A DNA stretch of 64,000 nucleotides, taken from a virus. Taxonomy: Duplodnaviria; Caudoviricetes. The translations under genes were made by a program, and so were the position numbers. Under the pieces are notes generated by a model. That model was not told where the DNA came from. It was given only the letters and a program-made list of their open reading frames with translations, and did no database searches. Each line of letters opens with the position of its first letter. Within the stretch, counting starts at the first letter, position 1. The stretch lies in IMG/VR virus record IMGVR_UViG_3300024507_000285. One strand, 5' to 3'. Positions 1 to 64,000 of the stretch are shown in pieces.

Positions 1-1
1 A

Positions 2-457
2 ACAGAAGAAATTGTTGATATAATAGCAAGTTCTAAATATGACGAACACGACTCGTGTAATATTAAGTGTAAATCGCATATTGATGATGGGTATAAACGT
101 GGAAAAGAAATTTTTGTCGATAGTGCTGGTAACGTTATGCCTTGTTGTTATATTGGAACACATTTAAATGGAATTTATTCTGATCCTCCAAGTATGCAAC
201 TTGTTCGTAATTTAAATAATTATGGACCAGAAAAACTTAATTTAAATAACCATTCTTTAGAAGAAATTTTATCAGCGGAGCATTTAGATAGATTATATGC
301 AGACACATGGGATAAAACAACAAAAGAAGGAAAACTTGTTTATTGTTCTAAAACCTGCGGAACATTTTCATCTATAGATAAAATTTTTACACATGAAATT
401 GTTTTAAAAAATAGAAAAAAAAGATATTTAGAATCACAAAAACCAAATGAAAGTTGA
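2..457 (+). CDS. Radical SAM protein, C-terminal SPASM/twitch domain (partial, 5' truncated)
   Basis: Frame open from nt 2 (TEEIVDII...); C-x3-C then EIFVDSAGNVMPCC, typical SPASM IxxDGxVxPCC motif, and a distal C-x2-C (CSKTC). Confidence 0.7.
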   Translation, partial: TEEIVDIIASSKYDEHDSCNIKCKSHIDDGYKRGKEIFVDSAGNVMPCCYIGTHLNGIYSDPPSMQLVRNLNNYGPEKLNLNNHSLEEILSAEHLDRLYADTWDKTTKEGKLVYCSKTCGTFSSIDKIFTHEIVLKNRKKRYLESQKPNES

Positions 458-2018
458 TGTATTATACTCCGGACAATTAAGATATGCTGAGGCATGTTCT
501 CGACAAAAAGAATTTTTTAAAAATACTGAGTGTCGAAATGTTTTTAGTTTATTAGACATCGTACAAGATTCTCATGCAAAAATGGCATTACGATCTTCCT
601 ACATGTTTGATGCTGACAAAGATTTTCGATATGCTTTAAATTATATTACAGAACAATTGAATCCAGAGGTCACTGCTGTATATTCAAAATATCAAATTTC
701 TGAATGGTTTCAAAATGCATATGGGGAAATAGATACCTATAAAGTCTATTATATTCAACACTTATATACATTCATCGAAGGATTAAAACAAACTAAAAAT
801 GATGTTGTTGTTTCAATAACAACAGATTTAATATTAGAAGGAGATTTAAATTCTTTTCTTATTGGAGTAGATTTAGAAACTCCTCAGGTTTATTGTCATT
901 ATAAAAATTTATTAATTCCGCATGTTATTATTTTAAACAATAAGGCAAGAGAAATAATTCTTAATAAAAGCAGTGAGTTTTTATCTACATTTTTTACAAC
1001 AAATCCTCCAGAAACTTGGTTCAAGGCTGAAACACTTTGGGAAAAACTTTTTGAATATTGTGGAATAAAAATTAAAATATTAAAGACAATACATCAATGT
1101 AAGGTAAGACCCACAATGGTTATTACAGATTTAAAAAAATCTATTAATCAATTGAGTATTATGTTTGAAAATTGGAGAAAGTATAAAGATACCGCAAGTA
1201 AACAATCTAAATTTAAATTTGATAAAAAATTAATATCAAGGATTGTTGCTTATGGATGTAGTTATACAGCAGGAGATGAATTTTTAGATACTTTATATCG
1301 AGCCGATGCGGAAGAAATTAAAAAACGAAACATTAGAGAATGGTTTGATCTTAAAGTTAATTTTGATAAAAATTTAATTGCAACCATTAATGAAAAACAA
1401 AGAAATATGGCTTGGCCTGCAATCTTAGCAAATAGATTATCGATGTTAATTGATAATAGAGCTAAAGCAGGAAATTCATTAGCAAATATAGTTTGGCAAA
1501 TTGAAAAAGATTTTGCCAACGGAGATATTACTGAAAAAGATTTAATAATTGTTGGATTAACATCATACGAAAGAAATATATATTTTTCACATAAAGAACC
1601 AGTTTCGGTTCTGATGCATATGAGAGAAAATTTTCCAAAACAATTTCAAAAGTATCAAGGACCAATTGCGGATTTTAATAATTCTATGTTTATGTATTAT
1701 TTTTATTACTTGTGTCTTTCACGACTAATACAATTATCATCAAACCATTTAAAAGGAAGATTGTTAATTGTTCCGTGTATTAACGACGACAATTATAAAA
1801 ATTTTGATCCTGTGTTAGAAAAATACTTTCAAACAGATATTTTAAATTTTAGAGATGAATGTTTAAACAGCGAGTATTTTATTACTGATAAAAATCTTTA
1901 TGATTTTGTTGAACTGCAAGAGGATGATATTCATGCTGGTGGCCATCCAAAACAAATCGTGCATGAAAGATTTGTTGACCACTTACTAGAGATTTTTCCA
2001 ACTAAAGAAATTTCTTAG
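447..2018 (+). CDS. Two-domain protein: unknown (possibly glycosyltransferase-like) N-domain + SGNH/GDSL-like C-domain
   Basis: C-half has AYGCSYTAG (block I), WPAILA, NRAKAGNS (block II) and terminal GGHP; very AT-rich. Confidence 0.5.
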   Translation: MKVDVLYSGQLRYAEACSRQKEFFKNTECRNVFSLLDIVQDSHAKMALRSSYMFDADKDFRYALNYITEQLNPEVTAVYSKYQISEWFQNAYGEIDTYKVYYIQHLYTFIEGLKQTKNDVVVSITTDLILEGDLNSFLIGVDLETPQVYCHYKNLLIPHVIILNNKAREIILNKSSEFLSTFFTTNPPETWFKAETLWEKLFEYCGIKIKILKTIHQCKVRPTMVITDLKKSINQLSIMFENWRKYKDTASKQSKFKFDKKLISRIVAYGCSYTAGDEFLDTLYRADAEEIKKRNIREWFDLKVNFDKNLIATINEKQRNMAWPAILANRLSMLIDNRAKAGNSLANIVWQIEKDFANGDITEKDLIIVGLTSYERNIYFSHKEPVSVLMHMRENFPKQFQKYQGPIADFNNSMFMYYFYYLCLSRLIQLSSNHLKGRLLIVPCINDDNYKNFDPVLEKYFQTDILNFRDECLNSEYFITDKNLYDFVELQEDDIHAGGHPKQIVHERFVDHLLEIFPTKEIS

Positions 2019-2307
2019 TTTCGTCTGAAATGTCTTGTTTAAGACGTTCTACATCAACTTCAAAATCTATTTTTTTAATAGTGTCGTGATATTCTTGCAT
2101 TGTTTCTAATAGCTTATCGGCAACTTCTTCTGCATCAGAAACAGACAATAACTCTGCAACTTCTATTTTCCAAACTCTGCCATTATCAAATTCTAATTTA
2201 ATAGCATTAAGATAAGCGACCGGCATGGTGTTCATATACATATCCTCGAACACCTCCGGCCACTCTTTGATTAGATGCTTTGGTGGTTTAAAGAGACGCT
2301 TAGGCAC
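2002..2307 (-). CDS. Hypothetical protein
   Basis: 101-aa ORF overlapping the upstream gene end in an operon-like chain. Confidence 0.6.
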   Translation of the reverse strand: MPKRLFKPPKHLIKEWPEVFEDMYMNTMPVAYLNAIKLEFDNGRVWKIEVAELLSVSDAEEVADKLLETMQEYHDTIKKIDFEVDVERLKQDISDETKKFL

Positions 2308-2950
2308 TTGCTTCTTCTTTAGCCTTAGTAGTCTTTTTAACTGGTGGATCTAATTCATCTGCTTGTTTACGTAGTCTTGCAGCTTCTTTATACATAGCAT
2401 CTGCTTGACTGCGATAACTTTTAGCAAGGTCTTTATCAGTTAATGCTTCTGTAGTTGATGCTTGTGCTCTTACTGGAGCAGGAACATCTGGATCTACATT
2501 AGGAACAGCTTCTGATTTTTGTTGTTTCTTTTTAAAATCTTGATCTCTTGCTGGTGCGCCGGAAACAAGATTTGATAATTCGTCAACGGTGCAATTTTTT
2601 TGTTCTGCGATAAGAACATTTAATTCAGACAACACAATATTGGTGCTAGACGTTGGAGTCATAATAACCATATCAGTTGCAACTTTTTGTAATCTTCCGT
2701 CTGCTTGCATAGCTTGAAGCATAGGACGACCATCTGGAAACAATCGAGTATGCATGATTTCGCCAAACTCATTTACCTCTTGCCCCTGGTCGCTTTCAAG
2801 CAATCCCATCAGAGCATCGTGATAGGAATCAGTTAAGTTTGCTGTTCCTACTACAAGAGCTGATCCTGAATCGCCCGGTATTGTTCTAAATACGGTGATT
2901 ACTTTCGCTCCAGTATTTTTCATTCTTCCGATGTGCTTGATTTGTCTCAT
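2300..2950 (-). CDS. Hypothetical phage protein
   Basis: 216-aa ORF, globular N-half, low-complexity C-half. Confidence 0.7.
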   Translation of the reverse strand: MRQIKHIGRMKNTGAKVITVFRTIPGDSGSALVVGTANLTDSYHDALMGLLESDQGQEVNEFGEIMHTRLFPDGRPMLQAMQADGRLQKVATDMVIMTPTSSTNIVLSELNVLIAEQKNCTVDELSNLVSGAPARDQDFKKKQQKSEAVPNVDPDVPAPVRAQASTTEALTDKDLAKSYRSQADAMYKEAARLRKQADELDPPVKKTTKAKEEASA

Positions 2951-2952
2951 GA

Positions 2953-3183
2953 TTATTGTTCCTTTTTGCTAACAGAATCTAAAAATGTTGAAAGTCTATT
3001 ATAAACTTTACCAACTGCTTCTAGTTCGTTTGCTTTAAATGCTCCACGTTGGCTAGCAACGTCGATAATGCTTTTTAGTGCTGTAAGGTCACTAACGTTT
3101 AAATCTGCAGAGTTTGCGGCCGGAGCTTCTGGAGCAGAAGCAGCTGGAGCAGTAGTTTGCAAATCTTTGTTTTCTTCAGTCAT
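2953..3183 (-). CDS. Small hypothetical protein
   Basis: 76 aa, AAGGAG RBS upstream, tight spacing. Confidence 0.7.
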   Translation of the reverse strand: MTEENKDLQTTAPAASAPEAPAANSADLNVSDLTALKSIIDVASQRGAFKANELEAVGKVYNRLSTFLDSVSKKEQ

Positions 3184-3185
3184 TG

Positions 3186-3455
3186 TTATCTCCTTAATTT
3201 TGTACAGGCTAATGCAAAGAATGTCATTTCTTTTTCATCTTCAAATCCAACATACGTTGAAGTTTTTAGATTTCCGTTCTCATCAAAAGACGGTATTTGT
3301 TTAATACAATATCTTCCTTTTAATTTAGAACGAATCCAATCATCTAATTCGTTATTATAAACATCTCTTTCGCTTAATTTCATTTTTAAAAAATGTGGCG
3401 GAATCCTAGTAAGTTTTCTAGTGTTCAAAACGTCTAACGGATTAAGATCATTCAT
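3186..3455 (-). CDS. Small hypothetical protein (F-x-D/N-E-x-x-hydrophobic C-terminal motif family)
   Basis: 89 aa ending YVGFEDEKEMTFFALAC; TATAAATA 6 nt upstream of ATG. Confidence 0.65.
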   Translation of the reverse strand: MNDLNPLDVLNTRKLTRIPPHFLKMKLSERDVYNNELDDWIRSKLKGRYCIKQIPSFDENGNLKTSTYVGFEDEKEMTFFALACTKLRR

Positions 3456-3461
3456 ACGTGA

Positions 3462-3469
3462 TATTTATA
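3462..3469 (-). promoter_or_regulatory. T4-type late promoter TATAAATA
   Basis: Exact T4 late consensus in an intergenic gap, 6 nt before ATG at 3455. Confidence 0.7.
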
Positions 3470-3484
3470 GTAGTAGTTTATAAT

Positions 3485-3513
3485 ATTATACAGAATTGAA
3501 ATGAAAATTTCAA
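3485..3513 (-). promoter_or_regulatory. sigma70-type promoter TTGAAA-N17-TATAAT
   Basis: Hexamers at 3508-3513 and 3485-3490, 17-nt spacer. Confidence 0.5.
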
Positions 3514-3902
3514 TCTGCGTTTAATCGTTTGCTCATAGCTTTTGAATATCCCATTTTCATAACATCGCCGGAAAATAGATAAAGTTCAAATGCTGCTTTT
3601 TCGGATAACACCGATAACGTATGTTTTTCAAGATACCACGGGGCATGAATAAAGTTATCTAACCAAACTAGTATTTGGGGTGTTATTTTAATTTCTTTGG
3701 GAATTTTTATACTATAGGTCTTTATGTCTGCTTCTTCTTGAATAAATCTAAGACCTTCTTCTGTGAGGCGTAGTCCGCCTTCGTTTTTTGTGCGCAAGTT
3801 GTACCACCAACTTGTTTTTAATTGATCAAATGTGCGGTCGTCTACTTCTTTATTTGCCGCTTTCAAGAACACCGCAGTATAGGTATTCTTGGTATAAGTC
3901 AT
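3510..3902 (-). CDS. Hypothetical protein
   Basis: 130 aa, ATGA-coupled to upstream gene. Confidence 0.7.
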   Translation of the reverse strand: MTYTKNTYTAVFLKAANKEVDDRTFDQLKTSWWYNLRTKNEGGLRLTEEGLRFIQEEADIKTYSIKIPKEIKITPQILVWLDNFIHAPWYLEKHTLSVLSEKAAFELYLFSGDVMKMGYSKAMSKRLNAD

Positions 3903-4183
3903 TTTATCGGTTCACCTTGTGTTAATTTATATACTGCAAAATCTGTTGTTTTAAAAAGTTTGTTTAATTTTTTTGCTAGATTGTGTGCATGGCCTGGATT
4001 TGAAAAACTAACCTTTTTGTATTTTGGTCCAGGATAGCTAGCCAACAGGCTTCCGCTCTTTAAATTAAAAGGCTGGCCTTTGTAGAATACTGCCCATATA
4101 GCTTCACTTTCAAGAATCTGTTCAACCTTGTAGTTTTCTTTATTGGCATATTCGAGTATTATCTTCGGTTTTGGTCTACTCAT
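3899..4183 (-). CDS. Hypothetical basic protein
   Basis: 94 aa, late-promoter-like GATAAATA upstream. Confidence 0.7.
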   Translation of the reverse strand: MSRPKPKIILEYANKENYKVEQILESEAIWAVFYKGQPFNLKSGSLLASYPGPKYKKVSFSNPGHAHNLAKKLNKLFKTTDFAVYKLTQGEPIK

Positions 4184-4213
4184 TATATACGTGTTCCTAA
4201 TTAACCACGTATA

Positions 4214-4221
4214 TATTTATC
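4214..4221 (-). promoter_or_regulatory. Late-promoter-like GATAAATA
   Basis: TAAATA core in intergenic gap upstream of 4183. Confidence 0.5.
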
Positions 4222-4225
4222 ACCT

Positions 4226-4474
4226 TTAGAACGTTCCGCCGTCAAACTTTACATCGATTTGAGTGGTTGATTCTTTAATTTCTTTCAATAAATCGCGAAT
4301 TTCGGCAACCGTAGAACCTAATTTAGTCGTTATAATAGCTAGTTCTTGTACTAGCTCTTTTCCTTCTTGAATAGATATACGTATATCTTTCTGTTGACTT
4401 TTTTCTGCTACATTTAATCGTTGAATAAGCCTTTCAACACTAGGTAATTTATCTGGTATATTATTTGCTGACAT
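4226..4474 (-). CDS. Hypothetical helical protein
   Basis: 82-aa ORF in operon chain. Confidence 0.6.
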   Translation of the reverse strand: MSANNIPDKLPSVERLIQRLNVAEKSQQKDIRISIQEGKELVQELAIITTKLGSTVAEIRDLLKEIKESTTQIDVKFDGGTF

Positions 4475-4937
4475 TTGATAATACCTGTTTCATTTCCATT
4501 TCTGTTTTAAATGGACCTTTAAAATCATATCTTTGTAAAGTAATCATTTTTGGACAAAATGATTTTACCCAACCTTTATCGAAACGGATGACATAGTATC
4601 CGGCACAATATAAACTTTTACTATCTTTACTTTTTGTGAACAACGGTAGTTTACGTTTGATGTCGAACATAGCATTATGAGGTTCAACACTAGTTGAATA
4701 GCCATGAACTTCATTTGGTAATGAACCATTGGCTTCTTTAACAATTTTAGCAACAAAGAAATCTTTGCCAAATTGTTTCGTCAGGCTTTCTTTATTATCA
4801 TAAATTTTAATACCTGTTTCATTACTAAGTACAAATCGCTCGTCTTCAATCTTTCGAAGAGTTGCAAATTTTTCTCCGTCCTTTTCAACAATCCAAAATT
4901 TATCTTTAATGATTGGTTTAGCGTGTATCTCTGTCAT
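4461..4937 (-). CDS. Hypothetical protein (start moved to MTEIHAKP)
   Basis: GGAGA RBS precedes ATG at 4937; avoids overlap with RNase H. Confidence 0.65.
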   Translation of the reverse strand: MTEIHAKPIIKDKFWIVEKDGEKFATLRKIEDERFVLSNETGIKIYDNKESLTKQFGKDFFVAKIVKEANGSLPNEVHGYSTSVEPHNAMFDIKRKLPLFTKSKDSKSLYCAGYYVIRFDKGWVKSFCPKMITLQRYDFKGPFKTEMEMKQVLSNVSK

Positions 4938-4980
4938 GTGATTCTCCCAACATGTTGCTGACTTGTTTTCACAAGTATTT

Positions 4981-5991
4981 TCATACTGACAAAACTCTAG
5001 TTTCATCATAGTTGTATCTAGCATTTAATGGCTCCGCATAAGATTGTGCCTGCTCTGCAATTTTTTTCAAATCGTAGAGATGACAAAATTTCATTAATCT
5101 AATTCCAACTTGATTAACATTTTTGTTAGCAGTTGTAGCAGTATTAATTGTTTCTACAATAATTTTTTTAATTTCTTCTGGTTGATAAGACAAATCGATT
5201 AGTCGCCGATTTCTCTCATAGTCTTCCAAAACTCTGTGTTCTTTGCCTTCGTGGTCAGTCCATCTCTGAAGCATGAGATTGTTCCACGCAAATCCTTTGG
5301 TTTTACGATCTTCGAACGCTTCAGCAAGACCCACTTTTTTGCTTGTGCCTTTAGTACGCACACCTGGATACGCTGAGAAGACATTATCACTGGTATCACC
5401 ACGCATACATTTTTCAAATAGTTGCCATTCTGGATTGGGTGCTGCTTTAGCTTCTTTAGTTTTTTTGTCAACAATGGGCTTACCTTTGTCATCAAAATAC
5501 CCCTCATGTGTAATAGTCATTTCCATTACACCGTTATATTGTTTCACATTGGGTGCAATAAGTTGTGCAAAATCGGTATCTGTAGAAATAATAACATGGT
5601 TATCATCTGGATGATTTTGAATCCAGCCTGCAATTAAATCATCTGCTTCTAATTGCGGATGATGCATAACGGTGCAATTTGTTTTATCTTTAATGAATTC
5701 TTTAAAGGTATCAAATGCTTCCCAAAATAGTGTATCTTCTTCTTGTTCTTTTTCGCTGTGTGCCGCACGAGCTTCTGCACGATTTCTTTTGTAGGGGGCG
5801 TAAAAATCTTTGCGCCAGCTACGACCTTCTAAGCAGAAAATAACGTGACTGCCGTTAAACTGCTGCCAGGCTTTACGAATTGAATTTAAAGTTATATGAA
5901 AAGCCATGCCAAGTTTAATATCAGCATCGCCGTTGATCACATGCCGTGCGCGAAAAAAAGTATTCGCAGTATCAACTAAAATGTAGGTCAT
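4981..5991 (-). CDS. rnh: T4-like RNase H / 5'-3' exonuclease (FEN/PIN fold)
   Basis: ILVDTAN, LEADDLIA, IISTDTDF, GDTSDNV acidic motifs. Confidence 0.9.
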   Translation of the reverse strand: MTYILVDTANTFFRARHVINGDADIKLGMAFHITLNSIRKAWQQFNGSHVIFCLEGRSWRKDFYAPYKRNRAEARAAHSEKEQEEDTLFWEAFDTFKEFIKDKTNCTVMHHPQLEADDLIAGWIQNHPDDNHVIISTDTDFAQLIAPNVKQYNGVMEMTITHEGYFDDKGKPIVDKKTKEAKAAPNPEWQLFEKCMRGDTSDNVFSAYPGVRTKGTSKKVGLAEAFEDRKTKGFAWNNLMLQRWTDHEGKEHRVLEDYERNRRLIDLSYQPEEIKKIIVETINTATTANKNVNQVGIRLMKFCHLYDLKKIAEQAQSYAEPLNARYNYDETRVLSV

Positions 5992-6437
5992 TTATTATTT
6001 CTTTTTACACTCTGTATGTCCAAAGTCCCTGTTTGTAAAGGACCACCGTAATCACCGTCAACAACAACATTAGCACATAGTTCACGGAACCAACGATCGA
6101 CAATTTCTTCGTCCAAATCACCGTCAGCACCATAACCTTCTTGCTTTAATTGTAGCACAAAATGTTCATTCCAGTCAAGTTCAAAAAAACCGTTACGAAC
6201 ATTGTCTTTGTTTATATGTGTATTTAACACGCCTACCCATGGTTCTTTCTTTCGAGTAGCACGATCTTTTGGACTCAATTTAGCCAATTCTTGTTCTTGA
6301 GCAATTTCTTTTAGGCTATTTTCGGCTTCTTCTTTTAATTTGTTAGCCTGTTCAAGTGCTAATCTTGCTTCTTCAATGTTGGCTTCGATTTTATCTAAAC
6401 CAAATAATTTTTTAATAAATTTCATTAAGTTCCCCAC
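5988..6437 (-). CDS. Hypothetical protein
   Basis: 149 aa, coiled-coil N-half, ATGA coupling. Confidence 0.7.
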   Translation of the reverse strand: MGNLMKFIKKLFGLDKIEANIEEARLALEQANKLKEEAENSLKEIAQEQELAKLSPKDRATRKKEPWVGVLNTHINKDNVRNGFFELDWNEHFVLQLKQEGYGADGDLDEEIVDRWFRELCANVVVDGDYGGPLQTGTLDIQSVKRNNK

Positions 6438-7288
6438 TCATTTTTAAATAATGGTACTTGTAGTCTATCACTATAGCGCAAGCCATTTTTCATCGCTAGT
6501 TCAGCGACCCTACGATTATTAAGAGTATAAACAGACTCCACCCCACCAACTGGCATAAGATATACGGGTCCTGTAAACCCTTCGGCTCTGTAAATGTCTG
6601 CTGTTTCAATTGCTTCTTCTGCATCTTCTTCTGTCGCTACTACAAACTTAAGGTAAGTGTAGCCAACCTCCTCATATTCACATACAATGTCTGGACGAAT
6701 AGCTTCACTGCGTTCTTCACCGGAACAACTTAGTTTAGCACTTACACTAAATGTAATTTCTTTATTATATTCTGGATGCGGCATCAACCATTCGATAGAA
6801 AGAAATTCTTTAAACTCTGGCGTTAGTTTTTGAGTACCATTAGTTTCAAAGGTAATCTCTTTTAAACCAGCCATCTTAGGATGGCGCAACAGATCTGGAT
6901 AAGCACGTTGCCAACCTAGTAACGGCTCGCCGCCTGTAATGACCAAGTGTTCGTCCTGCCACTGATTAAATGGAAGGATTTCGCAGATACGTTCTGCAAT
7001 ACCATCTGTTGTAAGCATAGGACTAAGATCTTTAAAACGAGGATCCCAACTAGCGTAACTATCACAGCCTGTGCTAACAAGCGGAAGTTCTTCGTATTTT
7101 GTATAAGGTTTTCTTTCGTGCTGGATAGCAATATCTTCAACTTCTGCACTTAGTTCGCCCTTTGGCATACCAAAGCCTGCACATTTAAAGTTACAACCAA
7201 ATGTACGTAAGAAAACAGAAGGCACACCCATAAAGCGTCCTTCACCTTGAATGCTATAAAATAGCTCTGCGATTTTAATTTTGCTCAT
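6425..7288 (-). CDS. queE: 7-carboxy-7-deazaguanine synthase (radical SAM)
   Basis: ELFYSIQGEG, VFLRTFGCNFKC...GCDS, ITGGEPLL, FETNGT, SAK, YLMP, RLQV. Confidence 0.9.
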   Translation of the reverse strand: MSKIKIAELFYSIQGEGRFMGVPSVFLRTFGCNFKCAGFGMPKGELSAEVEDIAIQHERKPYTKYEELPLVSTGCDSYASWDPRFKDLSPMLTTDGIAERICEILPFNQWQDEHLVITGGEPLLGWQRAYPDLLRHPKMAGLKEITFETNGTQKLTPEFKEFLSIEWLMPHPEYNKEITFSVSAKLSCSGEERSEAIRPDIVCEYEEVGYTYLKFVVATEEDAEEAIETADIYRAEGFTGPVYLMPVGGVESVYTLNNRRVAELAMKNGLRYSDRLQVPLFKNEWGT

Positions 7289-7466
7289 TGTTTATTATAC
7301 CTTTATATATGAAATTTGTCAAGTCCTCTTTGACCAAACTCCATGTTCCGTCTTTATTATCAATCCAATTTATAGTATCGCCTTCTTTCCAACCCATCTC
7401 ATTTAGTAAATCTTGAGGCAATGGTAATATTCCATCTTCGTTAATCGTTAATGTCCAACTTTTCAA
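7275..7466 (-). CDS. AbrB/MazE/SpoVT-like small DNA-binding protein
   Basis: DGILPLPQDLLNEMGWKEGDTINW matches AbrB G-x-I-x-L-P...L-G-W-x-x-G-D pattern. Confidence 0.7.
   Translation of the reverse strand: MKSWTLTINEDGILPLPQDLLNEMGWKEGDTINWIDNKDGTWSLVKEDLTNFIYKGIINNEQN
7294..7322 (-). promoter_or_regulatory. Consensus sigma70 promoter TTGACA-N17-TATAAT for queE
   Basis: Perfect hexamers at 7317-7322 and 7294-7299; ATG 5 nt downstream. Confidence 0.75.
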
Positions 7467-7959
7467 CTTTTACTCCGGATTTTTCAAGAAATTTAATTCC
7501 ATCATCATTACGATAAGATTCGCGATAGAAAACACTATTAATCCCGCTTTGATAAATGAGTTTGGCACAATCAAGGCAAGGACTATGAGTAACAAACATA
7601 GTAGCATTCGCACCAGACTCAGTACTTTTAGCCAATTTGGCAATTGCATTTGTTTCTGCATGTAATACCTCGGGTTTAGTTTTTAATCCAAAATGAACGT
7701 TACATCCTGCTTCTTCATTCCATTCTTCGTATGGATATTTAGAAAGAAATTCGTCGGGACTCAGCCATCCGCCTGCTCCGGTGTCATAATCTCTATATTC
7801 GCAGTTATTTTCCCAACCAGCCGGCATACCATTATAGCCAATACTGATAATTCTATCATCTTTGACTACAATAGCACCAACATGTAATCTTTGTGCATGA
7901 CTAAGCTCGGAGAATAATTGAGCGGCCTTCATGTATGCGCTCTTCATTTTTTCTTTCAT
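7441..7959 (-). CDS. dCMP deaminase (ComEB-like)
   Basis: VGAIVV, GYNG, HAE, PCLDC zinc motifs. Confidence 0.92.
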   Translation of the reverse strand: MKEKMKSAYMKAAQLFSELSHAQRLHVGAIVVKDDRIISIGYNGMPAGWENNCEYRDYDTGAGGWLSPDEFLSKYPYEEWNEEAGCNVHFGLKTKPEVLHAETNAIAKLAKSTESGANATMFVTHSPCLDCAKLIYQSGINSVFYRESYRNDDGIKFLEKSGVKVEKLDIND

Positions 7960-8152
7960 TTCTATCCCTTTGTTCTTGCTTCCAATGATCGTATCTTAAT
8001 TTTCTACACGCATCTCGAACTTCTGCAGGAATATCTGGATGCCATTCGGCCATGCCGCAGTCGTATACTCGTTGTCGAGGAAAATCTAATAATACAAGAA
8101 TTCCAAGGCCAACTATTATTATTAATGCTGCAACAATTTTATCAAATTTCAT
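7901..8152 (-). CDS. Small membrane-anchored protein
   Basis: N-terminal hydrophobic helix; YDC...HPD...C pair. Confidence 0.55.
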   Translation of the reverse strand: MKFDKIVAALIIIVGLGILVLLDFPRQRVYDCGMAEWHPDIPAEVRDACRKLRYDHWKQEQRDRNERKNEERIHEGRSIILRA

Positions 8153-8343
8153 AAAGCGTGACTTACTAAAATTTTACACATTAGAGCATCGTGTTCATTT
8201 TTAAAAAAGAATTTCATACATTCTTCGCTTACTTCTGTTGTGTATCGACCGCCGGGTAGTCCAAAGTGTTCGAGAACACTAGCACAGGTTCCACTCCACC
8301 AAACATCACCTTGATTACGCCACGGTATAGTAATAACATTCAT
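8149..8343 (-). CDS. Small hypothetical protein (FKNEHDALM motif family)
   Basis: 64 aa, ATGA coupling. Confidence 0.6.
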   Translation of the reverse strand: MNVITIPWRNQGDVWWSGTCASVLEHFGLPGGRYTTEVSEECMKFFFKNEHDALMCKILVSHAL

Positions 8344-8534
8344 TCTGGTAATGGATTAAATCGTTGAAGAAAACTTTCAATGTAACAACTCCATTCCTGA
8401 CATTCTGCTATATTAGGATTGCAGTTATCTAATCGATAATACACCCAAGTATGATCATCGATTTCGGTTACACTAATAACACGAAATTTTTTTCTATCAT
8501 TATAGGTACCCCAAAGTGTTCCTGCTTTAACCAT
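8340..8534 (-). CDS. Small hypothetical protein (SH3-like beta-barrel possible)
   Basis: 64 aa ending SFLQRFNP. Confidence 0.55.
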   Translation of the reverse strand: MVKAGTLWGTYNDRKKFRVISVTEIDDHTWVYYRLDNCNPNIAECQEWSCYIESFLQRFNPLPE

Positions 8535-9114
8535 ATTCTTTGTTCCTTAAAAATTGTGACAGCAATTCAAAAATAACTTTATTTCCTTTTTCAGTATAAT
8601 GATTAATTAAACCTCTTTCCGAACTCCAAAGTCTACTAAAATCAAAATGATTTTTTTCTATTGATAGTTTTTTTAAAATTTCAATATGAGATAAACTTAT
8701 ATAAGGAATTGTTATTATACTATTAATTTCTTTTCTTAACAACCGATAAACATCTAATTGATACTCGTCGTCGTAGTGATATTTGAACCATCCTTGAGCA
8801 GTTTTTAAATTACCATCAAACAAAGAAAAATTTTCGTTTATGTCGGTTAAAATTAAATCACAATCTTTATGAAATCCAGTTTTATGAATTGGATGATTTG
8901 GAGTATGTATTCTACTAGGACTGGTATGACTAACAATTATACAATCATACAGGTGTTGGTTAATAGTTTCAATTTGTTTATATATTTTGTATTCGCCTAC
9001 GCCAGCTTGAGCTACATTTGTAACTTCGTGTTCTTTAGCCAATAAATCAACCCAACCAATAGAGGCATTTGGCCACTTAGCGGCAAAACTATCACCGGCA
9101 ATTAAAATTCTCAT
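8527..9114 (-). CDS. SGNH/GDSL hydrolase-like protein
   Basis: ILIAGDSF, WVDLL, NVAQAGVG, terminal NHYTEKGN. Confidence 0.7.
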   Translation of the reverse strand: MRILIAGDSFAAKWPNASIGWVDLLAKEHEVTNVAQAGVGEYKIYKQIETINQHLYDCIIVSHTSPSRIHTPNHPIHKTGFHKDCDLILTDINENFSLFDGNLKTAQGWFKYHYDDEYQLDVYRLLRKEINSIITIPYISLSHIEILKKLSIEKNHFDFSRLWSSERGLINHYTEKGNKVIFELLSQFLRNKEYG

Positions 9115-9935
9115 AGTGCTTTCAACCAGGGTAGATATTTAGTAGCAATGAGAGTGTGATAATCTTTATTATAATGTTCGTTGTCTTCGATAAAATATTT
9201 TGTATGGTCAATATTTTTATCTAAAAAGAATTTTTCAACGGTCTTAGGTGCTAATGTTGTAGCTTTTAATTGTCCGTAGTAGTTATAAACATCGGGAAAT
9301 TTCAATCTTTCTGTAAAATTAAAAAGATATAATTTAGCATTGTTTTCAAAACAAATTCTATCCCAGGCAAAGATTTGTAAACCAAAATCTCTTTTTTCTA
9401 AAAAAGAGTTTAATTCAAAAAATAATTTAACCTGCATATAAGTATTTTTTCTTAGATCAGGTTCTAATAATCCTTTCTCAGCAGATAAATTCATACCGGG
9501 AAATTTTGAATAATCGTCGTATGTGGGTTTATTGAATAATTGAAGTTTGTCTTTAACTACCGTATTGTCAACGTATCTAGAAATTAAAGAATTATCACTA
9601 TCACATTTTAATTTAAAATGATCTACAGGAATAACATCGTCGGATAATTCATTATCAAATCCTATTGTAAAACGATTTAAAGGTGCTACACATAGAAATA
9701 CTTCATCAATGTCGTTATATTCTTCAAACATCGATTTTAACCAGTCTGTATACACACGATTGTTTACACCTGCCATTGCATATATAGCCGCAGGTTTGTT
9801 TAGTTCGGACGAATAAATTTCTCCGTAATTATTTTCATTCCAGTAAGAAAAACTTCCTGGACCAATTTTTCCAGGAATACTATGGTATCCACAAGTATGA
9901 CTATCTCCAATAAACAACGATCTTGACATTACCAC
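9111..9935 (-). CDS. SGNH/GDSL hydrolase-like protein
   Basis: LFIGDSH, AMAGVNN, terminal DNEHY (DxxH). Confidence 0.6.
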   Translation of the reverse strand: MVMSRSLFIGDSHTCGYHSIPGKIGPGSFSYWNENNYGEIYSSELNKPAAIYAMAGVNNRVYTDWLKSMFEEYNDIDEVFLCVAPLNRFTIGFDNELSDDVIPVDHFKLKCDSDNSLISRYVDNTVVKDKLQLFNKPTYDDYSKFPGMNLSAEKGLLEPDLRKNTYMQVKLFFELNSFLEKRDFGLQIFAWDRICFENNAKLYLFNFTERLKFPDVYNYYGQLKATTLAPKTVEKFFLDKNIDHTKYFIEDNEHYNKDYHTLIATKYLPWLKAL

Positions 9936-10321
9936 TTCCTATAATTACCTCGTTCTGGAATAACGTGTCTAACCCCACCAGTGGGATCTTCCATATCGCC
10001 TGTTCGTCTTGGAATTAAATGTACATGAGGCCACGGAACCGTTTGTCCTGCTGATTGGCCATAGTTAAGACCAATATTAAACCCATCCCATTCTCCGGTG
10101 CCTACACGTTTAATTCCATCTTTAACTGCATCTTCAAAACAATCCATTAGCACATCAATAGTATTGTATTTAGGCACAAAAAGAAGATGGCCATCAGTAA
10201 CAGGATACTTATCTCTAAATACTCTAACATGATAGTCTTCCTCTACAAGTTCGGTCCACGGTGCTTTTGAATCTTCAATAAAATCAGGCTCCGACGGAAA
10301 TACTTTATGTTCGTGTTTCAT
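9929..10321 (-). CDS. HIT family nucleotide hydrolase
   Basis: DKYPVTDGHLLFVPK, GFNIGLN.GQ.AGQTV, PHVHLIPRR. Confidence 0.9.
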   Translation of the reverse strand: MKHEHKVFPSEPDFIEDSKAPWTELVEEDYHVRVFRDKYPVTDGHLLFVPKYNTIDVLMDCFEDAVKDGIKRVGTGEWDGFNIGLNYGQSAGQTVPWPHVHLIPRRTGDMEDPTGGVRHVIPERGNYRKW

Positions 10322-10905
10322 TTTGACCACCACTCTTCCCAAGGAAAATCAACCCATACATCCTCTTCTGCTTTGTTAATTTCCATGCCAACAAAATCCA
10401 TTTTTACATTACACTTACTAGCAAGATTATCAACTAAAACAGCAAATTTAACATTTTCGTTCCAAACTTCGTTCCACGAGTCGTCTCCTGGAAAACAACT
10501 AGAGCGCCAATCATCCATAATCCAATTAAAGGTAGCGCCACTATCGTTTATATCGTCTACAATTAAAATATTTTTGTAAGTAGCCCCGTCTTCTAACAAA
10601 CCACTAGCTACATCTAAAATACTTCCAATGTCGTTAGCATCGTCAATTATACGATCCTTAGTTGGAGGACCAAGTGCATCTTCTGCCATCCACATATTGC
10701 TTTCTCCACCGCTGCCATCTCTTAAACTAACATTTAAAGTCCACATTGGTACATTAAGATAATGACTCAACAATACAGCGGGAATAAGGCCACCGCGAGT
10801 TAGGCCAACAATATAATCTGGCTTCCAATATCCTGTTGCAATATTTCTTCCAATTTTTGAAACCAACCCTGTCATTTCATGCTGGTTGATTATGAGCTTT
10901 TTCAT
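10318..10905 (-). CDS. Purine (xanthine/guanine-type) phosphoribosyltransferase
   Basis: VGLTRGGLIPA, PRPP-binding ILIVDDINDSGAT, terminal WVDFPWE as in Gpt. Confidence 0.85.
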   Translation of the reverse strand: MKKLIINQHEMTGLVSKIGRNIATGYWKPDYIVGLTRGGLIPAVLLSHYLNVPMWTLNVSLRDGSGGESNMWMAEDALGPPTKDRIIDDANDIGSILDVASGLLEDGATYKNILIVDDINDSGATFNWIMDDWRSSCFPGDDSWNEVWNENVKFAVLVDNLASKCNVKMDFVGMEINKAEEDVWVDFPWEEWWSK

Positions 10906-11323
10906 ATCTCTCCTTTAGATACTCTTCATGTTGTATCCATTTACCGTTAACATCAAAACCCCAATCGCGTTGTTTAGGACCAGGCATAAAAATAGTCCAG
11001 CACTCAACACCTGGTTCTAATTCAACACGATGAAAGCTATTAGCACTACAAGTTCTAAAATGACCAGGACCTCTCCAGAATCTTCCTTCTGGAGTAGTTT
11101 CCCAGTAACCACCTTTGAGAATTAGTGTAGCATAAGGCCAAGGATGATCGTGTAAATCGTCCGGATCACCTTTTAAGAATTTGTGTAAAAAGATATTAAA
11201 TGGAAAACGATCTCTATCTTTTAGAAAAAGATAGTAACGTTCTAAATATGGTTCGTTTACTTCTCGATCCATAACGATACGTTTACGACCCATACCTTCT
11301 AAAAGATTAAGAAACCATTTCAT
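10877..11323 (-). CDS. Cupin-domain protein (start moved to MKWFLN)
   Basis: LHDHPW and FHRVEL cupin motifs; AAAGGA RBS before 11323. Confidence 0.7.
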   Translation of the reverse strand: MKWFLNLLEGMGRKRIVMDREVNEPYLERYYLFLKDRDRFPFNIFLHKFLKGDPDDLHDHPWPYATLILKGGYWETTPEGRFWRGPGHFRTCSANSFHRVELEPGVECWTIFMPGPKQRDWGFDVNGKWIQHEEYLKERYEKAHNQPA

Positions 11324-11535
11324 GTGCGATCCTTTAACCATGCGTCTACTTTTGCTTCTGCTTCTTCTTGTGTAACAGCATAAGCATAGATCCAAAAACA
11401 ATCATCTTTACCTTTGATATCAAAAGGAACACTACCGTTAAACAGGATTCCTTCTTCTAACATACGTTTTACTTCAAATTTCTTTAAATTTCTTGCACGA
11501 TTAATTAAATCGTTAGCCATGTCTACTGAATTCAT
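11320..11535 (-). CDS. Small hypothetical protein
   Basis: 71 aa, coupled on both sides. Confidence 0.6.
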   Translation of the reverse strand: MNSVDMANDLINRARNLKKFEVKRMLEEGILFNGSVPFDIKGKDDCFWIYAYAVTQEEAEAKVDAWLKDRT

Positions 11536-12278
11536 CTTGGGGCAAACTCCTGTTGTAGTTTAATGTTATCAAAGAATTCTTTCTTTGTACCAGGATCATC
11601 TTTAAACGCACCTTTGAGTACGGTGGTCTGTGTAAGACTAGAATGTGCCATAATACCACGATTCTCACAGCATCCGTGTACTGCTTGAATATAAACGCCT
11701 AGGTCTCTAGCTTCTGTGGCTTTTTCGATCTCCCGAGCAATGTCATTAGCAAGTTCCTCCTGGAGAGTACCACGTCGGGCACACCACTGGGCGATTCTTG
11801 TGTATTTGCTGAGTCCGATGAGCTTTTGGGCAGCAATAATACCAATATAAGCAACGCCAGTAACGGGTTGGTGATGATGGCTACACATACTGCGAAGCTC
11901 GCTACGAACAACCAACATACCTTCGTAACGGTCCTCCGAGTCATTTGGAAACGCTGTTGCTGATGGTTTTGGGTCATATCTTCCTGCCATTATTTCGTTA
12001 AAATACATCTTAGCAAGGCGACGTGCTGTGCCTTTACTATTAGGATCGTTTTCACGATCAATTAGCAACCGATCAAGCACTAGTTCAAATGCCTCTGTTG
12101 CTTCGTCAATTAGTCGTTCTTTATCGCCTTCGTGTAAAAAGTCGCTGATATTATCGCCAGCCCAAAAGCGTTTGCCCTCACGTTTCATTTTAAAACGAAG
12201 ATGATCGCCTAAGTATGCTTCTTCGTAACCACCGTTCCCTGCCATTGCGTCCAGGGCTGTTTCTTTTTTATCTGTCAA
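11532..12278 (-). CDS. folE: GTP cyclohydrolase I (TTG start)
   Basis: SMCSHHH, GLSKY, R-G-T-L-QE, HGCCENRG; GGAGA RBS. Confidence 0.93.
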   Translation of the reverse strand: MTDKKETALDAMAGNGGYEEAYLGDHLRFKMKREGKRFWAGDNISDFLHEGDKERLIDEATEAFELVLDRLLIDRENDPNSKGTARRLAKMYFNEIMAGRYDPKPSATAFPNDSEDRYEGMLVVRSELRSMCSHHHQPVTGVAYIGIIAAQKLIGLSKYTRIAQWCARRGTLQEELANDIAREIEKATEARDLGVYIQAVHGCCENRGIMAHSSLTQTTVLKGAFKDDPGTKKEFFDNIKLQQEFAPR

Positions 12279-12317
12279 TTAAATTTCTCCGAGTTAATGT
12301 CGTGGATGACATATTAG

Positions 12318-13379
12318 TTATTTTAACATATCTAATAGGTTATCGCAACTAAAATAGTTTTCTTTTAGTTTTGTTACTTGTTTATTTAGGCGAGGTAGAT
12401 AAGATTTATAATTTTCCATATAGTGAATAACTCGATCTACAACAGCACTTCTGTATTTTTTATAGCTGTCAAATGATTCTGTCCATTCGCTAGGATATTT
12501 GAAATCCTCCATTGACATTTCGCTGTAACTTAAACGATCTGGAACCATAGGTATTGCATCAACAATTGCACCTTCATACCAACTAATACCTAGTGTTTCT
12601 TGCAGGTTAGCACTAAACACAAGTTTAGCTTCTCCTAAGAAATTATGATATTCGTTTTTGGTTAGTTGGCGTTCTTGACAAACAACAAATTCATACTGCG
12701 GTAACTGCTCTTTAAGATCATTAAAAATGTCAACTTGTTTTTCAGGAGCAATACGATGAGGAAAAAGGATTAGATCTTTTTTAGCCATTCCTTTATATTG
12801 CAATAAAGTATCTTCCATATACTCCATTGGCCAACCAGTACGAGTCATTTTATAATAATTTTCTGGTCCGTACATACCGCCAAACAAATTCTTATTAAAC
12901 ATTTCGATATGAAATTGAGTAGCAAAGTAGTTGTGGTCGAACGCATGAAAGAAACTTTTCTCAGCGTGTCTAACCCAGGGAGCATCGCCGATGAGTCTGC
13001 CTAGAAAGTCTTGAGGATCGTATGACCCAGCATGCCATAAGCCATGTGTGGTTACTGGAATGTTCAATAACTCACTCATGTACTTTAAATTTATGATACC
13101 AGGATGCCAAGCATCAGTAAACAAAAAGTGATCGCCGGGATGAACGGCTCCGTTACAAAATAAACGCCCCATCTGCTCAACTTGGCTAGACTTATAGATA
13201 TTAGTCCCGCCAAAATTAAGAAAGGCGCCAGGAGTAGTGGCACTAGGAATGTCCGTAGGACCAGATATAATTTGAACATTGTGACCTGCCTTTCGAAGAA
13301 GTGAAGGTAAATGGGTTTTCCACTCGCCTGTATAGCGAGTTTCTACTGCTTCAAGGTCAACGAGGAAAACCCTTGCCAT
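12318..13379 (-). CDS. GT-B fold glycosyltransferase (GT4-like; start moved to MARVFLVD)
   Basis: FPHRIAPEKQ and ETLGISWYE (E-x7-E) nucleotide-sugar binding motifs; DAIPMVPD. Confidence 0.75.
   Translation of the reverse strand: MARVFLVDLEAVETRYTGEWKTHLPSLLRKAGHNVQIISGPTDIPSATTPGAFLNFGGTNIYKSSQVEQMGRLFCNGAVHPGDHFLFTDAWHPGIINLKYMSELLNIPVTTHGLWHAGSYDPQDFLGRLIGDAPWVRHAEKSFFHAFDHNYFATQFHIEMFNKNLFGGMYGPENYYKMTRTGWPMEYMEDTLLQYKGMAKKDLILFPHRIAPEKQVDIFNDLKEQLPQYEFVVCQERQLTKNEYHNFLGEAKLVFSANLQETLGISWYEGAIVDAIPMVPDRLSYSEMSMEDFKYPSEWTESFDSYKKYRSAVVDRVIHYMENYKSYLPRLNKQVTKLKENYFSCDNLLDMLK
12320..12348 (-). promoter_or_regulatory. Possible sigma70 promoter TTGCGA-N17-TAAAAT for folE
   Basis: Hexamers at 12343-12348 and 12320-12325. 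Confidence 0.4.
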
Positions 13380-13380
13380 A

Positions 13381-13641
13381 TTAACGACCCCTGCGATCGT
13401 AATTTCGATTGTCGTAGTTACGACCTTCGAATCTTGGTTTATTTCCTTGGTAAGGTCGACGTGGTCGCTTACTTGCCAAGTATGCACCATAATTAGGTGC
13501 ATCTTTACGATACAACTCCGCTGGATCAAAATTGCGAAGTTCGAAGCGACACCAGTCGTAGTATGCTTCTAGATCATCCCAAACTTTTACAACGTCCGGG
13601 CGGTTTTCAAAATAGGAATAATCCTTATAATTACGAGCCAT
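13381..13641 (-). CDS. Hypothetical protein with Arg/Gly/Asn-rich tail
   Basis: 86 aa, AAGGA RBS. Confidence 0.65.
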   Translation of the reverse strand: MARNYKDYSYFENRPDVVKVWDDLEAYYDWCRFELRNFDPAELYRKDAPNYGAYLASKRPRRPYQGNKPRFEGRNYDNRNYDRRGR

Positions 13642-13653
13642 TATAGCTTTCCT

Positions 13654-14043
13654 TTAGTACTTGATGAAACTACCATTTTCTCCGTCTTCGGAGACCTCAA
13701 TCCAAACCTCACGGTCGGGATACTTTTTGCTAATCATGTCATATAAATCATCTGACATCATTTCGCAACTTTTAAAATCTAAACTCAGTGTAGCATCTGC
13801 GTAGAGATTTTGCAACCAACGTTTAAATTGAATAAACTCAATATCGCGGTCATTGTGAGTAACACCAATCCATACCTTAAAATGGAAGATATGTCGATGT
13901 GGATAGCCTAGGAAACTTACATCATATTCATCACCTGTTGCTAGGTTAGGATCTGTAAGTGCTGCGGGATATTTGTGCATACCTTCTTTTTGAAAGGTAA
14001 CCCAAATCATTTTGTTAGGACGAATGTCTTGTTTGATAATCAT
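13654..14043 (-). CDS. Non-canonical QueD/PTPS-like T-fold protein (DpdL-like)
   Basis: EGMH, LGYPHRHIF, SCE, VSEDGENG; lacks QueD CxxxHGH. Confidence 0.7.
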   Translation of the reverse strand: MIIKQDIRPNKMIWVTFQKEGMHKYPAALTDPNLATGDEYDVSFLGYPHRHIFHFKVWIGVTHNDRDIEFIQFKRWLQNLYADATLSLDFKSCEMMSDDLYDMISKKYPDREVWIEVSEDGENGSFIKY

Positions 14044-14255
14044 ATTTGCATCAAGCCGTCGCACAGCTCTTTAATTTCATCTCTGGTCATATTAAAGTTA
14101 TAGATACTTGAAGTATCAACTTTACCTTGTTTATTTAGGCTTTCTTGCACAAAGTCTAAACTAATAAGACCTTTTGGAGCAATACATTCGTTTGCTACAA
14201 CCTTTAAACGAAAGCCGGGATTTTCATGTACAACAAATTCTTTTTTAACTCTCAT
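14040..14255 (-). CDS. Small hypothetical protein
   Basis: 71 aa, ATGA coupling. Confidence 0.6.
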   Translation of the reverse strand: MRVKKEFVVHENPGFRLKVVANECIAPKGLISLDFVQESLNKQGKVDTSSIYNFNMTRDEIKELCDGLMQI

Positions 14256-14632
14256 CTTTGCAAAGCCTCCATCATAATAATTTTTGCTAAACGATCACCT
14301 AAATCTTCTGCTTCTGTAATAACATGCATAGTATTTTGATTACGATCTCTATTACGATCATAACTACGAGTTTCTACAACGTATCCACCACTTGCTTTAT
14401 AAATCTGTAGTCGCATACCTTCGGAAGATAGTTTATCTTCTTCAACATAGATACCACGATCTGCTTCGATATCGTCTTGATGGTCCATTAACCAGTTGCG
14501 AAAACGTTGTTTTAAAGTTAGTTTCATTTCTTTCTTTCTTGCCTTTTTAATTTTATTCAATCCGTAACCAGGTGTTCTTGCGATTGACTTTTGGCCAATG
14601 GCGTAGCCTGCTGATACTTGTCCAGTACTCAT
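14252..14632 (-). CDS. Hypothetical protein
   Basis: 126 aa, ATGA coupling. Confidence 0.6.
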   Translation of the reverse strand: MSTGQVSAGYAIGQKSIARTPGYGLNKIKKARKKEMKLTLKQRFRNWLMDHQDDIEADRGIYVEEDKLSSEGMRLQIYKASGGYVVETRSYDRNRDRNQNTMHVITEAEDLGDRLAKIIMMEALQR

Positions 14633-15162
14633 TTAATAATTTCATCCTTGCCATATTGATCCCAATCTGTGAAGCGATCTCTTCCCAGAAGGTCCTGTAG
14701 GTTATGACACCATACCCCAGGATTAGTTGCTGAAAAATCTTTGTCGTCGATTTTAAGAGTGGCGTTATAACCTAGTTGATTAATATAAGGTAATTTTACA
14801 CTGATCTGCGGAATAAATCTACGTTTTTCGGTAAGACCGCTTTCAAGCAATCCTTCCGTTTCGCTGACATCAAAATCAAGAGTACACCAGAAACCGTCTT
14901 CGGCGTCTAAGCATACATAGATCATATCTTCCCAAGGACGCCAGGTTTCAACATCATTGACGCCGTTAGTTTTAAAACTTTGGTTAGCACCAAAATAGAT
15001 ATGTTTGCAGTCGTTATTACGAGCAAGTTCCATAATAACATATGGATCATGAACGCCTACAACAAAAAGAGTTTTCATTCCAAAGGCAGGAGTCTTTTCA
15101 ATTTCGACTCCTGTAAAGAAGGTGATGTTGTTTTCAACACCAGTGGAGTAATCACGTTTCAT
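14629..15162 (-). CDS. Hypothetical alpha/beta protein in deazaguanine cluster
   Basis: 177 aa; TLFVVG, HIYFGAN, KIDDKDF...NPGVWCH. Confidence 0.7.
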   Translation of the reverse strand: MKRDYSTGVENNITFFTGVEIEKTPAFGMKTLFVVGVHDPYVIMELARNNDCKHIYFGANQSFKTNGVNDVETWRPWEDMIYVCLDAEDGFWCTLDFDVSETEGLLESGLTEKRRFIPQISVKLPYINQLGYNATLKIDDKDFSATNPGVWCHNLQDLLGRDRFTDWDQYGKDEIIK

Positions 15163-15317
15163 TTTTTAAAAAGATTTTTAATTGACGTAAGTAAATTATA
15201 ATATCTTGCTTTGTAATTGTCAACAAGAATTTGGTTAACCACAGATTGATGAGGACATCTTCCTTGATTCCAAGTACAATTTGGTTGAACGTCTTCTTTA
15301 CAATATGTACATTTCAT
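15159..15317 (-). CDS. Small Cys-rich ORF missing from the ORF track (52 aa)
   Basis: Manual translation MKCTYCKEDVQPNCTWNQGRCPHQ...LFKK*; ATGA overlaps at both ends. Confidence 0.6.
   Translation of the reverse strand: MKCTYCKEDVQPNCTWNQGRCPHQSVVNQILVDNYKARYYNLLTSIKNLFKK
15195..15223 (-). promoter_or_regulatory. Consensus sigma70 promoter TTGACA-N17-TATAAT
   Basis: Perfect hexamers at 15218-15223 and 15195-15200, upstream of the 177-aa/DpdL-like/GT genes. Confidence 0.7.
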
Positions 15318-15496
15318 TCTTCTAGACCTGCTTGTTTAGCCTGCAATAAAACAATTTCATCTTTTAAAAATAATCTTTGTTTTTTTAATTCTTCTAGTCT
15401 TAAGTCTTCAAATAGCCCATTTTTTTCTAGCGTGTCGATTTGTTTATTCAACACTCGATGTGCTTCTTCTAAATGTTTAATTCTATTTTCGTACAT
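15314..15496 (-). CDS. YdcH/DUF465-like small coiled-coil protein
   Basis: HRVLNKQI...LEELKKQRLFLKDEI; GGAG RBS. Confidence 0.6.
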   Translation of the reverse strand: MYENRIKHLEEAHRVLNKQIDTLEKNGLFEDLRLEELKKQRLFLKDEIVLLQAKQAGLEE

Positions 15497-15505
15497 AAAA
15501 ACTCC

Positions 15506-17056
15506 TTATTCAACTTTAAGATTATCTAATGCTTCGTCTTCTCTATCATCAGTCCAAGAAGTTTCATCTTCTGATTCTTCATAGAACAATGTATCTGCAA
15601 TGTTAGTAACACCGCCACGTAGTCGAGCACCTTCTAAGTTCTGTAAGAAACCAAGTCGTTCAGCTTCTGCAATCATAGTAAATGCTTCATCTTTAGTTTT
15701 AAGAGCAAACAATTCTTCAACAAACTGATTAAAGTACAAAATATTACGAGGTACCCATTCCGAACGTTCATCGCTCTTATCGTTGTCTTTTACTTTACGC
15801 CAGTGTCTCCAATCTGGTTTGTAACTAGCGTATTCAATATCTGCAAGATTGTTTGCACGTTGAACAGCACGAATATGACATTCAACATTATGACCCATCA
15901 TTAGAGCATAAGCAAAACTATCCCAACTAGTTTTACCTTCCTTGCCAATCTTGTTTAACATTCCTGGAGCATAGTGGCAGATATCCGCGACCGTAAGTCT
16001 CCTACCAAAATCGGACTCGAAAGGAAAAGGTATATCGTGCCGTCCGGCAAGACCCTTATTGTCCGGGGCTTTATCCATGATAACACTGAATCGCTTATTG
16101 GTATGTTGGGCGTTAGTATATACCAATCCGTGAGCTGTTGCGATGAAAGGTGAAGCGCAGTCAAAGGAAATTGTGAAGTTTTCATTTACGTGTTTTCTAA
16201 TTTGACGTTGAATGCTTGTTAAGTAACAAGCCCAATCCAGCTGTGCGGTACCCAAGAAGTGCATCCAATCCTTGCCTTCTAGCATACCATCAAAACGCAT
16301 AGTGATTAGTCTGCGTAGTGTAATAGGCATTTTGCACATATTAGCACCACCCATAGCCCAACCTTCTGCGGCTTTGTCTCCATACTTGTTTGTATCGGAA
16401 TATTCTTTTACACCCTGGTACCACGCTTCTGCGTTTTCCCAGTTGCTACCTTGTAAAACATTTAATAGCTTAGTGCCGCCTTCTTTGGCACCTAAACGAT
16501 TTTGAATAAAGTATTCGTTATTAAAACGAGTCTTTTCTAAACAATCTTCAAACGATTTTAATCCTGTCTTTGGGCTGTGAATGTGATCACAAGCCCATGT
16601 CGGAACGTCTAGCATCATTGACCAATCAGCAGTTACGTCTAACCAAGTTAAAATCTTTTCGCGAGTTTTATTTGCTTCAGTACCTTCAAAGTTTTGCCAG
16701 TCAAACTTAATAACACCTTTACCGATCTGATAACCGCCTGAATCTCCTAAGATCATTGTCTTTGAACGATCACGCTGTTGAATCATAGATTCTTGCGTCA
16801 TAGACTTAGTAATGTCTAATTGAGCATGACCCGCTGAATACAAGGCAAATTTATAATAAAAATATCCTTGTTCGGGATTTAAAAAATTCATACCTTCAAT
16901 ACCGCGATCAAAGTCTTTAGGAATGCGGTCATCTGGAATAAATTTTTCTAAACGTTGTTTTGCAACGTATGTAGAATAGAAAGAACTAATAGCTGGTAAG
17001 TATACCGCATAGTCCTTTTGTAGTGGTGTTAAATCAACTGGTGGTTGTTTCTTCAT
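15506..17056 (-). CDS. dpdA: DpdA-type 7-deazaguanine DNA transglycosylase (TGT fold)
   Basis: GDSGGYQ, MMLDVP, VLQG, GWAMGG, HFLG, SFDCASP map in order onto TGT motifs; no bacterial-TGT CxCxxC. Confidence 0.82.
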   Translation of the reverse strand: MKKQPPVDLTPLQKDYAVYLPAISSFYSTYVAKQRLEKFIPDDRIPKDFDRGIEGMNFLNPEQGYFYYKFALYSAGHAQLDITKSMTQESMIQQRDRSKTMILGDSGGYQIGKGVIKFDWQNFEGTEANKTREKILTWLDVTADWSMMLDVPTWACDHIHSPKTGLKSFEDCLEKTRFNNEYFIQNRLGAKEGGTKLLNVLQGSNWENAEAWYQGVKEYSDTNKYGDKAAEGWAMGGANMCKMPITLRRLITMRFDGMLEGKDWMHFLGTAQLDWACYLTSIQRQIRKHVNENFTISFDCASPFIATAHGLVYTNAQHTNKRFSVIMDKAPDNKGLAGRHDIPFPFESDFGRRLTVADICHYAPGMLNKIGKEGKTSWDSFAYALMMGHNVECHIRAVQRANNLADIEYASYKPDWRHWRKVKDNDKSDERSEWVPRNILYFNQFVEELFALKTKDEAFTMIAEAERLGFLQNLEGARLRGGVTNIADTLFYEESEDETSWTDDREDEALDNLKVE

Positions 17057-17405
17057 TTTCTCTCGCTAGTATTGATGTAAGTTCTAATCTTGTCTTTGCC
17101 TGTTCTAGTTGGTCTAATGCTATACGGACTGCTTTATTAGTTGTGGCCAACTTGTACCATTCTTCTTCCTGCTTCATACGTTTAATAGCCCAGTCAATGG
17201 CCTTTTCTGCTTCATTATTTAGGCCTACGTTTGCAGATCCTGCATAAATTTTCATCCAAGAATTGCCATCAAACACTTCCATATCGGAACCGTTTAATCT
17301 CAACATGCCTTGTGAAGGATTATTATGATTCATTGACACATAGGGAAGCGAACTTCCCCCTGCGGCATACATATGTTTGCTGGAACTATTAACGTTATTA
17401 ATCAT
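17034..17405 (-). CDS. Hypothetical protein
   Basis: 123 aa, TAATG coupling. Confidence 0.6.
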   Translation of the reverse strand: MINNVNSSSKHMYAAGGSSLPYVSMNHNNPSQGMLRLNGSDMEVFDGNSWMKIYAGSANVGLNNEAEKAIDWAIKRMKQEEEWYKLATTNKAVRIALDQLEQAKTRLELTSILARENEETTTS

Positions 17406-18142
17406 TAGGCCGCCTGTGCTGGAATAATGTATTTGTATGTTGCCAAACCGCTGTCTAGAGTAATCTGGATAGCACCTTCGTTACTCAAACTCATCTTAGT
17501 GTTGTTAACATCGGCAATCTTAAGAATGCTCAAGATTGGTAGCACTGGCCAAGTCCAACCGCGATCCAGTTTACCCGCAACGTTTTGTGCAAAAATAAAC
17601 TCACCGCCGTGTGTGCTTGCATCACCAAAGATAAACTTTAAGTTACCGCCATCTGTCTTTGCTAAGAATGTTGGGTGTTCGTTGTTAGCACCTGCTTGGA
17701 AGTTGAAACGCTGTACTGCGGCAACACTTGGTTCTAGTTCAACATCCCACTTAACACCACGAAACTTAACGGTTTTCATCTTTTCGTTAATAATTTCTTG
17801 ATTCATAAAGCGATAATCATTACGGAAGTCACCGTCTTTATTTTCAAAGTGAATTCCTACCGGAATAGTTTCACCATTTCTTTCAGCAGTTGTAATAGTG
17901 ATTTTAGCATCATCTTTATATTCTGAACCGTCTAATAGGTATTTGAGTTTATTAAGTTGAGGCATGCCAAAAACACCAACCATATCTGGGTATGGATTAG
18001 AAGTTTCTGCTTCCATAATAACAGAACGATCGTCTGCCATTGAATTAATTGTAGTCTTTTCTTCTGTACCTGTTACTTTAACGGTAGTTAAAAAACCTAG
18101 ATTTTGCGTATGTGATACGATGTCTTGTAAAATATCTTTCAT
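17405..18142 (-). CDS. DNA sliding clamp (gp45/PCNA-like)
   Basis: 245 aa, repeated beta-alpha pattern, C-terminal DSGLATYKYIIPA, adjacent to polymerase. Confidence 0.7.
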   Translation of the reverse strand: MKDILQDIVSHTQNLGFLTTVKVTGTEEKTTINSMADDRSVIMEAETSNPYPDMVGVFGMPQLNKLKYLLDGSEYKDDAKITITTAERNGETIPVGIHFENKDGDFRNDYRFMNQEIINEKMKTVKFRGVKWDVELEPSVAAVQRFNFQAGANNEHPTFLAKTDGGNLKFIFGDASTHGGEFIFAQNVAGKLDRGWTWPVLPILSILKIADVNNTKMSLSNEGAIQITLDSGLATYKYIIPAQAA

Positions 18143-18167
18143 TTAGAGAGTCTCCATGTATATTAAG

Positions 18168-18196
18168 ATTATATTTAGATTTTGAGAAAAAATCAA
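18168..18196 (-). promoter_or_regulatory. Overlapping sigma70 (TTGATT-N17-TATAAT) and late (TCTAAATA) promoters
   Basis: Hexamers at 18191-18196 and 18168-18173; TAAATA core within 18172-18179. Confidence 0.5.
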
Positions 18197-18204
18197 CCCT
18201 GAAA

Positions 18205-20874
18205 TCATTCAAAATCAAACAATTTGTTAAATGTATTGTCACTTCTAGTTTGACTGATGTCCCATTCTAGTACTCCAATTAAGTTTTCTAGTTTTTCATC
18301 AATCACGGTAGTTTCCATAGTTGCATCATCGAATGGTAAATCTTTAAACCATTGTGGCAAACGTAGTTCGTCTACTGGATAAGCTACTGAGGTATATGCC
18401 ATCGGATTATCTTTGATTTTACAAACAATGACTTTTGCGCCATCAACGATGTTCATTGAGTATTTGTCGTCAAACATTCTCTTGAGAGTATTCCAATTAA
18501 GACTAGCACGAACGTGTCCGGGCATATTAGCCTTACCTTGTTTCTTTTCTTTGGCAGCATATTCTGTAATGTTGTTGGCTCGCTTAGGTGAACCCTTCTC
18601 CCAACCAGGTCGAGTCTTAAACTCTGTTCTAAAATCTGTGATGTATTCTAGAACTTCTTCTTTACTATGACCAGTTAAGACCATTTCAAGAACTTTGCTT
18701 AGGAAGTCTTGGATAACAACCGGGGTATCTGACCGCTTGAGGTCAAGCCCCATAGCTTTAATCTTGCCTGGCTTTCCTTCGACATCTGTACGTTTTCCTT
18801 CTTTGTCGTAGTAGAGGACGGCATATCGTTTCTTTGTAATGAATAGTCCTTTGGAAGCAACAATCTCGCGACCTGCTTTGATGACCTCTCCTCGATTTTT
18901 TGGGCAGTGGAAGACATCGGACATAAATTTTGCAAAGGTTCCATTTACTTCTTCTCCTATGGTATCATAAAGTTCAATTACATTTTCACGAGACCACGGT
19001 ATGGTCCCTTTCTCAATGTCCTTCTTCAGCGTAGTGTATGCTGAGAAGTAACAAGAGTCTGTGTCACCGTAGATAATAGCTTTACCTACATGGTTAAATT
19101 CGCCTGTGATAATTTCGTTTACTTTACTTGCCATATGTTTGGCAATTTGTCTACCAGTAAGAGTTGTGGATTGACCAATTCTGTTATCAAAGAATCTACA
19201 TCCAGGATTAAGAATAGCACCGTATAATGAGTTTAAGTTAATCTTTTTAACTAATTGACGTTTGTCCCAGTATTCTTCTTCAATCTTATTACCTGCTTGA
19301 ATACATTCTTTTAGTTTGGCCTGCATTTCTTTACGTTCTGAATACCATCTCTTAAGCAGTCCTGGAATAATACCTTCTTTTTCGTAGGTAAAGATAGTTC
19401 CATTTGCAGAGATCATCCACGGTTGATTACTTTCAAAAATTAAATCGTAAATTTGTGCTCCGCTAAGAGTATCACTACCGCCGCCTTCCCAGTCAATGGT
19501 AATTTCACGACCTACTTCTTTTTCCATTACAGAAGTATATTCTAAAGAACCAAAAATACCTTCCCATGCTGCCGCAAATGATTTGCCTTTAGCCATCTCT
19601 GCTTCAATGTATGCTTTAGTTCCATCTGGACGTAGTTGACCAACAATGGTCTCTGGTCCCATGTTCAAAGCCCTAATAGCAGAAGGATAAAGACTATTAA
19701 TATCAAGAGAACCAATCCACTCATGTATACCTTTCTTAGGATATGCAACATAAGCACCAGCGGCCTGTGTGTCTGCTCCAGCTTCTCGTTGTACACGGTT
19801 AGGAACAATCATGCCTCGTCTGTGTGCTTCATTAATAATTGCTTGTTCTGTAACAGCAACAGCACCCATAGTTGTTTGAATAAGAACCGTATTTTCATGT
19901 GCAATGGTGTTAGCAAGATCGATAAATTTTAATTTTTTATCTAACTTATCTAACAATGCACAATCTTGTCGGTTATACTCAATAAACTTTCGAAAATCGT
20001 TATTGTAAAGTTGATCAAGTGTTCCTTCGTAAACGGTCTTAGACTCGCCTACTTCCATTTCCCCGATCGCGTCCAGTCTGTATGTATGTCTTTCTTCGTA
20101 TGTGTACTTTCTGTATAGTTCCAACGAGTCAACGTGAACACGCCCAACCAAGTCATAGGTAACAGCAGTTTTGCCAAACTTTTCATATTCTCTCTTTTTT
20201 GGATATTGATTCCATAAACAGAATCGACGAGTATCTTCTTTGCTTAGGACTTTGATTACACGATTAACGGTATATGGAATATCAAAACCTTCCGAGTTCC
20301 AACCACTTAATACATCTGCTTCTTCAATAAGGGTTAAAAATGTATCTAACATGTCTGCTTCATTTTCAAAGAGCATAGTGTTAGGAAATTCTGCAACAGC
20401 CTTCTCAGCTTCTTCCATATTCATAGTTTTTGGAGGAATAGCCAAACAGACCATAGTTTCCATCCATTGTAGATGAACGGCAATGGCAGTAATTGGCATG
20501 AATGCATCGTCGGGTGATGCATAGCCACGCTCTGGGTCAAAGTCTACCTCAATATCAAAAAATGCTACATTTAATTTTGGAGCATCAATATTTAGATAAT
20601 GATCTTCTAAACAGCGATAGATTGGGTTAATGTCAGATTCGTAAAGTTTTTTGTTTGAATGAATTGCAAGTTCTTTGCGAAGTTCTTTTACATTCTTGCA
20701 ACTTACACGACTTAGGGGCTCGCCCTTGATTGATTGAAATTTACCTTTTGGATCAAGGTAATAAAAAAGGTGTTTGGCGGCATAATCTTTATAGTGCCTT
20801 TGACCTTTGTCATCACGTTCAACGACACGAATTGTGTCGTTTTCGCGATCATAGAATGCGTCAACGTAGCTCAT
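18205..20874 (-). CDS. Family B DNA polymerase (gp43-like; start MSYVDAF)
   Basis: FFDIEVD, GWNSEGFDIPY, YNRQD, SLDINSLYPS, KINLNSLYG, YGDTDS. Confidence 0.96.
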   Translation of the reverse strand: MSYVDAFYDRENDTIRVVERDDKGQRHYKDYAAKHLFYYLDPKGKFQSIKGEPLSRVSCKNVKELRKELAIHSNKKLYESDINPIYRCLEDHYLNIDAPKLNVAFFDIEVDFDPERGYASPDDAFMPITAIAVHLQWMETMVCLAIPPKTMNMEEAEKAVAEFPNTMLFENEADMLDTFLTLIEEADVLSGWNSEGFDIPYTVNRVIKVLSKEDTRRFCLWNQYPKKREYEKFGKTAVTYDLVGRVHVDSLELYRKYTYEERHTYRLDAIGEMEVGESKTVYEGTLDQLYNNDFRKFIEYNRQDCALLDKLDKKLKFIDLANTIAHENTVLIQTTMGAVAVTEQAIINEAHRRGMIVPNRVQREAGADTQAAGAYVAYPKKGIHEWIGSLDINSLYPSAIRALNMGPETIVGQLRPDGTKAYIEAEMAKGKSFAAAWEGIFGSLEYTSVMEKEVGREITIDWEGGGSDTLSGAQIYDLIFESNQPWMISANGTIFTYEKEGIIPGLLKRWYSERKEMQAKLKECIQAGNKIEEEYWDKRQLVKKINLNSLYGAILNPGCRFFDNRIGQSTTLTGRQIAKHMASKVNEIITGEFNHVGKAIIYGDTDSCYFSAYTTLKKDIEKGTIPWSRENVIELYDTIGEEVNGTFAKFMSDVFHCPKNRGEVIKAGREIVASKGLFITKKRYAVLYYDKEGKRTDVEGKPGKIKAMGLDLKRSDTPVVIQDFLSKVLEMVLTGHSKEEVLEYITDFRTEFKTRPGWEKGSPKRANNITEYAAKEKKQGKANMPGHVRASLNWNTLKRMFDDKYSMNIVDGAKVIVCKIKDNPMAYTSVAYPVDELRLPQWFKDLPFDDATMETTVIDEKLENLIGVLEWDISQTRSDNTFNKLFDFE

Positions 20875-20883
20875 TTTTTCTCC

Positions 20884-20903
20884 TTGCAATTTTTGGCTTG
20901 CAA
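20884..20903 (-). promoter_or_regulatory. Hairpin abutting polymerase RBS
   Basis: UUGCAA-GCCAAAAA-UUGCAA followed immediately by GGAG. Confidence 0.4.
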
Positions 20904-20950
20904 ATACCTAAAGTGCGGATTCTGGCCACGCCTACCATCTAAACTTATAT

Positions 20951-21241
20951 TTAATTACTTAGCATTCTAATTAAACCTATGCTATCTATAGTGGTTAGCA
21001 AGATGTAATTAGCCAGCATACCAAATGATTTCCTAGTCCAAGCAGCCCAAGCGTACATAGCACAACCAGTGATCCAAATAGGATAAAGTACCAAGAGAGG
21101 TGGGTTAGGGACCGTAAGGGCCATTGTGATACTACACCCAATACTAATAGCCCAAGCAAGAAGCTCGACAATAAAGCGGCTACGGTAACTCCTAAAATCA
21201 TCTTTGATCCACTCTATGGTTGAATTAAAGTATTCTATCAT
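20951..21241 (-). CDS. Small 3-TM membrane protein
   Basis: Three hydrophobic segments in 96 aa. Confidence 0.65.
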   Translation of the reverse strand: MIEYFNSTIEWIKDDFRSYRSRFIVELLAWAISIGCSITMALTVPNPPLLVLYPIWITGCAMYAWAAWTRKSFGMLANYILLTTIDSIGLIRMLSN

Positions 21242-21498
21242 TCTGGTAAACGTTTAGTAACGCCAAGGATCATTTCAACTTCGTCCCATTCAGTTTCGTG
21301 ATCTTTCCAATTATCTTTATGTGCAATCTTGATTGCTTTATTGATCCAGCTTGGTTTGATTTGCAGCTCTTCTGCTACGGCTTTAACGGTTTCTTTTAGG
21401 CCTTCTTGGAGATCTTCAATTTCACGAAGTACATTTCCGCCTTCATTGATAAGTCTCTCAAGTTTGGCTTTTTCTTCTGCACCATACATTTTTGCCAT
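21238..21498 (-). CDS. T4 DsbA-like dsDNA-binding protein (start MAKMYG)
   Basis: AHKDNWKDHETEWDEVEM resembles the T4 DsbA C-terminal YHKDN...E-x-E-x-EEV segment (from memory); CAGGAG RBS. Confidence 0.65.
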   Translation of the reverse strand: MAKMYGAEEKAKLERLINEGGNVLREIEDLQEGLKETVKAVAEELQIKPSWINKAIKIAHKDNWKDHETEWDEVEMILGVTKRLPE

Positions 21499-21523
21499 AG
21501 TATTCTCCTGTGTATAAAAGTAT

Positions 21524-21552
21524 ATTATATAGCCAACAAAAAAGCCAGTCAA
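21524..21552 (-). promoter_or_regulatory. sigma70 promoter TTGACT-N17-TATAAT
   Basis: Hexamers at 21547-21552 and 21524-21529. Confidence 0.7.
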
Positions 21553-21568
21553 CTCAGGACTGGCTTTT
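21538..21568 (-). terminator. Intrinsic terminator
   Basis: GCCAGTC/GACTGGC stem flanked by A and T tracts, downstream of 21587 stop. Confidence 0.8.
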
Positions 21569-21586
21569 GTTTACCTTTTGGTAAAA

Positions 21587-22384
21587 TTACTTTTGTGCTT
21601 CGGATAACACATCATACATTTCAAATACACCGCCCATTCTTTCATATACTAGCCCGGCATATAGATCTGCTTTCATTCCTTCACCTAGTTTAGATTTAGC
21701 AACACGCTCAGCCCAGGCAAATAATTCTTTGTCTTTTGGATCAATTTGTTGTTGACCGCCGCTTTCTTGTACTAGTTTTACCATGTCTTTGAAAGATAGT
21801 TTTGTTTCAACTGATTCTGCAACTACTTTCTTAGAAGTTTTTACAGATTCGTTTTTCTTACCAAAGTATTTTGCTTGTTTAGCACTCATACCTTTCTTGC
21901 CATCTTTCTTGTCGCCGCCTTTCTTTTTATCTTTAGCAGCTTTCTTCATTGGTTCTTTTTTGTCACCGTCACCGTCGATGTCTGCAAAATCTGGCTTACC
22001 CTTTGCAGCTTCAACCATCTTACTAAATTTAGACTTGAACTCAGGATCAATAGACTCGTCTTTCTTTTTCTTATCTTCTTTTTCAGCTTGTTTTCCACTA
22101 TAGCGATCACCCGCTGTATGTTTCAAACCAGTTTTAGTTTTTTCTGCTGTACCGCCACTAGCTGTTTTTTTCTTGTCGCCTACTTTAGCATCGGCATCAA
22201 AAACTTCATCCATCTTTTCATCAGCTTTTTTCTTAGCTTCTGCAATATATGATGAAGTACCTGCTAGCACACGTAATTGTGCATCTTCGTTAAGCTGAAC
22301 AGCTTTTGGTAATTCTGGAGCTTTTGGTAGATCAACTTGATCGTTTAAGCTATGAATTTTAGTAAGTAATGATTTGAAGTCCAT
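21587..22384 (-). CDS. Lys/Glu-rich putative prohead core / internal head protein
   Basis: Highly charged; many xxE|A/S/D sites (LNE, IAE, MVE, KNE, VAE, VQE, LSE); DIDGDGD. Confidence 0.55.
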   Translation of the reverse strand: MDFKSLLTKIHSLNDQVDLPKAPELPKAVQLNEDAQLRVLAGTSSYIAEAKKKADEKMDEVFDADAKVGDKKKTASGGTAEKTKTGLKHTAGDRYSGKQAEKEDKKKKDESIDPEFKSKFSKMVEAAKGKPDFADIDGDGDKKEPMKKAAKDKKKGGDKKDGKKGMSAKQAKYFGKKNESVKTSKKVVAESVETKLSFKDMVKLVQESGGQQQIDPKDKELFAWAERVAKSKLGEGMKADLYAGLVYERMGGVFEMYDVLSEAQK

Positions 22385-22422
22385 GTTTGAGTCCTTGTAT
22401 CCTGTATAAAGATCCTATAATA

Positions 22423-22430
22423 TATTTATC
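22423..22430 (-). promoter_or_regulatory. Late-promoter-like GATAAATA
   Basis: TAAATA core upstream of 22384. Confidence 0.5.
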
Positions 22431-22683
22431 TTTTTATGGCAGAGCCGCCACCGAAGATATTAGTTTTCATATCTAGGGCATTTTTAGCTGTACCGTCCTT
22501 ATTTTTTGCTTGTTTTACTTTAGGAACTGCTGGTGCTTTTGTACCAGATTTGCCTGGGCTACCTGTGTAGCTTTTATTTCCACGATCTTTTCCTATAGCA
22601 ATATGAGGGCTAACAACCGTGCCGATATTAGCCGATGATGTTGCTCCTGCTGTAGCTGATTCTAAAATATCACGTATTTTCAT
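22426..22683 (-). CDS. Small putative internal head protein
   Basis: N-terminus MKIRDILE|S; late promoter 7 nt upstream. Confidence 0.6.
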   Translation of the reverse strand: MKIRDILESATAGATSSANIGTVVSPHIAIGKDRGNKSYTGSPGKSGTKAPAVPKVKQAKNKDGTAKNALDMKTNIFGGGSAIKR

Positions 22684-22689
22684 AATATA

Positions 22690-22890
22690 TTATTTATTCT
22701 TTCCGCTTTTCATATTTGCACACCAGTGATACATTTTAGATTTCTCACCCGATGCATTTTTTGCACGTTTGCGTAGATCAGTAACTGAACCAGAACAACT
22801 AGCCCCTGAACGTTTTACTCTTCCGGGGCGGCTTTTTCCTTTAACTTTTCCGTCAGCAAAGTTTTCTATAACAAACTCTTTAGCTCTCAT
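22690..22890 (-). CDS. Small basic putative internal head protein
   Basis: N-terminus MRAKEFVIE resembles T4 capsid-targeting sequence MKTYQEFIAE. Confidence 0.6.
   Translation of the reverse strand: MRAKEFVIENFADGKVKGKSRPGRVKRSGASCSGSVTDLRKRAKNASGEKSKMYHWCANMKSGKNK
22691..22698 (-). promoter_or_regulatory. Late-promoter-like AATAAATA
   Basis: 7 nt before ATG at 22683. Confidence 0.45.
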
Positions 22891-24056
22891 CTCATTGCTA
22901 CCTGGAAAGCCTGATGCTTTTCTTTTCTAGAGTCTAAATGTTTAAGCCCGGGATTGATAGTTTTAGTAACCGCTTTAGTATCTTTAAAACTATCAATTTT
23001 TGGTGCTACTCTATTTTTCCAATACCAAACTGCTACTTTAGCAGCAATTTCTGGTTTTTCTACAAGTTCGGGTTTTTGCTCTAACGGCAATCCTAATGCT
23101 TGGCCTGCTTTCTTATAATTGTCTCGACCTGTCAGCTGTATGTATCCGCGACCTTTATATTTTGCTCCGTCTCCAACATTTTTATTACCCAATGCTTTTG
23201 CTTTTTTAGGAGCATATTTAGGATCATATTTTCGAAAGTCTAATGATCCGCCTATTTCTTTCATGTGTTTAAAATCTAAAGTTTCGTGAGCGCATTGTGC
23301 TAAAAACGCTGTAAGCTCGTGACCTACTATACCTGCTTTTTCAGCAGCCTTTTTTAAGTAGACTTCGTGGGGATTACCGGTTACGCTTTTTGCAATATCT
23401 TTTTTAGATACCTGTTGAATAACATCCGGTTTAGAATGTTTAGCATTAGCATCACTAGGAGCACCGAATGCCATTGCAGTTCCTAGTGCCCCGGCTGCTG
23501 CCCAGTCCTTCCATCCCTCGTCAACTTCTCCCTTAGCAGCAGTTTTTAATGCAGAAAAGACTTTAGATAAACTATCTTCGTCTGCTTGATACTTAATAGC
23601 AATACCGCCCGCTTGTTGCCAAGCACGAATGTTTACACCGTAATCGTCAATAAGAATATTAGGAGTACCGTCAGCATTTTTTGCATATTTGTATTTTTCG
23701 TGTTCGAATATAATTTTGTCAGCAGGAACATGAATATGTTTTTTCAGCCATTCACGTTTACCTCTAATGCTTCCTTCTTTATCAAAGTTTAATGGGCTGC
23801 TTAAAATATTATAACCACCTGCATAATCAACTACTATGCTTAAAAGTTTATTAGCAGTAGAAAATGCCGGAAGGTCACGAAATAATTCATAGGCATTAGA
23901 GTCTTTAAAAAATGTTTCCCATTGATCTTTTGTCATTTTATTGTAGTGCTCTACATCATGTAAACCTCCTACATGATTAAAAAGATCAGCAAGGACTCCG
24001 TCCATATCAACATAGACTTTCATTCCTTTGGGTAAACTAAACTCTTCTGCTCTCAT
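22887..24056 (-). CDS. Fusion: HAD 5'(3')-deoxyribonucleotidase (NT5C) + GH19 lysozyme/chitinase-like domain
   Basis: VYVDMDGVLAD, LSSP, ILIDD; then AQCAHET, YKGRGYIQLTGRDNY, AVWYW. Confidence 0.85.
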   Translation of the reverse strand: MRAEEFSLPKGMKVYVDMDGVLADLFNHVGGLHDVEHYNKMTKDQWETFFKDSNAYELFRDLPAFSTANKLLSIVVDYAGGYNILSSPLNFDKEGSIRGKREWLKKHIHVPADKIIFEHEKYKYAKNADGTPNILIDDYGVNIRAWQQAGGIAIKYQADEDSLSKVFSALKTAAKGEVDEGWKDWAAAGALGTAMAFGAPSDANAKHSKPDVIQQVSKKDIAKSVTGNPHEVYLKKAAEKAGIVGHELTAFLAQCAHETLDFKHMKEIGGSLDFRKYDPKYAPKKAKALGNKNVGDGAKYKGRGYIQLTGRDNYKKAGQALGLPLEQKPELVEKPEIAAKVAVWYWKNRVAPKIDSFKDTKAVTKTINPGLKHLDSRKEKHQAFQVAMR

Positions 24057-24127
24057 ACTGGACTATATGGATTTAGAGGACGATCCCATTCGCCTTCTTG
24101 TGGTGGATAAACAGGATACTCGTTCAT
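24053..24127 (-). CDS. 24-aa micro-ORF
   Basis: [24 protein letters not shown], exactly fills the gap with ATGA overlaps at both ends. Confidence 0.55.
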
Positions 24128-24447
24128 ACTGCAAAACTACTTCCACAACCGCAGGTTGTTACTGCATTAGGATTTTTGATAGTAAAACTTGATCCCATTA
24201 ATTCTTCTTTATAATCTATCTCTGCACCGTGTAGATATTGCATACTCATTGCGTCAACTAATACTTTCCATGCACCGCAATCAAATTCAAAGTCATCTTC
24301 GTTTTGTTCGTCGTCAAAGGTAAAGCCGTAACTAAATCCACTACATCCGCCACCTTGTACAAAGGTACGAAGTTTTAAATTAGGGTTTCCCTCTTCAGAA
24401 AGCAAATCTTGAATTTTTATTTTTGCTGATGGTGATATTGTAATCAT
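24124..24447 (-). CDS. erpA: A-type Fe-S cluster insertion protein (ErpA/IscA)
   Basis: [34 protein letters not shown]. Confidence 0.92.
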
Positions 24448-24448
24448 T

Positions 24449-24652
24449 TTATTTTCCTACAGGTTTTTCTCCGGTTAGATAAGGAAGACTGAACCATAAT
24501 TGAAACCATTCCGGAGTACCTGGTTTAATATTATGTTGTTTCATAAGTTCGCCTTTTTCGTTTCCAGTAATACTTATGTTGCTGCCGTCGTAAGGTTGAT
24601 AACCTTTAAATTCGGTAATACCTGCAAGACGTTTTAGTTCAGATAAATCCAT
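24449..24652 (-). CDS. Small putative internal head protein (start MDLSEL)
   Basis: [14 protein letters not shown]|F; TAATG coupling. Confidence 0.6.
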
Positions 24653-25278
24653 TATGCTGTGGCTGGTTCGCCTGTACGAGAAACTTCCCATTTCTTGCCA
24701 GTCTGTTCAGTTTTCTTACGGCACATGTCTTGCAATCTACGAAGCTGAGCCATTTCTCTGTGATCGTCTGCGTATGTTCCTTGACCAGGAAACACTTTCC
24801 ATTTTTTACCGTTGATATAGATAGCAAAGTTATTTGGTGGTTCGGTGTTGCCCTCGTCCCAATCATCTTCTCTATTTCTACGTCCAAATCCGCTTACGCT
24901 ACTATCGTAATCTCTTTGATAAGCATCACGTCCAAAACCTGATTCTTTCATAGGATCCTTTCCTGCCTGTACTTTTTTATACCATGAAATTAATTCAGCA
25001 TCACTAGCAAGTTCAAGATAGTTTATTTCCCAGTCCATCTTTTTAGCTAAGAATTGAATAATTTGTTGTCTTTTAGATCTATCTAATAAACCTTCTGTTA
25101 CTTCTGCTGGTTTTTTATGTTTTTCATATCCTTGTTTTTGTGCCTTCTTCATATCTTTATGAGCACCGGCACCTGAGATAACACTTTGTGCAGCATGAGC
25201 TACAGGGTTTCTAGGTTTGACATTATACACTTTTGCTCTTCGGCTTTTCTTATGTTCTAATATATCAGATATTTTCAT
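24652..25278 (-). CDS. Modular putative internal head protein
   Basis: MKISDILE|H, VTE|G, MKE|S, WDE|G junctions. Confidence 0.6.
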   Translation of the reverse strand: MKISDILEHKKSRRAKVYNVKPRNPVAHAAQSVISGAGAHKDMKKAQKQGYEKHKKPAEVTEGLLDRSKRQQIIQFLAKKMDWEINYLELASDAELISWYKKVQAGKDPMKESGFGRDAYQRDYDSSVSGFGRRNREDDWDEGNTEPPNNFAIYINGKKWKVFPGQGTYADDHREMAQLRRLQDMCRKKTEQTGKKWEVSRTGEPATA

Positions 25279-28200
25279 GATGATCTCTTTTGTTTAGGAC
25301 CCTTACGAGTTTTCCATTTTTTATCAGTGGAACACCAATAGCGTCCATATCCTTCTTTTACTTCTTTCTTTTTAGGATAACCGTGTTTTATTTCTAGTTG
25401 ATAACCCTGTAATCCTTGTTTATCTAAAACCTTACTAATAAATTCTTCGGCTTCTTTCGCAGAAGAAAATTTATCACCTAAATTATATTTCCTCATTTCG
25501 CCATCGATCATTACATAGGCAATAGTAATAGGTTTGACTGGTTCTTCTGCCGCCTGTGCCGGACTTGCTAATAAATTAGCAGCAGCTAAAGCTGCGCCTG
25601 CCGTTTTACTTTTCCAACCTTCTTCAACGCTATCAATCATTGGATCAATACCGCGACTTCGGATTCCACCTTTTCTTCTTACTTTAGCAAGTTCTTCTAA
25701 GGCATGACGAATTTGTTCTACATTCATTTTAAGTTCGTCAAATTGTTTGGCCATGTTTTGCCATTCGTATGGACTAGCATTGTCTACTCTGCTAGCAAGA
25801 TCTTTAATTTGTCCAGCTGCTCTCATCATTCTATATTTTAACTTCGCTGGGTTGGCTTTGTCATGGCTATGAATCATAGGATTCATTGGTTCGGAAGGAT
25901 CCATTTCAATCGGTGCTTCAGATATGCTTTCTTGAATACCCATGCCCTTGCGTGTGAAATCCATTAATTTCATAATCCAATCTTTCCCTAATTTTTGAAC
26001 ATCAAAACCTTGAGACCATAATGCAAATTGCTGTTCTGGAGTAGCATTAGGATCTTTTAAAATGTTACGTAATTTAGTAAAACTCATTCCAGTTCCGCCA
26101 GTTTCGGCAGCTCTTGGTGTAACTTCTACATCAAATTTAACATGTTCAAATCCTGGATATTTAGGATTCTTCATCCTTTTAGATAAATGCTCCATCCATT
26201 TTTTAAATCCTTCATATCGATCTTCGCCAACCATAACAATGATATGATCGTATGGAGGAGGATTACTTGATGTTACTAATTCTTTTTCAATTTTTTTCAT
26301 AACTAATCCACCTTCTTGGATCAGCTGGAACATGGCCTTCTTTTCTGGATATAATTTTTGCCATGTTTGTAATTTAACAGAAGCTGGAATAGGATCGTCT
26401 GGTCCCACGGCACTACTAATATAAACATAAGGATCAGCATTTAACTGAGACGCTTTGTTTAAAACAAAATCTACAAGTTGTTGATGTCCAATGTGCCCAA
26501 CAAAACTTCCTGCGGTAACGACAGCAGTTTTGCCCGATCTTCCATCGCCTGTTGCTCCAGGAGGTCTTGCAGATTTAATTGCTGCGTTTTTTGCAGAAAT
26601 AATATCTTTTTGTTCTTGACTAGTAATTTTAACAGGACCATTCTTTGTGTTAAGAATAATGCCTTCATAATCTTTGCCTAACTTATCCTTTCCTATAATA
26701 TCTGGATGTTGGATGATAAATTTTGCTAGATATTCTTTGACAGGCTGCAATGCTTCGGTAGCTTCTTTTTTAAGATCTCTTTTACCGCTATTAACTAACG
26801 ATCGTAATGTTTCAAGATTTTCAATGGGAGGCAATGCCCCAGTTACATCTAAACTGCCGTTAGTAGTTAACGAGTTGTCAATGAACATTGTTGTTCCAAT
26901 GCGACCAATTTTTCTCAATGCAGAGATGTATTTGTCGCTATTTGGATGTTGTTCGCCAGTTGAGCTTTTTTCAGCAAACAATGGCACAAGTGCTAGAGTA
27001 ACACCTTCGGGCAACTTGTCATAATGTATGCCAACAAATTTTAATTTACCATCTTCTGTTTCAGTAGCAAATGGTAGATATAAAACTTCACAATGAATTT
27101 TTACATCATTGAGAGCGGTATTACCTAATTTTTGATCAACGTTAGCAATGACATGCATCATCTCGTCGTATAGATCATCAAATAACTTAGCCCTAGCTTT
27201 TACATCTGGAGCGGCTTGTCTTTCTTCAGCATGTTTGCTGAATGTACCAGGTTCAAACTTAGGACCACTACGACTAGTTTCCATATATGGTTTGCCAGAT
27301 TTATCTTTACCAAACCTAGCACCAAACCCGTCTACTTTAACGGTCATTGGAACATTGTGTAATTCAAATTTTCCTGTTGCTGAATTTTTTAATTCGTCTA
27401 ATAAATTTAAAAAATCAGAATCCTTCATTTTTTCTAAATGAACAATTCCTTTTCTTTTACTTTGTACTACTTCGGCTTCGTTAATACTTTCGGATACTTT
27501 GTAACTTGCTTTATAATCTTGACGCATTTGTTCAAGATTTTTATGAGGTGTAACGTTTAAAGTTTTTAATGCATAGTTAAGTGCTGTATTTTTTTCTAAG
27601 ATATCTCTTTCAGGATCGCCTTTATATAATCCTTGTGCGCCAGGAGCATATAGCTTATCAATAAATGCATCAATGACTTTTTCCTTTTCATCCTGAGGAA
27701 CAACAAGATTCATAATTTCTAATAATCCTGTAAAACTCCATGTCTTAGGAAGAAGTTTTTGTATTTCTGTTTCTTTAACTCTTTTACCAAATATGTTTTG
27801 GAAAATTTTTCCAATATTCTTTTCGTAACCACTTGCTGGCAACGCCCTCATAACAGGAAGACCGTCAATTTCTAAAGGCTGTCCGGCATCGTCTAATACT
27901 GGTTCATATTTAGGACGAAGGCCTCCGCCTTCTTTGCTACTAACAGCAAAAGAAAACATATTGTCTGTTGTTGGAACATCTTGTTCAACTCTAGCTTTAC
28001 CTCGGCCAACCATTTTTCTTAATAAAAAATCTTGGCTTGTTAATCGTGTAAATGATTGAATTAGATACTTGTGAAATACACCTTTGATACCTTGGCTTAA
28101 ATCTTCCCAGCTACTGCTATGACTAAATCCTGCCCAATCAGTGGGTTCGTCTTTTTCATAATCTACAAATTCAAGATCAATCTGTACCTTAATAGGAGGA

Positions 28201-28676
28201 TCAGTTAACTCCCACATTGTACTATATTGTTCGTTGCCTTTACTAAATCCAATTAATTTTCCATTGCCAACAACTTTACCTGTTGAGGATTGTAAAAATT
28301 GAACAAGTTCTCCTGCATATTCTTTATTAATTTGTGTATCTATATCGCCAACTTTAGGTTTAATACGTTCAAACTCGTCGTCGGGTAAGTCAGTATTAAA
28401 AAAATGTAAACTAGATCCGCTTAAGAATTTTTTACTTGCTAAAACTTTTTTATTCCAAAGTTCGTGACCAACTGATGCAGTAAAACTAGAATTAATTCCG
28501 TTTAATAATTTGTCTAATATTGGAACAATATAAGAACGCTTGTGAACTTTAAGATCAATTTGCTGAGCTTGATGGTCACCGGTATCTCCTTGCCAGCCAG
28601 GGCTTTGAGTCGAAAGGTTTCCACCTTCTATAAGAGGTAAATTATTTCTCTTGTAGAATAATTCTAAAAGTTTCAT
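25275..28676 (-). CDS. Multidomain protein: Pol-beta-like NTase + ATP-dependent ligase-like + HIGH-motif NTase + small C-terminal modules
   Basis: LSGSS/GDIDT/VQIDLEF; TVKVDG/HCEVL/YEGII/PVKIT; GHIGH/VGEDR/MSFTKLR. Confidence 0.75.
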   Translation of the reverse strand: MKLLELFYKRNNLPLIEGGNLSTQSPGWQGDTGDHQAQQIDLKVHKRSYIVPILDKLLNGINSSFTASVGHELWNKKVLASKKFLSGSSLHFFNTDLPDDEFERIKPKVGDIDTQINKEYAGELVQFLQSSTGKVVGNGKLIGFSKGNEQYSTMWELTDPPIKVQIDLEFVDYEKDEPTDWAGFSHSSSWEDLSQGIKGVFHKYLIQSFTRLTSQDFLLRKMVGRGKARVEQDVPTTDNMFSFAVSSKEGGGLRPKYEPVLDDAGQPLEIDGLPVMRALPASGYEKNIGKIFQNIFGKRVKETEIQKLLPKTWSFTGLLEIMNLVVPQDEKEKVIDAFIDKLYAPGAQGLYKGDPERDILEKNTALNYALKTLNVTPHKNLEQMRQDYKASYKVSESINEAEVVQSKRKGIVHLEKMKDSDFLNLLDELKNSATGKFELHNVPMTVKVDGFGARFGKDKSGKPYMETSRSGPKFEPGTFSKHAEERQAAPDVKARAKLFDDLYDEMMHVIANVDQKLGNTALNDVKIHCEVLYLPFATETEDGKLKFVGIHYDKLPEGVTLALVPLFAEKSSTGEQHPNSDKYISALRKIGRIGTTMFIDNSLTTNGSLDVTGALPPIENLETLRSLVNSGKRDLKKEATEALQPVKEYLAKFIIQHPDIIGKDKLGKDYEGIILNTKNGPVKITSQEQKDIISAKNAAIKSARPPGATGDGRSGKTAVVTAGSFVGHIGHQQLVDFVLNKASQLNADPYVYISSAVGPDDPIPASVKLQTWQKLYPEKKAMFQLIQEGGLVMKKIEKELVTSSNPPPYDHIIVMVGEDRYEGFKKWMEHLSKRMKNPKYPGFEHVKFDVEVTPRAAETGGTGMSFTKLRNILKDPNATPEQQFALWSQGFDVQKLGKDWIMKLMDFTRKGMGIQESISEAPIEMDPSEPMNPMIHSHDKANPAKLKYRMMRAAGQIKDLASRVDNASPYEWQNMAKQFDELKMNVEQIRHALEELAKVRRKGGIRSRGIDPMIDSVEEGWKSKTAGAALAAANLLASPAQAAEEPVKPITIAYVMIDGEMRKYNLGDKFSSAKEAEEFISKVLDKQGLQGYQLEIKHGYPKKKEVKEGYGRYWCSTDKKWKTRKGPKQKRSS

Positions 28677-29023
28677 TAGTCTTCCTGTTTATAGTCGCCG
28701 TTCTCGATATGCTTTTCTTGTTCAGTAGCAATCATTTTTGCTAGTTCAACAATTTTGCTTTCAGGAAACTTTTCATTGGCATCTTCAATATCAAACATTT
28801 CACAATAATTTTCTAAACAACTTCTTAAAGGTTTAATGTAAATTGTGAAAGCCTTTGGATGTCCTGCATGTTTTTCGTGGCGCTTTACCGCAGGAAAGAA
28901 ATATTTTGTTAATAATTCTGTATTATTATCAATATAAAATTTTAAATCGTCAATCCAATCAATGTCAGCTTGCTCGTCATCTTTTGGAGCTCCTATAGCC
29001 GACCACATTTCTTTTAATAACAT
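28676..29023 (-). CDS. Hypothetical helical protein
   Basis: 115 aa, MLLKEM N-terminus, TAATG coupling. Confidence 0.65.
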   Translation of the reverse strand: MLLKEMWSAIGAPKDDEQADIDWIDDLKFYIDNNTELLTKYFFPAVKRHEKHAGHPKAFTIYIKPLRSCLENYCEMFDIEDANEKFPESKIVELAKMIATEQEKHIENGDYKQED

Positions 29024-29424
29024 TATTTCTGCTCCGGTGGATTATATTCTACATGCTCTGCGGCAGAATTTAAATGATCATTGGCAAGGGTAATATAACT
29101 ACTAACCCATCCTGGTAATTCATCACCTTCTCGGATACTATTAAAAAGAATCTTGGCGTTTTTTGCAATTTGAACTAATTCTGCTTTAGCCATGCTTGCT
29201 TCGTGATCTGTGGATTCTCTTATCCCTTTAGATCTAGCTTCTTTTTCTAAGTCTAATTTACGTTGCTGTACTGCTTTTGCAAGATCAGGCTCTTTCATAA
29301 CAACAGGATCAGTTTCAAGATCGTGTAGGGCCTTCTTTTTAGCTTCGTAATCACCCTTAGGGTCTGCTGAATTTAATTCTGTTTCAAATAAAGAAACTTC
29401 AAGTTTAGTGATAATATCTTTCAT
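29023..29424 (-). CDS. Putative internal head protein (start MKDIITKLE)
   Basis: LFE|T and IRE|S junctions; late promoter upstream. Confidence 0.6.
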   Translation of the reverse strand: MKDIITKLEVSLFETELNSADPKGDYEAKKKALHDLETDPVVMKEPDLAKAVQQRKLDLEKEARSKGIRESTDHEASMAKAELVQIAKNAKILFNSIREGDELPGWVSSYITLANDHLNSAAEHVEYNPPEQK

Positions 29425-29449
29425 AGTATGGTTCCGTAAGGACATACTA

Positions 29450-29457
29450 TATTTATC
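29450..29457 (-). promoter_or_regulatory. Late-promoter-like GATAAATA heading the internal-protein block
   Basis: TAAATA core in intergenic gap. Confidence 0.55.
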
Positions 29458-29469
29458 TTATTTTAAATG

Positions 29470-29838
29470 TTAGAAGTTATAGTGAATTGACTGGATAGTA
29501 CCGTCTTCTAATACGTGACCGGCACGAATCCAGACGAAATTACCAGTAAAATTAACGCTTTGAGACACTACAGGGTTATCTGGATTTGTAATTAGCGTAC
29601 TATCGTCGCCTAATGTAGTTCCATCAATGTCAAACCAATCTGATTCGCTAGGATCTAATGCTAAAGACCCTTGCAATTTAATAGTTCCAACAAACGAATC
29701 AACTCTATAAACTGCTGTATGCAGCGAATTATTTAGGCTATGATACCCAGCACCGATACCCTTTTCAGTATATGTAAAATCTGGAGTTGCCGATTCAGTT
29801 GAATAATTTTCTAGTAAAACAATGATTTCAGTGGACAT
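29470..29838 (-). CDS. Hypothetical beta-rich (likely structural) protein
   Basis: 122 aa, GTIKLQGSL...WFDI...GNFVWIRA; late promoter. Confidence 0.6.
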   Translation of the reverse strand: MSTEIIVLLENYSTESATPDFTYTEKGIGAGYHSLNNSLHTAVYRVDSFVGTIKLQGSLALDPSESDWFDIDGTTLGDDSTLITNPDNPVVSQSVNFTGNFVWIRAGHVLEDGTIQSIHYNF

Positions 29839-29841
29839 CTC

Positions 29842-30528
29842 TTATTTAGCTAAAATTTGATAGTCGTAAACCCTACCCACAACTTCACCATTTCGCAATT
29901 GCATCATGAATAGAGTTTTTTCGTCCTCTACAAGTACGTATCGACGGTCCCAATTATAATCGGTCTTTATAAACCAACTTTTAACTGCGGTTGACATTCG
30001 TATCTTTTCCCCTTGAGTTTCAATCCAAGAAACAAAACTTTCTTTTGCTTCTTTATTTCCTTTTAACTTATGGGGAAGAAGATATACTTTGTAGTTATAT
30101 CTATTATGAGGTAATTTTTTAGCAAAAATCGAATTTGAATTTGTTTGTTCTTGTTCTTGCCCAGGAAATGGTTCAAATACATGTCTTACATAATCTTTAA
30201 ATTCTAAAGCAAGATTTTTACAAAATGTAGCATCGTTAGTGTATATGTCGATATATCTACTTTCAATTCTTTTAGTAAATTCAACATTTTTATTTTTTTC
30301 TAAAAATGTAACTAGTTCTAAGATTTGATCTTTGTTACTAAATGCTTGTTTTCTGCTGTCAAAATAATAATGTCGATCTTGTTCTTCTGGGTTTAAACAG
30401 AATTCTCTAATCTCATCATATGTTTTTGTGCGTAACAAAGATACCCCCTTGATCAAGACGGTAACTTTGTATAACCACTTATTGTAAAACTTTTGACCTG
30501 TATACTTTACATCATACGGTTTCTTCAT
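29842..30528 (-). CDS. Hypothetical protein with internal duplication
   Basis: FYNKWLYKV...RYIDIY and PHNRYNYKV...RYVLVEDE halves. Confidence 0.6.
   Translation of the reverse strand: MKKPYDVKYTGQKFYNKWLYKVTVLIKGVSLLRTKTYDEIREFCLNPEEQDRHYYFDSRKQAFSNKDQILELVTFLEKNKNVEFTKRIESRYIDIYTNDATFCKNLALEFKDYVRHVFEPFPGQEQEQTNSNSIFAKKLPHNRYNYKVYLLPHKLKGNKEAKESFVSWIETQGEKIRMSTAVKSWFIKTDYNWDRRYVLVEDEKTLFMMQLRNGEVVGRVYDYQILAK
29843..29850 (-). promoter_or_regulatory. Late-promoter-like GCTAAATA
   Basis: 4 nt before ATG at 29838. Confidence 0.45.
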
Positions 30529-32824
30529 TGGATTCCTCCAAGTTTAACCCTCGCTTCAATGCCTTTTTCTGTTCTTTGGTTAAAATAGGACTAATTTCAA
30601 ATTTTAGATCGTCATTCTCAATGCTAACATCAACTCGTCCGCCGTTTTGTAATTCTCCAAATAGGACTTTACGGCTCAAAGGAGATTTGAGTTTATTATC
30701 AATTAAACGAGCCAACGGTCTTGCGCCCATCTTTTTATCGTAACCTCTTTCAGCTAACCATTTAACTGATTCGGAATCAACAACAATCTCAATGCCTTTA
30801 TCTTTAAGTTGATCGTTAAGTTCTTTAACAAACTTTTTAACAATTTGACCAACGGTAACCATTGAAAGATTTGAAAACTTAATAATAGCATCTAAACGAT
30901 TACGGAACTCCGGAGCAAAGAATTTCTTAACTGCCTTGTCGTCCTCGTCGTCCTTGCTTAAGTCACCAAAACCTATGGTATTTTTTTCGTTGTCTGCTGC
31001 CCCTAAATTACTGGTCATAATTAAAATAGTGTTGCGACCGTCTGCTTGTTTTCCATTACTTCCAGTTACAAATCCGTTATCCATAAATTGTAACAAGATG
31101 TTTGACACATCGGGATGTGCTTTTTCAATTTCATCTAAAAGCAATACAGCATTTGGGTGTTCTTGTAGTTTGGTAATCAACTGACCTGCGTTATCTTCGT
31201 ATCCAACATAACCAGGAGGTGCACCAATTAATCGAGCAACGCTATGTTTTTCTTGATATTCACTCATATCAAAACGAATTAATTGCATACCCATTTTATC
31301 TGCTAACGCTCTTGCAGTTTCTGTTTTACCTGTACCAGTTGGACCTAAAAATAGAAAACTGCCAATGGGTTTATTAGGATTTTTCATACCTGCTTGAGAA
31401 ACAAAAATCTTATCAAGAAGATTATCAACTGCTGTATCTTGTCCATAAACAGATGCCTTCATGGAACCTTCTAGGTCAGATAAGTTCTTACTTTCTTTTT
31501 GTGCTACCATTTCTAGCGGCATATTAACCATTTTACTAAGTTCGTATGTAACCTGTTCAATATCTACCAGTTGTTCAATGCCTTCCATGCCGTCTTCGTC
31601 TTTTACTTTATAACGAGCACAAGCACAATCGATAATGTCAATTGCTTTGTCTGGTAATTTTTTATCAGACATATACTTCATAGAAAGTTTAACTGATTGC
31701 TCAATTGCACCGTCAGTAATTTTAACGTTGTGATGTTTTTCGTAGTATTTCTTAATACCTTTAATAATTTTAACTGCAAGTTCTGGCGTTGGCTCGTCAA
31801 CCGTAACACGTTGGAATCGACGCATTAGAGCACGATCTTTTTCAAAATGTTTACGATAATCTTCCCACGTAGTTGATGCTACAAGTTTAATAACACCTTT
31901 AGTAAGGATTGGCTTCAACATATTGGCCATATCATTTGAACTTTGATTAGCAGCACCGGCACCTTGCATCATGTGTGCTTCGTCAATGAATAAAATAATC
32001 TTGCCTTTCTTTTCTAAAGCACCTAACACAGCTTTTACACGTTCTTCAAAATCTCCACGATACTTACTACCAGCTAGCAATGCTGAAATATCTAAACTAT
32101 AGACCTGATGGTCTTGAATAAACTTAGGTACTTTCTTTTCAAAGATCTTGCGAGCAAGACCTTCTACAATAGCAGTCTTACCGACTCCGGGTTCACCTAC
32201 CAGTAAAACATTACATTTGTTTCTGCGAGCAAGAACAAGTTGTACCTTTTCAAGCTCGTCGTCTCTACCAATAACAGGATCAATTTTACGTTGTTTTGCT
32301 TGTAGGCTTAGGTTAGTACAAAAAGTATTAATAATTCGTTCCATCTGACTAGGGTTTGTAACTGCGGTTTCTTGGCTTGATTCTTCTTCATTATTAACCA
32401 TTTCTTGGAAATAATTAATAAATTTTTCTTTTGTTAAGCCGCCTTTGTTTAAAAAATAAAATGCAAAACTATTTTTTTCATTTAAGATGCTAACAATAAC
32501 ATCTGCAACTTCAATACGTTGACGCCCACTAAACAAAACTTGAGTAAAACATCTATTGAGCACACGTTCTACAGCATGAGTTTTTCTTGGTTTTTCGCAT
32601 TCTGGATTTTTAATATCGCTAAGATTATTTTTAATATAATGATCTAGATTTGTTTTAATAAAATTAGCATCAGCACCGAAGTCGGTGATCATCTTAAATG
32701 AATCAGCATCATCCATTATACCAAGAAGCAAATGTTCAATGGTAATATATTCGTGATCAAGGCTTTTTGCCATATTCATCGAATTTTCAAAAATTTGTTG
32801 TAGACTTTGACTTGGTTCAATCAT
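30512..32824 (-). CDS. clpA: ATP-dependent Clp protease ATP-binding subunit ClpA
   Basis: Clp N-domain (EHLLL), GEPGVGKT, FIDEAH, GPTGTGKT, LLDEIEKAH, IGF loop. Confidence 0.93.
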   Translation of the reverse strand: MIEPSQSLQQIFENSMNMAKSLDHEYITIEHLLLGIMDDADSFKMITDFGADANFIKTNLDHYIKNNLSDIKNPECEKPRKTHAVERVLNRCFTQVLFSGRQRIEVADVIVSILNEKNSFAFYFLNKGGLTKEKFINYFQEMVNNEEESSQETAVTNPSQMERIINTFCTNLSLQAKQRKIDPVIGRDDELEKVQLVLARRNKCNVLLVGEPGVGKTAIVEGLARKIFEKKVPKFIQDHQVYSLDISALLAGSKYRGDFEERVKAVLGALEKKGKIILFIDEAHMMQGAGAANQSSNDMANMLKPILTKGVIKLVASTTWEDYRKHFEKDRALMRRFQRVTVDEPTPELAVKIIKGIKKYYEKHHNVKITDGAIEQSVKLSMKYMSDKKLPDKAIDIIDCACARYKVKDEDGMEGIEQLVDIEQVTYELSKMVNMPLEMVAQKESKNLSDLEGSMKASVYGQDTAVDNLLDKIFVSQAGMKNPNKPIGSFLFLGPTGTGKTETARALADKMGMQLIRFDMSEYQEKHSVARLIGAPPGYVGYEDNAGQLITKLQEHPNAVLLLDEIEKAHPDVSNILLQFMDNGFVTGSNGKQADGRNTILIMTSNLGAADNEKNTIGFGDLSKDDEDDKAVKKFFAPEFRNRLDAIIKFSNLSMVTVGQIVKKFVKELNDQLKDKGIEIVVDSESVKWLAERGYDKKMGARPLARLIDNKLKSPLSRKVLFGELQNGGRVDVSIENDDLKFEISPILTKEQKKALKRGLNLEESNEETV

Positions 32825-33669
32825 TATTCGACTCCGTCTCTTAGTTGTTGTACTTTATGTATTTGATTAGCTGATAGGTTACGTGGAATATTGACATTAA
32901 TTTTAATTAATAACGGCCCACGTATTTTTGAACGCATATTTGGCAAACCTTCTCCTTTGCAACTTAGTATTGTATTTGATTGTGTTCCTGCTGGAACACT
33001 GACACTAATATTTTTTCCTGAGATAGTAGGAACATCTATTGTTGTTCCTAATATAGCATCCCAGACAGAAATATTATGTTCAAAGATTAAAGAATCGCCT
33101 TCTCTAATAAATGTTGGATGTTTTCGAATATAAAGATTAACAATCAAATCTCCTGCCGGGACATCTCGTAGGGTTGTGTCGCCCATACCTTCATATCGAA
33201 TTTGTTGGCCGTGATCTACGCCTGCAGGAATTGAAATATTAATTAATTTTCTTTGCCCGCCGGGTATAGTAATTTCAGCATTTAAATCTTTGCCTTTTAA
33301 AACTTCTTCTAAGGAAAGTTCTACGTTAATGTTAACAGATCTATTTCTTCGCATTGGCCTACGTCCAAATCCAAACTGCGAAAAAATATCGTCCATGCCC
33401 GGCATGCCGCCACCGAAGTGAAATTCAAATGGGCCTTGGTTGTAAAATCCGCCGCCCATTCCTGGTTGTGCATTAGGATCTCCGCCCATATCAATAATCC
33501 GTTTTTTATCAGGATCGCTTAATGCTTCGTAGGCAGTAGATATTTCTTTAAATTTATTTTGGTCACCTCCACGATCGGGATGATGCTTCATCGCAAGTTT
33601 GCGATAAGCCTTTTTAATCTCGTCGTCAGATGCACCTCTTTGTAAACCTAGTGTTGAGTAATAATCCAT
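32824..33669 (-). CDS. dnaJ: DnaJ/CbpA-like co-chaperone (no Zn finger; start MDYY)
   Basis: DYYSTLGL, HPD motif, G/F linker, C-terminal DnaJ domain. Confidence 0.88.
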   Translation of the reverse strand: MDYYSTLGLQRGASDDEIKKAYRKLAMKHHPDRGGDQNKFKEISTAYEALSDPDKKRIIDMGGDPNAQPGMGGGFYNQGPFEFHFGGGMPGMDDIFSQFGFGRRPMRRNRSVNINVELSLEEVLKGKDLNAEITIPGGQRKLINISIPAGVDHGQQIRYEGMGDTTLRDVPAGDLIVNLYIRKHPTFIREGDSLIFEHNISVWDAILGTTIDVPTISGKNISVSVPAGTQSNTILSCKGEGLPNMRSKIRGPLLIKINVNIPRNLSANQIHKVQQLRDGVE

Positions 33670-33675
33670 AATACT

Positions 33676-33704
33676 ATTATACAATAAAAAAAGGACCACG
33701 TCAA
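33676..33704 (-). promoter_or_regulatory. sigma70 promoter TTGACG-N17-TATAAT
   Basis: Hexamers at 33699-33704 and 33676-33681; ATG 6 nt downstream. Confidence 0.7.
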
Positions 33705-33715
33705 GTAGTCCTTTT
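33686..33715 (-). terminator. Intrinsic terminator ending the lysis operon
   Basis: GGACUAC-UUGAC-GUGGUCC followed by U7. Confidence 0.7.
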
Positions 33716-33742
33716 ATTTAATTAAGATTTACTGAGCTCAAA

Positions 33743-33949
33743 TTATTTTTTATCTGGCTTTGTTCCTTCAACCTTAGTTCCTTCTTTCTTTTCGTGTTTT
33801 TTCATAGTTTTGCATTTTTCAACTTCTTTACCTGTTTTGGCATCAGTAGTTTTAATACAAACCTTTTCTGCTTTTGCAGGAGCATCGGCTGCAAATGCAG
33901 GGGAAGAAACTGCTAATGCAAGACCTGCTACAAAAATAATGTGTTTCAT
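33743..33949 (-). CDS. Small secreted protein
   Basis: Sec signal (...SPAFA|AD), two Cys, Lys-rich. Confidence 0.7.
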   Translation of the reverse strand: MKHIIFVAGLALAVSSPAFAADAPAKAEKVCIKTTDAKTGKEVEKCKTMKKHEKKEGTKVEGTKPDKK

Positions 33950-33958
33950 ACTATCTCC

Positions 33959-34480
33959 TTAAATTTCTGGTTGATCAGGTTGAACCGGCATTGGTTTACC
34001 TGTACTGCTCATCATCGGTGCAGCTGGTGCCCCAAATGTTGCTGGCTTAGATACGCCTCCAAAGCTGCTTCCGCTAAAGCTACTTGGGGAGCTTGGTGCT
34101 CCGAAACCTGGCGTAGTCGCTGCTGGGAAACTGCTTGGTGCTGCCGTAGCAGGGCCAAATGTTGAAGGGTTACTTGTTGCCATTGGTTGTGCGCCACCAT
34201 TGTTTGCTCCATTTAGTTTTTCTTGTGTGCGACCAAATGCCGCGATACCTAATACTGCACCCATTGCGATATGGAATAAACCAGCACCTTGTAAGGTTAA
34301 TGGATTCCATTGTGTAATAGGACTATGTGTTAGAGTTTGTAACAAACTCCATAAGATTGGAAATACAACCATGTCCATCATGCAGACAACCATATACATC
34401 CAACCCATCATTGGACGCCATTTAGCATTCATCCAATCTTCTTTTTTCTTTTCACTTTCGCTCTTTACTTCTTCAGTCAT
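33959..34480 (-). CDS. Holin, 3TM/GTA-holin-like, with low-complexity tail
   Basis: WRPMMGW, hydrophobic helices, LGIAAFGRTQEK; in lysis cassette. Confidence 0.65.
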   Translation of the reverse strand: MTEEVKSESEKKKEDWMNAKWRPMMGWMYMVVCMMDMVVFPILWSLLQTLTHSPITQWNPLTLQGAGLFHIAMGAVLGIAAFGRTQEKLNGANNGGAQPMATSNPSTFGPATAAPSSFPAATTPGFGAPSSPSSFSGSSFGGVSKPATFGAPAAPMMSSTGKPMPVQPDQPEI

Positions 34481-34499
34481 TGTCCGCTCCTAATTTATT

Positions 34500-35063
34500 T
34501 TAGAACCAAAGGAATAAACCATTTAGGCTCAATAATACTCCGGCGCCCGCTACTACAAAGCTGCCCCAGAACATTGCCATGCTAACTGCAAGAATACTTG
34601 CAGATAATACAACAATAGCTAATTGATACGCTGTTGAAGCATAACCAATCCATGGGCTAGACTTTTTAGCAATTTCACGCTCGTGTTCCATGGCCTTTGC
34701 TTTAACAGCAAGTTCTTTCTTGTCTTCATCCATGCGTTCTTTTTCAGCCATGAACGCTGCTTTAAGTTTTGGATCAGCGGTTGTCTTAGCGGCAATCTCG
34801 TAGCTAACTCCACGACCTGCTTTGGCTTGATATTGTGCCCATGTATTGTTAGCACCTAGTGTATTGTTTAATACCGTGCTAGATAATTTGCCACTATACC
34901 ATGCGTTAACCGCTAATAATAATGCAAATACAGAAATAACCATACCTGCTTTGTCTTTTAGTTTTGCTTCACGCTCGCTGCGTGATCCCACTGGAGGCTT
35001 TGGTGCGTCCGGATCTTTGGGTTGCTTGTTAACTAAATTTAACACTGAATCAATTAATGCCAT
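34500..35063 (-). CDS. DUF4337-like membrane protein
   Basis: TM, NNTWAQYQAK, coiled coil, two C-terminal TMs (YQLAIVVLSASIL). Confidence 0.6.
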   Translation of the reverse strand: MALIDSVLNLVNKQPKDPDAPKPPVGSRSEREAKLKDKAGMVISVFALLLAVNAWYSGKLSSTVLNNTLGANNTWAQYQAKAGRGVSYEIAAKTTADPKLKAAFMAEKERMDEDKKELAVKAKAMEHEREIAKKSSPWIGYASTAYQLAIVVLSASILAVSMAMFWGSFVVAGAGVLLSLNGLFLWF

Positions 35064-35087
35064 TCATCGCTCCTTTAAATACTAACT

Positions 35088-35354
35088 TTATTTAAGTGTT
35101 TCCCAAATTTTTTGTTGCCCTTTGTACCATGAAATCCAATTATCAACCTGTGCTTTGCAATCGTAATATTCCTTGTAGTTGTCTGCTACAACTTCAACAA
35201 TGGCGCTAAGTTTGTCATTTTTAGGATCTACGGTTTTTAGATCGGGACAAGCTTCTAATAATTCTTTAGGAACCTCGGGCCATTTAGGAATTACAGGAGC
35301 AGTTGAACATCCTGCTAATAAAGTTACTGCTAATAAAAGTGCTAATTTTTTCAT
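35088..35354 (-). CDS. o-spanin (Rz1-like) lipoprotein
   Basis: Lipobox LLAGC, Pro-rich segment, follows i-spanin. Confidence 0.7.
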   Translation of the reverse strand: MKKLALLLAVTLLAGCSTAPVIPKWPEVPKELLEACPDLKTVDPKNDKLSAIVEVVADNYKEYYDCKAQVDNWISWYKGQQKIWETLK

Positions 35355-35815
35355 TTTTTAGCCTCTGGATTAGTTGCAGCTTTATTAACTAACTCGTTTA
35401 CTCGAGGGTCTATTTTGCATTCTGCATTGATAATTTTTTCAACTTCTTGAATTTGTGTTTTAACCGTATTGTAGTATTCAACACGAACTTTTTGTTTCTT
35501 TTTCTTTTCTTCACTTAATTGTTTATTAAGGTCTGAACTAGCACGTTCTGCCTGTGCAACTTTATCTTCTGCTTCTTTTACCTTAGCTCTCCATTCTGCT
35601 TCAGTATCGTAGCCACCTTTAAAATAAACCCCAGCAACTAATAATACAACACTGACAATTTGTAAAAGTAAATGATACGGTGCTAGTGCAGGGAACCAAC
35701 GTACAATTCTATGTAATAAAAAGAAACTTAAAAATGTACCAATGGCACCTGCTAGTAATACTAGGTGTACAGCATAAATTAGTACAGCATCCGGTACCCA
35801 CGCTAGCATCCACAT
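35351..35815 (-). CDS. i-spanin (Rz-like)
   Basis: N-terminal TMs followed by coiled coil; between endolysin and lipoprotein. Confidence 0.65.
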   Translation of the reverse strand: MWMLAWVPDAVLIYAVHLVLLAGAIGTFLSFFLLHRIVRWFPALAPYHLLLQIVSVVLLVAGVYFKGGYDTEAEWRAKVKEAEDKVAQAERASSDLNKQLSEEKKKKQKVRVEYYNTVKTQIQEVEKIINAECKIDPRVNELVNKAATNPEAKK

Positions 35816-35818
35816 AAG

Positions 35819-36454
35819 TTATGCTCCAAAAACGTGTAATGCGTGATTATAATGTTTGATACGATCTTCTAAACCAATAGTACCACCGTTGATACGCTTG
35901 GTTAATGTTAGGATGTCACCTTTGTCTGCCCATTGATTTAGGTTGTTTGTTTCCCAGAACCAGCAAGCTGATTGCACAGCACCTTCGAATGTCTGTAGGT
36001 ATTCTGCCGCTTCCTCTACAGGAATATCTAAACTGGCAGCAAACCAGGTATAATTTTCTTTACCTGTTAATTGAATTAGTCCGCGACCGCAGTAACGATA
36101 ACCGTCGCCAGAGTCTTCTGGACCGTTACCCATACGATTTGCATAAATGCGATTTGCTATAGCTTCTTGCTTGTTAGGTAAACTAGCATAGTGATTAGCT
36201 GTTGCATCGTCTGTAAAATACTTAGGAAAAATCTTACGTAGACTAGGTGCTTTATAATTTAAGTTTTCTTTTAATACACGAAATCCACCTGATTCGTGTG
36301 CGCATTGTGCCATAAAAGCTGCTACACGTTGGGGGGTGTTAATTTCATAATCTGGTAAAATTTCATTTAATGCTTCGTACCAATGATCAATATATGGATT
36401 ACCTTTGATGATATCTGCTACTTGATCTCTAGTAAAGTTAAATGTGAAGCTCAT
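35819..36454 (-). CDS. GH19 endolysin
   Basis: AQCAHESGGF, GRGLIQLTGKENY, TKRINGG. Confidence 0.92.
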   Translation of the reverse strand: MSFTFNFTRDQVADIIKGNPYIDHWYEALNEILPDYEINTPQRVAAFMAQCAHESGGFRVLKENLNYKAPSLRKIFPKYFTDDATANHYASLPNKQEAIANRIYANRMGNGPEDSGDGYRYCGRGLIQLTGKENYTWFAASLDIPVEEAAEYLQTFEGAVQSACWFWETNNLNQWADKGDILTLTKRINGGTIGLEDRIKHYNHALHVFGA

Positions 36455-37194
36455 TGTTCGATCCTTTTCAATAACATAGAACGATTACCGTTGTTAAAAA
36501 TAAAATTTTCTCCAACCTTATTAATGCTGTAATCGCCTAAAACTTTTGTAAGCCAGAAAATTTCACTAGTTGCTTTTTCGTCAACAACATATGCACCTTC
36601 TGTTGCTTCTAAAATAGATTCTGGAGTATCGTCTTTAATAATTTCTAGTTGTACCTTAACATCAAACGGTTTGTGAATTGTTATCACGTTGTTGTTTAGA
36701 GTTAAGTTATCCATTAATGTTTTTGTAAAAAAACGCTTTACATCTTCAGTTCTAACCTGGCCCATGTGTTCTTCGTAGGCACGTGAATCACCGGGAATAA
36801 TTTTTCTCAATGTTTCTTCGTTAACTTCGTGAACATCGGAACTTCTGTGATATTTAAATTTAAAATCATCTACGCCGGTTAATTTTTTAACTCCGTAACA
36901 TAATTCTTTAATTTGTTCTGCTAGCTTAGGGCTTCGGTTTAATTCTACAAATACTGAATATTCACCTTTTTCGTTTTCGCCTGAACTAACGTCAGCGTCT
37001 AAAACAAAATGATAACCCTTTTCAATGAATTCCATTAGGTCACGTGCAGGAGATCGATCTTTGACCTGAAAGCTAACAACACAAACATCTTTGTCCTCTC
37101 CCATCTTAGATTTGTATGTGTCAACTTCAAAAAGTGAATATACTAAATCTTTAAGGTCGTTGGTTCTTAAACCTTCGTTAAGTTGCTTATGCAT
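36451..37194 (-). CDS. Hypothetical late protein
   Basis: 247 aa, MHKQLNE|G. Confidence 0.65.
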   Translation of the reverse strand: MHKQLNEGLRTNDLKDLVYSLFEVDTYKSKMGEDKDVCVVSFQVKDRSPARDLMEFIEKGYHFVLDADVSSGENEKGEYSVFVELNRSPKLAEQIKELCYGVKKLTGVDDFKFKYHRSSDVHEVNEETLRKIIPGDSRAYEEHMGQVRTEDVKRFFTKTLMDNLTLNNNVITIHKPFDVKVQLEIIKDDTPESILEATEGAYVVDEKATSEIFWLTKVLGDYSINKVGENFIFNNGNRSMLLKRIEQ

Positions 37195-37705
37195 TTGTCA
37201 TATCCTGTACAGCTTCTTCGCTGGCATCTGGCGCTGCTGCTGCTGCACCATATTGATTAACAACATCTTCTATTTTGTTGCTATCTAAATTTCTATGGCC
37301 TCGATCTACGTCAGCCATTAATTTTTTAGGCATAGTAATACGAACTAACCAGACATCTTCGTGATCAATTTTGCCTTTCTTTGTACCAGGGCGAATATCA
37401 TCTGGTTTTTTAATTTTTCTTACTTTAGCAAGTCGTGTTTCACCAAACTCAACTTTACAACCGTATTCTATTAAACGTAGACCGCCCTTAGGTTCAGGCA
37501 TTTGTTTTTTAGGCCACATAAAAGTGCATTCTACAAAGTAACGACTTTCATTAGGACCAGCAACAAGCTCTCCGTCAATCCAGTTATCGAAAACATAGAT
37601 ATCTAGCTCATCAACAACACGCTCAAAATCTTTAAGTAATTTTAAGCTATTATTGCTGCCGTAAATGTTTTCGATGTTATTAATAATATCTTTTAAATCG
37701 ACCAT
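37187..37705 (-). CDS. Hypothetical late protein
   Basis: 172 aa, GGGAG RBS and late promoter upstream. Confidence 0.7.
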   Translation of the reverse strand: MVDLKDIINNIENIYGSNNSLKLLKDFERVVDELDIYVFDNWIDGELVAGPNESRYFVECTFMWPKKQMPEPKGGLRLIEYGCKVEFGETRLAKVRKIKKPDDIRPGTKKGKIDHEDVWLVRITMPKKLMADVDRGHRNLDSNKIEDVVNQYGAAAAAPDASEEAVQDMTNA

Positions 37706-37719
37706 AATATCTCCCTTTG

Positions 37720-37775
37720 TATTTATCGCGAAAATTTAATCATTACATATATCTTTTTGTCGCAGATGTTAAATA
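37720..37775. promoter_or_regulatory. Divergent late-type promoters
   Basis: GATAAATA on minus (37720-37727), GTTAAATA on plus (37768-37775). Confidence 0.5.
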
Positions 37776-37780
37776 TCTTT

Positions 37781-37823
37781 GTGTTCGGCCGACGGACACT
37801 ACGGTAGGGTCCGTGCCTAACAC
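37781..37823 (+). promoter_or_regulatory. Structured 5' leader hairpin of phoH
   Basis: GUGUU/AACAC, GGC/GCC, ACGGAC/GUCCGU stems capped by cUACGg. Confidence 0.5.
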
Positions 37824-37846
37824 CTAAAAAGGAGGGCTAACCTTAT

Positions 37847-38587
37847 ATGAAGCGAAAAAGAGCGCAAGTTCAGCAAAAAGAGCAGTATGACCCACGTTTT
37901 CAAAGCAACGTAATAAATATTGATCATAGATTAAACGAGAAGCGTAAGCGAGTTCAAATCTATCCCAAGAATTTAAGTCAAGAGACTTATCTACTAAAAC
38001 TTAACGATCCCAACAAAATGATAATTTTTGCCATCGGGCCTGCGGGCACGGGTAAAACCATGCTGGGCGTTCAGTGGGCAATTGATCAGTTAAAGTACGG
38101 TTCTGCAGACAAGATCATTATTACTCGACCTGCTGTAAGTGTTGACGAGCAACACGGATTCTTGCCCGGGGATCTAAATCAAAAAATGGAACCCTGGACC
38201 AAGCCTATTTTTGATGTTTTCGCTGAAAACTTTAATGCTAGAGAAATTGAAAACTTTGTACGTGAGGGGGTGATTGAAACTAGTCCTCTAGCATATATGC
38301 GCGGCAGAACTTTTAAAAATGCGGTCATCATAGCAGATGAAATGCAAAACGCCACACCGTCACAGATGAAAATGCTGTTGACTAGATTAGGACAAGGAAG
38401 CAAAATGGTTGTAACTGGGGACTTACAACAAGCAGACCGTCCATCAAACAACGGCTTATTAGAGTTTTTAAAGTTATATAACGACTTTAAAAATCATAGA
38501 TATGTGGACATTGTTCACTTTGACATACAAGATGTAGAACGCCACGAGGCGGTAAAGGAGATACTATCGATCTACGGTGACTCTTGA
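37847..38587 (+). CDS. phoH: PhoH family ATPase
   Basis: GPAGTGKT, YMRGRT, DEMQN, GDLQQAD. Confidence 0.95.
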   Translation: MKRKRAQVQQKEQYDPRFQSNVINIDHRLNEKRKRVQIYPKNLSQETYLLKLNDPNKMIIFAIGPAGTGKTMLGVQWAIDQLKYGSADKIIITRPAVSVDEQHGFLPGDLNQKMEPWTKPIFDVFAENFNAREIENFVREGVIETSPLAYMRGRTFKNAVIIADEMQNATPSQMKMLLTRLGQGSKMVVTGDLQQADRPSNNGLLEFLKLYNDFKNHRYVDIVHFDIQDVERHEAVKEILSIYGDS

Positions 38588-38826
38588 TCATTAGGAAGAT
38601 GGGGGGTCAATTGATCCCCTATCGTTCTTTTATAAAATTCTAGCATGTCCTCATAACCGGCCTCTGGATTGAGACCATTTTTGATACACTTTCTTTCTTT
38701 AAAGTCTAAGATGACTTTAGCGGTTTGAATGTGTCTCATTTTTAATGCATTTTTAAATTCTGTAATTTCGTCATGCCTACCATTTGGTTTTAGATAGTAG
38801 GTAACAATCATATATCGGCTGCTCAT
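38572..38826 (-). CDS. Small hypothetical protein
   Basis: 84 aa, ATGA coupling. Confidence 0.6.
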   Translation of the reverse strand: MSSRYMIVTYYLKPNGRHDEITEFKNALKMRHIQTAKVILDFKERKCIKNGLNPEAGYEDMLEFYKRTIGDQLTPHLPNDQESP

Positions 38827-39737
38827 AGTCTACCCAATTTAATTAATGTCGCTGAAAGATTAATTTCTGGATCGATAATTAATGCATGATCAACTAACCC
38901 TTGTTTAATAATCAAGATTGCTTTATCTTGATTTTCTTCTGATCCAAAGATTTCGACGTTATTATACAACCATGTATATACTTCTTCCATTTCTTCTGCA
39001 CGTAGTTTTCCACATAACATTTTACGTGCTTCATTAATTTTTCCAGCCTTAAACAAGGTAACCATATCAAACTTCCAGTCTGCTTCGCCTTGATCGCCTT
39101 TGTTAGGAGCAGCTAGTTTGCCTTCATTAACATTTTGTTGTACTAGATTAATACACTTACGAAGGTCTGGATAAGTTACCTTTACGTAATTATCCAAGGT
39201 GTCAAGATCAAAGTCCACACCTTCATCGACGAGGATAGTAGCCACACGAGCAGTAAACTCTGTAATATCAGTACGTTCGACGTGGAAGCCTTGACACCGC
39301 GAATGTATAGCAGGAATAATACGATTGGGATAGTTACAAGTAAGAATGAAGCGAGCTGTTGCATGATATTCTTCCATTACACCGCGAAGTGCTGCCTGTG
39401 CGTTAGGTGAAAGATAGTCGGCCTCATCAAGTAGTACAACCTTGAATGGACCAAATGGAATCATTTGCACAAAGTTAGTGATTTTATCTCTAACGTCGTC
39501 TACAGAGTTTGTACGCGATGCGTTAATTTCTAACACATCATAATCTTCAATACCTAATTCTCGAATAAGAATTTTAGCAAGAGTAGTTTTACCAATGCCA
39601 GCACTACCGCTTAACAGCAAATGCGGAATACTTTTATCTTTAATCCATGTTTGCACTTGTTTGCGTTGATGGTCGTCACGAAATACATAACCATCTATGT
39701 TTGCTGGACGATATTTTTCTACCCACAATTCTTTCAT
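38823..39737 (-). CDS. Clamp loader AAA+ subunit (gp44/RFC-like)
   Basis: WVEKYRP, GSAGIGKTT, LDEAD, SRC, DLRK. Confidence 0.93.
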   Translation of the reverse strand: MKELWVEKYRPANIDGYVFRDDHQRKQVQTWIKDKSIPHLLLSGSAGIGKTTLAKILIRELGIEDYDVLEINASRTNSVDDVRDKITNFVQMIPFGPFKVVLLDEADYLSPNAQAALRGVMEEYHATARFILTCNYPNRIIPAIHSRCQGFHVERTDITEFTARVATILVDEGVDFDLDTLDNYVKVTYPDLRKCINLVQQNVNEGKLAAPNKGDQGEADWKFDMVTLFKAGKINEARKMLCGKLRAEEMEEVYTWLYNNVEIFGSEENQDKAILIIKQGLVDHALIIDPEINLSATLIKLGRL

Positions 39738-39868
39738 TCTTTTACCTTTATAATTTCACCGCATTGATCATACCCAACTTTAAATATTGCAAACATAACA
39801 GCTTCGTGCATTGAAGGAAATGTTTTGCTTCTTAATTTATTGGTAATATAATAATACACTTTATACAT
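39734..39868 (-). CDS. 44-aa ORF missing from the track
   Basis: MYKVYYYITNKLRSKTFPSMHEAVMFAIFKVGYDQCGEIIKVKE*, coupled at both ends. Confidence 0.5.
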   Translation of the reverse strand: MYKVYYYITNKLRSKTFPSMHEAVMFAIFKVGYDQCGEIIKVKE

Positions 39869-40119
39869 CAAACCATTTCTTCAATAACGCCTAATACTTC
39901 TGCAACAATAAAAAGTCCGCCAGCAATATAAAAATCACCTAGCATTAAAGTTGCACCTGCAAGAATTCTCAATCCGCTTTTTACAAAACTGATGTATTTG
40001 TGTTTTACAGGATCTGGAATTTTAGATTTTGATTCGTCTTTTTTATCTGAGTTAATGACCTTATCTAATCGTGCTCTTAGGTCTTTCATAATTTCAATAT
40101 TTTGTTCATATTCTGTCAT
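39868..40119 (-). CDS. Small membrane protein
   Basis: C-terminal hydrophobic hairpin. Confidence 0.6.
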   Translation of the reverse strand: MTEYEQNIEIMKDLRARLDKVINSDKKDESKSKIPDPVKHKYISFVKSGLRILAGATLMLGDFYIAGGLFIVAEVLGVIEEMV

Positions 40120-40549
40120 TTTTTAATCCCTTATTAATTTCAGCGGCAATAACTCGCTGACGTAGTTCGCTGGTTGAAAAATTGTGTTCACGTTTGTTGA
40201 AATAAAATTCAATACCTTTATCCCAACATTCGTTTCTACCTGTAAAATCTTCGTGTTCATATTCGTCTCCTAATATTCTAACATTAATAGGATAGGAAAG
40301 CAAGATGTTTATAAGATCTTGTTCTGTTTCGTAGACAAGGATTTCATCAACATATTTGCAGGCTTTAAGTTGTTCGTAGCGTTCAAATACGCTTTGAACT
40401 GGTTTGTTTTTGATTCCAGGACGATCAATTGTAGGATCTGTTTGTAGACCCACAATCAAATGATCGCATTGAGTCTTTGCTTCTTTGAGCATCATGATAT
40501 GCCCTGCATGGAACAGATCAAAAGTTGAGCAAGTAAAACCGATTTTCAT
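40106..40549 (-). CDS. Glycerol-3-phosphate cytidylyltransferase-like (TagD family)
   Basis: STFDLFHAGH, VGLQTD, VDEI, FSTSELR. Confidence 0.85.
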   Translation of the reverse strand: MKIGFTCSTFDLFHAGHIMMLKEAKTQCDHLIVGLQTDPTIDRPGIKNKPVQSVFERYEQLKACKYVDEILVYETEQDLINILLSYPINVRILGDEYEHEDFTGRNECWDKGIEFYFNKREHNFSTSELRQRVIAAEINKGLKNDRI

Positions 40550-41315
40550 CTAAATCCTTTTCTTTTATAGTAACATAATTATTAATGAGTTGTCTAGCTC
40601 TTTTTTCTCTATCGATTACCGTTTTTTCTCCAAGAATAATAATAACAAATTTATTATTGGATTTTTCAACTAGTAATGCCAAACAACGTCCTGCAGGATT
40701 AGTATAACCGGTTTTGCTAAGAATGATATTATCAAATTCAAATAAAAGATTTTTATTAGTATTGCCTACAGATGCATAAGATATTTTCTTTTTAGTTTTG
40801 GTTTCGATGGTTAGATATTTTGATGATGAGCTAGATGTAATTAAATTATTTTTTGATGATTCTTCTACCAATTTTGACAAGTCAAAGGCTGTACTAATAT
40901 TATGTTTATCAAGCCCTGACGGATCAGAGTATGATGTATTATTCATGCCAAGTGATCTTGCGGTATTATTCATTTCGTCGATAAACGCTGTACGGCCACC
41001 AGGCCAACTATGTGCTAATGCTTCGGCAGCAGCGTTATCGCTTTTGATTAATAGAGAATCGAGTAGATCCCGTCGAGAGACATTTTTGGATCTAAAGATT
41101 CCTCCACGATATAATACTTTTTCTTGTAAATCTAAATTTGAATTAACAACTACCAGCGCAGTCATTAATTTAGTAAGAGATGCTATCGGCCTTTGTATTC
41201 CTGCATATTCTCCAACAACAATTTCTTTTTGTGTTTGATTATATACGTAATATGAAGGAACATTTGCAAAGGCTGACGGAATTAAAAGAAAAAGAATGAC
41301 AAAAATTCTTATCAT
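40518..41315 (-). CDS. Peptidase S11 (D-Ala-D-Ala carboxy/endopeptidase, PBP7-like)
   Basis: Signal peptide; SLTK, SDN, KTG catalytic motifs. Confidence 0.88.
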   Translation of the reverse strand: MIRIFVILFLLIPSAFANVPSYYVYNQTQKEIVVGEYAGIQRPIASLTKLMTALVVVNSNLDLQEKVLYRGGIFRSKNVSRRDLLDSLLIKSDNAAAEALAHSWPGGRTAFIDEMNNTARSLGMNNTSYSDPSGLDKHNISTAFDLSKLVEESSKNNLITSSSSSKYLTIETKTKKKISYASVGNTNKNLLFEFDNIILSKTGYTNPAGRCLALLVEKSNNKFVIIILGEKTVIDREKRARQLINNYVTIKEKDLDENRFYLLNF

Positions 41316-41680
41316 TTATTAATAAATGGTTTTAGGTCTGGAGGAGTCCACCCTAAAGGTTTTAGCACTTTGCCATCTTCACGTTTACGTACCTTGCCAG
41401 TCTCTGAATCTATTTTAGCAAAATTGGTACGCATAACTTCTTTCCAACCGCCCTCGCCATCGAAACCGGCCGAATGGATAGCGCCTACGGTAACAACAAT
41501 AAAGTCTAACAGCGCATCAAGTGTTTCAACCTGATCGTTATTGTCGATCGCTACCTTCAATTCTTTCCATTCTTCTTCCATTAAATCGAGATATAATTTA
41601 AACTGATTTTGATTAAAGCCTTCGACTGATTGGTCGCAGGCTCGCATAAATTTTTCTTGGTCACGAAATGGATTTGTCAT
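41312..41680 (-). CDS. MazG-like/PRA-PH all-alpha NTP pyrophosphohydrolase
   Basis: EEEWKEL, ETLDALLD, EVMRTN, REDGKVLKP. Confidence 0.82.
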   Translation of the reverse strand: MTNPFRDQEKFMRACDQSVEGFNQNQFKLYLDLMEEEWKELKVAIDNNDQVETLDALLDFIVVTVGAIHSAGFDGEGGWKEVMRTNFAKIDSETGKVRKREDGKVLKPLGWTPPDLKPFINK

Positions 41681-41681
41681 A

Positions 41682-41924
41682 TTAACTCTTTTTTAAAATT
41701 GATATTACTTTTTTCTTTTCACGGTCATCGAGCCATTCTTGTTCAAGATGTCCAAAATTGGGAGAATCCTGTAATGCTTTGTCAACTACTTCTTTTATAA
41801 GATAAAGTTCTTTCTTAATCTCAAAAGAAGTAAATCCATCGTTATACACACTAGAACACTCTCTGGACAACGACCGAAGTTGATTTATGATGTCGGGAGT
41901 ATCCCAATTTTGTTTAAAAGCCAT
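41682..41924 (-). CDS. Small hypothetical protein
   Basis: 80 aa in operon chain. Confidence 0.6.
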   Translation of the reverse strand: MAFKQNWDTPDIINQLRSLSRECSSVYNDGFTSFEIKKELYLIKEVVDKALQDSPNFGHLEQEWLDDREKKKVISILKKS

Positions 41925-42313
41925 TATAGAAAATCTTCTGGCCTAATGTTAACGCTTGATCCGTTAGAATGTTCTGTACCGATATAAAAATCGTTTGGTT
42001 TTTCATCAGATACAGCTAGTATACATTTAATATCTACTTTTTGAATTTCTTTAACACCGTCACCGTCATCGATTTTGATCTTACGAGTCCAGCGACCGTG
42101 CTCTACTAAAATCCATTGGCCTTCTTTAACATCAGTTTGTTTTGGACCAACTTTGTATACCTTGCCCCATCGCGGTTTAATTCCGTGAACTTTGGCATCG
42201 TCGCTTTGAATAACAATGCCTGTCTTGGTTACCTGCTCACCAAAATCCATGTCAGAAATGATAACATCATCATTAATGGCACGAATTTTAATGTGCTTAA
42301 CATCATAACTCAT
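41924..42313 (-). CDS. groES: GroES-like co-chaperonin
   Basis: RAINDDVI, TKTGIVI, GKVYKVGP, VKEGQWIL. Confidence 0.75.
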   Translation of the reverse strand: MSYDVKHIKIRAINDDVIISDMDFGEQVTKTGIVIQSDDAKVHGIKPRWGKVYKVGPKQTDVKEGQWILVEHGRWTRKIKIDDGDGVKEIQKVDIKCILAVSDEKPNDFYIGTEHSNGSSVNIRPEDFL

Positions 42314-42316
42314 AGG

Positions 42317-42544
42317 TTAACCTTTTTTGCGTGTTGGGATGTCTTCTTTAACTGCTCGTGGATTTGAAGCATAGTAATCTTGGAGAATTTGTTCTCTAGT
42401 TTTTACAACTTTTCCACCTGGGCCTAATTCATCGCCCCTTGCATTTACTTTCATGTTTCCTACAGCAGGCAACAATTCATTTTGTAAATTTAACTTTTCC
42501 ATATCAATATCTTTGCCACGTAGGCTTGTATATGTTTTACCCAT
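42317..42544 (-). CDS. Small hypothetical protein
   Basis: 75 aa, GGAGA RBS. Confidence 0.65.
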   Translation of the reverse strand: MGKTYTSLRGKDIDMEKLNLQNELLPAVGNMKVNARGDELGPGGKVVKTREQILQDYYASNPRAVKEDIPTRKKG

Positions 42545-42545
42545 C

Positions 42546-43016
42546 TTAAATCTCCTTGAAGAATTCTTCTATTGGTAATTTGTATTTAATACTATCTATC
42601 TTATGTACCCCTATCAAATAGAGTACATAACTTGCTACAGAACTTCCACGTCCTACACCCCAAATAACGTTATTTTTTCTTAATGTGTCTACAACGTATT
42701 TCATTGCTTTTAACATTAAAATCATATCGTATTTGGCAAAAAGTCTTAGTTCCTCAACAACTCGTTCTCGAATTTCTGGAGTAGGACATTGCATATATAA
42801 CCAATCTAATATATCCATAGTCTTATACTCATCTGGAATATTCCAATGATTAATGTCAATATTATCTTTTGGAATTGGATAATTTAGATGTTCTGAATAT
42901 AAGCGTTCAAAATACAAAGAAACATCGTTAGGATCTACAACACAATTTTCCAATATTTCAGGACCGTGTCGTAGAATACCTTCGATTAATTGTGATTCTG
43001 TATTTTTAACTAACAT
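42546..43016 (-). CDS. Stand-alone DNA polymerase III alpha (DnaE) palm-fragment homolog
   Basis: ERVVEEL...VIWGVGRGSSVASYVLYLIGVHKIDSIKYKL matches DnaE GPGRGS region; ends before PDID. Confidence 0.75.
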   Translation of the reverse strand: MLVKNTESQLIEGILRHGPEILENCVVDPNDVSLYFERLYSEHLNYPIPKDNIDINHWNIPDEYKTMDILDWLYMQCPTPEIRERVVEELRLFAKYDMILMLKAMKYVVDTLRKNNVIWGVGRGSSVASYVLYLIGVHKIDSIKYKLPIEEFFKEI

Positions 43017-43236
43017 TGATTAGTTGATCCAAATCGTTATCTAAATCAGACTTCCTAGCGTGGAGCCTTCTTTGCCTTTCATCTTTATACATTATAATGA
43101 AAGTTTCGATTTGTGTCAACATCTCAATTTTTCCTAAACGTTGCGCTTGGAAATATTTTTTGGATAACTCAAGGATTTTTTCTTCAATCTCTTGATCCTT
43201 GAGTTCGGAAAGGTTGTCAACAAGAGGATTAAACAT
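43006..43236 (-). CDS. Small helical hypothetical protein
   Basis: 76 aa, TAATG coupling. Confidence 0.6.
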   Translation of the reverse strand: MFNPLVDNLSELKDQEIEEKILELSKKYFQAQRLGKIEMLTQIETFIIMYKDERQRRLHARKSDLDNDLDQLINVS

Positions 43237-43826
43237 TAACTAAATTGTCCAACGTATTTCAGAAATATTTTTTCTGAACTATGTCTCCAGACTTCGACAA
43301 ATATAGGATCTGTTGTAGATTGAACTGCAATAGAATTTCCGCTCCATTCGTCGGCAGCGTTTTTCTTAAAAATTGTTCCGCCGGTTGTAACAAAGGTAAT
43401 AGTTCTTGAAGTTCCGTCACCGTATAATTCGAGTGTAACCTTGCCGACGCCTAGTGGAGTTAATTCGTCAACAAATACAGGATCCCCTGGAAAATTTAAA
43501 AAATCAACGTTTGAGTTAATACCAAATCGATAAATTTGATATGGACCATTTTGATAATCGATAGTAATATCTGTTGAAACAGATCCCCCGTCAAACTTTT
43601 GATCTCTATTATCTTGAAAAATTGCTCTGCTAATAACATTTTTTTCAAAATCGTTGTTATCGTTTAATTTTGCTGTGTTATTTTGAAGATCTGTTATTTC
43701 AGTCTTGGCAGCACTTAGGCTGGTTTTAATAGTATCAAAATTATCACGAAACACCTGTGTGTCGTTATCTTGCCCTGCTACAGGGAAGTTTTCATTGATA
43801 CTGATATAATTGATATTGCTGGTCAC
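43236..43826 (-). CDS. Putative baseplate/tail structural protein
   Basis: N-terminal NFPVAGQDNDTQVFRDNF + coiled coil, beta-rich C-domain. Confidence 0.55.
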   Translation of the reverse strand: MTSNINYISINENFPVAGQDNDTQVFRDNFDTIKTSLSAAKTEITDLQNNTAKLNDNNDFEKNVISRAIFQDNRDQKFDGGSVSTDITIDYQNGPYQIYRFGINSNVDFLNFPGDPVFVDELTPLGVGKVTLELYGDGTSRTITFVTTGGTIFKKNAADEWSGNSIAVQSTTDPIFVEVWRHSSEKIFLKYVGQFS

Positions 43827-46291
43827 GGTAATTTTTCTCCACGTTGCGGAAATGCAAGATATTTATCTTCAAAATTTCCTTCTAATACGTCAATTAGGTA
43901 GCGATCTGCTTCAAAATTTAAAGATTTGAAATCAAATCCGCTAGATTTTATTCTTGAAACTATTGCTTCTGCCTTTCCTGGCAAGCAATAGCAAATTGGC
44001 AATGCTTTTACATATCCTGGTTCAAATGCTGCATTGTCTTGTATAGTTCTCATCCATAGCGGTAAAAATTCACTATCTCTTGAACCTAATTCTTTAATGC
44101 GATTCCTCATATTTTTGATAGAGTTTGGAAATATGCGTTGGTGATCACTATCACTCACCAACGGAATATCGCTATCAATTTTAATAGCATCAAAACTAAC
44201 AAGAACTTTACTATTAATATTATCTGGAAGATTTACAGATCTACTAATGCTTTTTCCATTTTTTTCTAACGGATCTTTAATTTCAACGTAGATAATTTCG
44301 TATTCTGTATTTTGTGTATCTACATTTTTCCCTTTAGCATACTTTACATCGCCAAATAATATTTTCTTTCGATAATGGTTTCTGCTCATAGACTGAACAT
44401 ATTTTACAGCTTCAACACTTTCAATGCCTGCAAAAATTAAAACTTTTAAATCAGTTTGCACTCCGTAATTTTTATCACCGTAACGATAAATTTCATTTGT
44501 TTTAAAAATGTTACCGTCGGTAATAAAGTTAAACCAATCTAATCTCTTTTCTTTATTTTGAAATGCTTTTACATATAAATTTGCAAAAGTTTTATCGCTT
44601 TCACCTATGACTTTAACTTTAAATTGACGAATTGATTCGGCAAAATGTACAGAGTCTCTTGCTCTAATATCAAAGATGAATGTTTTATCAAATGAACTTT
44701 CACCAGAATCAAAAGTAATGTTGTAAGAAAATGATCCTGTTGAATCTTCTGCGCTAGAGTCTCGGTCGTAGAATCTTGTAAGTCCCAGGCCATTAGAATC
44801 TGCAAATTGTCTAACTTTTCCGTTTATGTCACCTGTACTAATTAATTCTAATCCAGGCGGTAATGTTCCTCCGGTGAGTTCGTAAACGGTTCTTCCGCCA
44901 TATAACAAACTCTTTGCGTATACATTTAAATTACTTGGCTTATTGACTTTTATGGTTCCTAGGTCGCTGTCAGTGATCCATTCTATACTACTTTCAATTT
45001 CTCCGATAACATCAACGCTGAATGTTTTAGCACTTATAGAAACACTTGAAATCCAAAATTCTGGATTTTCAGACGGTGCTCGGTTTCTGTTCTCAGCAAT
45101 ACAAACATATATAAAACCTTCAAATACTACAGCATCATTTACAGGATATGTAATTGTGGAACTCCATGGTCCTTGTAGATTATACGAAAGAGTTGATATT
45201 GATTCTAAAAAGTTAACAGCGGATATTGTAAATTGATATGTTTTTGTAACAGCCGCCTGATATGGAACTTTACCTGCAATTTCGCCAGTATGTTGATCAA
45301 TAGTCATCCCCGGTGGAAGCTCACTAGAGGATCCGTCCGGATTTAATGTTTCTAAGAAATAAACTAATGTTCCAGTGAGACCAACTTGTCTGTATACATC
45401 TAAGAAAATAGTAATATAGTTATTAGCTCTAAATCTTCCTAGATAAGATTCAGTAATCCAAAGAGGTGTTCTTGTACTGCTAGAATCCGCTTGAAATAAA
45501 TTAGTATCAACTTGAATAATTGAGTTGTCGGCTTGTAAAAATTCTTCTGTTACAACCCATATTCTAAATAATCTTTTTACATCGTTACGTCCGTCTGATA
45601 CCGTAACAATAAATGTATAAGCACGGCTTAATCGTTTAGGAGTTCTGCTATTTTCCGAATAATCAAAATCTACATCATCGTACAAATAACTATCAAAGCC
45701 ATTGGATTTAGATTCCATTTTATCTAACGGCATCATGTCAAAGGAAGAAGTATCGTACGCCCCAGACGGGTTTCCGTTGTATTCAACTGCAAAAATAGGA
45801 TCAGTAAATCCAAAGATTCTGCCATCTTCGGATAATGTCAACCCTGGGGGAAGTTCTCCGCCTAGGGGTGTTAGATAATATTTTAAAGTATCGCCGGCTA
45901 CGGTATCTGGATCGTAAGCATCTAATTGAAAATCAACATATGCATTGTCTAAAACAAAGTATGCATTTTCAGGACCTACATTTAAAAATCCCTCTCTAGT
46001 AATCCATCTAGGTTCGTCTGAACCGTCTACTGAAATATTGAATGTTCTATCTTCAATGTCAACGCCGTCATCTGCTCGAATTACAAATCTACTTTCGGTA
46101 AATGTTCGAACTTCTGTTGGACTTCCAGTAATATTATTTCCTTCTACTCTTAGTCCGCGAGGTAATGAACCTGCAATTAGTGTAAAAGTTACATCCCCAG
46201 CAGCCGACGTTGCCTCTAGCGGAATTTGTAACGGAACACGTTCTGTAAGAATTCCTAGGCTACCTGCTGGAGTAATCCATGTTACTGCCAT
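43823..46291 (-). CDS. Putative baseplate wedge protein with putative-Ig (He_PIG-like) repeats
   Basis: Four LP(P/R)G(L/M)...G repeats each followed by F-x-I/V-x-A/V-x-D. Confidence 0.6.
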   Translation of the reverse strand: MAVTWITPAGSLGILTERVPLQIPLEATSAAGDVTFTLIAGSLPRGLRVEGNNITGSPTEVRTFTESRFVIRADDGVDIEDRTFNISVDGSDEPRWITREGFLNVGPENAYFVLDNAYVDFQLDAYDPDTVAGDTLKYYLTPLGGELPPGLTLSEDGRIFGFTDPIFAVEYNGNPSGAYDTSSFDMMPLDKMESKSNGFDSYLYDDVDFDYSENSRTPKRLSRAYTFIVTVSDGRNDVKRLFRIWVVTEEFLQADNSIIQVDTNLFQADSSSTRTPLWITESYLGRFRANNYITIFLDVYRQVGLTGTLVYFLETLNPDGSSSELPPGMTIDQHTGEIAGKVPYQAAVTKTYQFTISAVNFLESISTLSYNLQGPWSSTITYPVNDAVVFEGFIYVCIAENRNRAPSENPEFWISSVSISAKTFSVDVIGEIESSIEWITDSDLGTIKVNKPSNLNVYAKSLLYGGRTVYELTGGTLPPGLELISTGDINGKVRQFADSNGLGLTRFYDRDSSAEDSTGSFSYNITFDSGESSFDKTFIFDIRARDSVHFAESIRQFKVKVIGESDKTFANLYVKAFQNKEKRLDWFNFITDGNIFKTNEIYRYGDKNYGVQTDLKVLIFAGIESVEAVKYVQSMSRNHYRKKILFGDVKYAKGKNVDTQNTEYEIIYVEIKDPLEKNGKSISRSVNLPDNINSKVLVSFDAIKIDSDIPLVSDSDHQRIFPNSIKNMRNRIKELGSRDSEFLPLWMRTIQDNAAFEPGYVKALPICYCLPGKAEAIVSRIKSSGFDFKSLNFEADRYLIDVLEGNFEDKYLAFPQRGEKLP

Positions 46292-46302
46292 TAGTTAACT
46301 CC

Positions 46303-46866
46303 TTAAGGTGTTCCTAGATCGCCTAGATCTATGTTTAACCAACCTGGATTTTCAATAGTTCCAAAATCAATGTTAGCAGCAGCCAATGCCAATTGAGTAG
46401 GATTTATAAATGTTCCTCCAATAGGACCAAAATCTAAATTAAGTAAAATTTGATTTAAATCTAAAATTGTGTCAACCGTTACCACTGATCCAGAAGCAGC
46501 GGTTCTAATATTATCTCCGCCTTGAATTGTAATATTAGTTGTATGTCCTGCAGAGCTGGCTACAATATTACCTAAATCAGTATCTATTCTAGTAAATGCA
46601 TCTGGCTGTGTAGAATTAATAATAAGTGTATTAGGATTTTCTTCAATTAAAATCTTTGTTCCGGGCACTAGGTTTTTAAATTCTAAATTAGAATCAACTT
46701 TTTCTTTAAAAATTCCGTAGCCCGTTGTTCCAACATTTGATGCTGTTACGGTAATCTCTTGAGCTAGTGCTGAAAAATTGGCATTTACTTTTTGAAATGC
46801 CGAACGTAGGTCATCCCCTAATCCGTCATTTACTGCGTTGCCAATATTAATTGTTTGTATAGTCAT
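46303..46866 (-). CDS. gp9/gp10-like baseplate/fibre connector
   Basis: QTINIGNAVNDGLGDDLRSAFQKVNANF N-terminal motif. Confidence 0.65.
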   Translation of the reverse strand: MTIQTINIGNAVNDGLGDDLRSAFQKVNANFSALAQEITVTASNVGTTGYGIFKEKVDSNLEFKNLVPGTKILIEENPNTLIINSTQPDAFTRIDTDLGNIVASSAGHTTNITIQGGDNIRTAASGSVVTVDTILDLNQILLNLDFGPIGGTFINPTQLALAAANIDFGTIENPGWLNIDLGDLGTP

Positions 46867-46895
46867 ATCCCGCTCTCTTTTTAATCATAGCTTTG

Positions 46896-46911
46896 TATTT
46901 ATCGTTAAATA
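46896..46911. promoter_or_regulatory. Back-to-back divergent late promoters
   Basis: tatttatc|gttaaata. Confidence 0.55.
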
Positions 46912-46919
46912 TCATTCAT

Positions 46920-47387
46920 ATGCTTGACACTAATATACACGCAGATAATGATTTTTGGACTAATTTAAAGTGGCCCGCAGCCCCTAATCTAGACGACTAT
47001 GCAGTATTTGAAAGTTATTGTAAGGGTAGAGTTTTGCTGTTAGGTAGCACAAAACTGCTATTACCCCTGGCAACAGAAGCATGGGATCTAGAACCCAAGT
47101 ATGATGATCCTAAAATTAAAAACCGTGACTGGTTTAGTTTAGACGAACACTGGGACACTATAATTGTAGATGGTGCTCTAGCATTTGGTGAAGAATACTG
47201 CAAAAAGTTATTAGCTGTTGTTCTACCAAACTGCGATAGATTTGTTGCCCGTGCTTTTCTTAATCCTAACTGGCCCACAAAATATGCTGTATATTTTCCT
47301 CGTGCTAAAGAATTAACTCCACAGCCCCAAGAGCATCCTATTAACGAAGTTTATACATTTTACATATGGAACAACCAACAATCCTAG
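46920..47387 (+). CDS. Class I SAM-dependent methyltransferase-like protein
   Basis: VLLLGST, AWDL, RDWFSL, WDTIIVDGAL. Confidence 0.45.
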   Translation: MLDTNIHADNDFWTNLKWPAAPNLDDYAVFESYCKGRVLLLGSTKLLLPLATEAWDLEPKYDDPKIKNRDWFSLDEHWDTIIVDGALAFGEEYCKKLLAVVLPNCDRFVARAFLNPNWPTKYAVYFPRAKELTPQPQEHPINEVYTFYIWNNQQS

Positions 47388-47956
47388 CCATGTACTCAGG
47401 CGGTTTAGACAGCCTAGGTATGGTTTACCGACTATTAACAGATCCTGAGTATAAGGATCATCGCTTACACATACATCACATGCACAACAAAAATGTGGAA
47501 CGTAGACACAAGGCAGAAGCAGTCACGGTTAAGATTGCTCTAGATGAACTTAAAGCTCTAGGCTTTGACTTTGATTATAGTAGCAGTGAAATAGGTGTAC
47601 CTGCTTATGGCAGACACTTTATGTTTGACACTGACAGCATTAACTTTTTTGCTGGGTATATCTGTTCAGTAAATCCTGAGATAGTAAATGTTGCTCTAGG
47701 TATGAATGCCGGCGATGCTAACCATAGCCTAGAAGAACGCCGTAAAAGGGCTGACACCATTCTAGGTGCGTTTACCAGTGTAAAGAAAATCTATCCTGTA
47801 CTCACAATGACCAAACGTGAGATTTATGATAGTCTACCAGATAGTCTCAAGAACAAGTTTTGGTCGTGTCGCACACCTGTATATACAGAAACAAGTATTA
47901 CACCCTGCGGTCAGTGTCCTACCTGCGTTAAGTTAAAAGAACAGGGAATACGTTAG
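47366..47956 (+). CDS. QueC-like PP-loop ATPase (divergent)
   Basis: SGGLDS, P...TKREI, WSC...CGQCPTC. Confidence 0.7.
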   Translation: MEQPTILAMYSGGLDSLGMVYRLLTDPEYKDHRLHIHHMHNKNVERRHKAEAVTVKIALDELKALGFDFDYSSSEIGVPAYGRHFMFDTDSINFFAGYICSVNPEIVNVALGMNAGDANHSLEERRKRADTILGAFTSVKKIYPVLTMTKREIYDSLPDSLKNKFWSCRTPVYTETSITPCGQCPTCVKLKEQGIR

Positions 47957-48609
47957 AGTCCGTACTTGCTCTTGGTGCTTGTCCAAGTTGACCCTGCTGT
48001 TGATGAAACATTAAGATCGTTAAACTTTCCTTGGTACCTAGCAGATGTTACTAAATTAGTTGAATCAGAAACACCAATGGCCAAGAAAGTAGTACTAGGA
48101 GCACCTCTAGTTATACTACCTGTTGCGGCTGTGCCATTATTCAACGATACACTCAATGTTCCCGCATCGTAGAAATAGTAAACATGATTCCACGCATTTA
48201 AGTTTACCGTGTTGCCGCAGGTAATGCCTGGAGCTGCCCCTGGCCATACTCTAGCATGTAGTACATTAGACGAACTAATTTCCATCATAGTATAATGATA
48301 GCCAGAATTCTCATCACCTGTTTCAAATTCGCTCATGATAATAGTATTAGCGGATGTGGGATAGAACCATAAATTAATAGCAATGGTACCAAACGATCCC
48401 AGCGATTCTGAAATTACACAATTAGTTCCGTCAAGTGTGTGTAAACTGCCTGTGCTGGCATCTGGGAATGTATAACTTCCATAAGTTGGACTAGTAGCAT
48501 TTGTATAGGCCCATGTCTTAGAAACACCGTTTACTAAAAATGATCCCTGCGGAAGGACAGGCCCGGCACTGGCCCTCCCTGCGGTTATTAAGATTTGACT
48601 AATAGGCAT
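47953..48609 (-). CDS. LamG/concanavalin A-like lectin domain protein
   Basis: INLWFYP, LNAWNHV, YQGKFNDLNV. Confidence 0.7.
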   Translation of the reverse strand: MPISQILITAGRASAGPVLPQGSFLVNGVSKTWAYTNATSPTYGSYTFPDASTGSLHTLDGTNCVISESLGSFGTIAINLWFYPTSANTIIMSEFETGDENSGYHYTMMEISSSNVLHARVWPGAAPGITCGNTVNLNAWNHVYYFYDAGTLSVSLNNGTAATGSITRGAPSTTFLAIGVSDSTNLVTSARYQGKFNDLNVSSTAGSTWTSTKSKYGL

Positions 48610-48611
48610 GA

Positions 48612-51600
48612 TTAATCGTTATTCACTATGTTGTTGGCTGTTAACAACCAATCGTTAGTACCAATCTTCATCAGTGTAGCAGTCTGTACTCCTTTGAATC
48701 CCCAGATACTTGCAGTGGTCATGCCAGCGGCCCATATTCTAGGAGCATCATCGTCCATGTTGTAGCCCACAGGTTCTACATTAATATAATATGTATCAGA
48801 AATATCAAGGTTGATCAATGTTATAATACTGCCCACAGGGAACGCTACGCTTGTTGTTTTAGGCACATATACCGTTAGATTTTGTATGTAGCCCTGTGAT
48901 GGTGCTGACACGTTCTTGATAAACTTGCCACGATCTGATAACTTTAGAGTTATGTTCCAATTTATAAAATCATCAGCCTGTAGGTTTTGTGTGCTATGTG
49001 GAATATCCGCAGGGTTATGACCTAAATCACCGCCCTGTACAAAATCAACTTTTTCAACGCCCACTAGACCTTTGGTATCAAAGTTAGCATTAAGGATTCT
49101 GTTTGACCAAGTGTACGGGTTCCACATCAGTGTAGCCTGTACCTCAGCAATTTGTATAGTGTTATTCTGCGCTGTTAGTACTGAACTTAAATCATCTGAA
49201 CTAGTATTGCCATATGCTTCCCATGGTAGATCTATAAGTCCTGTGACAACACCATTTACAGAGCCGATTTGATCAGTAGGTTCAAAGTCATCAGTGATGC
49301 TCATAGACCATAGTTGACCGTCATGGTTATAGTTGCCCATGATCTCAGCATAGCCCACTACCACCGCCTGTGTGGCTGTTAGCGCAAAGTGACGATAGTT
49401 GTTATTATAGTCAACATAAGTAGTCAGGTTACTATTTTCCATGTACATGTGTCTACTCCACAGATGTTCTAGTGAAAGATTAAACTTCTGTACAGCCACG
49501 CCGTTGTTTGACATACCCATGACATTGTACTGACTCCAGATGGCATATAAGTATTCTTGGCCATCATCGCCACGGGCTATGTCAATGTTCAAACGGCCGC
49601 CATATGGACCGTTAGGTTGTATTCTGTTAATAACTAGACCATTGTTGGCAAAACAAGTAATGTCAGATCCCATTCCTGATGATGATGCATAGATCTGTCC
49701 GTTGGCTGCAACTGCCATAGTGTTGATTTCCCACTGATTGTCTAAACCTCTAACCCATGATGTAGCACCTGCGCTAGTCAACTTCCATATGAAGCCACCG
49801 CCACCGCCACCGTTTCTTGATCCGTTGGTGTAGCCTGAAACATAGATAGCGTCAATGTCGTTGGCATTAACTGCCACTGATGCGGCATAACCGTAGTCAT
49901 AGGCTTCTTCCATGTCTAAGAATTTCTTCCAGGCATTGGTCCAGACAAAAGGTCTTCCACTTACCTGTTTGTATACCACATAAGTTCCTGTACTGAAGTT
50001 TTCAGTGGTATAGCCTAAGACTGAAGTATTGATAGTGATGTTAGTAAGTTCTGGAGTTCCGCTAGTTGTTAACGAACCAGTTATTCCACCGTTCGCGCCG
50101 CTGGATGTTATAGTGAATATAGCATCGTTTTCTTGGCTCAATACACTGATCGTTCCTGTTGGAGTAAAATCTCCAGGGATATCAAAAGACCAATAGTTAG
50201 CATCATAATCCTGAAAGTTGTTGATCAGTGAACCAGAAGGTATGCCCCATCCTATAACAGGACTGCCATTGCCTACTTGATAATTTAATACAGCGTGATT
50301 TAGTTTAGGAGCAAAAATTGTCACGGTATTTGTAGTAGGATTATTGTTTTGAACTACGGGACTAACTAGGTCAACGGTAAATCCATCTACACCACCTAGT
50401 TGGCTTCCTGGGATTTTTATAACATCACCTGTGTTATAGTTTGTACCTGCTGTGGTTACATCACTGATACTAAATCCAAAATAAGCAGAGCCGCTGTAGT
50501 TGATGCGTACTTTGATTTCAGCACCACCTGCCGCTGGATTATCTACCAGTAAGTTAGTAGGTGTTAGTCCAGTGAATAAGCCAATGCCCTGATCAAGTAG
50601 TTGCTTGCCTGTGATATTAGTGCCGCTTAGATACCAACTGGTGTCACCTGCGGTCATTAGACTGCCTCTAATATCTGTATTAGCAGCATTTAATATCAGT
50701 TTGCCAACACCTGAGCCTGTTTGAGGACTTAATGAGCCACTGGCCAGCATATCTCCATATGTTCGACCTACAATGACCCAACCTAGGGTTGGATGCCATT
50801 TCATATCGCGTGGTGTTATGTTACCGTCTACGTCATAGAAGTCTGTGGCAGCGCCTTCAAAGTTGCCGTCAGCGTCTAACTCAGCCAGTTTGAAGTATTC
50901 ATAAGATCTTCCATCGTTGGTAGTGTACAAGATTGTTGCCTTGTTAGTGGTAGGATTAACTCCTACCACAGGAACGTCCCAAGCAGTATCTTGAGTTGCA
51001 CCGCCTACCAGTTTACTCCAAAGTAATGCGCCGTCTTTGCTGAACTTGCTGATCATACCGTCAGCATAGTTAGCATGTTCGCCACCTATGTAATAGTTGC
51101 CATCAGAATCTGCTGCCACGGTATTGAAAGTGAGATCAGCTTCCCAACCTCTGTGCCAAGCATAGTTTACGTTGTCACCCATGTCGCTGACAAATGTACT
51201 GCCATTGCGCTGTGTGCGTATATCAGTTTCAATGACTTTAATTTCTGACTCTGAACGCATTGTAACATGTCCAGGTGTTGTACCTGCTTCTTTAGTGCTG
51301 ACAAAGTTGTCGTCAGTGCCAAGGAATAGTTCAACGTTGCCGTGGTGTCCCTTCATGTGGATATGACCTAGGTCGTCCATTGAACTAGGAGCGCCACCTG
51401 TGTAGATGTCTACCCACTGACCTAGACCTTCATAAGTTGAGTCAGGTTTAATACGAGCAGTTGGCTTAGTTACAGCCACATAGTCACTAGATGTTACCGT
51501 GATCGGAAATGCTGGATCTGTGACACTACTTTCTACCGTAGTTTCCTCAACCCACTCATATAGTATAGCATCTGGAGGCAATCCGCCATCTGGACCAACC

Positions 51601-53618
51601 GTAATAGTGTCAATAGTTCTAACTTCCCCCGTGCGGAACGTAATGACATCGCCTACTGATATAGAATTACCTGCGGGTAATAACACTCCAGTTAAACTAC
51701 TAGCGCCGCCACTTGAACTACCGCTGTAGTCTACATAGTAAGTGAATTGATAGCCAGTACTAGCGACATATCCGTCACCTACTAGTTGAGCACCGCTGCC
51801 AGCACCACCTAGTACGCTAGTACCTGTGCTGTCACGAATGTCGCCACCTACTGGCAGTTGTAGTGCTCCGTCATTCTTAAATATCCAGTGGTTATTTGTG
51901 CCTACGGTATAAACATGTACCTCACCGTTGTTACCGGTACCTGACCCAGCACCTGCTTTAATTCTAACATCGCCGCCGTCGCCTGATGTGACATTAGTTC
52001 CATCGCCCGCAGTGATTTCGATGTAGCCGCCAGTGCCTCCAGGACCAGTAGCATCTCCGCCTTCTACTTTTACATAGCCACCAGCACCGCCTTGACCACC
52101 ACGGACTTTTACATCACCGCCATTGCCTTGACTATCTATAGCACCACCGTCGCCTCCGGTACCTGCCCAAATATAAACGTCACCACCTTCGCCTTTACTT
52201 TGATTTTCTCCACCCCAACCTTTTTGTCCTTGGATGACAATTCGTTGAGCACTGGAATTGTTGTTATCGGGCACTGGACCTGTTATGATTATTTGATCAT
52301 AGGGATCATTTTCTCCGCCTAATCGTAGAGTAGGACCGTTTAGGCTATAACCGCTTTGATAGCCGGTATTGTTGAGATGGGGTAGTTTTAGGCTACCGTC
52401 AGTATCAAATGTCCACCAATGGCTGCTGTTATCGTTGTTGGCTTCTATGCGAACATAACTGGTATTTGACACTAATTCAATTTGAGTTTCAGCCTTAATT
52501 TCTATCTGGTCGCCTTTAGCCTCCATCCAAATGTCATCAGCAGCATAGATGTTAACATCGCAATCGTCTGTATATCCTTCTGGACGAATGGTTTCGATAG
52601 TCAAGTCGCCTTCGTTGGTCCAGGTGATATTTCCTTCGCCCGGGTACGGACTGGTTAAATCTACTAGTTTTCTCCAGATAGGTGCTTGATTTATCGTACC
52701 AGAATATACAATGGTTGCTGGATCACCAATGCTGGATGTTGTTGGATCAATGCCTGCGCGATAAGGCCATTGGAAAAACAAAGTAGTTCCATTATAACTT
52801 AGGTTTGAACAGGTCTGAACACCGCCAAATGCCTCCCCAGCATCAATGGTCCAATCGCTGGGATTCCAGTTACCGTTCTGATAGATGTACAACAGGTCTG
52901 GTTGAGCACTGGCTAATACTGCTATCTGATTTAATGTGTCGCCGCTTTGATAGGTACCATAATTTTCAGAGTTTTCAACAGAGTAAGGATCTTGATATTG
53001 TGAAGTATTATCAACCCAATCATCTGTACAAACGTAAGTTTCACCGTCTGGTGTTAGAGCAATGGTACCACGTTGGTCACCTTCTACACCTGTTGGAAAG
53101 TTAACACTACGTTCTACAATAGCACCACCTGCACCGCCGCCAATAGTTTCAACATCGCCTGCTCGCATTCTAGGGCGGAAAGGAATCTGTATCCAATAGT
53201 TAGTATCAAAGTTATTAAAATCATATGCGCCGTTGGCAATGGCCCACATATCAGTCGAAGTTGCTCTGGCTACATCTGTACTATCTAGATTGGCGCCTTC
53301 AAACGTAACTTCAATCTTGTCAATAGGCCCATACCCAAGCTCTTCATCATCAATAATTGCTTGATATGTTGCAGGAGCCCAACCATCAGGCCTAGTTCCT
53401 GGCTGTGTTAGTTGTTGCCAATAACTATGATCAATAACGGTGATACTTCCAGTAGTCCATCCATTTTCTGTTTGATCACCTGTGTCATTAACCTCTTCTA
53501 CAATGTAGTTAACAGCCTGTGTAACGCCAGGAATAACAACACCTGTGTTACCTGCTTGTAAATCGACACCGCCAATGGTCAGTGTTGAACTCTGAATTTC
53601 AAATGGTTTAATAGCCAT
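48612..53618 (-). CDS. Large tail fibre/adhesin with Gly-rich segment and beta-propeller repeats
   Basis: GGDGG-rich stretch; VAADSDGNYYIGG...KFSKDGALLW repeats; FPVGS...LMKIGTNDW C-domain. Confidence 0.7.
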   Translation of the reverse strand: MAIKPFEIQSSTLTIGGVDLQAGNTGVVIPGVTQAVNYIVEEVNDTGDQTENGWTTGSITVIDHSYWQQLTQPGTRPDGWAPATYQAIIDDEELGYGPIDKIEVTFEGANLDSTDVARATSTDMWAIANGAYDFNNFDTNYWIQIPFRPRMRAGDVETIGGGAGGAIVERSVNFPTGVEGDQRGTIALTPDGETYVCTDDWVDNTSQYQDPYSVENSENYGTYQSGDTLNQIAVLASAQPDLLYIYQNGNWNPSDWTIDAGEAFGGVQTCSNLSYNGTTLFFQWPYRAGIDPTTSSIGDPATIVYSGTINQAPIWRKLVDLTSPYPGEGNITWTNEGDLTIETIRPEGYTDDCDVNIYAADDIWMEAKGDQIEIKAETQIELVSNTSYVRIEANNDNSSHWWTFDTDGSLKLPHLNNTGYQSGYSLNGPTLRLGGENDPYDQIIITGPVPDNNNSSAQRIVIQGQKGWGGENQSKGEGGDVYIWAGTGGDGGAIDSQGNGGDVKVRGGQGGAGGYVKVEGGDATGPGGTGGYIEITAGDGTNVTSGDGGDVRIKAGAGSGTGNNGEVHVYTVGTNNHWIFKNDGALQLPVGGDIRDSTGTSVLGGAGSGAQLVGDGYVASTGYQFTYYVDYSGSSSGGASSLTGVLLPAGNSISVGDVITFRTGEVRTIDTITVGPDGGLPPDAILYEWVEETTVESSVTDPAFPITVTSSDYVAVTKPTARIKPDSTYEGLGQWVDIYTGGAPSSMDDLGHIHMKGHHGNVELFLGTDDNFVSTKEAGTTPGHVTMRSESEIKVIETDIRTQRNGSTFVSDMGDNVNYAWHRGWEADLTFNTVAADSDGNYYIGGEHANYADGMISKFSKDGALLWSKLVGGATQDTAWDVPVVGVNPTTNKATILYTTNDGRSYEYFKLAELDADGNFEGAATDFYDVDGNITPRDMKWHPTLGWVIVGRTYGDMLASGSLSPQTGSGVGKLILNAANTDIRGSLMTAGDTSWYLSGTNITGKQLLDQGIGLFTGLTPTNLLVDNPAAGGAEIKVRINYSGSAYFGFSISDVTTAGTNYNTGDVIKIPGSQLGGVDGFTVDLVSPVVQNNNPTTNTVTIFAPKLNHAVLNYQVGNGSPVIGWGIPSGSLINNFQDYDANYWSFDIPGDFTPTGTISVLSQENDAIFTITSSGANGGITGSLTTSGTPELTNITINTSVLGYTTENFSTGTYVVYKQVSGRPFVWTNAWKKFLDMEEAYDYGYAASVAVNANDIDAIYVSGYTNGSRNGGGGGGFIWKLTSAGATSWVRGLDNQWEINTMAVAANGQIYASSSGMGSDITCFANNGLVINRIQPNGPYGGRLNIDIARGDDGQEYLYAIWSQYNVMGMSNNGVAVQKFNLSLEHLWSRHMYMENSNLTTYVDYNNNYRHFALTATQAVVVGYAEIMGNYNHDGQLWSMSITDDFEPTDQIGSVNGVVTGLIDLPWEAYGNTSSDDLSSVLTAQNNTIQIAEVQATLMWNPYTWSNRILNANFDTKGLVGVEKVDFVQGGDLGHNPADIPHSTQNLQADDFINWNITLKLSDRGKFIKNVSAPSQGYIQNLTVYVPKTTSVAFPVGSIITLINLDISDTYYINVEPVGYNMDDDAPRIWAAGMTTASIWGFKGVQTATLMKIGTNDWLLTANNIVNND

Positions 53619-53632
53619 AGTATTTTTTTTCC

Positions 53633-54532
53633 TTAAAAGTTGCTGCTAAATTCTACAGCGTGTGCATTAACGTAAACATTGTTTGTTGTACTAATTGGAC
53701 GACAAGTAATTTCCATTTTTTGAGATATACTATTCCATCTTCCGTCAAATTCTGCAAATGCTGAGGTTCCTGAATATGTTATACCGTATGCTGTTATATG
53801 AACTAAATTGTCATTTTGTCCTTTGACAGCAATAATATCACATGCCTGCATTTCTACCTCAGACCCGCCACCGTCTACAACTCCCTCAACCATAACAAAT
53901 AGTTTAATAGCAGATACATTATTATATGAAGTATAAATTACCGTATCGACACTTACCGGGCAAATTGTTTCATTTTGACCTCTCAACCTTGGCCCGCTTG
54001 GGAAAGTTATGCTACCTTCTCCAATTGAAAAAGTTTGATTTGAAACACCGTCTGTTGTGTTAAGTTGTAATCCGCTGTCAGTTAATAACAAAGAACCGCC
54101 AGCAGTTCCGCCTACGATGTCACTTAATGCTTCTATTAAAACAGCACTTGTCGTAGCAGTTACACGACCTACAGATGTGTTATTAGCACCAGCTGGATCA
54201 ACATATGCTTCCATACTAATAGTACTATTTGTTAATGTTAATTTAGATCCAACAATATTTGTAAAAGTGTCTATACCATCAGTAGTTGTTTCTTCTAATC
54301 GTTTTTCTAATACAGAATCTACTAATGTAAGTCCATCTGGAAATGTTAGTATTCCTGTTGATCCTAGATCAACAACGTGTGTGCCATTTACTAATTGATT
54401 TGCCGCAGCATCTAAACCAGTAGTTGTATAAAGTTCTGTAAAGTTAGCATTAACTTTTTGGAATGCAGTTCGAAGGCTATCGCCTTTCTTATCATTAGCG
54501 GTTAATCCTACATTTATTGTTTGTTTTGCCAT
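53633..54532 (-). CDS. Tail fibre-like protein with gp9/gp10-type N-terminus
   Basis: QTINVGLTANDKKGDSLRTAFQKVNANFTELY. Confidence 0.65.
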   Translation of the reverse strand: MAKQTINVGLTANDKKGDSLRTAFQKVNANFTELYTTTGLDAAANQLVNGTHVVDLGSTGILTFPDGLTLVDSVLEKRLEETTTDGIDTFTNIVGSKLTLTNSTISMEAYVDPAGANNTSVGRVTATTSAVLIEALSDIVGGTAGGSLLLTDSGLQLNTTDGVSNQTFSIGEGSITFPSGPRLRGQNETICPVSVDTVIYTSYNNVSAIKLFVMVEGVVDGGGSEVEMQACDIIAVKGQNDNLVHITAYGITYSGTSAFAEFDGRWNSISQKMEITCRPISTTNNVYVNAHAVEFSSNF

Positions 54533-54543
54533 TTATTGCTCCG

Positions 54544-56214
54544 TTACGCTAATGCTGCTATTCTTGCTTTGAAATCTGCAAAATCAGTACTTGCAGCAAC
54601 TAGAGTTTTTAATTCTGGTATGCTAATATGATTTGCTATAGATCCAAATACGGTTAATTTATTTCTAACAATTAGATCATTTTCAAATGTTCCATCGGTA
54701 TTAAATACCACGGTTGGAACAAATGTAATTGTTGAAGAGTCTGTTGAATCAATTAAACTTGTAAAGAAATTTGTTGCAGTTAGACTTCCTTGAACGGTAG
54801 TAGCATTTCCAGAATGGCCAATTGTAATAGGACCAGTTGTGCTACCGCTAGGACCAGCACCGATATATACAGGCGCAGTTGCCGCTCCAATAACACTAGC
54901 TCCGCCGGTACCTCCTATAATAACTCCGTTAGTTGGATGCATTAATATTGAATTGCCGCTGTGATATGAATTAATATTACCAACAATTTCTGAATTAACA
55001 GCATCAACTAATAGTGTAGAATCTTCACCAAATATACTTTGTGCAATGTTTCCTTCTGCGGAAATTGTAATAGTGTCGGTACTAGGATCTGAAGATAATT
55101 CAATACCTGTTCCTGCAATAAATGTAAGTGTATCAGATACTGCATCTGCAATACATGAATCTTGTCCTTGTACACCAATGTTTACAAAACCAACTTTAGT
55201 ATTTGAAATTGTAATGCTGCCGGTCGATGAACTAACACTAATTCCTGCTCCAGCTGTTAAACTTGTAACGCCGGTGTTAGTTAATGTAACACTACCTGTA
55301 GCTGCACTAACACTAATTCCTGTACTGCCTGCAATACTTGTAACGCCTGTATTAGTAACCGTTACGGTATCTGATCCGGCATTGGTTGTTATGTTAATTC
55401 CAGTGCCATTTGCAAAGGTTAATACATCAGATGCATTTTGTGGATCTAAAGAACTTTGTCCAGCAACGGCAATAAAACGCCAAATGTTTTGTGTAATGTT
55501 TGGAGAACTATTAGTAATTGTTACCGTACCAGTACCAATGGACGGATCTAAAATAATACCAGTTCCTGCTAAAAGTTTAACAACGCCGGTATTGACAATT
55601 GTTATGCCGCCCGTGGCTGCACTTACGCCAATACCAGTTCCTGCTGTTGCACTGGTTACACCTAGATTAGTTAATGTTACATTACCTTTACCTGTTCCAC
55701 TTACTCCAATCTGTCCAGCAGTACCAATTAATTGTGTAACTCCGGTATTAGTAATTGTTAACGAATCAGTGCCAGCAACCGTTGTCATTGTAATACCGGT
55801 TCCATTTACAAAGGTTAATGTATCTGTGGTATTATCTGCTACAATATCACTTTGCCCAGAAACAGAAATAGTTTTAAACGATGCTTCTATCGGATCTTTA
55901 ATTAGTTGTCCGCCAATTGTTGAACCTGCTGGCAGATTAACAATACTTCCAGTTGATGACAAAACTGCCGACCCTAAATGAATTGAGTTGCCGCTGAGGT
56001 ATAAATCTCTCCATCGTCGTGATGAAGAACCTAAATCATATATTGAATTTGTTGACGGAACAATATTTGTTGATAGTGCTGTTAGGTCTACAGCACCACC
56101 ACCGCCAATACTCAAATATAATTCTGTAAAATTATCGTTAATATCTGCAAAAGCAGAGTTAACGGCATCCCAAAGAATTGGTGGTTGTTTTGGATCAATA
56201 ACTTTTCTAGCCAT
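54544..56214 (-). CDS. Tail fibre-like protein with TNTGVT repeats
   Basis: AFADINDNFTELY N-motif, repeated shaft units. Confidence 0.65.
   Translation of the reverse strand: MARKVIDPKQPPILWDAVNSAFADINDNFTELYLSIGGGGAVDLTALSTNIVPSTNSIYDLGSSSRRWRDLYLSGNSIHLGSAVLSSTGSIVNLPAGSTIGGQLIKDPIEASFKTISVSGQSDIVADNTTDTLTFVNGTGITMTTVAGTDSLTITNTGVTQLIGTAGQIGVSGTGKGNVTLTNLGVTSATAGTGIGVSAATGGITIVNTGVVKLLAGTGIILDPSIGTGTVTITNSSPNITQNIWRFIAVAGQSSLDPQNASDVLTFANGTGINITTNAGSDTVTVTNTGVTSIAGSTGISVSAATGSVTLTNTGVTSLTAGAGISVSSSTGSITISNTKVGFVNIGVQGQDSCIADAVSDTLTFIAGTGIELSSDPSTDTITISAEGNIAQSIFGEDSTLLVDAVNSEIVGNINSYHSGNSILMHPTNGVIIGGTGGASVIGAATAPVYIGAGPSGSTTGPITIGHSGNATTVQGSLTATNFFTSLIDSTDSSTITFVPTVVFNTDGTFENDLIVRNKLTVFGSIANHISIPELKTLVAASTDFADFKARIAALA
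55090..55870 (-). repeat. Protein-level tandem repeats in fibre shaft
   Basis: Five (T/V)N(T/L)GV...G(T/A/Q)(G)I units and three D(T/V)LTF..GTGI units. Confidence 0.7.
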
Positions 56215-56215
56215 A

Positions 56216-59200
56216 TTATGTTCTTCCTACGGCAACTTCAATAGTGCCAATGTGATCTGAATCGTAATCTTGTAACGCTTTGCCCACCGAAGAACCTGTC
56301 TTAATATCTCCAACGGCTGCAATAGCAACCCCTGGAATTTTACTGGTCACTAAGATGTCGCCTTTCTTAATTTTGCCTACTACCTTACAAGGTACACGAC
56401 CTTGTAGAGCAATTTGGTTTTTAAATCCTGGACATGCGCCATACATAGAATATGCTGCATTATCTGAAACAACACCTGCTACTCTTGTATCACCTAATGT
56501 ATTTGTTGTTGTAACTTCTTTTTCGCCACCAAATACAAGTACGGTTCCTACTTCATAATCCTTGTCACCTTCGTAGAATTCTGCAAGGTCGGCTGCATAA
56601 GTCGCTTGTAATCTTGAATTACCTTTCGATGTGCCGCCTGGGCTACTAGCAAGTATCCATTGTCCTGTAATTGTTCCAGATGTTGTATCGCTACCTGTTG
56701 TGATTTGTGTTGCAGTAATTCTTGAACAACTAATTGGTGCTGCACTAAATCCGTCTTGTGTTCTAAACGAATGAGCATTATTGTCGTAATAGGTTGTATT
56801 ATCTGCGGTCAGCGAACCTGAACCAATCAACACACCACCCGATCCATTAAATGCATAAACACGAGTAGTACCACCTGTTGCTGTAGAATTTCTTGCAAGT
56901 GTTAAACTTGAAGAAGTTTCTGTAGAAAGTTTTAATTTGATATCTTGTAATGTAAGAGTTCTTGCAGCAAAGTCACCGTTTGAATCTCTCTTAACAAGTG
57001 TATTAACGGTTAAATCAGTGGCGTCGGTAATAACAGAATAATCAGAATCTAGTGTGCTAGATAACGAATTATTTCTTCTCAAGTATCCAGTAGTGTTATA
57101 TTGTGATTTCTTAATAGCACCACCAACATCGACTACCGTACTAAAGTTAACAGCAGCTACGTTATCAGTGGTAACACTAGAATTACCAAGCACCGTTCTT
57201 GCACCAATTTGTTGAATCTTACCAACTAAAAGTCCGTTGTTAGAAACGGTAATCCAACCATTAGTGGATGTAAATTGTGAATTATCAAAACTTGCTAGAC
57301 CTAAATCTGATTGAGCAATTCCAGTAGCATTAGCACGAGTGCTGGCCGCTGTCATGTTTAATTTAGACTGGTCAATAGCTGCACTAGCATTAATGTCTGC
57401 ATTAACAATTACACCAGGTTGAATCTGAGCATCAATGGTATTAGCTGTTGAATCGATATCAAATAAAATATCACCTACAACAGACGCATTAGTAATTTCA
57501 TTTTCACTACCAGTAAATACAACAAAATCGTTGGCTGCAATATTTCCAGGAGTAAAATCTTGTAAATTGTTTAAAGTTAAACTTTGTAAATTAACAGCAT
57601 CAGTTAGTTCAACTGGATTGTCAACATTTTTAATTCTATTGTTTCCAAGATCCATATCTCCGTTCATGGTCAAGTTACCATTTAACGGCATGAAACCACC
57701 AGTTAATTGAGGTATCAATTGAGTATCTGGAACAACTTCGCCGGTGTGTGTTAAACCTAATCTTCTTTCTAAATAAATTCTTGTAGCGTTTTCTGTTGGT
57801 ACCGTATCAGTAGCATTATCAGAGAATGAGCTATCTGTTGAAAATTCAGCAATTGGAACACCACGTTTGAAACCAATACCATCTAAGTTACTCAACGCAA
57901 TAGCTGCGGAGAATGTTACACGACCTGTACCTTGGTCAACACGGAAATACGGACCTACGTTAAAGTTACCAAATTGGTCAGTGGTTACATAGAATGTACG
58001 TCCTGAACCCCTTTCTGCTGTTTCAGTAGCAGGATTTAACGGATTAACCGCAGCACCATAAATTTCGTTTGGATAGTTTGTATCTGCATACGAACCTGTA
58101 CCAATTTCTAACAAATCGTGCCCAGTTACACGAGTTAACGAAATACGAATAGTTAATGATCCCGATGCATTAGATGTTCTAATTGGAACACCAGCTTTTA
58201 GTGATGGTGGACTAGAGAATGTTAAAATGTCGTTTACCAGAGGAGTATCTAAATAAACTCTAGCATAAGGTTCATTAGTAACACCTTCTGCATCATATTG
58301 AATAATAGTATATTCAACACCAATCCATACAAATTTTGTTCCAACAATTCTGTTTCTATCTTCTGGACCAATTGGAACAATAGCAAAGTTACTATCTCCT
58401 ACTCTTCCTTTTACTTTGCCCCAACTATGAACTCCGGATTGTGTTCCTGTAGTTTCAGCAGGGTCGCCTCCCGGAGTTAAACTAACTCTAAATGATGAAG
58501 TAGTTAATCCTGTTGATAAAACAAAGTAATTCTTAGTTATAGACAATCCGTCCGGTAATGAACCAGTTGTTGTAAATGCAATTACATCGCCCGAAGCCAA
58601 TCCGTGGCTGCTACTTGTAAACACCGCAGGTGCTGCAACGGTTACGGTAAATGTTTTTGTTGCACCAACAAATTCATTTGGAGACCAAGGTGTTAATTCG
58701 ATGTAGTTATAGTTTTCACGTAGTGTAGTTCTTGCTAGGCCGTATGGTGCAAATGATATTGTACCTGTTCCCGCAGAACTAATTTCGATTGGAATTCCGC
58801 CTCGTGATTCAGAAATTTTAAATGTGTTTTCTGAAATATCTTCGCTAATAACAAAATAACGAGTTCCTGCGGTTATGCCTGTTGGCAATGTTCCAGTAGA
58901 ACTAAACGAAATGATGTATCCGGCAATTTGACCGTGTGCTGTACAATTGATTACTCCAGGATTACCTGTGGTAATAGTACAAACTTGAGCACCATTTTCA
59001 TCTGTATATTCTTCAAATTGTAAAACACGATAAACACTTTCAGTTTCATTTAATTTAAGAGCAGTTGACGGTCTGGTTGCAACTTCAACAACATCACCTG
59101 TTAAAACAACCTGAGAGTTTTGTCTAATAGTAACTTTAGTACCGTTTGGAACAGCATAGGCTAAACCTGCTGTTGTTGAGTTACCAGTACTTGCAATATT

Positions 59201-62200
59201 AAGTTTAGCTACTCCGGTTGGTAAATCTTGTGTATCAACTGAGTTAACAGAGTATCTATAAAGGTTTCCATCGGTGTGAATAACCTCAAGTTCACCATTG
59301 CCTAATGGAACATAGGTGAAATTGTTAATATAAATTGAAAGGCCGTTAATAGTATTTGCATACAACGCACTTGGGAAATATACCGAAGCACCTTGTGATA
59401 AATCATAATATAGACTTACCGGTGTTGGAATTTCTAACGGATCAGATCCTTCAGCAACCAACGCATAGATACCGTGTGCGCTTGAACCTGATACAGAACG
59501 AATCTGCCCACCATTTAATGCGTAATAAGAAATATAACAATAGTAAGTGAAAACCGACACAGCTTCTAATAAGCCACCGTTGGTAACCATAATACCATAG
59601 CCCATGTCAGCAACTTGTGTAAAGTCATTGGCCAACATAGATCTGTTACCAGGCATTAGAATTTCATATACGTTTGCTAATGAATTAATATAATCAATAG
59701 TATCGGATTGAATACTTGTTTTAGCTGCTAACAATGCTGTTCTTGAAGCAAGGGCAGTAGCATTATACCCAGTTAATGTTGGATATGTTACAGATGGAGC
59801 AGCACTAGTTCCGCTGGTTACAACATTGATTACAATGTCAATTAAACCGCCAATTGTGGTTGCTTCTGTTAGTGTTCCGGCTGATCCGGTTTGTCTAGGT
59901 GTTGCTGAATATGTTGATGCTGGTGCAAGATTTCTGACTACCTGCTGAGCTAGGTATTTTACGTAACCTATTGCAGCTATAGTTTCATCTTCTTCACCTG
60001 CACCTAATTGAAGAACTTCTAAATCCCCAACCCCGTCATAATATTTTAATGCTGCATCTCTAGATTGACTATTGCCACCGTAGGTAAAGTCATAAAGAAC
60101 AGCTTCGATAATATATTGAACATCTCGAGAACAACGATCACTATTATATGTAAATGATGTTGTAAACGGTGAAATATTTCCTGCTACTTGTGCAGCAATC
60201 CAACCAATTGTTTCGTCTCTAATAAACCCAATGTTTGCATATAACAATGCCTTTGCATTTGCTTGATTTGTTGTTAACGATGCTGGATTGGTTAATGTTA
60301 ATGTTGGAGCAAATGTTTTACCATTTTCAATAATGGTTGTTAATGCAGTTTCGTCTGATCTTAAAACAGCCTGACCAACGGAATCTCCGCTAATTGCGGC
60401 ATAGGCTAAATCATGTGCATAATGAATTGCATCAAGAGTTAGTGTAAGTTGATCTTGAACAACTACTTCAGCATTTTGTTCTCTATAGGTAAATCCTGCC
60501 TTTCTTGCATGATAGTTTGTACCTAGAACAATATCGTAACCTACACCGTCTAAAATTAAGCCAACATCTCGACTACATATATCTTCGTTGTAATCAAATA
60601 CATCAAAAGGCCAAGGTGTTACTTCGTCAAGGATTAATGAAGCAGATGAACCTGTTGGACCGTAAACAAAATCTCTAACATAGTTAACACGATAAACGGT
60701 ATCATTAACAATAAAGGAAGCTGGAAGATTTGGTAAACGCATCAAATCTGTAACACGCAAGAATGTTGGTGTAACAACTTCTGTTATTTTAAATTTTAAG
60801 TTTCCAGTAAATCCGTCAATGAACATACCACCGGCAAACACATGCATGTCTTTGCTTCGTGTAAAACTTGCACATTCTTGAGCATATGGTGACTTAGCAA
60901 GAATTTGACCTTCTGGGTCAAGTACCATCATAAATCCGCCGTGACCTTGACAGGTTACCGCACGAACAATGTTTGCATCATTACATAAAAATACATCAAG
61001 ATCGTTATTGTTTTTTGGATAATTTACACTTCCAGAATTATTGATAATATCAATAATGGCAGTGAACAGCTCGTTAATAACTGCGCCTGATCCTAATTCA
61101 GAAACAAATGCTAAATCAATTGTTTGAGATTTAATTGTGTTGTAAACTTCTGTAATTTCTGTATTTGAAATAATAGTTTGCGCTAGGTCATTTAAATGAA
61201 CCATTGCAGCAGATGTTTGAGTTAATTGAGTAGTAATGGCAATCAGTGCGCTGGCGCTGCTTTTGTATTTTAATGCAGCCGATACAGATCTGTTGTACCC
61301 ACCATAGCGCAAATCAAATGCAATAGCATCAACAATTAAACCAACGTCTCTAGCACATAGTCTTTCGTTATACTCAAATGTATCATCAAATGGAGTAATG
61401 TTATTTGTAACTCGATAATTAATCCATGCTGTAATTTCGTTTTGTAAGAAAACTTTGTTTAATTGTAAAAGGTCTGCGGCTGATCTAAAATGCCCCGGGT
61501 TATTAACCATTGGATATACAGGCAATGTAGGGTCAGCAAGATAATGATAACCATACAATTGTTCGGCTGTTGTAAGCCCGTCTATTTCTGTATCTCTTCT
61601 AAAGTATTGGAAAGCCCAAGGACTTGAGCTTTCGCCTGACTTTGGTTTAACAATTACTCGTCTAAATTCGTCACCGATGATAGCAACGTTCTGAGGAACT
61701 TTTAAAGGATAGTTTTCTTCATAAATTCCTGATTCAATTAAAACAGAAATTTGAATAGTTTTAGTTACATCTCCGTAGGCAATTTCCTCACCTATTTCAA
61801 ACGTACCGTATTTGATATCAACATCAAATATTTCATCGCCCCCGTCGAGGGAACCGTTATGAGAAAGAATTTGAGCCAATGCACCAGATGTTTCACCTTT
61901 AAGATATAGACCTTCTCTAATGTCTCTACCTCTAGCAGCAACCGGATCTCCACTTAAAACATCTCCGGTAAAGTCTGTGCGTAGACCGCCTGTGTAAATT
62001 TTAAATCTTGGAAGGTCAACTACTACATTTGGTAGTACGGTAAACCCAGAACCTTGGTCAGTAATAGTAATACTTTGAACAATACCGCCTGCAACTTCGG
62101 CAGTACCAAATGCCCCAGATCCTGTAGTGTCTCCAATGCCTCTTGTAATACGTACAGAAACAAGTCCATAGCTTGAACCGCCGGAAATAATTTCAATATT

Positions 62201-63358
62201 ATTAACTTTATAAGTTACATTGAATTTTGCTCCAACACCAAATTCACTATCACTAATAGTTGGAACAGCAGTATTCCCTGGTAATACATCATAAACACCA
62301 GACGATACAACTCTGAAAGTTGATATTCCGCCTGGGTTAGAAATAGTTGAAAGAACTTCTAGTGTTGTTGCAGAACCAGAACCGCCAGCTAGAGTAATAA
62401 TGTCACCGACTCTATAGTTAGTACCTCTGGTATGTAAAGTTACAGAATCTGCACTCATGTAAACTTTGCCTGTGAATCCAGAACCAGAACTTGGAGCAGT
62501 TGAAATACTACTCAATGTACATTTAAATTCGCCCTCGTTATATGTCAATACCTTTTTGTAAGGACCAATATCTAAACGAGATTCGTTAACTAATTCTTCG
62601 GCACGTTTTAATGCTGCTTCAATAGTTCTATAAGCATACGCAAGAGCACGACCTTGTAGTTGCTCACTTACACCAGTTCTTTCGTCTTGACCTGATGTAG
62701 CAACGTATAAATTAACTGCTGAACCGAAAGCTGAGTTATCAACATAACGTTTAGTAGCAGCAATTAATCCATCATAAACTTCGTCATCTGTAGGCTCTGG
62801 GTCACGTGAAAGAATCAGCGGACCACTCATTGTACCAAAATCTGGATTTACAAAACCAGTTCTTGGGTCAATGGCTTCAACACCTGCACGAGAAATTTTA
62901 GTATCGGCATACGCTTTATTAACTGCTTCGTGTTGATAAATTGGTAAAAGAGGACTAGAAGTAGTACCTAAATCTAAAATTCTGTACTGAGTAGCGCCAG
63001 ATCTAGTAGAAAGGTTTCCTCCTAACTGCGGACTTGGGTCGCCTGAAATTTCAGCAAATAAGGTATTAATTGTTATTTCGTTTGTATTAGATGTAAAATC
63101 TAATTGAATACCTGTACCCGCTGTCAGTTGTTTAAACTGAATTCCAGTTTCTGTATTGTTAACAGCTAATAGAGAATTTTCATAGCCTGCATACGATGTT
63201 GGGGTATCATCGAGACCTTTGAATGTTAATTTCTCGCCTAAACCTAACGAGCTATACAATTCTCTAAAGTTATCATTAACTTTACGGAACGAATCGCGTA
63301 TACTATCACCTGTGCCGTCATTCCCAACTGCACCAATATCTATTATTTTTCTAGCCAT
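56216..63358 (-). CDS. Giant (2380 aa) tail/baseplate structural protein
   Basis: gp9/gp10 N-motif, probable beta-helix segments, C-terminal ADLAEFY...IALQGRVPCKV chaperone-like domain. Confidence 0.75.
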   Translation of the reverse strand: MARKIIDIGAVGNDGTGDSIRDSFRKVNDNFRELYSSLGLGEKLTFKGLDDTPTSYAGYENSLLAVNNTETGIQFKQLTAGTGIQLDFTSNTNEITINTLFAEISGDPSPQLGGNLSTRSGATQYRILDLGTTSSPLLPIYQHEAVNKAYADTKISRAGVEAIDPRTGFVNPDFGTMSGPLILSRDPEPTDDEVYDGLIAATKRYVDNSAFGSAVNLYVATSGQDERTGVSEQLQGRALAYAYRTIEAALKRAEELVNESRLDIGPYKKVLTYNEGEFKCTLSSISTAPSSGSGFTGKVYMSADSVTLHTRGTNYRVGDIITLAGGSGSATTLEVLSTISNPGGISTFRVVSSGVYDVLPGNTAVPTISDSEFGVGAKFNVTYKVNNIEIISGGSSYGLVSVRITRGIGDTTGSGAFGTAEVAGGIVQSITITDQGSGFTVLPNVVVDLPRFKIYTGGLRTDFTGDVLSGDPVAARGRDIREGLYLKGETSGALAQILSHNGSLDGGDEIFDVDIKYGTFEIGEEIAYGDVTKTIQISVLIESGIYEENYPLKVPQNVAIIGDEFRRVIVKPKSGESSSPWAFQYFRRDTEIDGLTTAEQLYGYHYLADPTLPVYPMVNNPGHFRSAADLLQLNKVFLQNEITAWINYRVTNNITPFDDTFEYNERLCARDVGLIVDAIAFDLRYGGYNRSVSAALKYKSSASALIAITTQLTQTSAAMVHLNDLAQTIISNTEITEVYNTIKSQTIDLAFVSELGSGAVINELFTAIIDIINNSGSVNYPKNNNDLDVFLCNDANIVRAVTCQGHGGFMMVLDPEGQILAKSPYAQECASFTRSKDMHVFAGGMFIDGFTGNLKFKITEVVTPTFLRVTDLMRLPNLPASFIVNDTVYRVNYVRDFVYGPTGSSASLILDEVTPWPFDVFDYNEDICSRDVGLILDGVGYDIVLGTNYHARKAGFTYREQNAEVVVQDQLTLTLDAIHYAHDLAYAAISGDSVGQAVLRSDETALTTIIENGKTFAPTLTLTNPASLTTNQANAKALLYANIGFIRDETIGWIAAQVAGNISPFTTSFTYNSDRCSRDVQYIIEAVLYDFTYGGNSQSRDAALKYYDGVGDLEVLQLGAGEEDETIAAIGYVKYLAQQVVRNLAPASTYSATPRQTGSAGTLTEATTIGGLIDIVINVVTSGTSAAPSVTYPTLTGYNATALASRTALLAAKTSIQSDTIDYINSLANVYEILMPGNRSMLANDFTQVADMGYGIMVTNGGLLEAVSVFTYYCYISYYALNGGQIRSVSGSSAHGIYALVAEGSDPLEIPTPVSLYYDLSQGASVYFPSALYANTINGLSIYINNFTYVPLGNGELEVIHTDGNLYRYSVNSVDTQDLPTGVAKLNIASTGNSTTAGLAYAVPNGTKVTIRQNSQVVLTGDVVEVATRPSTALKLNETESVYRVLQFEEYTDENGAQVCTITTGNPGVINCTAHGQIAGYIISFSSTGTLPTGITAGTRYFVISEDISENTFKISESRGGIPIEISSAGTGTISFAPYGLARTTLRENYNYIELTPWSPNEFVGATKTFTVTVAAPAVFTSSSHGLASGDVIAFTTTGSLPDGLSITKNYFVLSTGLTTSSFRVSLTPGGDPAETTGTQSGVHSWGKVKGRVGDSNFAIVPIGPEDRNRIVGTKFVWIGVEYTIIQYDAEGVTNEPYARVYLDTPLVNDILTFSSPPSLKAGVPIRTSNASGSLTIRISLTRVTGHDLLEIGTGSYADTNYPNEIYGAAVNPLNPATETAERGSGRTFYVTTDQFGNFNVGPYFRVDQGTGRVTFSAAIALSNLDGIGFKRGVPIAEFSTDSSFSDNATDTVPTENATRIYLERRLGLTHTGEVVPDTQLIPQLTGGFMPLNGNLTMNGDMDLGNNRIKNVDNPVELTDAVNLQSLTLNNLQDFTPGNIAANDFVVFTGSENEITNASVVGDILFDIDSTANTIDAQIQPGVIVNADINASAAIDQSKLNMTAASTRANATGIAQSDLGLASFDNSQFTSTNGWITVSNNGLLVGKIQQIGARTVLGNSSVTTDNVAAVNFSTVVDVGGAIKKSQYNTTGYLRRNNSLSSTLDSDYSVITDATDLTVNTLVKRDSNGDFAARTLTLQDIKLKLSTETSSSLTLARNSTATGGTTRVYAFNGSGGVLIGSGSLTADNTTYYDNNAHSFRTQDGFSAAPISCSRITATQITTGSDTTSGTITGQWILASSPGGTSKGNSRLQATYAADLAEFYEGDKDYEVGTVLVFGGEKEVTTTNTLGDTRVAGVVSDNAAYSMYGACPGFKNQIALQGRVPCKVVGKIKKGDILVTSKIPGVAIAAVGDIKTGSSVGKALQDYDSDHIGTIEVAVGRT
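60060..61380 (-). repeat. Three YN-x3-C-x-RD helical repeats
   Basis: YNERLCARDVGLIVDA, YNEDICSRDVGLILDG, YNSDRCSRDVQYIIEA. Confidence 0.7.
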
Positions 63359-63387
63359 AGTTTATCCTACAAAATGGATTATTTCTA

Positions 63388-63423
63388 TATTTAGCCCAAT
63401 ATTTTAAAAGCCGAATGTAAATA
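63388..63423. promoter_or_regulatory. Divergent late-type promoters
   Basis: GCTAAATA minus (63388-63395), TGTAAATA plus (63416-63423). Confidence 0.5.
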
Positions 63424-63427
63424 ACGT

Positions 63428-63715
63428 ATGTTCTTAAAAACAGAAATACGAAAAACAGAATACATACGTATTAGTAAACTTGGGCAAGAGCATACGTATT
63501 TTAGAAATAAAACCGTGGCATTATTTCGTTGCGATAACTGCGATGATCGATTTGAAAGAGATATTAAAAAAATAGATCGAAAAAGATTAAGCAACAATTT
63601 TTTTCATGTTTGCTCAAAATGTGACGCAAAACGTTTTGCTCAACGTAAGGGCGTAGAACAAAAGAAGATCTGGGACATGCCTGCTAGTGTTGAACTTCCA
63701 GTGAGTAAGTTTTAA
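63428..63715 (+). CDS. Small zinc-ribbon protein
   Basis: CDNC and CSKC pairs. Confidence 0.6.
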   Translation: MFLKTEIRKTEYIRISKLGQEHTYFRNKTVALFRCDNCDDRFERDIKKIDRKRLSNNFFHVCSKCDAKRFAQRKGVEQKKIWDMPASVELPVSKF

Positions 63716-64000
63716 GAAGTTCGTTAAAAGATTTAGACTTTAGTAACGGATAGGAATAAAACTGGCAAGCAGAAACTATTTCTGAATCTCCATCGTAGTT
63801 TACGGTATAATAAAACTTATCCTGTAAAGTCCAATTGGTATACAAGTTTTCTTCTAAGCGTTTACAGCCCTCAGATTCTAAGAATTTTTCAACTAAAACG
63901 TCTTTATTAGCAGATCTAATAAGGCATAATGTTGTATAAATCATAGTAATTAAGGTCATTTTTACAAAGTCTTTTTGCGTAAAACTTACACAAGATGCAG
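63684..64000 (-). CDS. Hypothetical protein (partial, open to window edge)
   Basis: Frame stays open upstream of Met 63959 to the end of the window. Confidence 0.45.
   Translation of the reverse strand, partial: ASCVSFTQKDFVKMTLITMIYTTLCLIRSANKDVLVEKFLESEGCKRLEENLYTNWTLQDKFYYTVNYDGDSEIVSACQFYSYPLLKSKSFNELLKTYSLEVQH

Follow-up and report, generated by a model that had tools for sequence, protein, structure and literature searches.

A 7-deazaguanine DNA-modification module of the DpdL type, with a GT4-like glycosyltransferase (GT) as one extra integral enzyme, was found in a 64,000-nucleotide stretch of viral DNA (IMG/VR record IMGVR_UViG_3300024507_000285; hereinafter referred to as the window). 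The evidence leans, modestly, toward the GT adding a sugar to deazaguanine, before or after the base enters DNA, so that virion DNA would be glycosylated and restriction blocked. The DNA comes from an uncultured river phage, a freshwater jumbo phage with distant kinship to PA5oct (Pseudomonas) and Phosso (Sinorhizobium).

Gene content of the module

The five genes named in a first-pass annotation of this DNA (dpdA, a T-fold gene, GT, folE, and a queE candidate) were present at or near the positions given for them, and the single co-oriented run of DpdA, T-fold protein, GT, and FolE that it described was recovered. All genes of the deazaguanine module were on the minus strand:

15506..17056, minus: DpdA-type DNA-guanine transglycosylase (predicted), 516 aa, long divergent form related to DpdA3 (TGT fold, DSGG and FDC)
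14629..15162, minus: o177, conserved 177-aa protein without assigned function, between dpdA and dpdL (kept in related loci)
13654..14064, minus: DpdL-type T-fold protein, predicted 7-carboxy-7-deazaguanine (CDG) decarboxylase (LGYPHRHIF)
13381..13641, minus: conserved 86-codon ORF with a basic tail, no assigned function (tblastn)
12318..13379, minus: GT4-like retaining GT-B glycosyltransferase (predicted), 353 aa (AF2 model, EX7E)
11532..12278, minus: FolE, GTP cyclohydrolase I (Pfam PF01227, phrog_2197)
10877..11401, minus: o174, conserved 174-aa protein without assigned function (kept in related loci)
10318..10905, minus: 6-oxopurine-type phosphoribosyltransferase (PRTase), probable module accessory (Pfam Pribosyltran)
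9929..10342, minus: HIT-family protein, link to the module uncertain (Pfam HIT)
6425..7288, minus: divergent QueE (7-carboxy-7-deazaguanine synthase) candidate (five NCBIfam QueE models)

A motif scan of the 516-aa protein located DSGG at position 105 and FDC at 298, with the catalytic aspartates at D105 (LGDSGGYQ) and D299 (SFDCAS); both aspartates were invariant across the homologues of PA5oct, Phosso, and Vibrio phage 2.275.O. The best 50 Foldseek matches of its AF2 model (pTM 0.77, core pLDDT 80-96) in the PDB were all Z. mobilis TGT (E 3.5e-7 to 3e-5). Alignment with DpdA3-like proteins (ACP17, BUDD, L169, BUCT-ZZ01) by hhalign gave 97.3% probability (E 2.5e-11) at a pairwise identity to DpdA3 of only about 22%, and EST35_0316 of PA5oct was 42% identical. 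Searches against Pfam, NCBIfam, and PHROG returned no match; the zinc site of tRNA-TGT (CxCxxC...H) was absent from the protein, which contained no CxC or CxxC motif. Because it combines the TGT fold with both aspartate motifs, as had been claimed for it, the protein is assigned as a DpdA-type enzyme predicted to exchange bases in DNA.

Six small ORFs separated dpdA from the T-fold gene, whose likely start is M19 (at 14010). The LGYPHRHIF motif of the T-fold protein fits the DpdL signature LxxxHRHxF, which takes the place of CxxxHGH in QueD (Cui, Hutinet et al., NAR 2023, PMC10516641), and H38, R39, H40, and F42 were invariant in 24 relatives. Identity was 72% to the Phosso homologue, 56% to PA5oct 0318, 55% to ACP17, and 33% to phiST; tblastn against Cellulophaga phages phiST, phi13:1, and phi19:2 aligned 88% of the protein at 33% identity (E 7e-8). 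The co-occurrence pattern of DpdL also fits, as FolE, QueE, and DpdA were present and QueC was not found in the window. On this sequence evidence the protein is DpdL, a predicted CDG decarboxylase. The first-pass annotation set it beside a FolE-QueD-QueE route, but a QueD assignment is rejected given its LxxxHRHxF signature. QueD, QueC, and QueF were not found in the 64-kb window, and tblastn gave no match to QueC, QueF, or Gat within it; with the T-fold protein being DpdL, this places the module in the DpdL type. Decarboxylation of CDG by DpdL was predicted by Cui et al., whose reconstitution in E. coli failed, with the phiST pair too (PMC10516641).

FolE matched Pfam GTP_cyclohydroI (PF01227, E 1e-38) and phrog_2197 (E 5e-44). 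The QueE that had been placed 4 kb downstream corresponded to the candidate at 6425-7288, 4.2 kb downstream of folE, which scored about 1e-11 against five NCBIfam QueE models, short of their cut-offs, and shared 31% identity with proteins annotated as QueE in phages BUDD and 2.275.O (E 1e-34 to 1e-40). Neither o177 nor o174 had a family match; they occurred in 65 and 72 of 80 related loci, respectively, and the ACP17 ORF directly upstream of DpdA3 was 31% identical to o177. The PRTase (Pfam Pribosyltran, E 1.5e-10; xanthine/HGPRT models weak) had homologues in PA5oct (0321) and inside the BUCT-ZZ01 cluster (XGPRT, E 3e-17), and is probably a module accessory. The HIT protein (Pfam HIT, E 8e-10) was found in 55 of the 80 loci.

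The glycosyltransferase and its genomic linkage

The GT had been listed as a 403-aa ORF, which is over-extended because relatives start at MARVF; the true gene spans 12318-13379. By tblastn, the N-terminal extension was found in 2 related loci, versus 132 for the 86-codon ORF (34-90% identity). The GT does lie between the T-fold gene and folE, but not directly, because this conserved ORF (13381-13641) intervenes on the T-fold side.

The AF2 model of the GT (pLDDT 96) had a GT-B fold with two Rossmann-like domains, in agreement with the original call. Comparison with sucrose-phosphate synthase, BshA, and MshA gave VIA Z values of 24-26 at an rmsd of about 3 A over about 300 residues. The protein carried an EX7E motif (E261-x7-E269), R209, and K214, which we take to be the GT4 catalytic motif and the R/K pair binding the donor diphosphate. 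Among 63 relatives (28-57% identity), Q66, G118, E140, and E269 were invariant, and H116, R209, K214, and E261 were conserved in at least 90%. The GT itself matched nothing in Pfam or PHROG; PF00534 was weakly matched by 45 of the 63 relatives (best 1.3e-8), PF13439 by five, and a DUF3524-type Pfam domain by none. Sequence and model together indicate an intact GT4-like retaining GT-B enzyme, with glycosyl transfer predicted.

Its best structural matches were GT4 enzymes acting on small molecules, not DNA, and the family is acidic (median pI 5.8). The likening of the GT to T4 glucosyltransferases found no specific backing: no T4-type DNA glucosyltransferase was among the best 50 PDB matches, and the DNA alpha-GT of cyanophage S-TIM5 ranked only 44th among BFVD viral models (TM 0.52/0.45). 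QTMAN/GTDC1 was not among the best 30 Swiss-Prot model matches.

The proposed synteny check across related phages showed that at least seven lineages of cultured phages have the GT next to DpdL, a DpdA-type gene, or both. The order was DpdA-GT-DpdL (contiguous) in the Pseudomonas PA5oct group, DpdL-GT-x-FolE in Sinorhizobium Phosso, FolE-x-DpdA3-GT-DpdL-QueE in Acidovorax ACP17, and GT-TGT-DpdL-QueE in Xanthomonas BUDD; in Xanthomonas X1 and Burkholderia BCSR5 the GT lay <3 kb from DpdL, and Synechococcus BUCT-ZZ01 had a variant DpdL-GT arrangement. The same linkage held in 33/33 related viral contigs, 31 with this GT and two with another GT of 21-25% identity at the corresponding place, in one case next to an NAD epimerase/dehydratase. 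Distant family members (28-32% identity) likewise adjoined DpdL. In prokaryote assemblies, a DpdA-type gene was located within 5 kb of the GT in 30 of 32 loci, including alphaproteobacterial islands with DpdA and GT and no DpdL. The most constant neighbour of the GT was DpdA, a nucleic-acid base-exchange enzyme, and 12 loci had GT and DpdA without FolE, QueE, or DpdL. The GT belongs to the 7-deazaguanine module and is not a chance neighbour. Six DpdL lineages lacked it (the phiST group, RHph_I1_18, Ahp1, Bakedbeans, D479, and MA9V-3). The DNA of phiST, a phage with the DpdL/DpdA3 system, contains plain 2'-deoxy-7-deazaguanine (dDG) (Cui, Hutinet et al., NAR 2023, PMC10516641); because phiST has no GT, the GT is dispensable for deazaguanine DNA.

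Proposed pathway and competing explanations

The FolE/QueD/QueE route from GTP to CDG is established for these families. In the proposed pathway, FolE and QueE, together with a QueD from the host or from a gene outside the window, would perform this conversion, and DpdL would remove the carboxyl group to give 7-deazaguanine, as predicted by Cui et al. Once the phage DNA has been replicated, the DpdA-type TGT-fold enzyme would, judging from its family, put this base in the place of guanine. The GT may, judging from gene linkage, transfer a sugar from a nucleotide-sugar onto deazaguanine, acting either on the base already in DNA or, like HuiG in the making of huimycin, on the base while it is still free. 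The outcome would be virion DNA with a glycosylated 7-deazaguanine that blocks restriction.

That a DNA base may carry a sugar is suggested because the GT sits amid deazaguanine genes in many unrelated phages and bacteria. The predicted base, plain 7-deazaguanine, offers no hydroxyl, so the reaction would need to be an N- or C-glycosylation. The acceptor is more probably a position on the base core (the 2-amino group, for example) than a C7 substituent, because the GT also occurs with DpdA in loci without DpdL. The first-pass annotation suggested that the GT may act on the inserted base; the linkage supports its place in the module, but the base lacks a hydroxyl, and since HuiG glycosylates a free 7-deazapurine, modification before insertion is just as plausible. 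No DNA with a glycosylated deazaguanine was described in the literature searched, in line with the suggestion that the modification is uncharacterised. The DNA of PA5oct, which has a modified G, withstands cleavage at five restriction sites that contain G. We counted the gene identities, the GT catalytic residues, the linkage, the modified G of PA5oct, and the HuiG precedent for this reading, and the six GT-less DpdL lineages, the missing hydroxyl, the small-molecule structural matches, the acidic pI, and the absence of QueD from the window against it.

In an unlikely alternative, the substrate of the GT is a soluble molecule that is not incorporated into DNA, which would carry plain dDG. One possible target is a free deazapurine, from which a huimycin-like glycoside would arise; another is a pterin formed as a by-product by FolE and the T-fold enzyme, with the cyanobacterial tetrahydrobiopterin glucosyltransferase as a parallel. 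The small acceptors of BshA, MshA, and sucrose-phosphate synthase, a pterin glucosyltransferase (9v0l) at rank 43 of the structural matches, the HuiG precedent, and the production of dDG by phiST without a GT are consistent with this. However, DpdA remained the most constant neighbour even in the 12 loci without FolE, QueE, and DpdL, and it is hard to explain why phages of many lineages would keep a soluble-glycoside pathway among replication genes.

We give little weight to the possibility that the GT modifies something else altogether (glycans of the host envelope, a protein, or a DNA hydroxymethyl-pyrimidine, for instance) and adjoins the deazaguanine genes only as a fellow early or replication gene. 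GT4-type enzymes with other roles are common in phages, and the BFVD matches included many generic viral GTs, but the adjacency persists across genome architectures, DpdA subfamilies, and bacterial islands, and no hydroxymethylase or thymidylate-synthase-like gene was found among the window ORFs scanned. It appears similarly improbable that the GT-fold protein is a non-glycosylating helper (a pseudo-glycosyltransferase or scaffold) required by DpdL or DpdA. VldE, a pseudo-glycosyltransferase, was among the structural matches, and E. coli expressing ACP17 DpdL and DpdA, but not the GT gene between them, produced no dDG (PMC10516641); yet the phiST pair failed there as well, although phiST has no GT. 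The conserved GT4 donor-binding/catalytic signature (EX7E, R, K) and the sugar-nucleotide epimerase/dehydratase or second GT adjoining some variants also argue against a helper.

In an extension of the favoured reading, which we hold only tentatively, the GT and the DpdA-type enzyme together make a sugar-bearing 7-deazaguanine in DNA, which would be the first glycosylated purine base in any genome, with the sugar on the base core (e.g., N2) instead of a hydroxyl. The type of sugar would differ between lineages, as the variant GTs, the second GTs, and the sugar-nucleotide enzymes encoded nearby suggest. So read, the modification would be widespread, occurring in phages from fresh water, soil, and the sea (PA5oct, a therapy candidate, among them) and in alphaproteobacterial genomic islands.

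Known systems and implications

T4 alpha- and beta-glucosyltransferases, which decorate 5-hydroxymethylcytosine in DNA and so evade restriction, are likewise GT-B enzymes among phage DNA-metabolism genes; their acceptor is a hydroxyl, absent from 7-deazaguanine, and the matches listed showed no specific likeness to the GT beyond the fold. HuiG, a GT4-family (PF13439) huimycin enzyme, transfers sugar from UDP-GlcNAc to a 7-deazapurine base and, like the GT, to which it was likened by description, is encoded beside FolE/QueD/QueE-type genes; it differs in that its acceptor is a free base and that its gene cluster, one for a secondary metabolite, contains no transglycosylase. QTMAN (GTDC1) and QTGAL glycosylate queuosine in eukaryotic tRNA, and therefore also act on a 7-deazaguanine derivative that TGT placed in nucleic acid, but their acceptor is the cyclopentenediol side-chain hydroxyl. 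The bacterial Dpd system (DpdA/DpdB/DpdC), which makes dPreQ0 and dADG in DNA and is accompanied by restriction genes, shares a DpdA-type enzyme in mobile/defence-type chromosomal islands. Alphaproteobacterial GT-DpdA pairs adjoined a resolvase or integrase, ABC-3C, HEPN, and a CoiA-like nuclease domain. These islands differ in having the GT, a weak YhhQ-like transporter match or DpdL, and an adjoining MASE1 kinase and LuxR regulator; no DpdB or DpdC was found among the island ORFs scanned. The system of phiST is similar in having FolE, QueE, DpdL (LxxxHRHxF), and a DpdA-type transglycosylase, lacking QueC, and adjoining DNA polymerase; it differs in having no GT homologue, while the window DpdA is longer and shares only that 22% or so with DpdA3, and the module adds the PRTase, the HIT protein, and several conserved unknown ORFs.

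The GT gene family is very common, with at least 8000 clusters at 90% identity and 1111 matching representatives at 50% identity (E up to 0.001). To our knowledge, all glycosylated DNA bases described so far are pyrimidines (glucosyl-/arabinosyl-hmC and base J), and the eight or so 7-deazaguanines known in DNA are all sugar-free. Hosts available in culture (Pseudomonas aeruginosa, Acidovorax citrulli, Synechococcus elongatus PCC 7942, and Sinorhizobium meliloti) make the idea directly testable. If true, it may explain why DpdL and DpdA alone gave no product in E. coli, and would matter for sequencing and cloning such DNA. It could also identify the modified G in jumbo phages of the PA5oct kind, which are candidates for phage therapy and targets of END nucleases. 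A DNA deazapurine that bears a sugar would be a new base chemistry, probably needing an N- or C-glycosylating GT4 enzyme.

Organization of the deazaguanine module

The window had a G+C content of approximately 36%, and almost all of its genes were encoded on the minus strand. The stretch recurred in riverine metagenomes (20 or more runs), and letter-identical copies of the 516-aa DpdA-like protein were present on contigs as long as 223 kb. No match among 50,697 phage records was obtained when the region was searched by megablast. The gene cluster described in the first-pass annotation was confirmed: genes for the glycosyltransferase (GT), FolE, a T-fold protein, a DpdA-like protein, and QueE were all found in the window, in the following minus-strand order.

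18205-20889, minus: family-B DNA polymerase
minus, next after the polymerase: 245-aa protein homologous to a virion protein of Pseudomonas phage PA5oct
minus, between the 245-aa protein and the DpdA-like gene: 123-aa ORF
15506-17056, minus: DpdA-like gene, 516 aa
minus, after the DpdA-like gene: five small ORFs, among them the conserved o177 (14629-15162)
13654-14064, minus: T-fold gene (DpdL)
13381-13641, minus: conserved 86-codon ORF between the T-fold gene and the GT gene
12318-13379, minus: GT
11532-12278, minus: FolE (Pfam, 1e-38)
minus, after FolE: o174, a phosphoribosyltransferase (PRTase; 10318-10905), a HIT-family protein (9929-10342), and two unknown ORFs
minus, end of the listed order: dCMP deaminase, QueE (6425-7288), o149, and RNase H-like 5'-3' exonuclease

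The GT gene had been placed directly between the T-fold gene and folE; it does lie between them, but the 86-codon ORF separates it from the T-fold gene. This ORF, encoding an Arg/Asn-rich basic tail, was conserved in 132 related loci and was not found in the searched loci of PA5oct, Phosso, ACP17, 2.275.O, RHph_I1_18, Ahp1, or BUDD.

Judged from sequence, the assignment of FolE is unambiguous. QueE was divergent, yielding only weak radical-SAM matches in Pfam; the candidate matched five NCBIfam QueE models at approximately 1e-11 and shared 31% identity with phage proteins annotated as QueE. The 516-aa DpdA-like protein itself had no match in Pfam, PHROGs, or NCBIfam, and a PDB sequence search gave nothing useful with single sequences or with a DpdA profile. 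It contained the motifs DSGG (105) and FDC (298), both invariant among homologues, and lacked the CxCxxC zinc motif. An AlphaFold2 model built with 30 relatives had a pTM of 0.77 with a confident barrel core, and its best 50 PDB matches were all bacterial tRNA-guanine transglycosylase. Profile-profile comparison with DpdA3-like proteins (from ACP17, BUDD, BUCT-ZZ01, and a metagenomic contig) gave a probability of 97.3% with the DSGG motifs aligned. In Vibrio phage 2.275.O, a member of this family has FolE, QueF, a QueC-like protein, and a YhhQ-type transporter encoded next to it, a context consistent with a function as DpdA whichever deazaguanine is produced.

The T-fold protein carried LGYPHRHIF, an exact instance of the LxxxHRHxF signature that defines DpdL, for which decarboxylation of 7-carboxy-7-deazaguanine (CDG) is the function predicted in the literature (Cui, Hutinet et al., PMC10516641). 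Its assignment as QueD was ruled out by this signature, and it was 33% identical to DpdL of Cellulophaga phage phiST. In the DpdL alignment (A5; window 13654-14010), the cysteine of the QueD motif CxxxHGH was gone, and an invariant cysteine in an S-C-E motif, D54-R55, and E108-D109 were kept in 24/24 relatives; these residues could constitute the true DpdL active site. QueD, QueC, QueF, and an amidotransferase were absent from the 64-kb window, QueD being undetected there by either tblastn or an ad hoc HMM. Since the QueD-like gene of PA5oct is located far from its deazaguanine cluster, QueD may sit outside the window.

Further ORFs lay in or beside the module. The PRTase, of the 6-oxopurine type and located inside the module, had a homologue annotated as XGPRT within the deazaguanine cluster of BUCT-ZZ01 (E 3e-17), and a weaker one, EST35_0321, within that of PA5oct. 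One possible role of the PRTase would be to return the guanine released by DpdA to GMP and to GTP for FolE; alternatively, it might form deaza-GMP by analogy with tubercidin PRTase. The adjoining HIT-family protein (Pfam, 8e-10) was retained in 55/80 related loci. For the o177 protein, conserved in the clade between dpdA and dpdL, the sole lead from the protein atlas was a weak resemblance to primases (AEP; score 0.9); because it shares 31% identity with the ORF that immediately precedes DpdA3 in ACP17, it may be a DpdA accessory.

Outside the module, the DNA polymerase gene of the window was in one piece, and that of PA5oct was interrupted by a Hef-like homing endonuclease gene (L001, 2605-7831). 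A ClpB-like double AAA+ chaperone (770 aa) adjoined a full DnaJ (291 aa; 30512-33699, minus). A cytidylyltransferase-like nucleotidyltransferase (PF01467, 2e-17), which could function in activation of a sugar or cofactor, overlapped a D-Ala-D-Ala carboxypeptidase (S11; 40106-41315, minus). An NT5C 5'-deoxynucleotidase domain was fused to a chitinase-class-I/lysozyme-like domain (22887-24056, minus). Local G+C content was higher, 0.42-0.45, in the stretch containing two giant ORFs, one of 1668 aa (48612-53618, minus) and one of 2380 aa (56216-63358, minus).

Fold and residues of the glycosyltransferase

The GT ORF as listed (403 aa) was too long: relatives start at MARVF, giving a protein of 353 aa, and the stretch upstream of this start corresponds to the 86-codon ORF in another frame. 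The window GT itself had no match in Pfam, PHROGs, or NCBIfam; Pfam Glycos_transf_1 was matched weakly by 45/63 GT relatives, and when PDB sequences were searched with the GT profile, the match was limited to the AmGGT C-terminal domain (8xsg, E 5e-6). The structural model, built with 63 relatives of 28-57% identity, had a pLDDT of 96 and a GT-B fold, with retaining GT4/GT5/GT20 enzymes as its closest matches (sucrose-phosphate synthase, BshA, MshA, GlgM, glycogen synthase, and PglA; VIA Z 22-26). EX7E (261-269), R209, K214, and H116, which we take to be the GT4 donor-binding and catalytic signature, were conserved, and the enzyme therefore looks active. The median pI of the GT family (5.8) was judged uninformative because the DpdA-like protein is likewise acidic.

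No specific resemblance to the T4 alpha/beta-glucosyltransferases was apparent: no kinship with these enzymes was seen among the top fold matches, and a cyanophage DNA alpha-GT reached only 44th place in BFVD. Nor was a specific resemblance to QTMAN/GTDC1 apparent, as this enzyme did not appear among the 30 best Swiss-Prot models; a distant relation is possible.

Linkage of the glycosyltransferase to deazaguanine genes

The order DpdA ... o177 ... DpdL-GT-FolE ... QueE was maintained across 80 GT-centred contigs. When contigs were centred on DpdA and extended at least 5 kb downstream, the GT was present in 31/33. The remaining two (L152 and L159), considered as GT-less relatives, proved to hold a divergent GT, 21-25% identical, in the same slot. 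This second GT subtype substitutes for the usual GT in some relatives (L159, 8989-11128; L173, 5010-6353), and a sugar-nucleotide-type NAD-dependent epimerase/dehydratase comes after it in L159. DpdL and the GT each occurred as two subtypes, and all four pairings were found.

Synteny extended to several cultured lineages. The PA5oct group showed the order DpdA-GT-DpdL, then QueE, and Sinorhizobium phage Phosso had DpdL-GT-x-FolE ... QueE with DpdA elsewhere. In Acidovorax phage ACP17, a T4-like phage whose polymerase was only 27% identical, the order was QueD ... FolE-o177-like-DpdA3-GT-DpdL-QueE, with the GT gene exactly between those of DpdA3 and DpdL; this pair, expressed without the GT, had yielded no dDG in E. 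coli, and the phiST pair had failed there as well (PMC10516641). Xanthomonas phage BUDD had FolE ... GT-TGT-DpdL-QueE, and in Xanthomonas phage X1 and Burkholderia phage BCSR5 the GT was located within 3 kb of DpdL. The T4-like cyanophage BUCT-ZZ01 of Synechococcus elongatus PCC 7942 carried QueE-XGPRT-x-QueD-FolE-(second GT)-(416 aa)-DpdL-GT variant, so that its cluster contains a 447-aa GT in addition to one of the second subtype. Distant GT family members (28-32% identity) also adjoined DpdL and deazaguanine genes. A GT of either subtype was not detected in six DpdL-bearing lineages, namely the phiST group, Chryseobacterium MA9V-3, Rhizobium RHph_I1_18, Aeromonas Ahp1, Vibrio Bakedbeans, and D479. 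In phiST DNA, 2'-deoxy-7-deazaguanine (dDG) was measured to replace all G (PMC10516641); because phiST makes dDG without a detectable GT, the GT is an addition to a dDG system that can function on its own.

Related loci in prokaryote assemblies were searched with 12 rows of the GT alignment (63 rows in full), and in 32 loci the GT was flanked by 3 kb or more in each direction. A DpdA-type gene was located within 5 kb of the GT in 30 of these and DpdL in 20, making the base-exchange enzyme the most constant partner of the GT. Twelve of the 32, all on alphaproteobacterial contigs, contained DpdA and GT without DpdL, FolE, or QueE. The Pelagibacterium mangrovi locus (L183) comprised a resolvase ... 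DpdA-like, weak YhhQ/Vut_1-like, GT, and LuxR regulator genes. The Shimia ponticola locus (L196) encoded ABC-3C genes, a LuxR regulator, a MASE1 kinase, Vut_1-like, GT, DpdA-like, a 585-aa unknown protein, a second GT, and an integrase, and the Magnetospirillum aberrantis locus (L205) encoded HEPN, a MASE1 kinase, a LuxR regulator, a CoiA-nuclease-like protein, GT, DpdL, DpdA-like, and PTPS. A LuxR-type response regulator thus occurred near the GT/DpdA-like pair in all three, and a MASE1 histidine kinase in Shimia and Magnetospirillum. These three loci look like islands of a mobile or defence type, not prophages, and may represent an undescribed bacterial cassette for nucleic-acid modification.

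Possible acceptor and sugar

For these enzyme families it is established that CDG is the product of FolE, QueD, and QueE and that G in DNA is exchanged by DpdA. The GT would then attach a sugar to the deazaguanine. The interpretation in the first-pass annotation is partly supported: from the linkage, the GT is very probably a functional part of the deazaguanine module, and the further reading of a sugar-bearing deazaguanine in DNA has about an even chance of being right. PA5oct DNA resists cleavage at five G-containing restriction sites, and the authors of that study inferred a modified G; this comes closest to experimental support. Full-text searches of open-access papers and bioRxiv found no report of glycosylated deazaguanine in DNA; Cui et al. 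(PMC10516641) make no mention of a glycosyltransferase, and the PA5oct omics paper, a jumbo-phage review, and a DNA-glycosylase preprint held nothing on the chemistry.

A hydroxymethylated pyrimidine is an unlikely target of the GT, as no hydroxymethylase was found among the ORFs scanned, a set that did not extend to several large ORFs (25275-28676 and 48612-63358). For the deazaguanine itself, an atom of the core that every 7-deazaguanine shares is a likelier acceptor than the substituent at C7, because 7-deazaguanine has no hydroxyl and the GT is also paired with DpdA where DpdL is absent. The GT4-family enzyme HuiG of huimycin biosynthesis glycosylates a free preQ0-derived 7-deazapurine using UDP-GlcNAc (bioRxiv 10.64898/2026.04.15.718813). 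Given this precedent, glycosylation of the free base before insertion would be as plausible as glycosylation of DNA. The HuiG linkage is reportedly to the 2-amino group. The epimerase/dehydratase of L159, together with the additional GT found in BUCT-ZZ01 and in Shimia, suggests that the sugar differs between lineages; in T-even phages, the sugar likewise varies. The second GT subtype and the extra GT of BUCT-ZZ01 might alternatively point to a disaccharide.

The present analysis adds the second GT subtype, BUCT-ZZ01 as a cultured carrier, HuiG as a precedent, the recurrence of the PRTase in deazaguanine clusters, and bacterial islands that pair the GT with DpdA but lack DpdL.

Follow-up and report, generated by a model that had tools for sequence, protein, structure and literature searches.

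The window, i.e. the whole analysed stretch of 64,000 nucleotides, belongs to an uncultured giant tailed phage from a lake (Duplodnaviria; Caudoviricetes; IMG/VR record IMGVR_UViG_3300024507_000285). On its minus strand a run of abutting genes includes two precursor genes, each of which encodes, directly behind an E|G junction, an internal signal-peptide-like sequence here called a cassette. The relevant features are as follows.

22887..24056, minus strand: 389-residue two-domain precursor (short leader, NT5C/HAD nucleotidase, cassette 1, GH19 muramidase-like domain)
22890..23441, minus strand: passenger 1, a linker and the GH19 domain with glutamates E258 and E267 at the catalytic positions
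23442..23516, minus strand: cassette 1, signal-peptide-like, 25 residues, from G-W-K to A-N-A
23517..23525, minus strand: site 1, V-D-E, predicted prohead-protease site with presumed cleavage after Glu180
25275..28676, minus strand: 1133-residue modular precursor
25278..25352, minus strand: basic C-terminal peptide of 25 residues following a V-K-E site
25353..25550, minus strand: passenger 2, a 66-residue beta-beta-alpha-beta domain followed by the further site V-K-E
25551..25619, minus strand: cassette 2, signal-peptide-like, 23 residues, from G-W-K to A-Q-A
25620..25628, minus strand: site 2, V-E-E, predicted prohead-protease site with presumed cleavage after Glu1019
29450..29456, minus strand: ATAAATA, T4-late-promoter-like, heading the gene run which contains both precursors

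In the 389-residue protein cassette 1 is located between the NT5C domain (residues 14-156) and the GH19 domain (residues 246-354), and hence precedes the latter as a preliminary description of this DNA had claimed. Passenger 1 matches the GH19 family in Pfam (E=8.8e-13, 49 bits vs a cut-off of 25.5) and aligns with solved phage endolysins (E=2.6e-21); E258 and E267 are invariant among its homologues and aligned with a solved endolysin. Judged by the profile match and both catalytic-position glutamates, it is a GH19 muramidase-like domain. Glu180 is invariant in 60 homologues, in which G181, W182, K183 and A205 are nearly so. Among the matches listed all GH19 homologues carry the cassette (120 of 120), and no cultured-phage match to the GH19 part covers it; the GH19 version of the cassette is found behind many different upstream partners. 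In the predicted structure model, residues 177-209 form an unstructured stretch between two folded domains. The pLDDT of this stretch is below 50, which makes a structural role of the cassette unlikely, low confidence being in itself weak evidence.

The 1133-residue precursor is composed of three large N-terminal enzyme-like regions, one of them cytidyltransferase-like, followed by small modules, cassette 2, a small passenger and a basic tail. It contains ten [ILVM]-x-E-[AGSD] sites, several of which are situated at module borders. Passenger 2, whose fold is predicted with a pLDDT of 84, has no Pfam match, and its Atlas feature scores are all below 0.8. Its best fold matches (Z 6.5 and 6.1) are PurS-like; this small fold is common and implies no function for this domain. 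Its combination with cassette 2 was not found in cultured phages.

Both peptides are encoded where the preliminary description had placed them, in two different proteins on the minus strand (23442-23525 and 25551-25628 including the respective site). Starting at residues 181 and 1020, neither forms the N-terminus of its primary product, and each could act as a signal peptide only once a cut has freed its front end. The two had been called near-identical in design; a common design is indeed evident, but the sequences are only 35% identical over 31 residues. The basic n-region ascribed to each is present in copy 2 (net side-chain charge +2) but not in copy 1, where Lys and Asp add up to zero. 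As to the proposed Pro...A-x-A c-region, A-x-A is found in both copies, whereas Pro is a minority feature across the family. The uncharged run spans 17-19 residues in the window copies. A looser regular expression of the design yielded 0.012 matches per window when the residues were shuffled 1000 times; of the two copies it matched copy 2 only, since the c-region of copy 1 contains an Asp. Searching related phages for modules of E-G-W-K plus signal, as the preliminary description had suggested, revealed that the cassette profile matches 430 protein clusters (E<=0.001), which together with the shuffles excludes a chance origin. Likewise, an assembly artefact is excluded because the 389-residue protein is present on 37 contigs and both open reading frames are called with identical length in two other assemblies. 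Hence, both peptides are real and represent two copies of one portable cassette.

Across the family this cassette follows the pattern [VLI]-x-E, then G-W-K, an Ala/Gly-rich stretch and a terminal A-x-A, at which sequence conservation stops. The passengers downstream form 42 clusters and are unrelated (about 40 different ones), and the cassette is conserved more strongly than the passengers it precedes. With a length of 23-25 residues, a Lys near its start, 17-20 uncharged residues, a helix breaker and A-x-A it resembles signals cleaved by signal peptidase I (SPase I) after passage through Sec, from which it differs in being internal, in having no initiator Met and in the reuse of one sequence on many passengers. 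Its n-region, too, is often neutral, the charge amounting to 0, +1 and +2 in 54, 71 and 38 of 163 non-redundant cassettes, so that a third are neutral. Finally, its core is less hydrophobic: the best 10-residue Kyte-Doolittle mean is 1.42 and 1.87 in the window copies (family median 1.76), compared with a median of 2.81 across 14 bacterial N-terminal signals, a small reference set picked by shape in which one or two members are as low as the cassettes. Because of this weak core the Sec route is uncertain.

A phage muramidase preceded by such a Gly/Ala-rich, weakly hydrophobic segment is reminiscent of SAR endolysins, whose export is independent of a holin (PMC3765740). The cassette could accordingly be a membrane-seeking helix, i.e. 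a SAR-like anchor or an ejection pilot, which is exposed by the cut, enters the inner membrane at ejection and tethers or guides its passenger without host translocase or signal peptidase. The lack of A-x-A in some copies would fit this reading, as would gp47 of Salmonella phage SPN3US, an inferred ejection protein cut by the prohead protease at A-L-E-111, the mature fragment of which keeps a predicted N-terminal membrane helix (PMC5694885). That protein, however, is a single one from a phiKZ-like phage with a predicted transmembrane helix rather than a reusable module, and neither a signal-peptidase site nor host export was proposed for it. Moreover, A-polar-A occurs at positions 19-29, with a peak at 23-25, in 127 of the 163 cassettes (78%), compared with 36+/-5.5 (maximum 52) in 500 shuffles. 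SAR domains, in contrast, are N-terminal and uncleaved and possess neither c-region nor A-x-A (PMC3765740), while the window cassettes are internal and end in a conserved A-x-A. This fixed distance, together with the interchange with canonical twin-arginine signals described below, renders a mere membrane helix quite unlikely.

In relatives of the window phage, internal twin-arginine (Tat) signals (TIGR01409, PF10518) take the place of the cassette. All ten twin-arginine motifs found by queries without Glu are internal and lie close behind a Glu site (1-2 residues in seven cases, 5-7 in three), the background for such sites being 7% per position. In further Tat cases in which P3 was not forced, this residue is L or I in 29 of 29. 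The TIGR01409 cut-off of 16.7 bits is passed by relative L271 with 23.5 bits, and G006 scores 25.3 bits. The S/T-R-R-x-F-L-K motif is absent from both window copies, neither of which matches TIGR01409, and Tat signals normally are N-terminal from the start; the window cassette can nevertheless be aligned, column for column, to the hydrophobic core in the relatives' internal Tat signals. Four passenger families (29-66% identity), among them LysM and that of passenger 2, are found behind both G-W-K and Tat signals. This interchange on the same passengers goes beyond what the preliminary description had considered. The known use of the RR-x-F-L-K motif is Tat binding. In addition, searches for a Cys-ending, lipoprotein-like form of the cassette gave no match with an exact DNA pattern but three more at the protein level; four diverged sequences keep this form.

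The domains which can be named are sorted by compartment. Behind cassettes we find GH19, LysM, TonB/TolA-C, SLT and an IalB/VasI-like domain, while NT5C, HAD, cytidylyltransferase, pterin dehydratase and sigma region 4 are located in front of them. Every nameable envelope-acting domain (GH19, LysM, TonB/TolA-C, SLT) is downstream of a cassette and the cytoplasmic enzymes are not, so that the downstream domains do not prove cytoplasmic, an outcome which would have spoken against the preliminary description. Since most passengers have no known family, this argument is based on few domains. One TonB-C match among the segments initially counted as upstream is in fact located behind a Tat cassette. 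Exported TonB/TolA C-domains might block uptake, an idea for which our literature search found no paper.

Alternatively, the cassette may be a phage-internal tag for protease docking, core binding or ejection order, its likeness to signal peptides being incidental. The conservation of G-W-K, which exceeds that of ordinary signal n-regions, would be accounted for in this way. Yet a tag of this kind leaves A-x-A, the Tat and Cys-ending twins and the sorting of envelope domains unexplained, and most Glu sites in cassette-bearing proteins have no cassette; we consider it highly improbable.

It was further conceivable that the cassettes are fossil signals, once-separate secreted genes having been fused with their signals left over, or that the passengers are made from internal starts. 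Copy 2 does have an in-frame Met seven codons upstream, and short-leader Tat forms in relatives (e.g. L260 and L283) could be exported uncut and may be ancestral. In-frame start codons before the cassette are not enriched, however (30 of 118 vs 26.8% expected), which tells against internal starts. Copy 1 has no start codon among the 12 codons preceding it, the P3 Val codons are GTT or GTA in 41 of 53 cases rather than GTG, and the N-T-G contained in the Gly-Trp codons is out of frame. No cassette starting with Met was seen, no stand-alone passenger with an ordinary N-terminal signal was found among seven short homologues, and the shortest forms still keep a leader ending in a Glu site. Where short homologues start within the cassette, the gene calls appear to be truncated. 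Left-overs would not be reused on about 40 unrelated passengers and be better conserved than these, as the cassettes are, and a fossil origin seems very unlikely.

What would unmask the cassette is suggested by the sites in front of it. P3 is V, L, I, M or F in 140 of 163 cassettes (V60, L37, I29, M10); the invariance of Glu in the G-W-K set is partly built in, as the searches were seeded with Glu. Compared with the cleavage rule of T4 gp21, L/I-x-E, Glu at P1 fits in sites 1 and 2 and Val at P3 differs in both. Val being the commonest P3 residue of the family is a point against cleavage by such an enzyme. The related phages have genomes of 300-365 kb and a T4 gp21-type protease, PF03420 being over its cut-off in four of five long related records and in both complete ones; genes adjoining the protease are dense in the same Glu sites. 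As no protease gene lies within the 64-kb window, its presence is deduced from these relatives. Leaders of the type M-[KR]-x-x-E/D, for which a capsid-targeting role is putative, are frequent both in the gene cluster and among the matches. ATAAATA is present in nine copies in the window vs 32 expected, most of them just upstream of gene starts, and probably acts as a late promoter; a sigma-70 promoter scan remained at chance level. The host is probably a betaproteobacterium and therefore has a periplasm.

Taken together, we favour the view, with a probability of somewhat below 0.6, that injected cargo carries an export signal which is unmasked by head maturation. Late in infection the modular precursors would be made, with their internal signal passed over by the export machinery, and be loaded into the prohead as T4 internal proteins are. 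There, the gp21-type protease would cut behind the conserved [VLI]-x-E and create the G-W-K N-terminus. The pieces may then be ejected with the DNA into the cytoplasm of the next host, as judged from T4, where those bearing a cassette would be exported post-translationally, most likely by SecA/SecYEG. By cleaving at A-x-A, signal peptidase I would detach the cassette, so that the GH19 domain and the small beta domain end up periplasmic, the unsignalled pieces (NT5C, nucleotidyltransferases) remaining cytoplasmic. Cleavage, capsid loading, injection and export of the cassette-bearing pieces are thus steps which we infer. The weakest of them is the likely purpose, an early change of the envelope such as local wall remodelling or the blocking of competing phages; if active in the periplasm from the onset of infection, a muramidase could lyse the host prematurely. 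Of the original proposal that head maturation exposes an export signal, both halves are favoured by the comparative evidence, but the identity of the route with Sec is less certain.

All sequence evidence of cleavage and export would be accounted for equally well if the same protease unmasked real signals in the phage-producing cell. Precursor left unpackaged would then be cleaved at a late stage and exported within that cell, for instance to assist lysis in step with head assembly or to keep out late-coming phages. Late transcription is likely, and a periplasmic muramidase is less dangerous late than early. T4 gp21, however, acts inside the prohead on core-associated proteins, the leaders resemble capsid-targeting tags, the phage already encodes a separate holin and GH19 endolysin (33959-36454), and the same could be achieved more simply by giving a late gene an ordinary N-terminal signal. 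Export in the producing cell is hence unlikely.

Injected phage proteins are normally thought to be cytoplasmic or to form a DNA channel. The cargo proteins IPI-III and Alt of T4 share with the window proteins short N-terminal leaders ending in hydrophobic-x-Glu and, with the relatives of the window phage, a prohead protease of the S77 family; in both cases the cargo is presumed to undergo cleavage inside the head and to be ejected. T4 internal-protein cargo loses a propeptide of 7-19 residues and acts in the cytoplasm (PMC9026906), whereas the window cargo is a chain of modules in which the predicted cut would lay bare an export signal as a further address. Polyvalent proteins of phages and conjugative elements resemble the precursors in uniting unrelated enzyme domains, including lysozymes, in one chain, which is injected and probably processed; the processing is ascribed to zincin-like metallopeptidases, and neither signal peptides nor the periplasm are mentioned (PMC5512222). 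Full-text searches, with most subscription papers outside their coverage, returned no description of the mechanism favoured here.

We consider it slightly more likely than not that these jumbo phages run a delayed export route: envelope effectors would be stored in the capsid as polyproteins with hidden Sec, Tat or lipoprotein addresses, which are exposed by the head protease alone and enable the translocases of the next host to sort the pieces within minutes, before phage gene expression. If this is true, head maturation is a switch for a host export signal by which ready-made proteins reach the periplasm as soon as infection starts, and the cassette is a rare instance of a signal peptide which proteolysis generates in one cell and a different cell reads. 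As an annotation rule it would turn hundreds of unknown small phage domains into envelope effectors and thereby into candidates for superinfection exclusion or the blocking of host defences. The cassette itself may provide a simple part for periplasmic protein delivery via the existing T4 packaging system.

Both copies of the cassette, i.e. a [VLI]-x-E site followed by G-W-K, an Ala/Gly-rich stretch and an A-x-A end, are located where the preliminary description had placed them and, as nearly all genes of the window, are encoded on the minus strand:

23442-23516, minus strand: copy 1, 25 residues behind V-D-E, ending with A-N-A, between the NT5C nucleotidase and the GH19 domain of a 389-residue protein
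25551-25619, minus strand: copy 2, 23 residues behind V-E-E at residue 1019 of a 1133-residue protein, ending with A-Q-A

While the A-x-A c-region claimed for each is present in both, the basic n-region is found in copy 2 only. Since the copies share only 35% identity, they represent a common design and not, as had been proposed, near-identical ones. In the predicted structure of the 389-residue protein, two folded domains are connected by the site and the cassette, which are unstructured. Both GH19 glutamates are kept in the part following the cassette (passenger 1). The N-terminal 920 residues of the 1133-residue protein (25275-28676, minus strand) contain three enzyme-like regions which have PHROG matches (residues 15-384, 429-571 and 713-919; in the third case to a cytidyltransferase), and Glu-type sites lie near their borders. 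Copy 2 is followed by a 66-residue domain (passenger 2), a V-K-E site and a 25-residue basic tail; fold comparison of passenger 2, predicted to be a small beta-beta-alpha-beta domain, gave no informative match. Both reading frames are called at equal length in two other assemblies. The source phage is uncultured; its longest contig measures 223 kb, and the genome comprises 200 kb or more.

In related phages the cassette is present in all 120 listed homologues of the 389-residue protein, preceding GH19 or LysM-GH19, while the upstream part varies. Pattern scans of DNA, together with an iterated profile, yielded 250 copies at 232 loci; the profile matches 430 protein clusters (50% identity), and each long record contains one or two unambiguous copies. 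The downstream segments form 42 clusters, mostly of 60-130 residues and often ended by the next hydrophobic-x-Glu site. As the G-W-K searches were seeded with Glu (P1 of the predicted cut), the junction is fairly tested only by P3, two residues before it, by internal twin-arginine (Tat) signals and by the GH19 homologues. P3 is V, L, I, M or F in 140 of the 163 non-redundant copies. An A-polar-A end occurs at position 19-29 in 127 of these (peak 23-25) compared to 36 ± 5.5 upon shuffling, a heuristic test, and the columns downstream of it are free of conservation. Peptides removed by signal peptidase I are expected to show an A-x-A end followed by unconstrained residues, so that this is the pattern expected for such removal. 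Variants lacking the A-x-A end (P0128:635, P0131:181, P0135:517, P0043 and L163 of related phages) are possibly uncleaved membrane anchors. The commonest passenger group (P0139, P0159, P0171 and about 120 similar copies), to which no Pfam family could be assigned, displays a short C-terminal helical motif, S-K-E-Y-L-Q ... A-Q-E-L-L, which is sometimes doubled.

A twin-arginine motif search with a query devoid of any Glu gave 10 matches in 8,828 ORFs, all of them internal; seven are situated 1-2 residues and three 5-7 residues behind a hydrophobic-x-Glu site, the background rate of such sites being 7% per position. In a further Tat set, from a DNA scan with Glu fixed and P3 left free, P3 is Leu or Ile in 29 of 29 cases. 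One tested internal Tat signal passes the curated cut-off of TIGR01409. Four passenger families (the small beta domain of copy 2, LysM, an IalB/VasI-like domain and one without known family) are found behind both signal kinds at 29-66% identity. Both kinds align column by column across the Ala/Gly core and, therefore, one may derive from the other. A third form ends with Gly-Cys, and its passenger elsewhere sits behind an A-Q-A cassette:

L182:1129-1413, minus strand (also L366-L368): Gly-Cys-type variant ending with C-x6-C, then A-T-T, kept in four diverged sequences

This variant appears lipoprotein-like, its lipobox being non-canonical.

Following cassettes, Pfam names the domains GH19, LysM, TonB/TolA C-terminal, SLT and phage lysozyme, which are envelope-acting and not cytoplasmic; signal-like modules before domains of this kind, for which the preliminary description had proposed to search, are present in related phages. 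Upstream, NT5C, HAD phosphatase, cytidylyltransferase, pterin dehydratase and sigma region 4 are found. Passengers thus seem sorted by compartment, as judged from few domains, most passengers having no family. Beside this sorting and the interchange with Tat signals, a role of the cassette as a phage-internal tag is highly improbable. The TonB-C domain of P0249, considered as an exception, was rejected as such since a Tat cassette precedes it. TonB/TolA C-terminal domains follow buried Tat signals in L261:444-995 (minus strand), L277 and P0249:206-345. By obstructing TonB- or Tol-dependent uptake, a soluble periplasmic domain of this type could keep rival phages from entering; no paper supporting this was found.

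With respect to the predicted cut, T4 gp21 cleaves after L/I-x-E (PMC9026906), a rule from which Val at P3 deviates. Of five long relatives, with lengths of 210-364 kb, four encode a PF03420 protease, and the adjoining scaffold-like gene contains 10-15 hydrophobic-x-Glu sites per ~365 residues; replication and tail proteins of the window mostly have 0-0.8 per 100 residues. Neighbouring small genes, none of which carries an export cassette, show capsid-targeting-like leaders and several such sites, reaching a density of 2.6 per 100 residues:

21587-22683, minus strand: small gene with such a leader
24652-25278, minus strand: likewise
29023-29445, minus strand: likewise
36451-37194, minus strand: likewise

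ATAAATA, a candidate T4-type late promoter, occurs nine times in the window versus 32 expected, mostly directly before gene starts:

3462, 4214, 22423, 22691, 29450, 37720, 37913, 43860 and 46896: ATAAATA (motif scan)

The copy at 29450 (minus strand) heads the gene run containing both cassette proteins, which would fit late expression. In-frame start codons precede the cassette in 30 of 118 cases (26.8% expected), hence without enrichment, the Val codons at P3 are not GTG, and the leader ending in a Glu site is kept even in the shortest genes. The internal starts which the preliminary description had considered as a simpler origin are accordingly not reflected in the start codons; fossil signals or internal starts are very unlikely to account for the cassette.

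The best 10-residue hydropathy amounts to 1.42 and 1.87 in the window copies (family median 1.76) versus 2.81 for a reference of 14 shape-picked bacterial signals, and the core is weak for Sec. Arguably, a buried signal must be weak to evade SRP during synthesis, and an injected protein is limited to a post-translational export route. The weak Gly/Ala core of the cassette recurs in SAR endolysins, which lack its c-region (PMC3765740). Among experimental precedents SPN3US gp47 comes closest; its cut leaves a predicted membrane helix at the N-terminus (PMC5694885). That the cassette itself is a membrane anchor or an ejection pilot we consider unlikely.

The surrounding genes give further indications:

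24124-24447, minus strand: ErpA/IscA-type Fe-S carrier located among the cargo genes, identity to Burkholderiales proteins 60-69%
30512-33699, minus strand: phage-encoded ClpA-type ATPase and DnaJ, adjoining the cargo cluster
33959-36454, minus strand: separate lysis block, including a DUF4337 membrane protein
33959-34480, minus strand: holin-like gene (PF11351)
35351-35815, minus strand: possible spanin, by shape only
35819-36454, minus strand: second, stand-alone GH19 endolysin, weak Pfam match
6425-7288, minus strand: QueE-like (motif)
11532-12278, minus strand: FolE-like (motif)
13654-14064, minus strand: QueD-like (motif)
15506-17056, minus strand: TGT-like (motif), no Pfam match
47366-47956, minus strand: QueC-like (motif)

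As the ErpA-like protein is closest to Burkholderiales, the host probably possesses a periplasm, Sec and Tat. The ATPase and DnaJ could help to load cargo or hold it unfolded, and the last five genes look like a 7-deazaguanine DNA-modification set. Since a holin and an endolysin are encoded separately, passenger 1 does not serve as the main enzyme of lysis. A muramidase that reaches the periplasm as infection begins is hazardous, which speaks against its export in the newly infected cell; that cut and export take place in the phage-producing cell is nevertheless unlikely.

In the most likely mechanism (probability roughly 0.58), each dynamic step of which we infer, modular precursors would be made late in infection, loaded into the prohead and cut after [VLI]-x-E; the pieces would be ejected, those bearing a cassette exported post-translationally, and the cassette taken off at A-x-A. 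What the sequences themselves show is the layout and its conservation, the exchange with Tat signals, the sorting of those domains that can be named and the protease gene of relatives. In T4, targeting leaders of 10-19 residues are present on the internal proteins, whose ejection delivers them to the cytoplasm (PMC9026906); the cassette system would work likewise, with a second address added. Signal peptides are not mentioned in a polyvalent-protein survey or a jumbo-phage review, and, in agreement with the novelty initially supposed, the full-text literature searched, which covers few subscription papers, contained no account of phage head cargo with export signals unmasked by a protease. The cassette system is thus a real, widespread and apparently undescribed variant of a known phage cargo system.

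Follow-up and report, generated by a model that had tools for sequence, protein, structure and literature searches.

In bacteriophage T4, the internal proteins IPI, IPII and IPIII as well as Alt carry a short NH2-terminal leader ending in L/I-x-E, are cleaved after the Glu, and make up a cargo that has nothing to do with head structure and that differs from one related phage to another (PMC9026906, PMC3012670). Cleavage by the prohead protease gp21 takes place after L/I-X-E (PMC9026906), and a 10-residue CTS is enough for packaging (PMC3012670). RlaP enzymes (PF10127), which have the Pol-beta fold and are genetically coupled to an ATP-dependent RNA ligase, add one or two nucleotides to damaged RNA 3' ends, with ligation afterwards (PMC12776372; PMC7824862). 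The ASFV PolX and ligase system and the ligase-PolX fusions of giant viruses also combine a KxDG ligase with a small palm/thumb unit resembling Pol X. Polyvalent proteins (Iyer et al. 2017, as cited in PMC7824862) are, in the citing account, large multi-enzyme proteins of other phage groups that are believed to accompany the DNA and to take part in early host conflicts.

The open reading frame at positions 25275-28676 of the window, the 64,000-nucleotide stretch of DNA analyzed here, encodes a protein whose kinship lies with known kinds, namely the T4 internal proteins and repair pairs of a Pol-beta-type transferase and a ligase. The frame, which like all features described below is on the minus strand, is open over 1133 amino acids, and belongs to a large T4-type phage that is uncultured. 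The homologous family comprises more than 800 metagenomic phage proteins; our literature search found no description of this family, nor of the combination of Pol-beta, ligase and HIGH domains. Whereas the T4 internal proteins are small and single and Alt is a single ADP-ribosyltransferase, this 125-kDa product is a three-enzyme polyprotein with small additional modules and predicted internal cut sites between them. It also differs from polyvalent proteins, single long proteins in the account cited, in its T4-type targeting, its predicted proteolytic dissection and its domain set (Pol-beta, ligase and HIGH). We lean slightly towards the reading that it is a capsid-targeted polyprotein cut by a gp21-type protease, the injected pieces of which heal and seal nucleic acid ends.

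The preliminary description held that three unrelated nucleotidyl-transfer domains are joined in one polypeptide, and this was borne out, with all the motifs quoted there being present. When each domain was aligned separately across diverse relatives (79-107 sequences, sharing 27-79% identity with the query), key residues proved invariant or nearly so. The structure prediction and fold search that it proposed for each domain confirmed the folds of domains 1 and 2, with domain 3 being assigned by sequence only. Domain 1 (aa 18-400; 27477-28625) was identified as a Pol-beta-superfamily nucleotidyltransferase from its AF2 model, fold search and conserved motifs. The model (pLDDT of 93.7) contains a beta-rich insert and a COOH-terminal helical subdomain, and the motifs FLSGSS, GDIDT and VQIDL are located at residues 84, 110 and 164, respectively, with G87, S88, D111, D113 and D167 invariant among relatives. 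Foldseek matched the model to Pol beta/lambda/mu (E of 3e-3, probability of 1.0), and the VIA-wide comparison returned TUT7 (Z of 7.7), Pol beta (Z of 7.5 over 187 residues) and ASFV PolX (Z of 6.6, with 159 of 176 residues aligned), the longest alignments being those with Pol beta/lambda/mu/TdT (168-190 residues, Z of 7.0-7.5). These model comparisons confirmed the Pol-beta nucleotidyltransferase fold, and in them the likeness to family X polymerases appears to be at least as great as that to RNA end-adding enzymes; the scores are modest (Z of ≤7.7) and fail to distinguish relatives that act on RNA from those that act on DNA. Compared with the ASFV and giant-virus systems, fold scores are moderate (Z of 6.6-7.5) and sequence kinship is undetectable. 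Domain 1 matched phrog_19290 at 2e-22 and no Pfam family. Given that PF10127 matched none of 107 members, domain 1 is not a sequence-level RlaP, and its large beta insert and helical subdomain also set it apart from that family.

Domain 2 (aa 401-712; 26541-27476) is an ATP-dependent RNA-ligase-like adenylyltransferase domain, the fold of which was confirmed by the AF2 model (pLDDT of 94.4), fold search and conserved motifs. It retains ligase motifs I, III, IV and V (TVKVDG at 445, HCEVL at 528, YEGII at 670 and PVK at 681), with K447 nearly invariant and D449, G450, E530, E671, G672 and K683 invariant. All 50 top Foldseek matches were RNA or DNA ligases (best E of 4e-5), and VIA gave Naegleria RNA ligase (Z of 11.3), REL1 (9.8) and T4 Rnl2 (9.3). 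The domain nevertheless falls outside the Pfam ligase families and, unlike the DNA ligases of ASFV and giant viruses, has no OB domain. Its best structural neighbor outside its own family in the Atlas was the phage family DUF6267 (PF19782; TM of 0.69), ahead of RNA_lig_T4_1 and RNA_ligase (TM of 0.52). The two share a K-x-DG ... G-K/R-D-K motif, although the DUF6267 model touched only one of 79 domain 2 members (E of 2.5e-4). DUF6267 itself occurs fused to CTP_transf_like, so that ligase-like domains and HIGH transferases are found joined more than once.

Domain 3 (aa 713-920; 25917-26540) carries the HIGH signature (HxGH ... SxTxLR) and is, on the strength of its motifs and sequence matches, a predicted HIGH/SxTxxR adenylyl- or cytidylyltransferase. 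GHIGH, VGEDR and MSFTKLR are located at 727, 816 and 864; G730, H731, G817, D819 and R870 are invariant, and H728, S865 and T867 are conserved in ≥90% of relatives. The domain matched the cytidyltransferase phrog_3041 (3e-15) and, by Atlas features, viral CTP_transf_like clusters (0.93). FAD_syn gave weak matches in 77 of 80 members, and the family profile matched RibF FAD synthetase (4e-4) only in the HxGH segment, with the likeness to FMN adenylyltransferase spanning only about 35 residues. HIGH transferases of large phages such as the NMNAT of the KVP40 NatV type share the HxGH and SxTxxR signatures, but the present protein is fused to neither a Nudix domain nor a kinase and has no Nampt partner among the flanking genes scanned. 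Labeling domain 3 as an NMNAT is unwarranted, its only sequence neighbors being the FMN adenylyltransferase HxGH segment and generic cytidylyltransferase-like families.

The protein begins with a 17-residue leader (MKLLELFYKRNNLPLIE; 28626-28676) that ends in L-I-E↓G (arrows denote predicted cuts) and represents a putative capsid-targeting propeptide; its residues 1-13 are disordered in the AF2 model (pLDDT of <50). In leader-bearing relatives, the position preceding GGN (P1) is E in 180 of 181 and P3 is L, I or V in the same proportion, with 15 different residues found at P2; the consensus of the 128 distinct leaders is M-x-L-R/F-E/D-F/L/I-F. Twenty further relatives lack the leader and start with M-GGN, exactly at the predicted mature end, and in Mendera and pv27 these starts are real because an in-frame stop lies 4-6 codons upstream. 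Junction 1 (V-S-E↓S-I-N-E↓A, E396 and E400; 27468-27494) is a predicted protease site at the boundary of domains 1 and 2, which is also where those domain 1 proteins that occur on their own end and where the corresponding domain 2 proteins start. Linkers at this position vary in length and sequence, yet [LIV]xE[AGSD] was found in 148 of 162 relatives, and nearly all of the exceptions listed have a closely similar triplet, for example M-V-E, L-D-E or V-T-E. Junction 2 (I-Q-E↓S-I-S-E↓A, E916 and E920; 25914-25937), a predicted site after domain 3, corresponds among the relatives listed to P-V-A-E, L-K-E or V-T-E nearly throughout, within a Pro/Gln-rich linker of variable length. The claim that Glu junctions separate the domains thus held for the leader, for domains 1 and 2, and for domain 3 and the COOH-terminal region, but not for domains 2 and 3, the linker of which (aa 700-722) has no site in this protein and no conserved Glu site among 45 relatives. 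Given that the 1133 residues contain 18 [LIVM]-x-E triplets, the motif alone is unspecific and only its conservation in linkers counts. The leader and junction sites match the gp21 motif.

Three small modules follow junction 2, and their boundaries, defined independently by homology, fall at V-x-E↓G sites. Module c1 (aa 921-1019; 25620-25916), a helical add-on ending in V-E-E↓G, is likewise located at the COOH-terminal end of phage proteins that differ in other respects, CTP_transf_like and DUF6267 proteins among them. Module c2 (aa 1020-1108; 25353-25619) ends in V-K-E↓G and consists of GWKSK, an Ala-rich hydrophobic stretch and AQA (signal peptide-like), followed by a small beta domain. It begins directly after V/L/A-x-E in 14 proteins and is also present on CTP_transf_like, DUF6267 and Pterin_4a proteins, with one DUF6267 protein (P0216) having the same c1 and c2 modules; a paralog is found in the adjoining NT5C-GH19 open reading frame (23313-23525, E of 3e-4). 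The short basic tail c3 (GYGRYWCSTDKKWKTRKGPKQKRSS; aa 1109-1133 plus the stop codon, 25275-25352) was matched apart from c2 at the COOH-termini of P0002, P0182, P0191, P0202, P0217 and P0228.

Packaging and injection of the protein are likely in view of the gp21-motif sites, the MGGN-start homologs in cultured phages and a leader-bearing homolog in virions. Gene 1-56 of Campylobacter phage IBB_35, the product of which MS/MS identified in purified virions (17% coverage; PMC3322345 supplement), encodes a domain 1 homolog with the leader MKLSELMFILE↓GGN. The proposal that the protein is injected has thereby gained indirect support, from this detection, from the T4 CTS-like leader and the mature-end starts, and from the L/I/V-x-E sites in otherwise variable linkers. 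With a T4-type head-loading/injection leader and cut sites, it is probably a delivered enzyme kit. No head or protease gene was found within the window, and PF03420 had no match in related IMG/VR fragments, a result that is uninformative given that a complete gp23 is missing from them as well. A Peptidase_S77 (gp21) protease is encoded by Mendera and X1, cultured phages in which the cassette is split. Domain 1 of Mendera, X1 and pv27 has no leader, and these enzymes presumably work without leader-based packaging, so that packaging is not intrinsic to them.

From the conserved signals and the one published virion proteome, we suggest that the leader, T4 CTS-like in length and in its L/I-x-E end, would load the protein into the prohead, where a gp21-type protease would cut after Glu at L/I/V-x-E (E17, E396/E400, E916/E920, E1019 and E1108). 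Cleavage would free the Pol-beta-type nucleotidyltransferase (aa 18-400), the RNA-ligase-like and HIGH domains left uncut from each other (aa 401-920) and the three small modules, and these products would exit the head together with the phage DNA and be active from the outset of infection. To judge from the folds and known analogs, the likeliest chemistry would be the healing and sealing of broken nucleic acid ends. Domain 1 may add the missing nucleotide or nucleotides to a 3'-OH end in a manner similar to RlaP or Pol X, domain 2 may seal through a Lys447-AMP intermediate, and the HIGH domain may supply the ligase, by synthesis or regeneration, with an adenylylated small-molecule cofactor, such as NAD+ from NMN. 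A functional link between the domains is suggested by the adjoining genes for domain 1, domain 2 and a cytidylyltransferase in Mendera and X1 and by the fusion of DUF6267 to CTP_transf_like, and the late-promoter-like box ahead of the gene would fit a protein made in time for head loading. RlaP modules differ from the present protein in that the latter has a HIGH transferase, no fused polynucleotide kinase/phosphatase and a ligase outside the Pfam ligase families. Given the lack of any kinase or phosphatase end-healing domain in the protein, it could not by itself seal RNA cut by anticodon nucleases. The more specific roles suggested in the preliminary description, namely countering PrrC/RloC by tRNA repair or Thoeris/SIR2 by restoring NAD+, making cyclic nucleotides and AMPylating proteins, are conjectural.

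The substrate might instead be DNA, with domain 1 filling gaps or working as a terminal transferase in the manner of a minimal family X enzyme and domain 2 sealing nicks or ends, as in ASFV PolX and its ligase, giant-virus PolX-ligase fusions or end-joining pairs, so that the incoming genome is protected or mended after nicks, restriction cuts or end damage. Co-delivery with DNA would suit such a substrate, domain 1 aligns longest with family X enzymes and over nearly the whole of ASFV PolX, and its Atlas neighbors include giant-virus proteins with fused ligase and PolX domains. We nevertheless consider DNA repair unlikely: no Pfam PolX palm, thumb or finger domain was found in 107 members, TUTase/PAP-type RNA enzymes reach scores equal to those of Pol X, and RNA ligases (Rnl5, REL1, Rnl2, Rnl1 and Rnl3) rank above DNA ligases as matches for domain 2, which lacks the OB domain.

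The near-universal P3/P1 pattern with a free P2 over 128 distinct leaders, the exact coincidence of homolog starts with the predicted cut, the virion homolog and the sharing of modules c1-c3, preceded by V/L-x-E, among unrelated enzymes all argue against an unpackaged, uncleaved cytoplasmic enzyme. Such an enzyme would simply unite what a conserved operon encodes (domain 1, domain 2 and cytidylyltransferase), with the Glu-containing linkers and the NH2-terminal peptide serving folding or regulation. Mendera and X1 do encode the three activities as separate, adjoining, leaderless genes, and the present gene shares a long minus-strand block with replication genes (DNA polymerase and clamp loader), but we regard this explanation as distinctly unlikely. 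Least probable, in our estimate very much so, is a kit that makes or restores nucleotide cofactors or signals, for example by restoring NAD+/FAD against NADase defenses or by producing a nucleotide second messenger with domain 1, with the ligase-like domain adenylylating a protein or metabolite. The nearest sequence neighbors of domain 3 are small-molecule enzymes, jumbo phages have known NMNAT-type HIGH enzymes for NAD+ salvage (PMC7824862), and the fold search with domain 1 also returned cGAS/CD-NTase and OAS (Z of 6-7). The long CD-NTase alignments, however, have an rmsd of about 8-9 Å, no Nampt/NAPRTase partner was present among the flanking genes scanned, and the top structural matches of domain 2 are all polynucleotide ligases, the motifs of which it keeps.

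The gene is the last of a three-gene unit (29023-29445, 28676-29023 and 25275-28676) preceded by a T4-late-promoter-like box, GATAAATA (29450-29457). The six copies of this box in the window equal the number expected by chance, but their placement departs from chance, with all six being on the coding (minus) strand 5-39 nucleotides upstream of an open reading frame start, and the box may thus serve as a late promoter.

Coordinates 25275–28676 coincide with exactly one ORF, which lies on the minus strand and encodes a protein of 1133 residues, and the motifs that the preliminary description attributed to this region were all found in it, in the order and with the spacing reported. The family is abundant: a database search returned more than 800 full-length relatives of the ORF protein, in which the first ~920 residues are 47–73% identical and beyond which length and content diverge. 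An exhaustive search recovered 1190 relatives, including two-domain forms and stand-alone forms of every domain, with proteins composed of domains 2 and 3 without other parts being a common form. Conservation was judged on a separate alignment for each domain, each containing 79–107 diverse sequences.

Domain 1 (aa 18–400) had been described as having a Pol-beta-type fold, and this was confirmed by structure prediction and two independent fold searches, in which nearly all of the best 50 matches belonged to the Pol-beta superfamily. The model for aa 1–400 had a pLDDT of 93.7, with residues 1–13 below 50. Residues G87-S88, D111-x-D113, and D167, which correspond to the pattern hG[GS] ... [DE]x[DE] ... 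third carboxylate on the next strand, were invariant in 107 domain 1 sequences. The best Foldseek matches were Pol beta, lambda, and mu (E 3e-3, probability 1.0). Exhaustive VIA comparison yielded TUT7 (Z 7.7) and Pol beta (Z 7.5 over 187 residues), together with TdT, Pol mu, and Pol lambda (Z ~7) and ASFV PolX (Z 6.6, with 159 of its 176 residues covered), and the lower matches were PAP, OAS/cGAS/CD-NTases, ANT, and CCA enzymes. Alignments with family X polymerases extended over 159–190 residues at Z 6.6–7.5. On the basis of the model, the superfamily of domain 1 is secure, whereas its subfamily is not, given the modest VIA scores (Z ≤7.7). None of the 107 domain 1 members matched the Pfam models for the family X palm, thumb, and finger (PF14792, PF14791, and PF10391) at E ≤0.1, the RlaP model PF10127 matched neither the ORF protein nor any of these 107 members, and a family profile of domain 1 found no match in the PDB. 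Domain 1 is thus not RlaP at the sequence level, and in structure Pol X enzymes are at least equally close to it.

The ligase-type fold proposed for domain 2 (aa 401–712; model pLDDT 94.4) was likewise recovered by structure prediction and fold search, with all 50 of the best 50 Foldseek matches in the PDB being ATP-dependent RNA or DNA ligases. At the top of the list stood T. brucei REL1, archaeal Rnl3, T4 Rnl1, and the Naegleria RNA ligase, with E values from 4e-5. VIA-align gave a Z of 11.3 (191 residues, 3.4 Å) for the adenylyltransferase domain of the Naegleria enzyme NgrRnl, 9.8 for REL1, and 9.3 for T4 Rnl2. In the domain 2 alignment, D449, G450, E530, E671, G672, and K683 were invariant and K447 was conserved in at least 90%, these residues belonging to motifs I (KxDG), III, IV (EG), and V (K); an OB domain is absent. 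Of the Pfam ligase models PF09414, PF09511, and PF01068, only PF09414 was touched, by 1 of 79 members (E 0.082), and the domain 2 family profile gave only chance-level matches in the PDB. Identification of domain 2 as an mRNA capping enzyme was rejected, as no capping enzyme was present among the best structural matches.

The nearest structures to domain 2 outside its own family in the ESM Atlas were those of the phage family DUF6267 (TM 0.69), followed by the RNA_lig_T4_1 and RNA_ligase families (TM 0.52), and one of the DUF6267 clusters in the Atlas carries a fused cytidylyltransferase-like domain. The DUF6267 model (PF19782) reached its cut-off in no domain 2 sequence, with 1 of 79 members matching at E 2.5e-4. 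Alignment of domain 2 with a single DUF6267 sequence by hhalign covered motif I only (probability <1%), which was too weak for use, as was the corresponding alignment of domain 1. DUF6267 is itself a large phage family with KxDG ligase-like strings (S-I-K-W-D-G ... G-R-D-K-E-G), and its fold, with a TM of 0.69 to domain 2, appears to be that of a KxDG ligase-like protein. DUF6267 is in some cases fused to a cytidylyltransferase-like domain and to the same c1 and c2 modules as are present in the C-terminal region of the ORF protein (the 802-aa relative P0216 and Atlas clusters).

Assignment of domain 3 (aa 713–920) to the HIGH type was upheld by two sequence signatures, H728-I-G730-H731 (HxGH) and S865-F-T867-K-L-R870 (SxTxLR), by a match to phrog_3041 'cytidyltransferase' (3e-15), by Atlas features (0.93 between domain 3 and viral CTP_transf_like clusters), and by weak yet highly consistent matches to the HxGH segment of FMN adenylyltransferases. 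In the domain 3 alignment, G730, H731, G817, D819, and R870 were invariant, and H728, S865, and T867 were conserved in at least 90% of sequences. The domain 3 family profile matched RibF (FMN adenylyltransferase) in the PDB at 4e-4 over the HxGH segment only. FAD_syn was touched weakly by 77 and RibF models by 55 of 80 members, with FAD_syn scores of 14.9–16.4 bits being below the curated cut-off of 27, and PF01467 matched 2 of 80 members only. Matches to the NMNAT models TIGR00482 (E 0.015) and PRK00071 (E 0.078) were weak and confined to one member each. For the ORF protein as a whole, Pfam gave a single subthreshold FAD_syn match and phmmer no meaningful match in the PDB. No Pfam model covers domain 1 or domain 2, and scans of all family members for these two domains gave no consistent family. 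Two large phage enzyme families without a Pfam model, one Pol-beta-like and one RNA-ligase-like, are defined here. We regard the fold assignments of domains 1 and 2 as almost certain, with our confidence in the predicted fold class of domain 3 being somewhat lower.

Judged from the alignments, conservation of the catalytic motifs across the family is far above the chance level. It is the motif residues on which conservation falls, and all three sites are on this basis predicted to be catalytically alive. A purely structural role, with enzyme folds that are no longer active, was considered and rejected in view of the invariance of all catalytic signatures in the family.

The three domains had also been described as being separated by Glu junctions, which proved to be the case after the leader, between domains 1 and 2, and after domain 3, where the sites are conserved, but not at the boundary of domains 2 and 3. 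The leader of the ORF protein (aa 1–17) ends with LIE17|G18. Among 181 relatives with residues preceding a nearly invariant GGN, P1 was Glu in 180 and P3 was L, I, or V in 180, with 15 different residues occurring at P2. These leaders are 9–20 residues in length and comprise 128 distinct sequences, with the common pattern M-x-L-R/F-E/D-F/L/I-F. A further 20 relatives start exactly at M-GGN. In Mendera and pv27, both of which are cultured phages, the ATG follows a stop in the same frame by 4–6 codons and is preceded by a ribosome-binding site, indicating that these leaderless starts are genuine and that the leader is therefore an optional add-on ending where leaderless homologues begin. The linker between domains 1 and 2 varies in length and sequence, yet 148 of 162 relatives have [LIV]-x-E-[AGSD] within it, and nearly all of the exceptions listed hold a close variant (such as M-V-E, L-D-E, or V-T-E). 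The same linker marks the end of stand-alone domain 1 proteins and the start of stand-alone domain 2 proteins. Domain 3 is followed by P-V-A-E, L-K-E, or V-T-E within a Pro/Gln-rich linker in nearly all relatives listed. The linker between domains 2 and 3 (aa 700–722) has no conserved Glu site among 45 relatives, and that of the ORF protein lacks Glu entirely.

The T4 prohead protease gp21 cleaves head proteins after the Glu of a short L/I-X-E motif, and the ten NH2-terminal residues of IPIII, which constitute the capsid-targeting sequence (CTS), are sufficient for the loading of foreign proteins into the T4 head and their subsequent injection (PMC9026906, PMC3012670). Cleavage by giant-phage proteases likewise occurs after Glu (PMC5694885). 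The leader and junctions of the family are compatible, as sequences, with such a gp21/CTS system. A Peptidase_S77 protease is encoded by Mendera and X1, cultured relatives in which the cassette is split. For the source phage, neither head genes nor a protease gene fall within the window. PF03420 had no match in five related IMG/VR fragments; given that these fragments are 6–39% complete and that a full Gp23 copy is absent from all four fragments checked, this negative result is uninformative and was not counted as evidence. Gene 1-56 of Campylobacter phage vB_CcoM-IBB_35 encodes a domain 1 homologue with the leader MKLSELMFILE|GGN, and its product is among the proteins of purified virions identified by ESI-MS/MS, with 17% coverage (PMC3322345 supplement). 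A leader-bearing homologue is also carried by Campylobacter phage CP220. The paper on phage CP21 contains no per-gene virion data on the homologue. Packaging into the head with proteolytic processing is the best-supported reading for the ORF protein and, in our estimation, a likely one. On this reading, the processed pieces would begin at G18, A401, A921, G1020, and G1109.

In a related IMG/VR contig that contains a 47%-identical relative (L007), a 139-aa ORF at positions 781–1200 is located ~9 kb from the homologous polyprotein. It matches the Gp23 model at positions 6–45 only (E 6.5e-9), corresponding to the NH2-terminal propeptide region of the T4 major capsid protein, and this ORF may encode a further small protein with a head-core-binding leader.

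The ORF belongs to an extended run of minus-strand genes in a phage whose replication and tail genes are of the T4 type, including those for a family B DNA polymerase (18205–20889), a clamp loader (38823–39737), and baseplate-wedge and tail-fibre proteins (53633–63358). It is the last gene of a three-gene unit that is preceded by GATAAATA, a T4-late-like box. Six copies of GATAAATA are present in the window (4214–4221, 22423–22430, 29450–29457, 37720–37727, 43860–43867, and 46896–46903), a number expected by chance, with all six being on the coding (minus) strand and 5–39 nt before an ORF start. This box is probably the version of the T4 late promoter in the source phage. The canonical T4 late promoter, TATAAATA, was rejected as the positioned motif in favor of this variant, being under-represented with one copy versus 8.6 expected. 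Just upstream of the ORF, at 30512–33699, are genes for a 770-aa ClpA/B-like ATPase of the double AAA+ type and for a DnaJ-like protein of 291 aa with a J domain and DnaJ_C, which directly precede the putative packaged-protein block; phage ClpA has reportedly been suggested, as speculation in a published survey, to help the movement of proteins into heads. A search for near-identical DNA among cultured phages found none close to the window. Related IMG/VR contigs are 61–200 kb in length yet rated just 17–39% complete, so that the lineage appears to be one of jumbo phages.

The C-terminal region is composed of modules defined by homology, c1 (aa 921–1019), c2 (aa 1020–1108; 25353–25619 in the window), and c3 (aa 1109–1133), the limits of which fall at V-E-E|G (end of c1) and V-K-E|G (end of c2). 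The same modules occur on other enzymes, namely canonical cytidylyltransferase-like proteins, a DUF6267 protein, and pterin-4a-carbinolamine dehydratase. Module c2 always starts directly after a V/L/A-x-E site, with GW(K/R)SK followed by an Ala-rich hydrophobic stretch and then an (S/N)PA(Q/H)A-type end; this arrangement is similar to that of a Sec signal peptide or SAR anchor, and cleavage would be required for its exposure. The C-terminal extensions of other relatives carry different cargo, including VanY and LysM (peptidoglycan-related) in P0016, PF19846 in P0061 and P0077, and pterin-4a-carbinolamine dehydratase flanked by c2 and c3 modules in P0217. The polyprotein appears to end in a rack of interchangeable cargo.

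With regard to function, Mendera and X1 carry, between primase and baseplate-hub genes, separate genes in the order domain 1, an unrelated gene of ~320 residues, domain 2, and a PF01467 cytidylyltransferase. The three predicted activities thus form a functional set that is conserved and that has been joined into one protein in the lineage of the ORF. The extra gene of the split cassette (Mendera gene 049, L001:4749–5693; X1 WEM34318, L002:4879–5883) is without an equivalent in the fused protein and matched no Pfam model; a K-K-V-D-G string is present in its X1 copy. Damaged RNA 3' ends are extended by RlaP by one or two nucleotides, so that ligation restores functional tRNA (PMC12776372), and pairs of RlaP and an RNA ligase are commonly carried by jumbo phages (PMC7824862). 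By analogy, such a repair pair would be the nearest characterised logic for domains 1 and 2. Like RlaP, domain 1 is genetically tied to an RNA-ligase-type domain, being fused to it in the ORF protein and encoded by a neighbouring gene in Mendera and X1; unlike RlaP, it lacks a PF10127 match. The pairing also resembles that in ASFV and in giant-virus fusion proteins, in which Pol X enzymes are paired with ligases, and, given that domain 1 is structurally at least as close to Pol X, we retain a DNA substrate as a possibility. Nucleic-acid end repair as the function is a tentative proposal that we consider somewhat less probable than its converse. Action against PrrC/RloC, Thoeris, or SIR2 and a role in protein AMPylation, as put forward in the preliminary description, are hypothetical functions on which the present findings are neutral.

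That the ligase-like domain is obligatorily fused to the HIGH domain, a situation mirrored by DUF6267 with CTP_transf_like domains, suggests coupled chemistry, possibly the supply of a nucleotide donor, and the fused proteins point to a recurring, uncharacterised partnership of ligase-like and HIGH nucleotidyltransferases. A joint reading, which we consider unlikely in its entirety, would be that widespread large T4-type phages load a self-contained nucleic-acid end-repair and cofactor kit into the head as a single polyprotein, cut it into working enzymes with the head protease, and inject these with the DNA; that the always-fused ligase-like and HIGH pair, as in DUF6267 with cytidylyltransferase, performs undescribed coupled chemistry, such as the ligase making or regenerating its own nucleotide donor; and that the freed C-terminal modules are sent to the envelope by their signal-peptide-like ends. 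If the packaging of the ORF protein is as proposed here, T4-type capsid targeting would reach far past small anti-restriction proteins to whole multi-enzyme kits, and such a kit would be active ahead of phage gene expression, at the stage of attack by host nucleases, anticodon nucleases, or NADases.

Literature searches found no paper on the domain combination or on DUF6267, and in a jumbo-phage survey RlaP, RNA ligases, HIGH NMNATs, and injected polyvalent proteins are treated as separate subjects (PMC7824862). The ORF protein is best regarded as a novel form of two kinds of system already known, namely T4-type packaged proteins and repair pairs of a Pol-beta-type transferase and a ligase. 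Parts of the family are known in cultured Campylobacter, Vibrio, Stenotrophomonas, and Xanthomonas phages, which makes bench testing possible.

A further ORF in the window, 22887–24056, encodes an NT5C/HAD nucleotidase-like domain fused with a GH19 muramidase-like domain, and a paralogue of c2 (23313–23525; E 3e-4) lies between the two. The HAD domain has a faint match to a polynucleotide-kinase PHROG (E 9e-4) and could conceivably be the source of a 3'-phosphatase step that is absent from the triple transferase.
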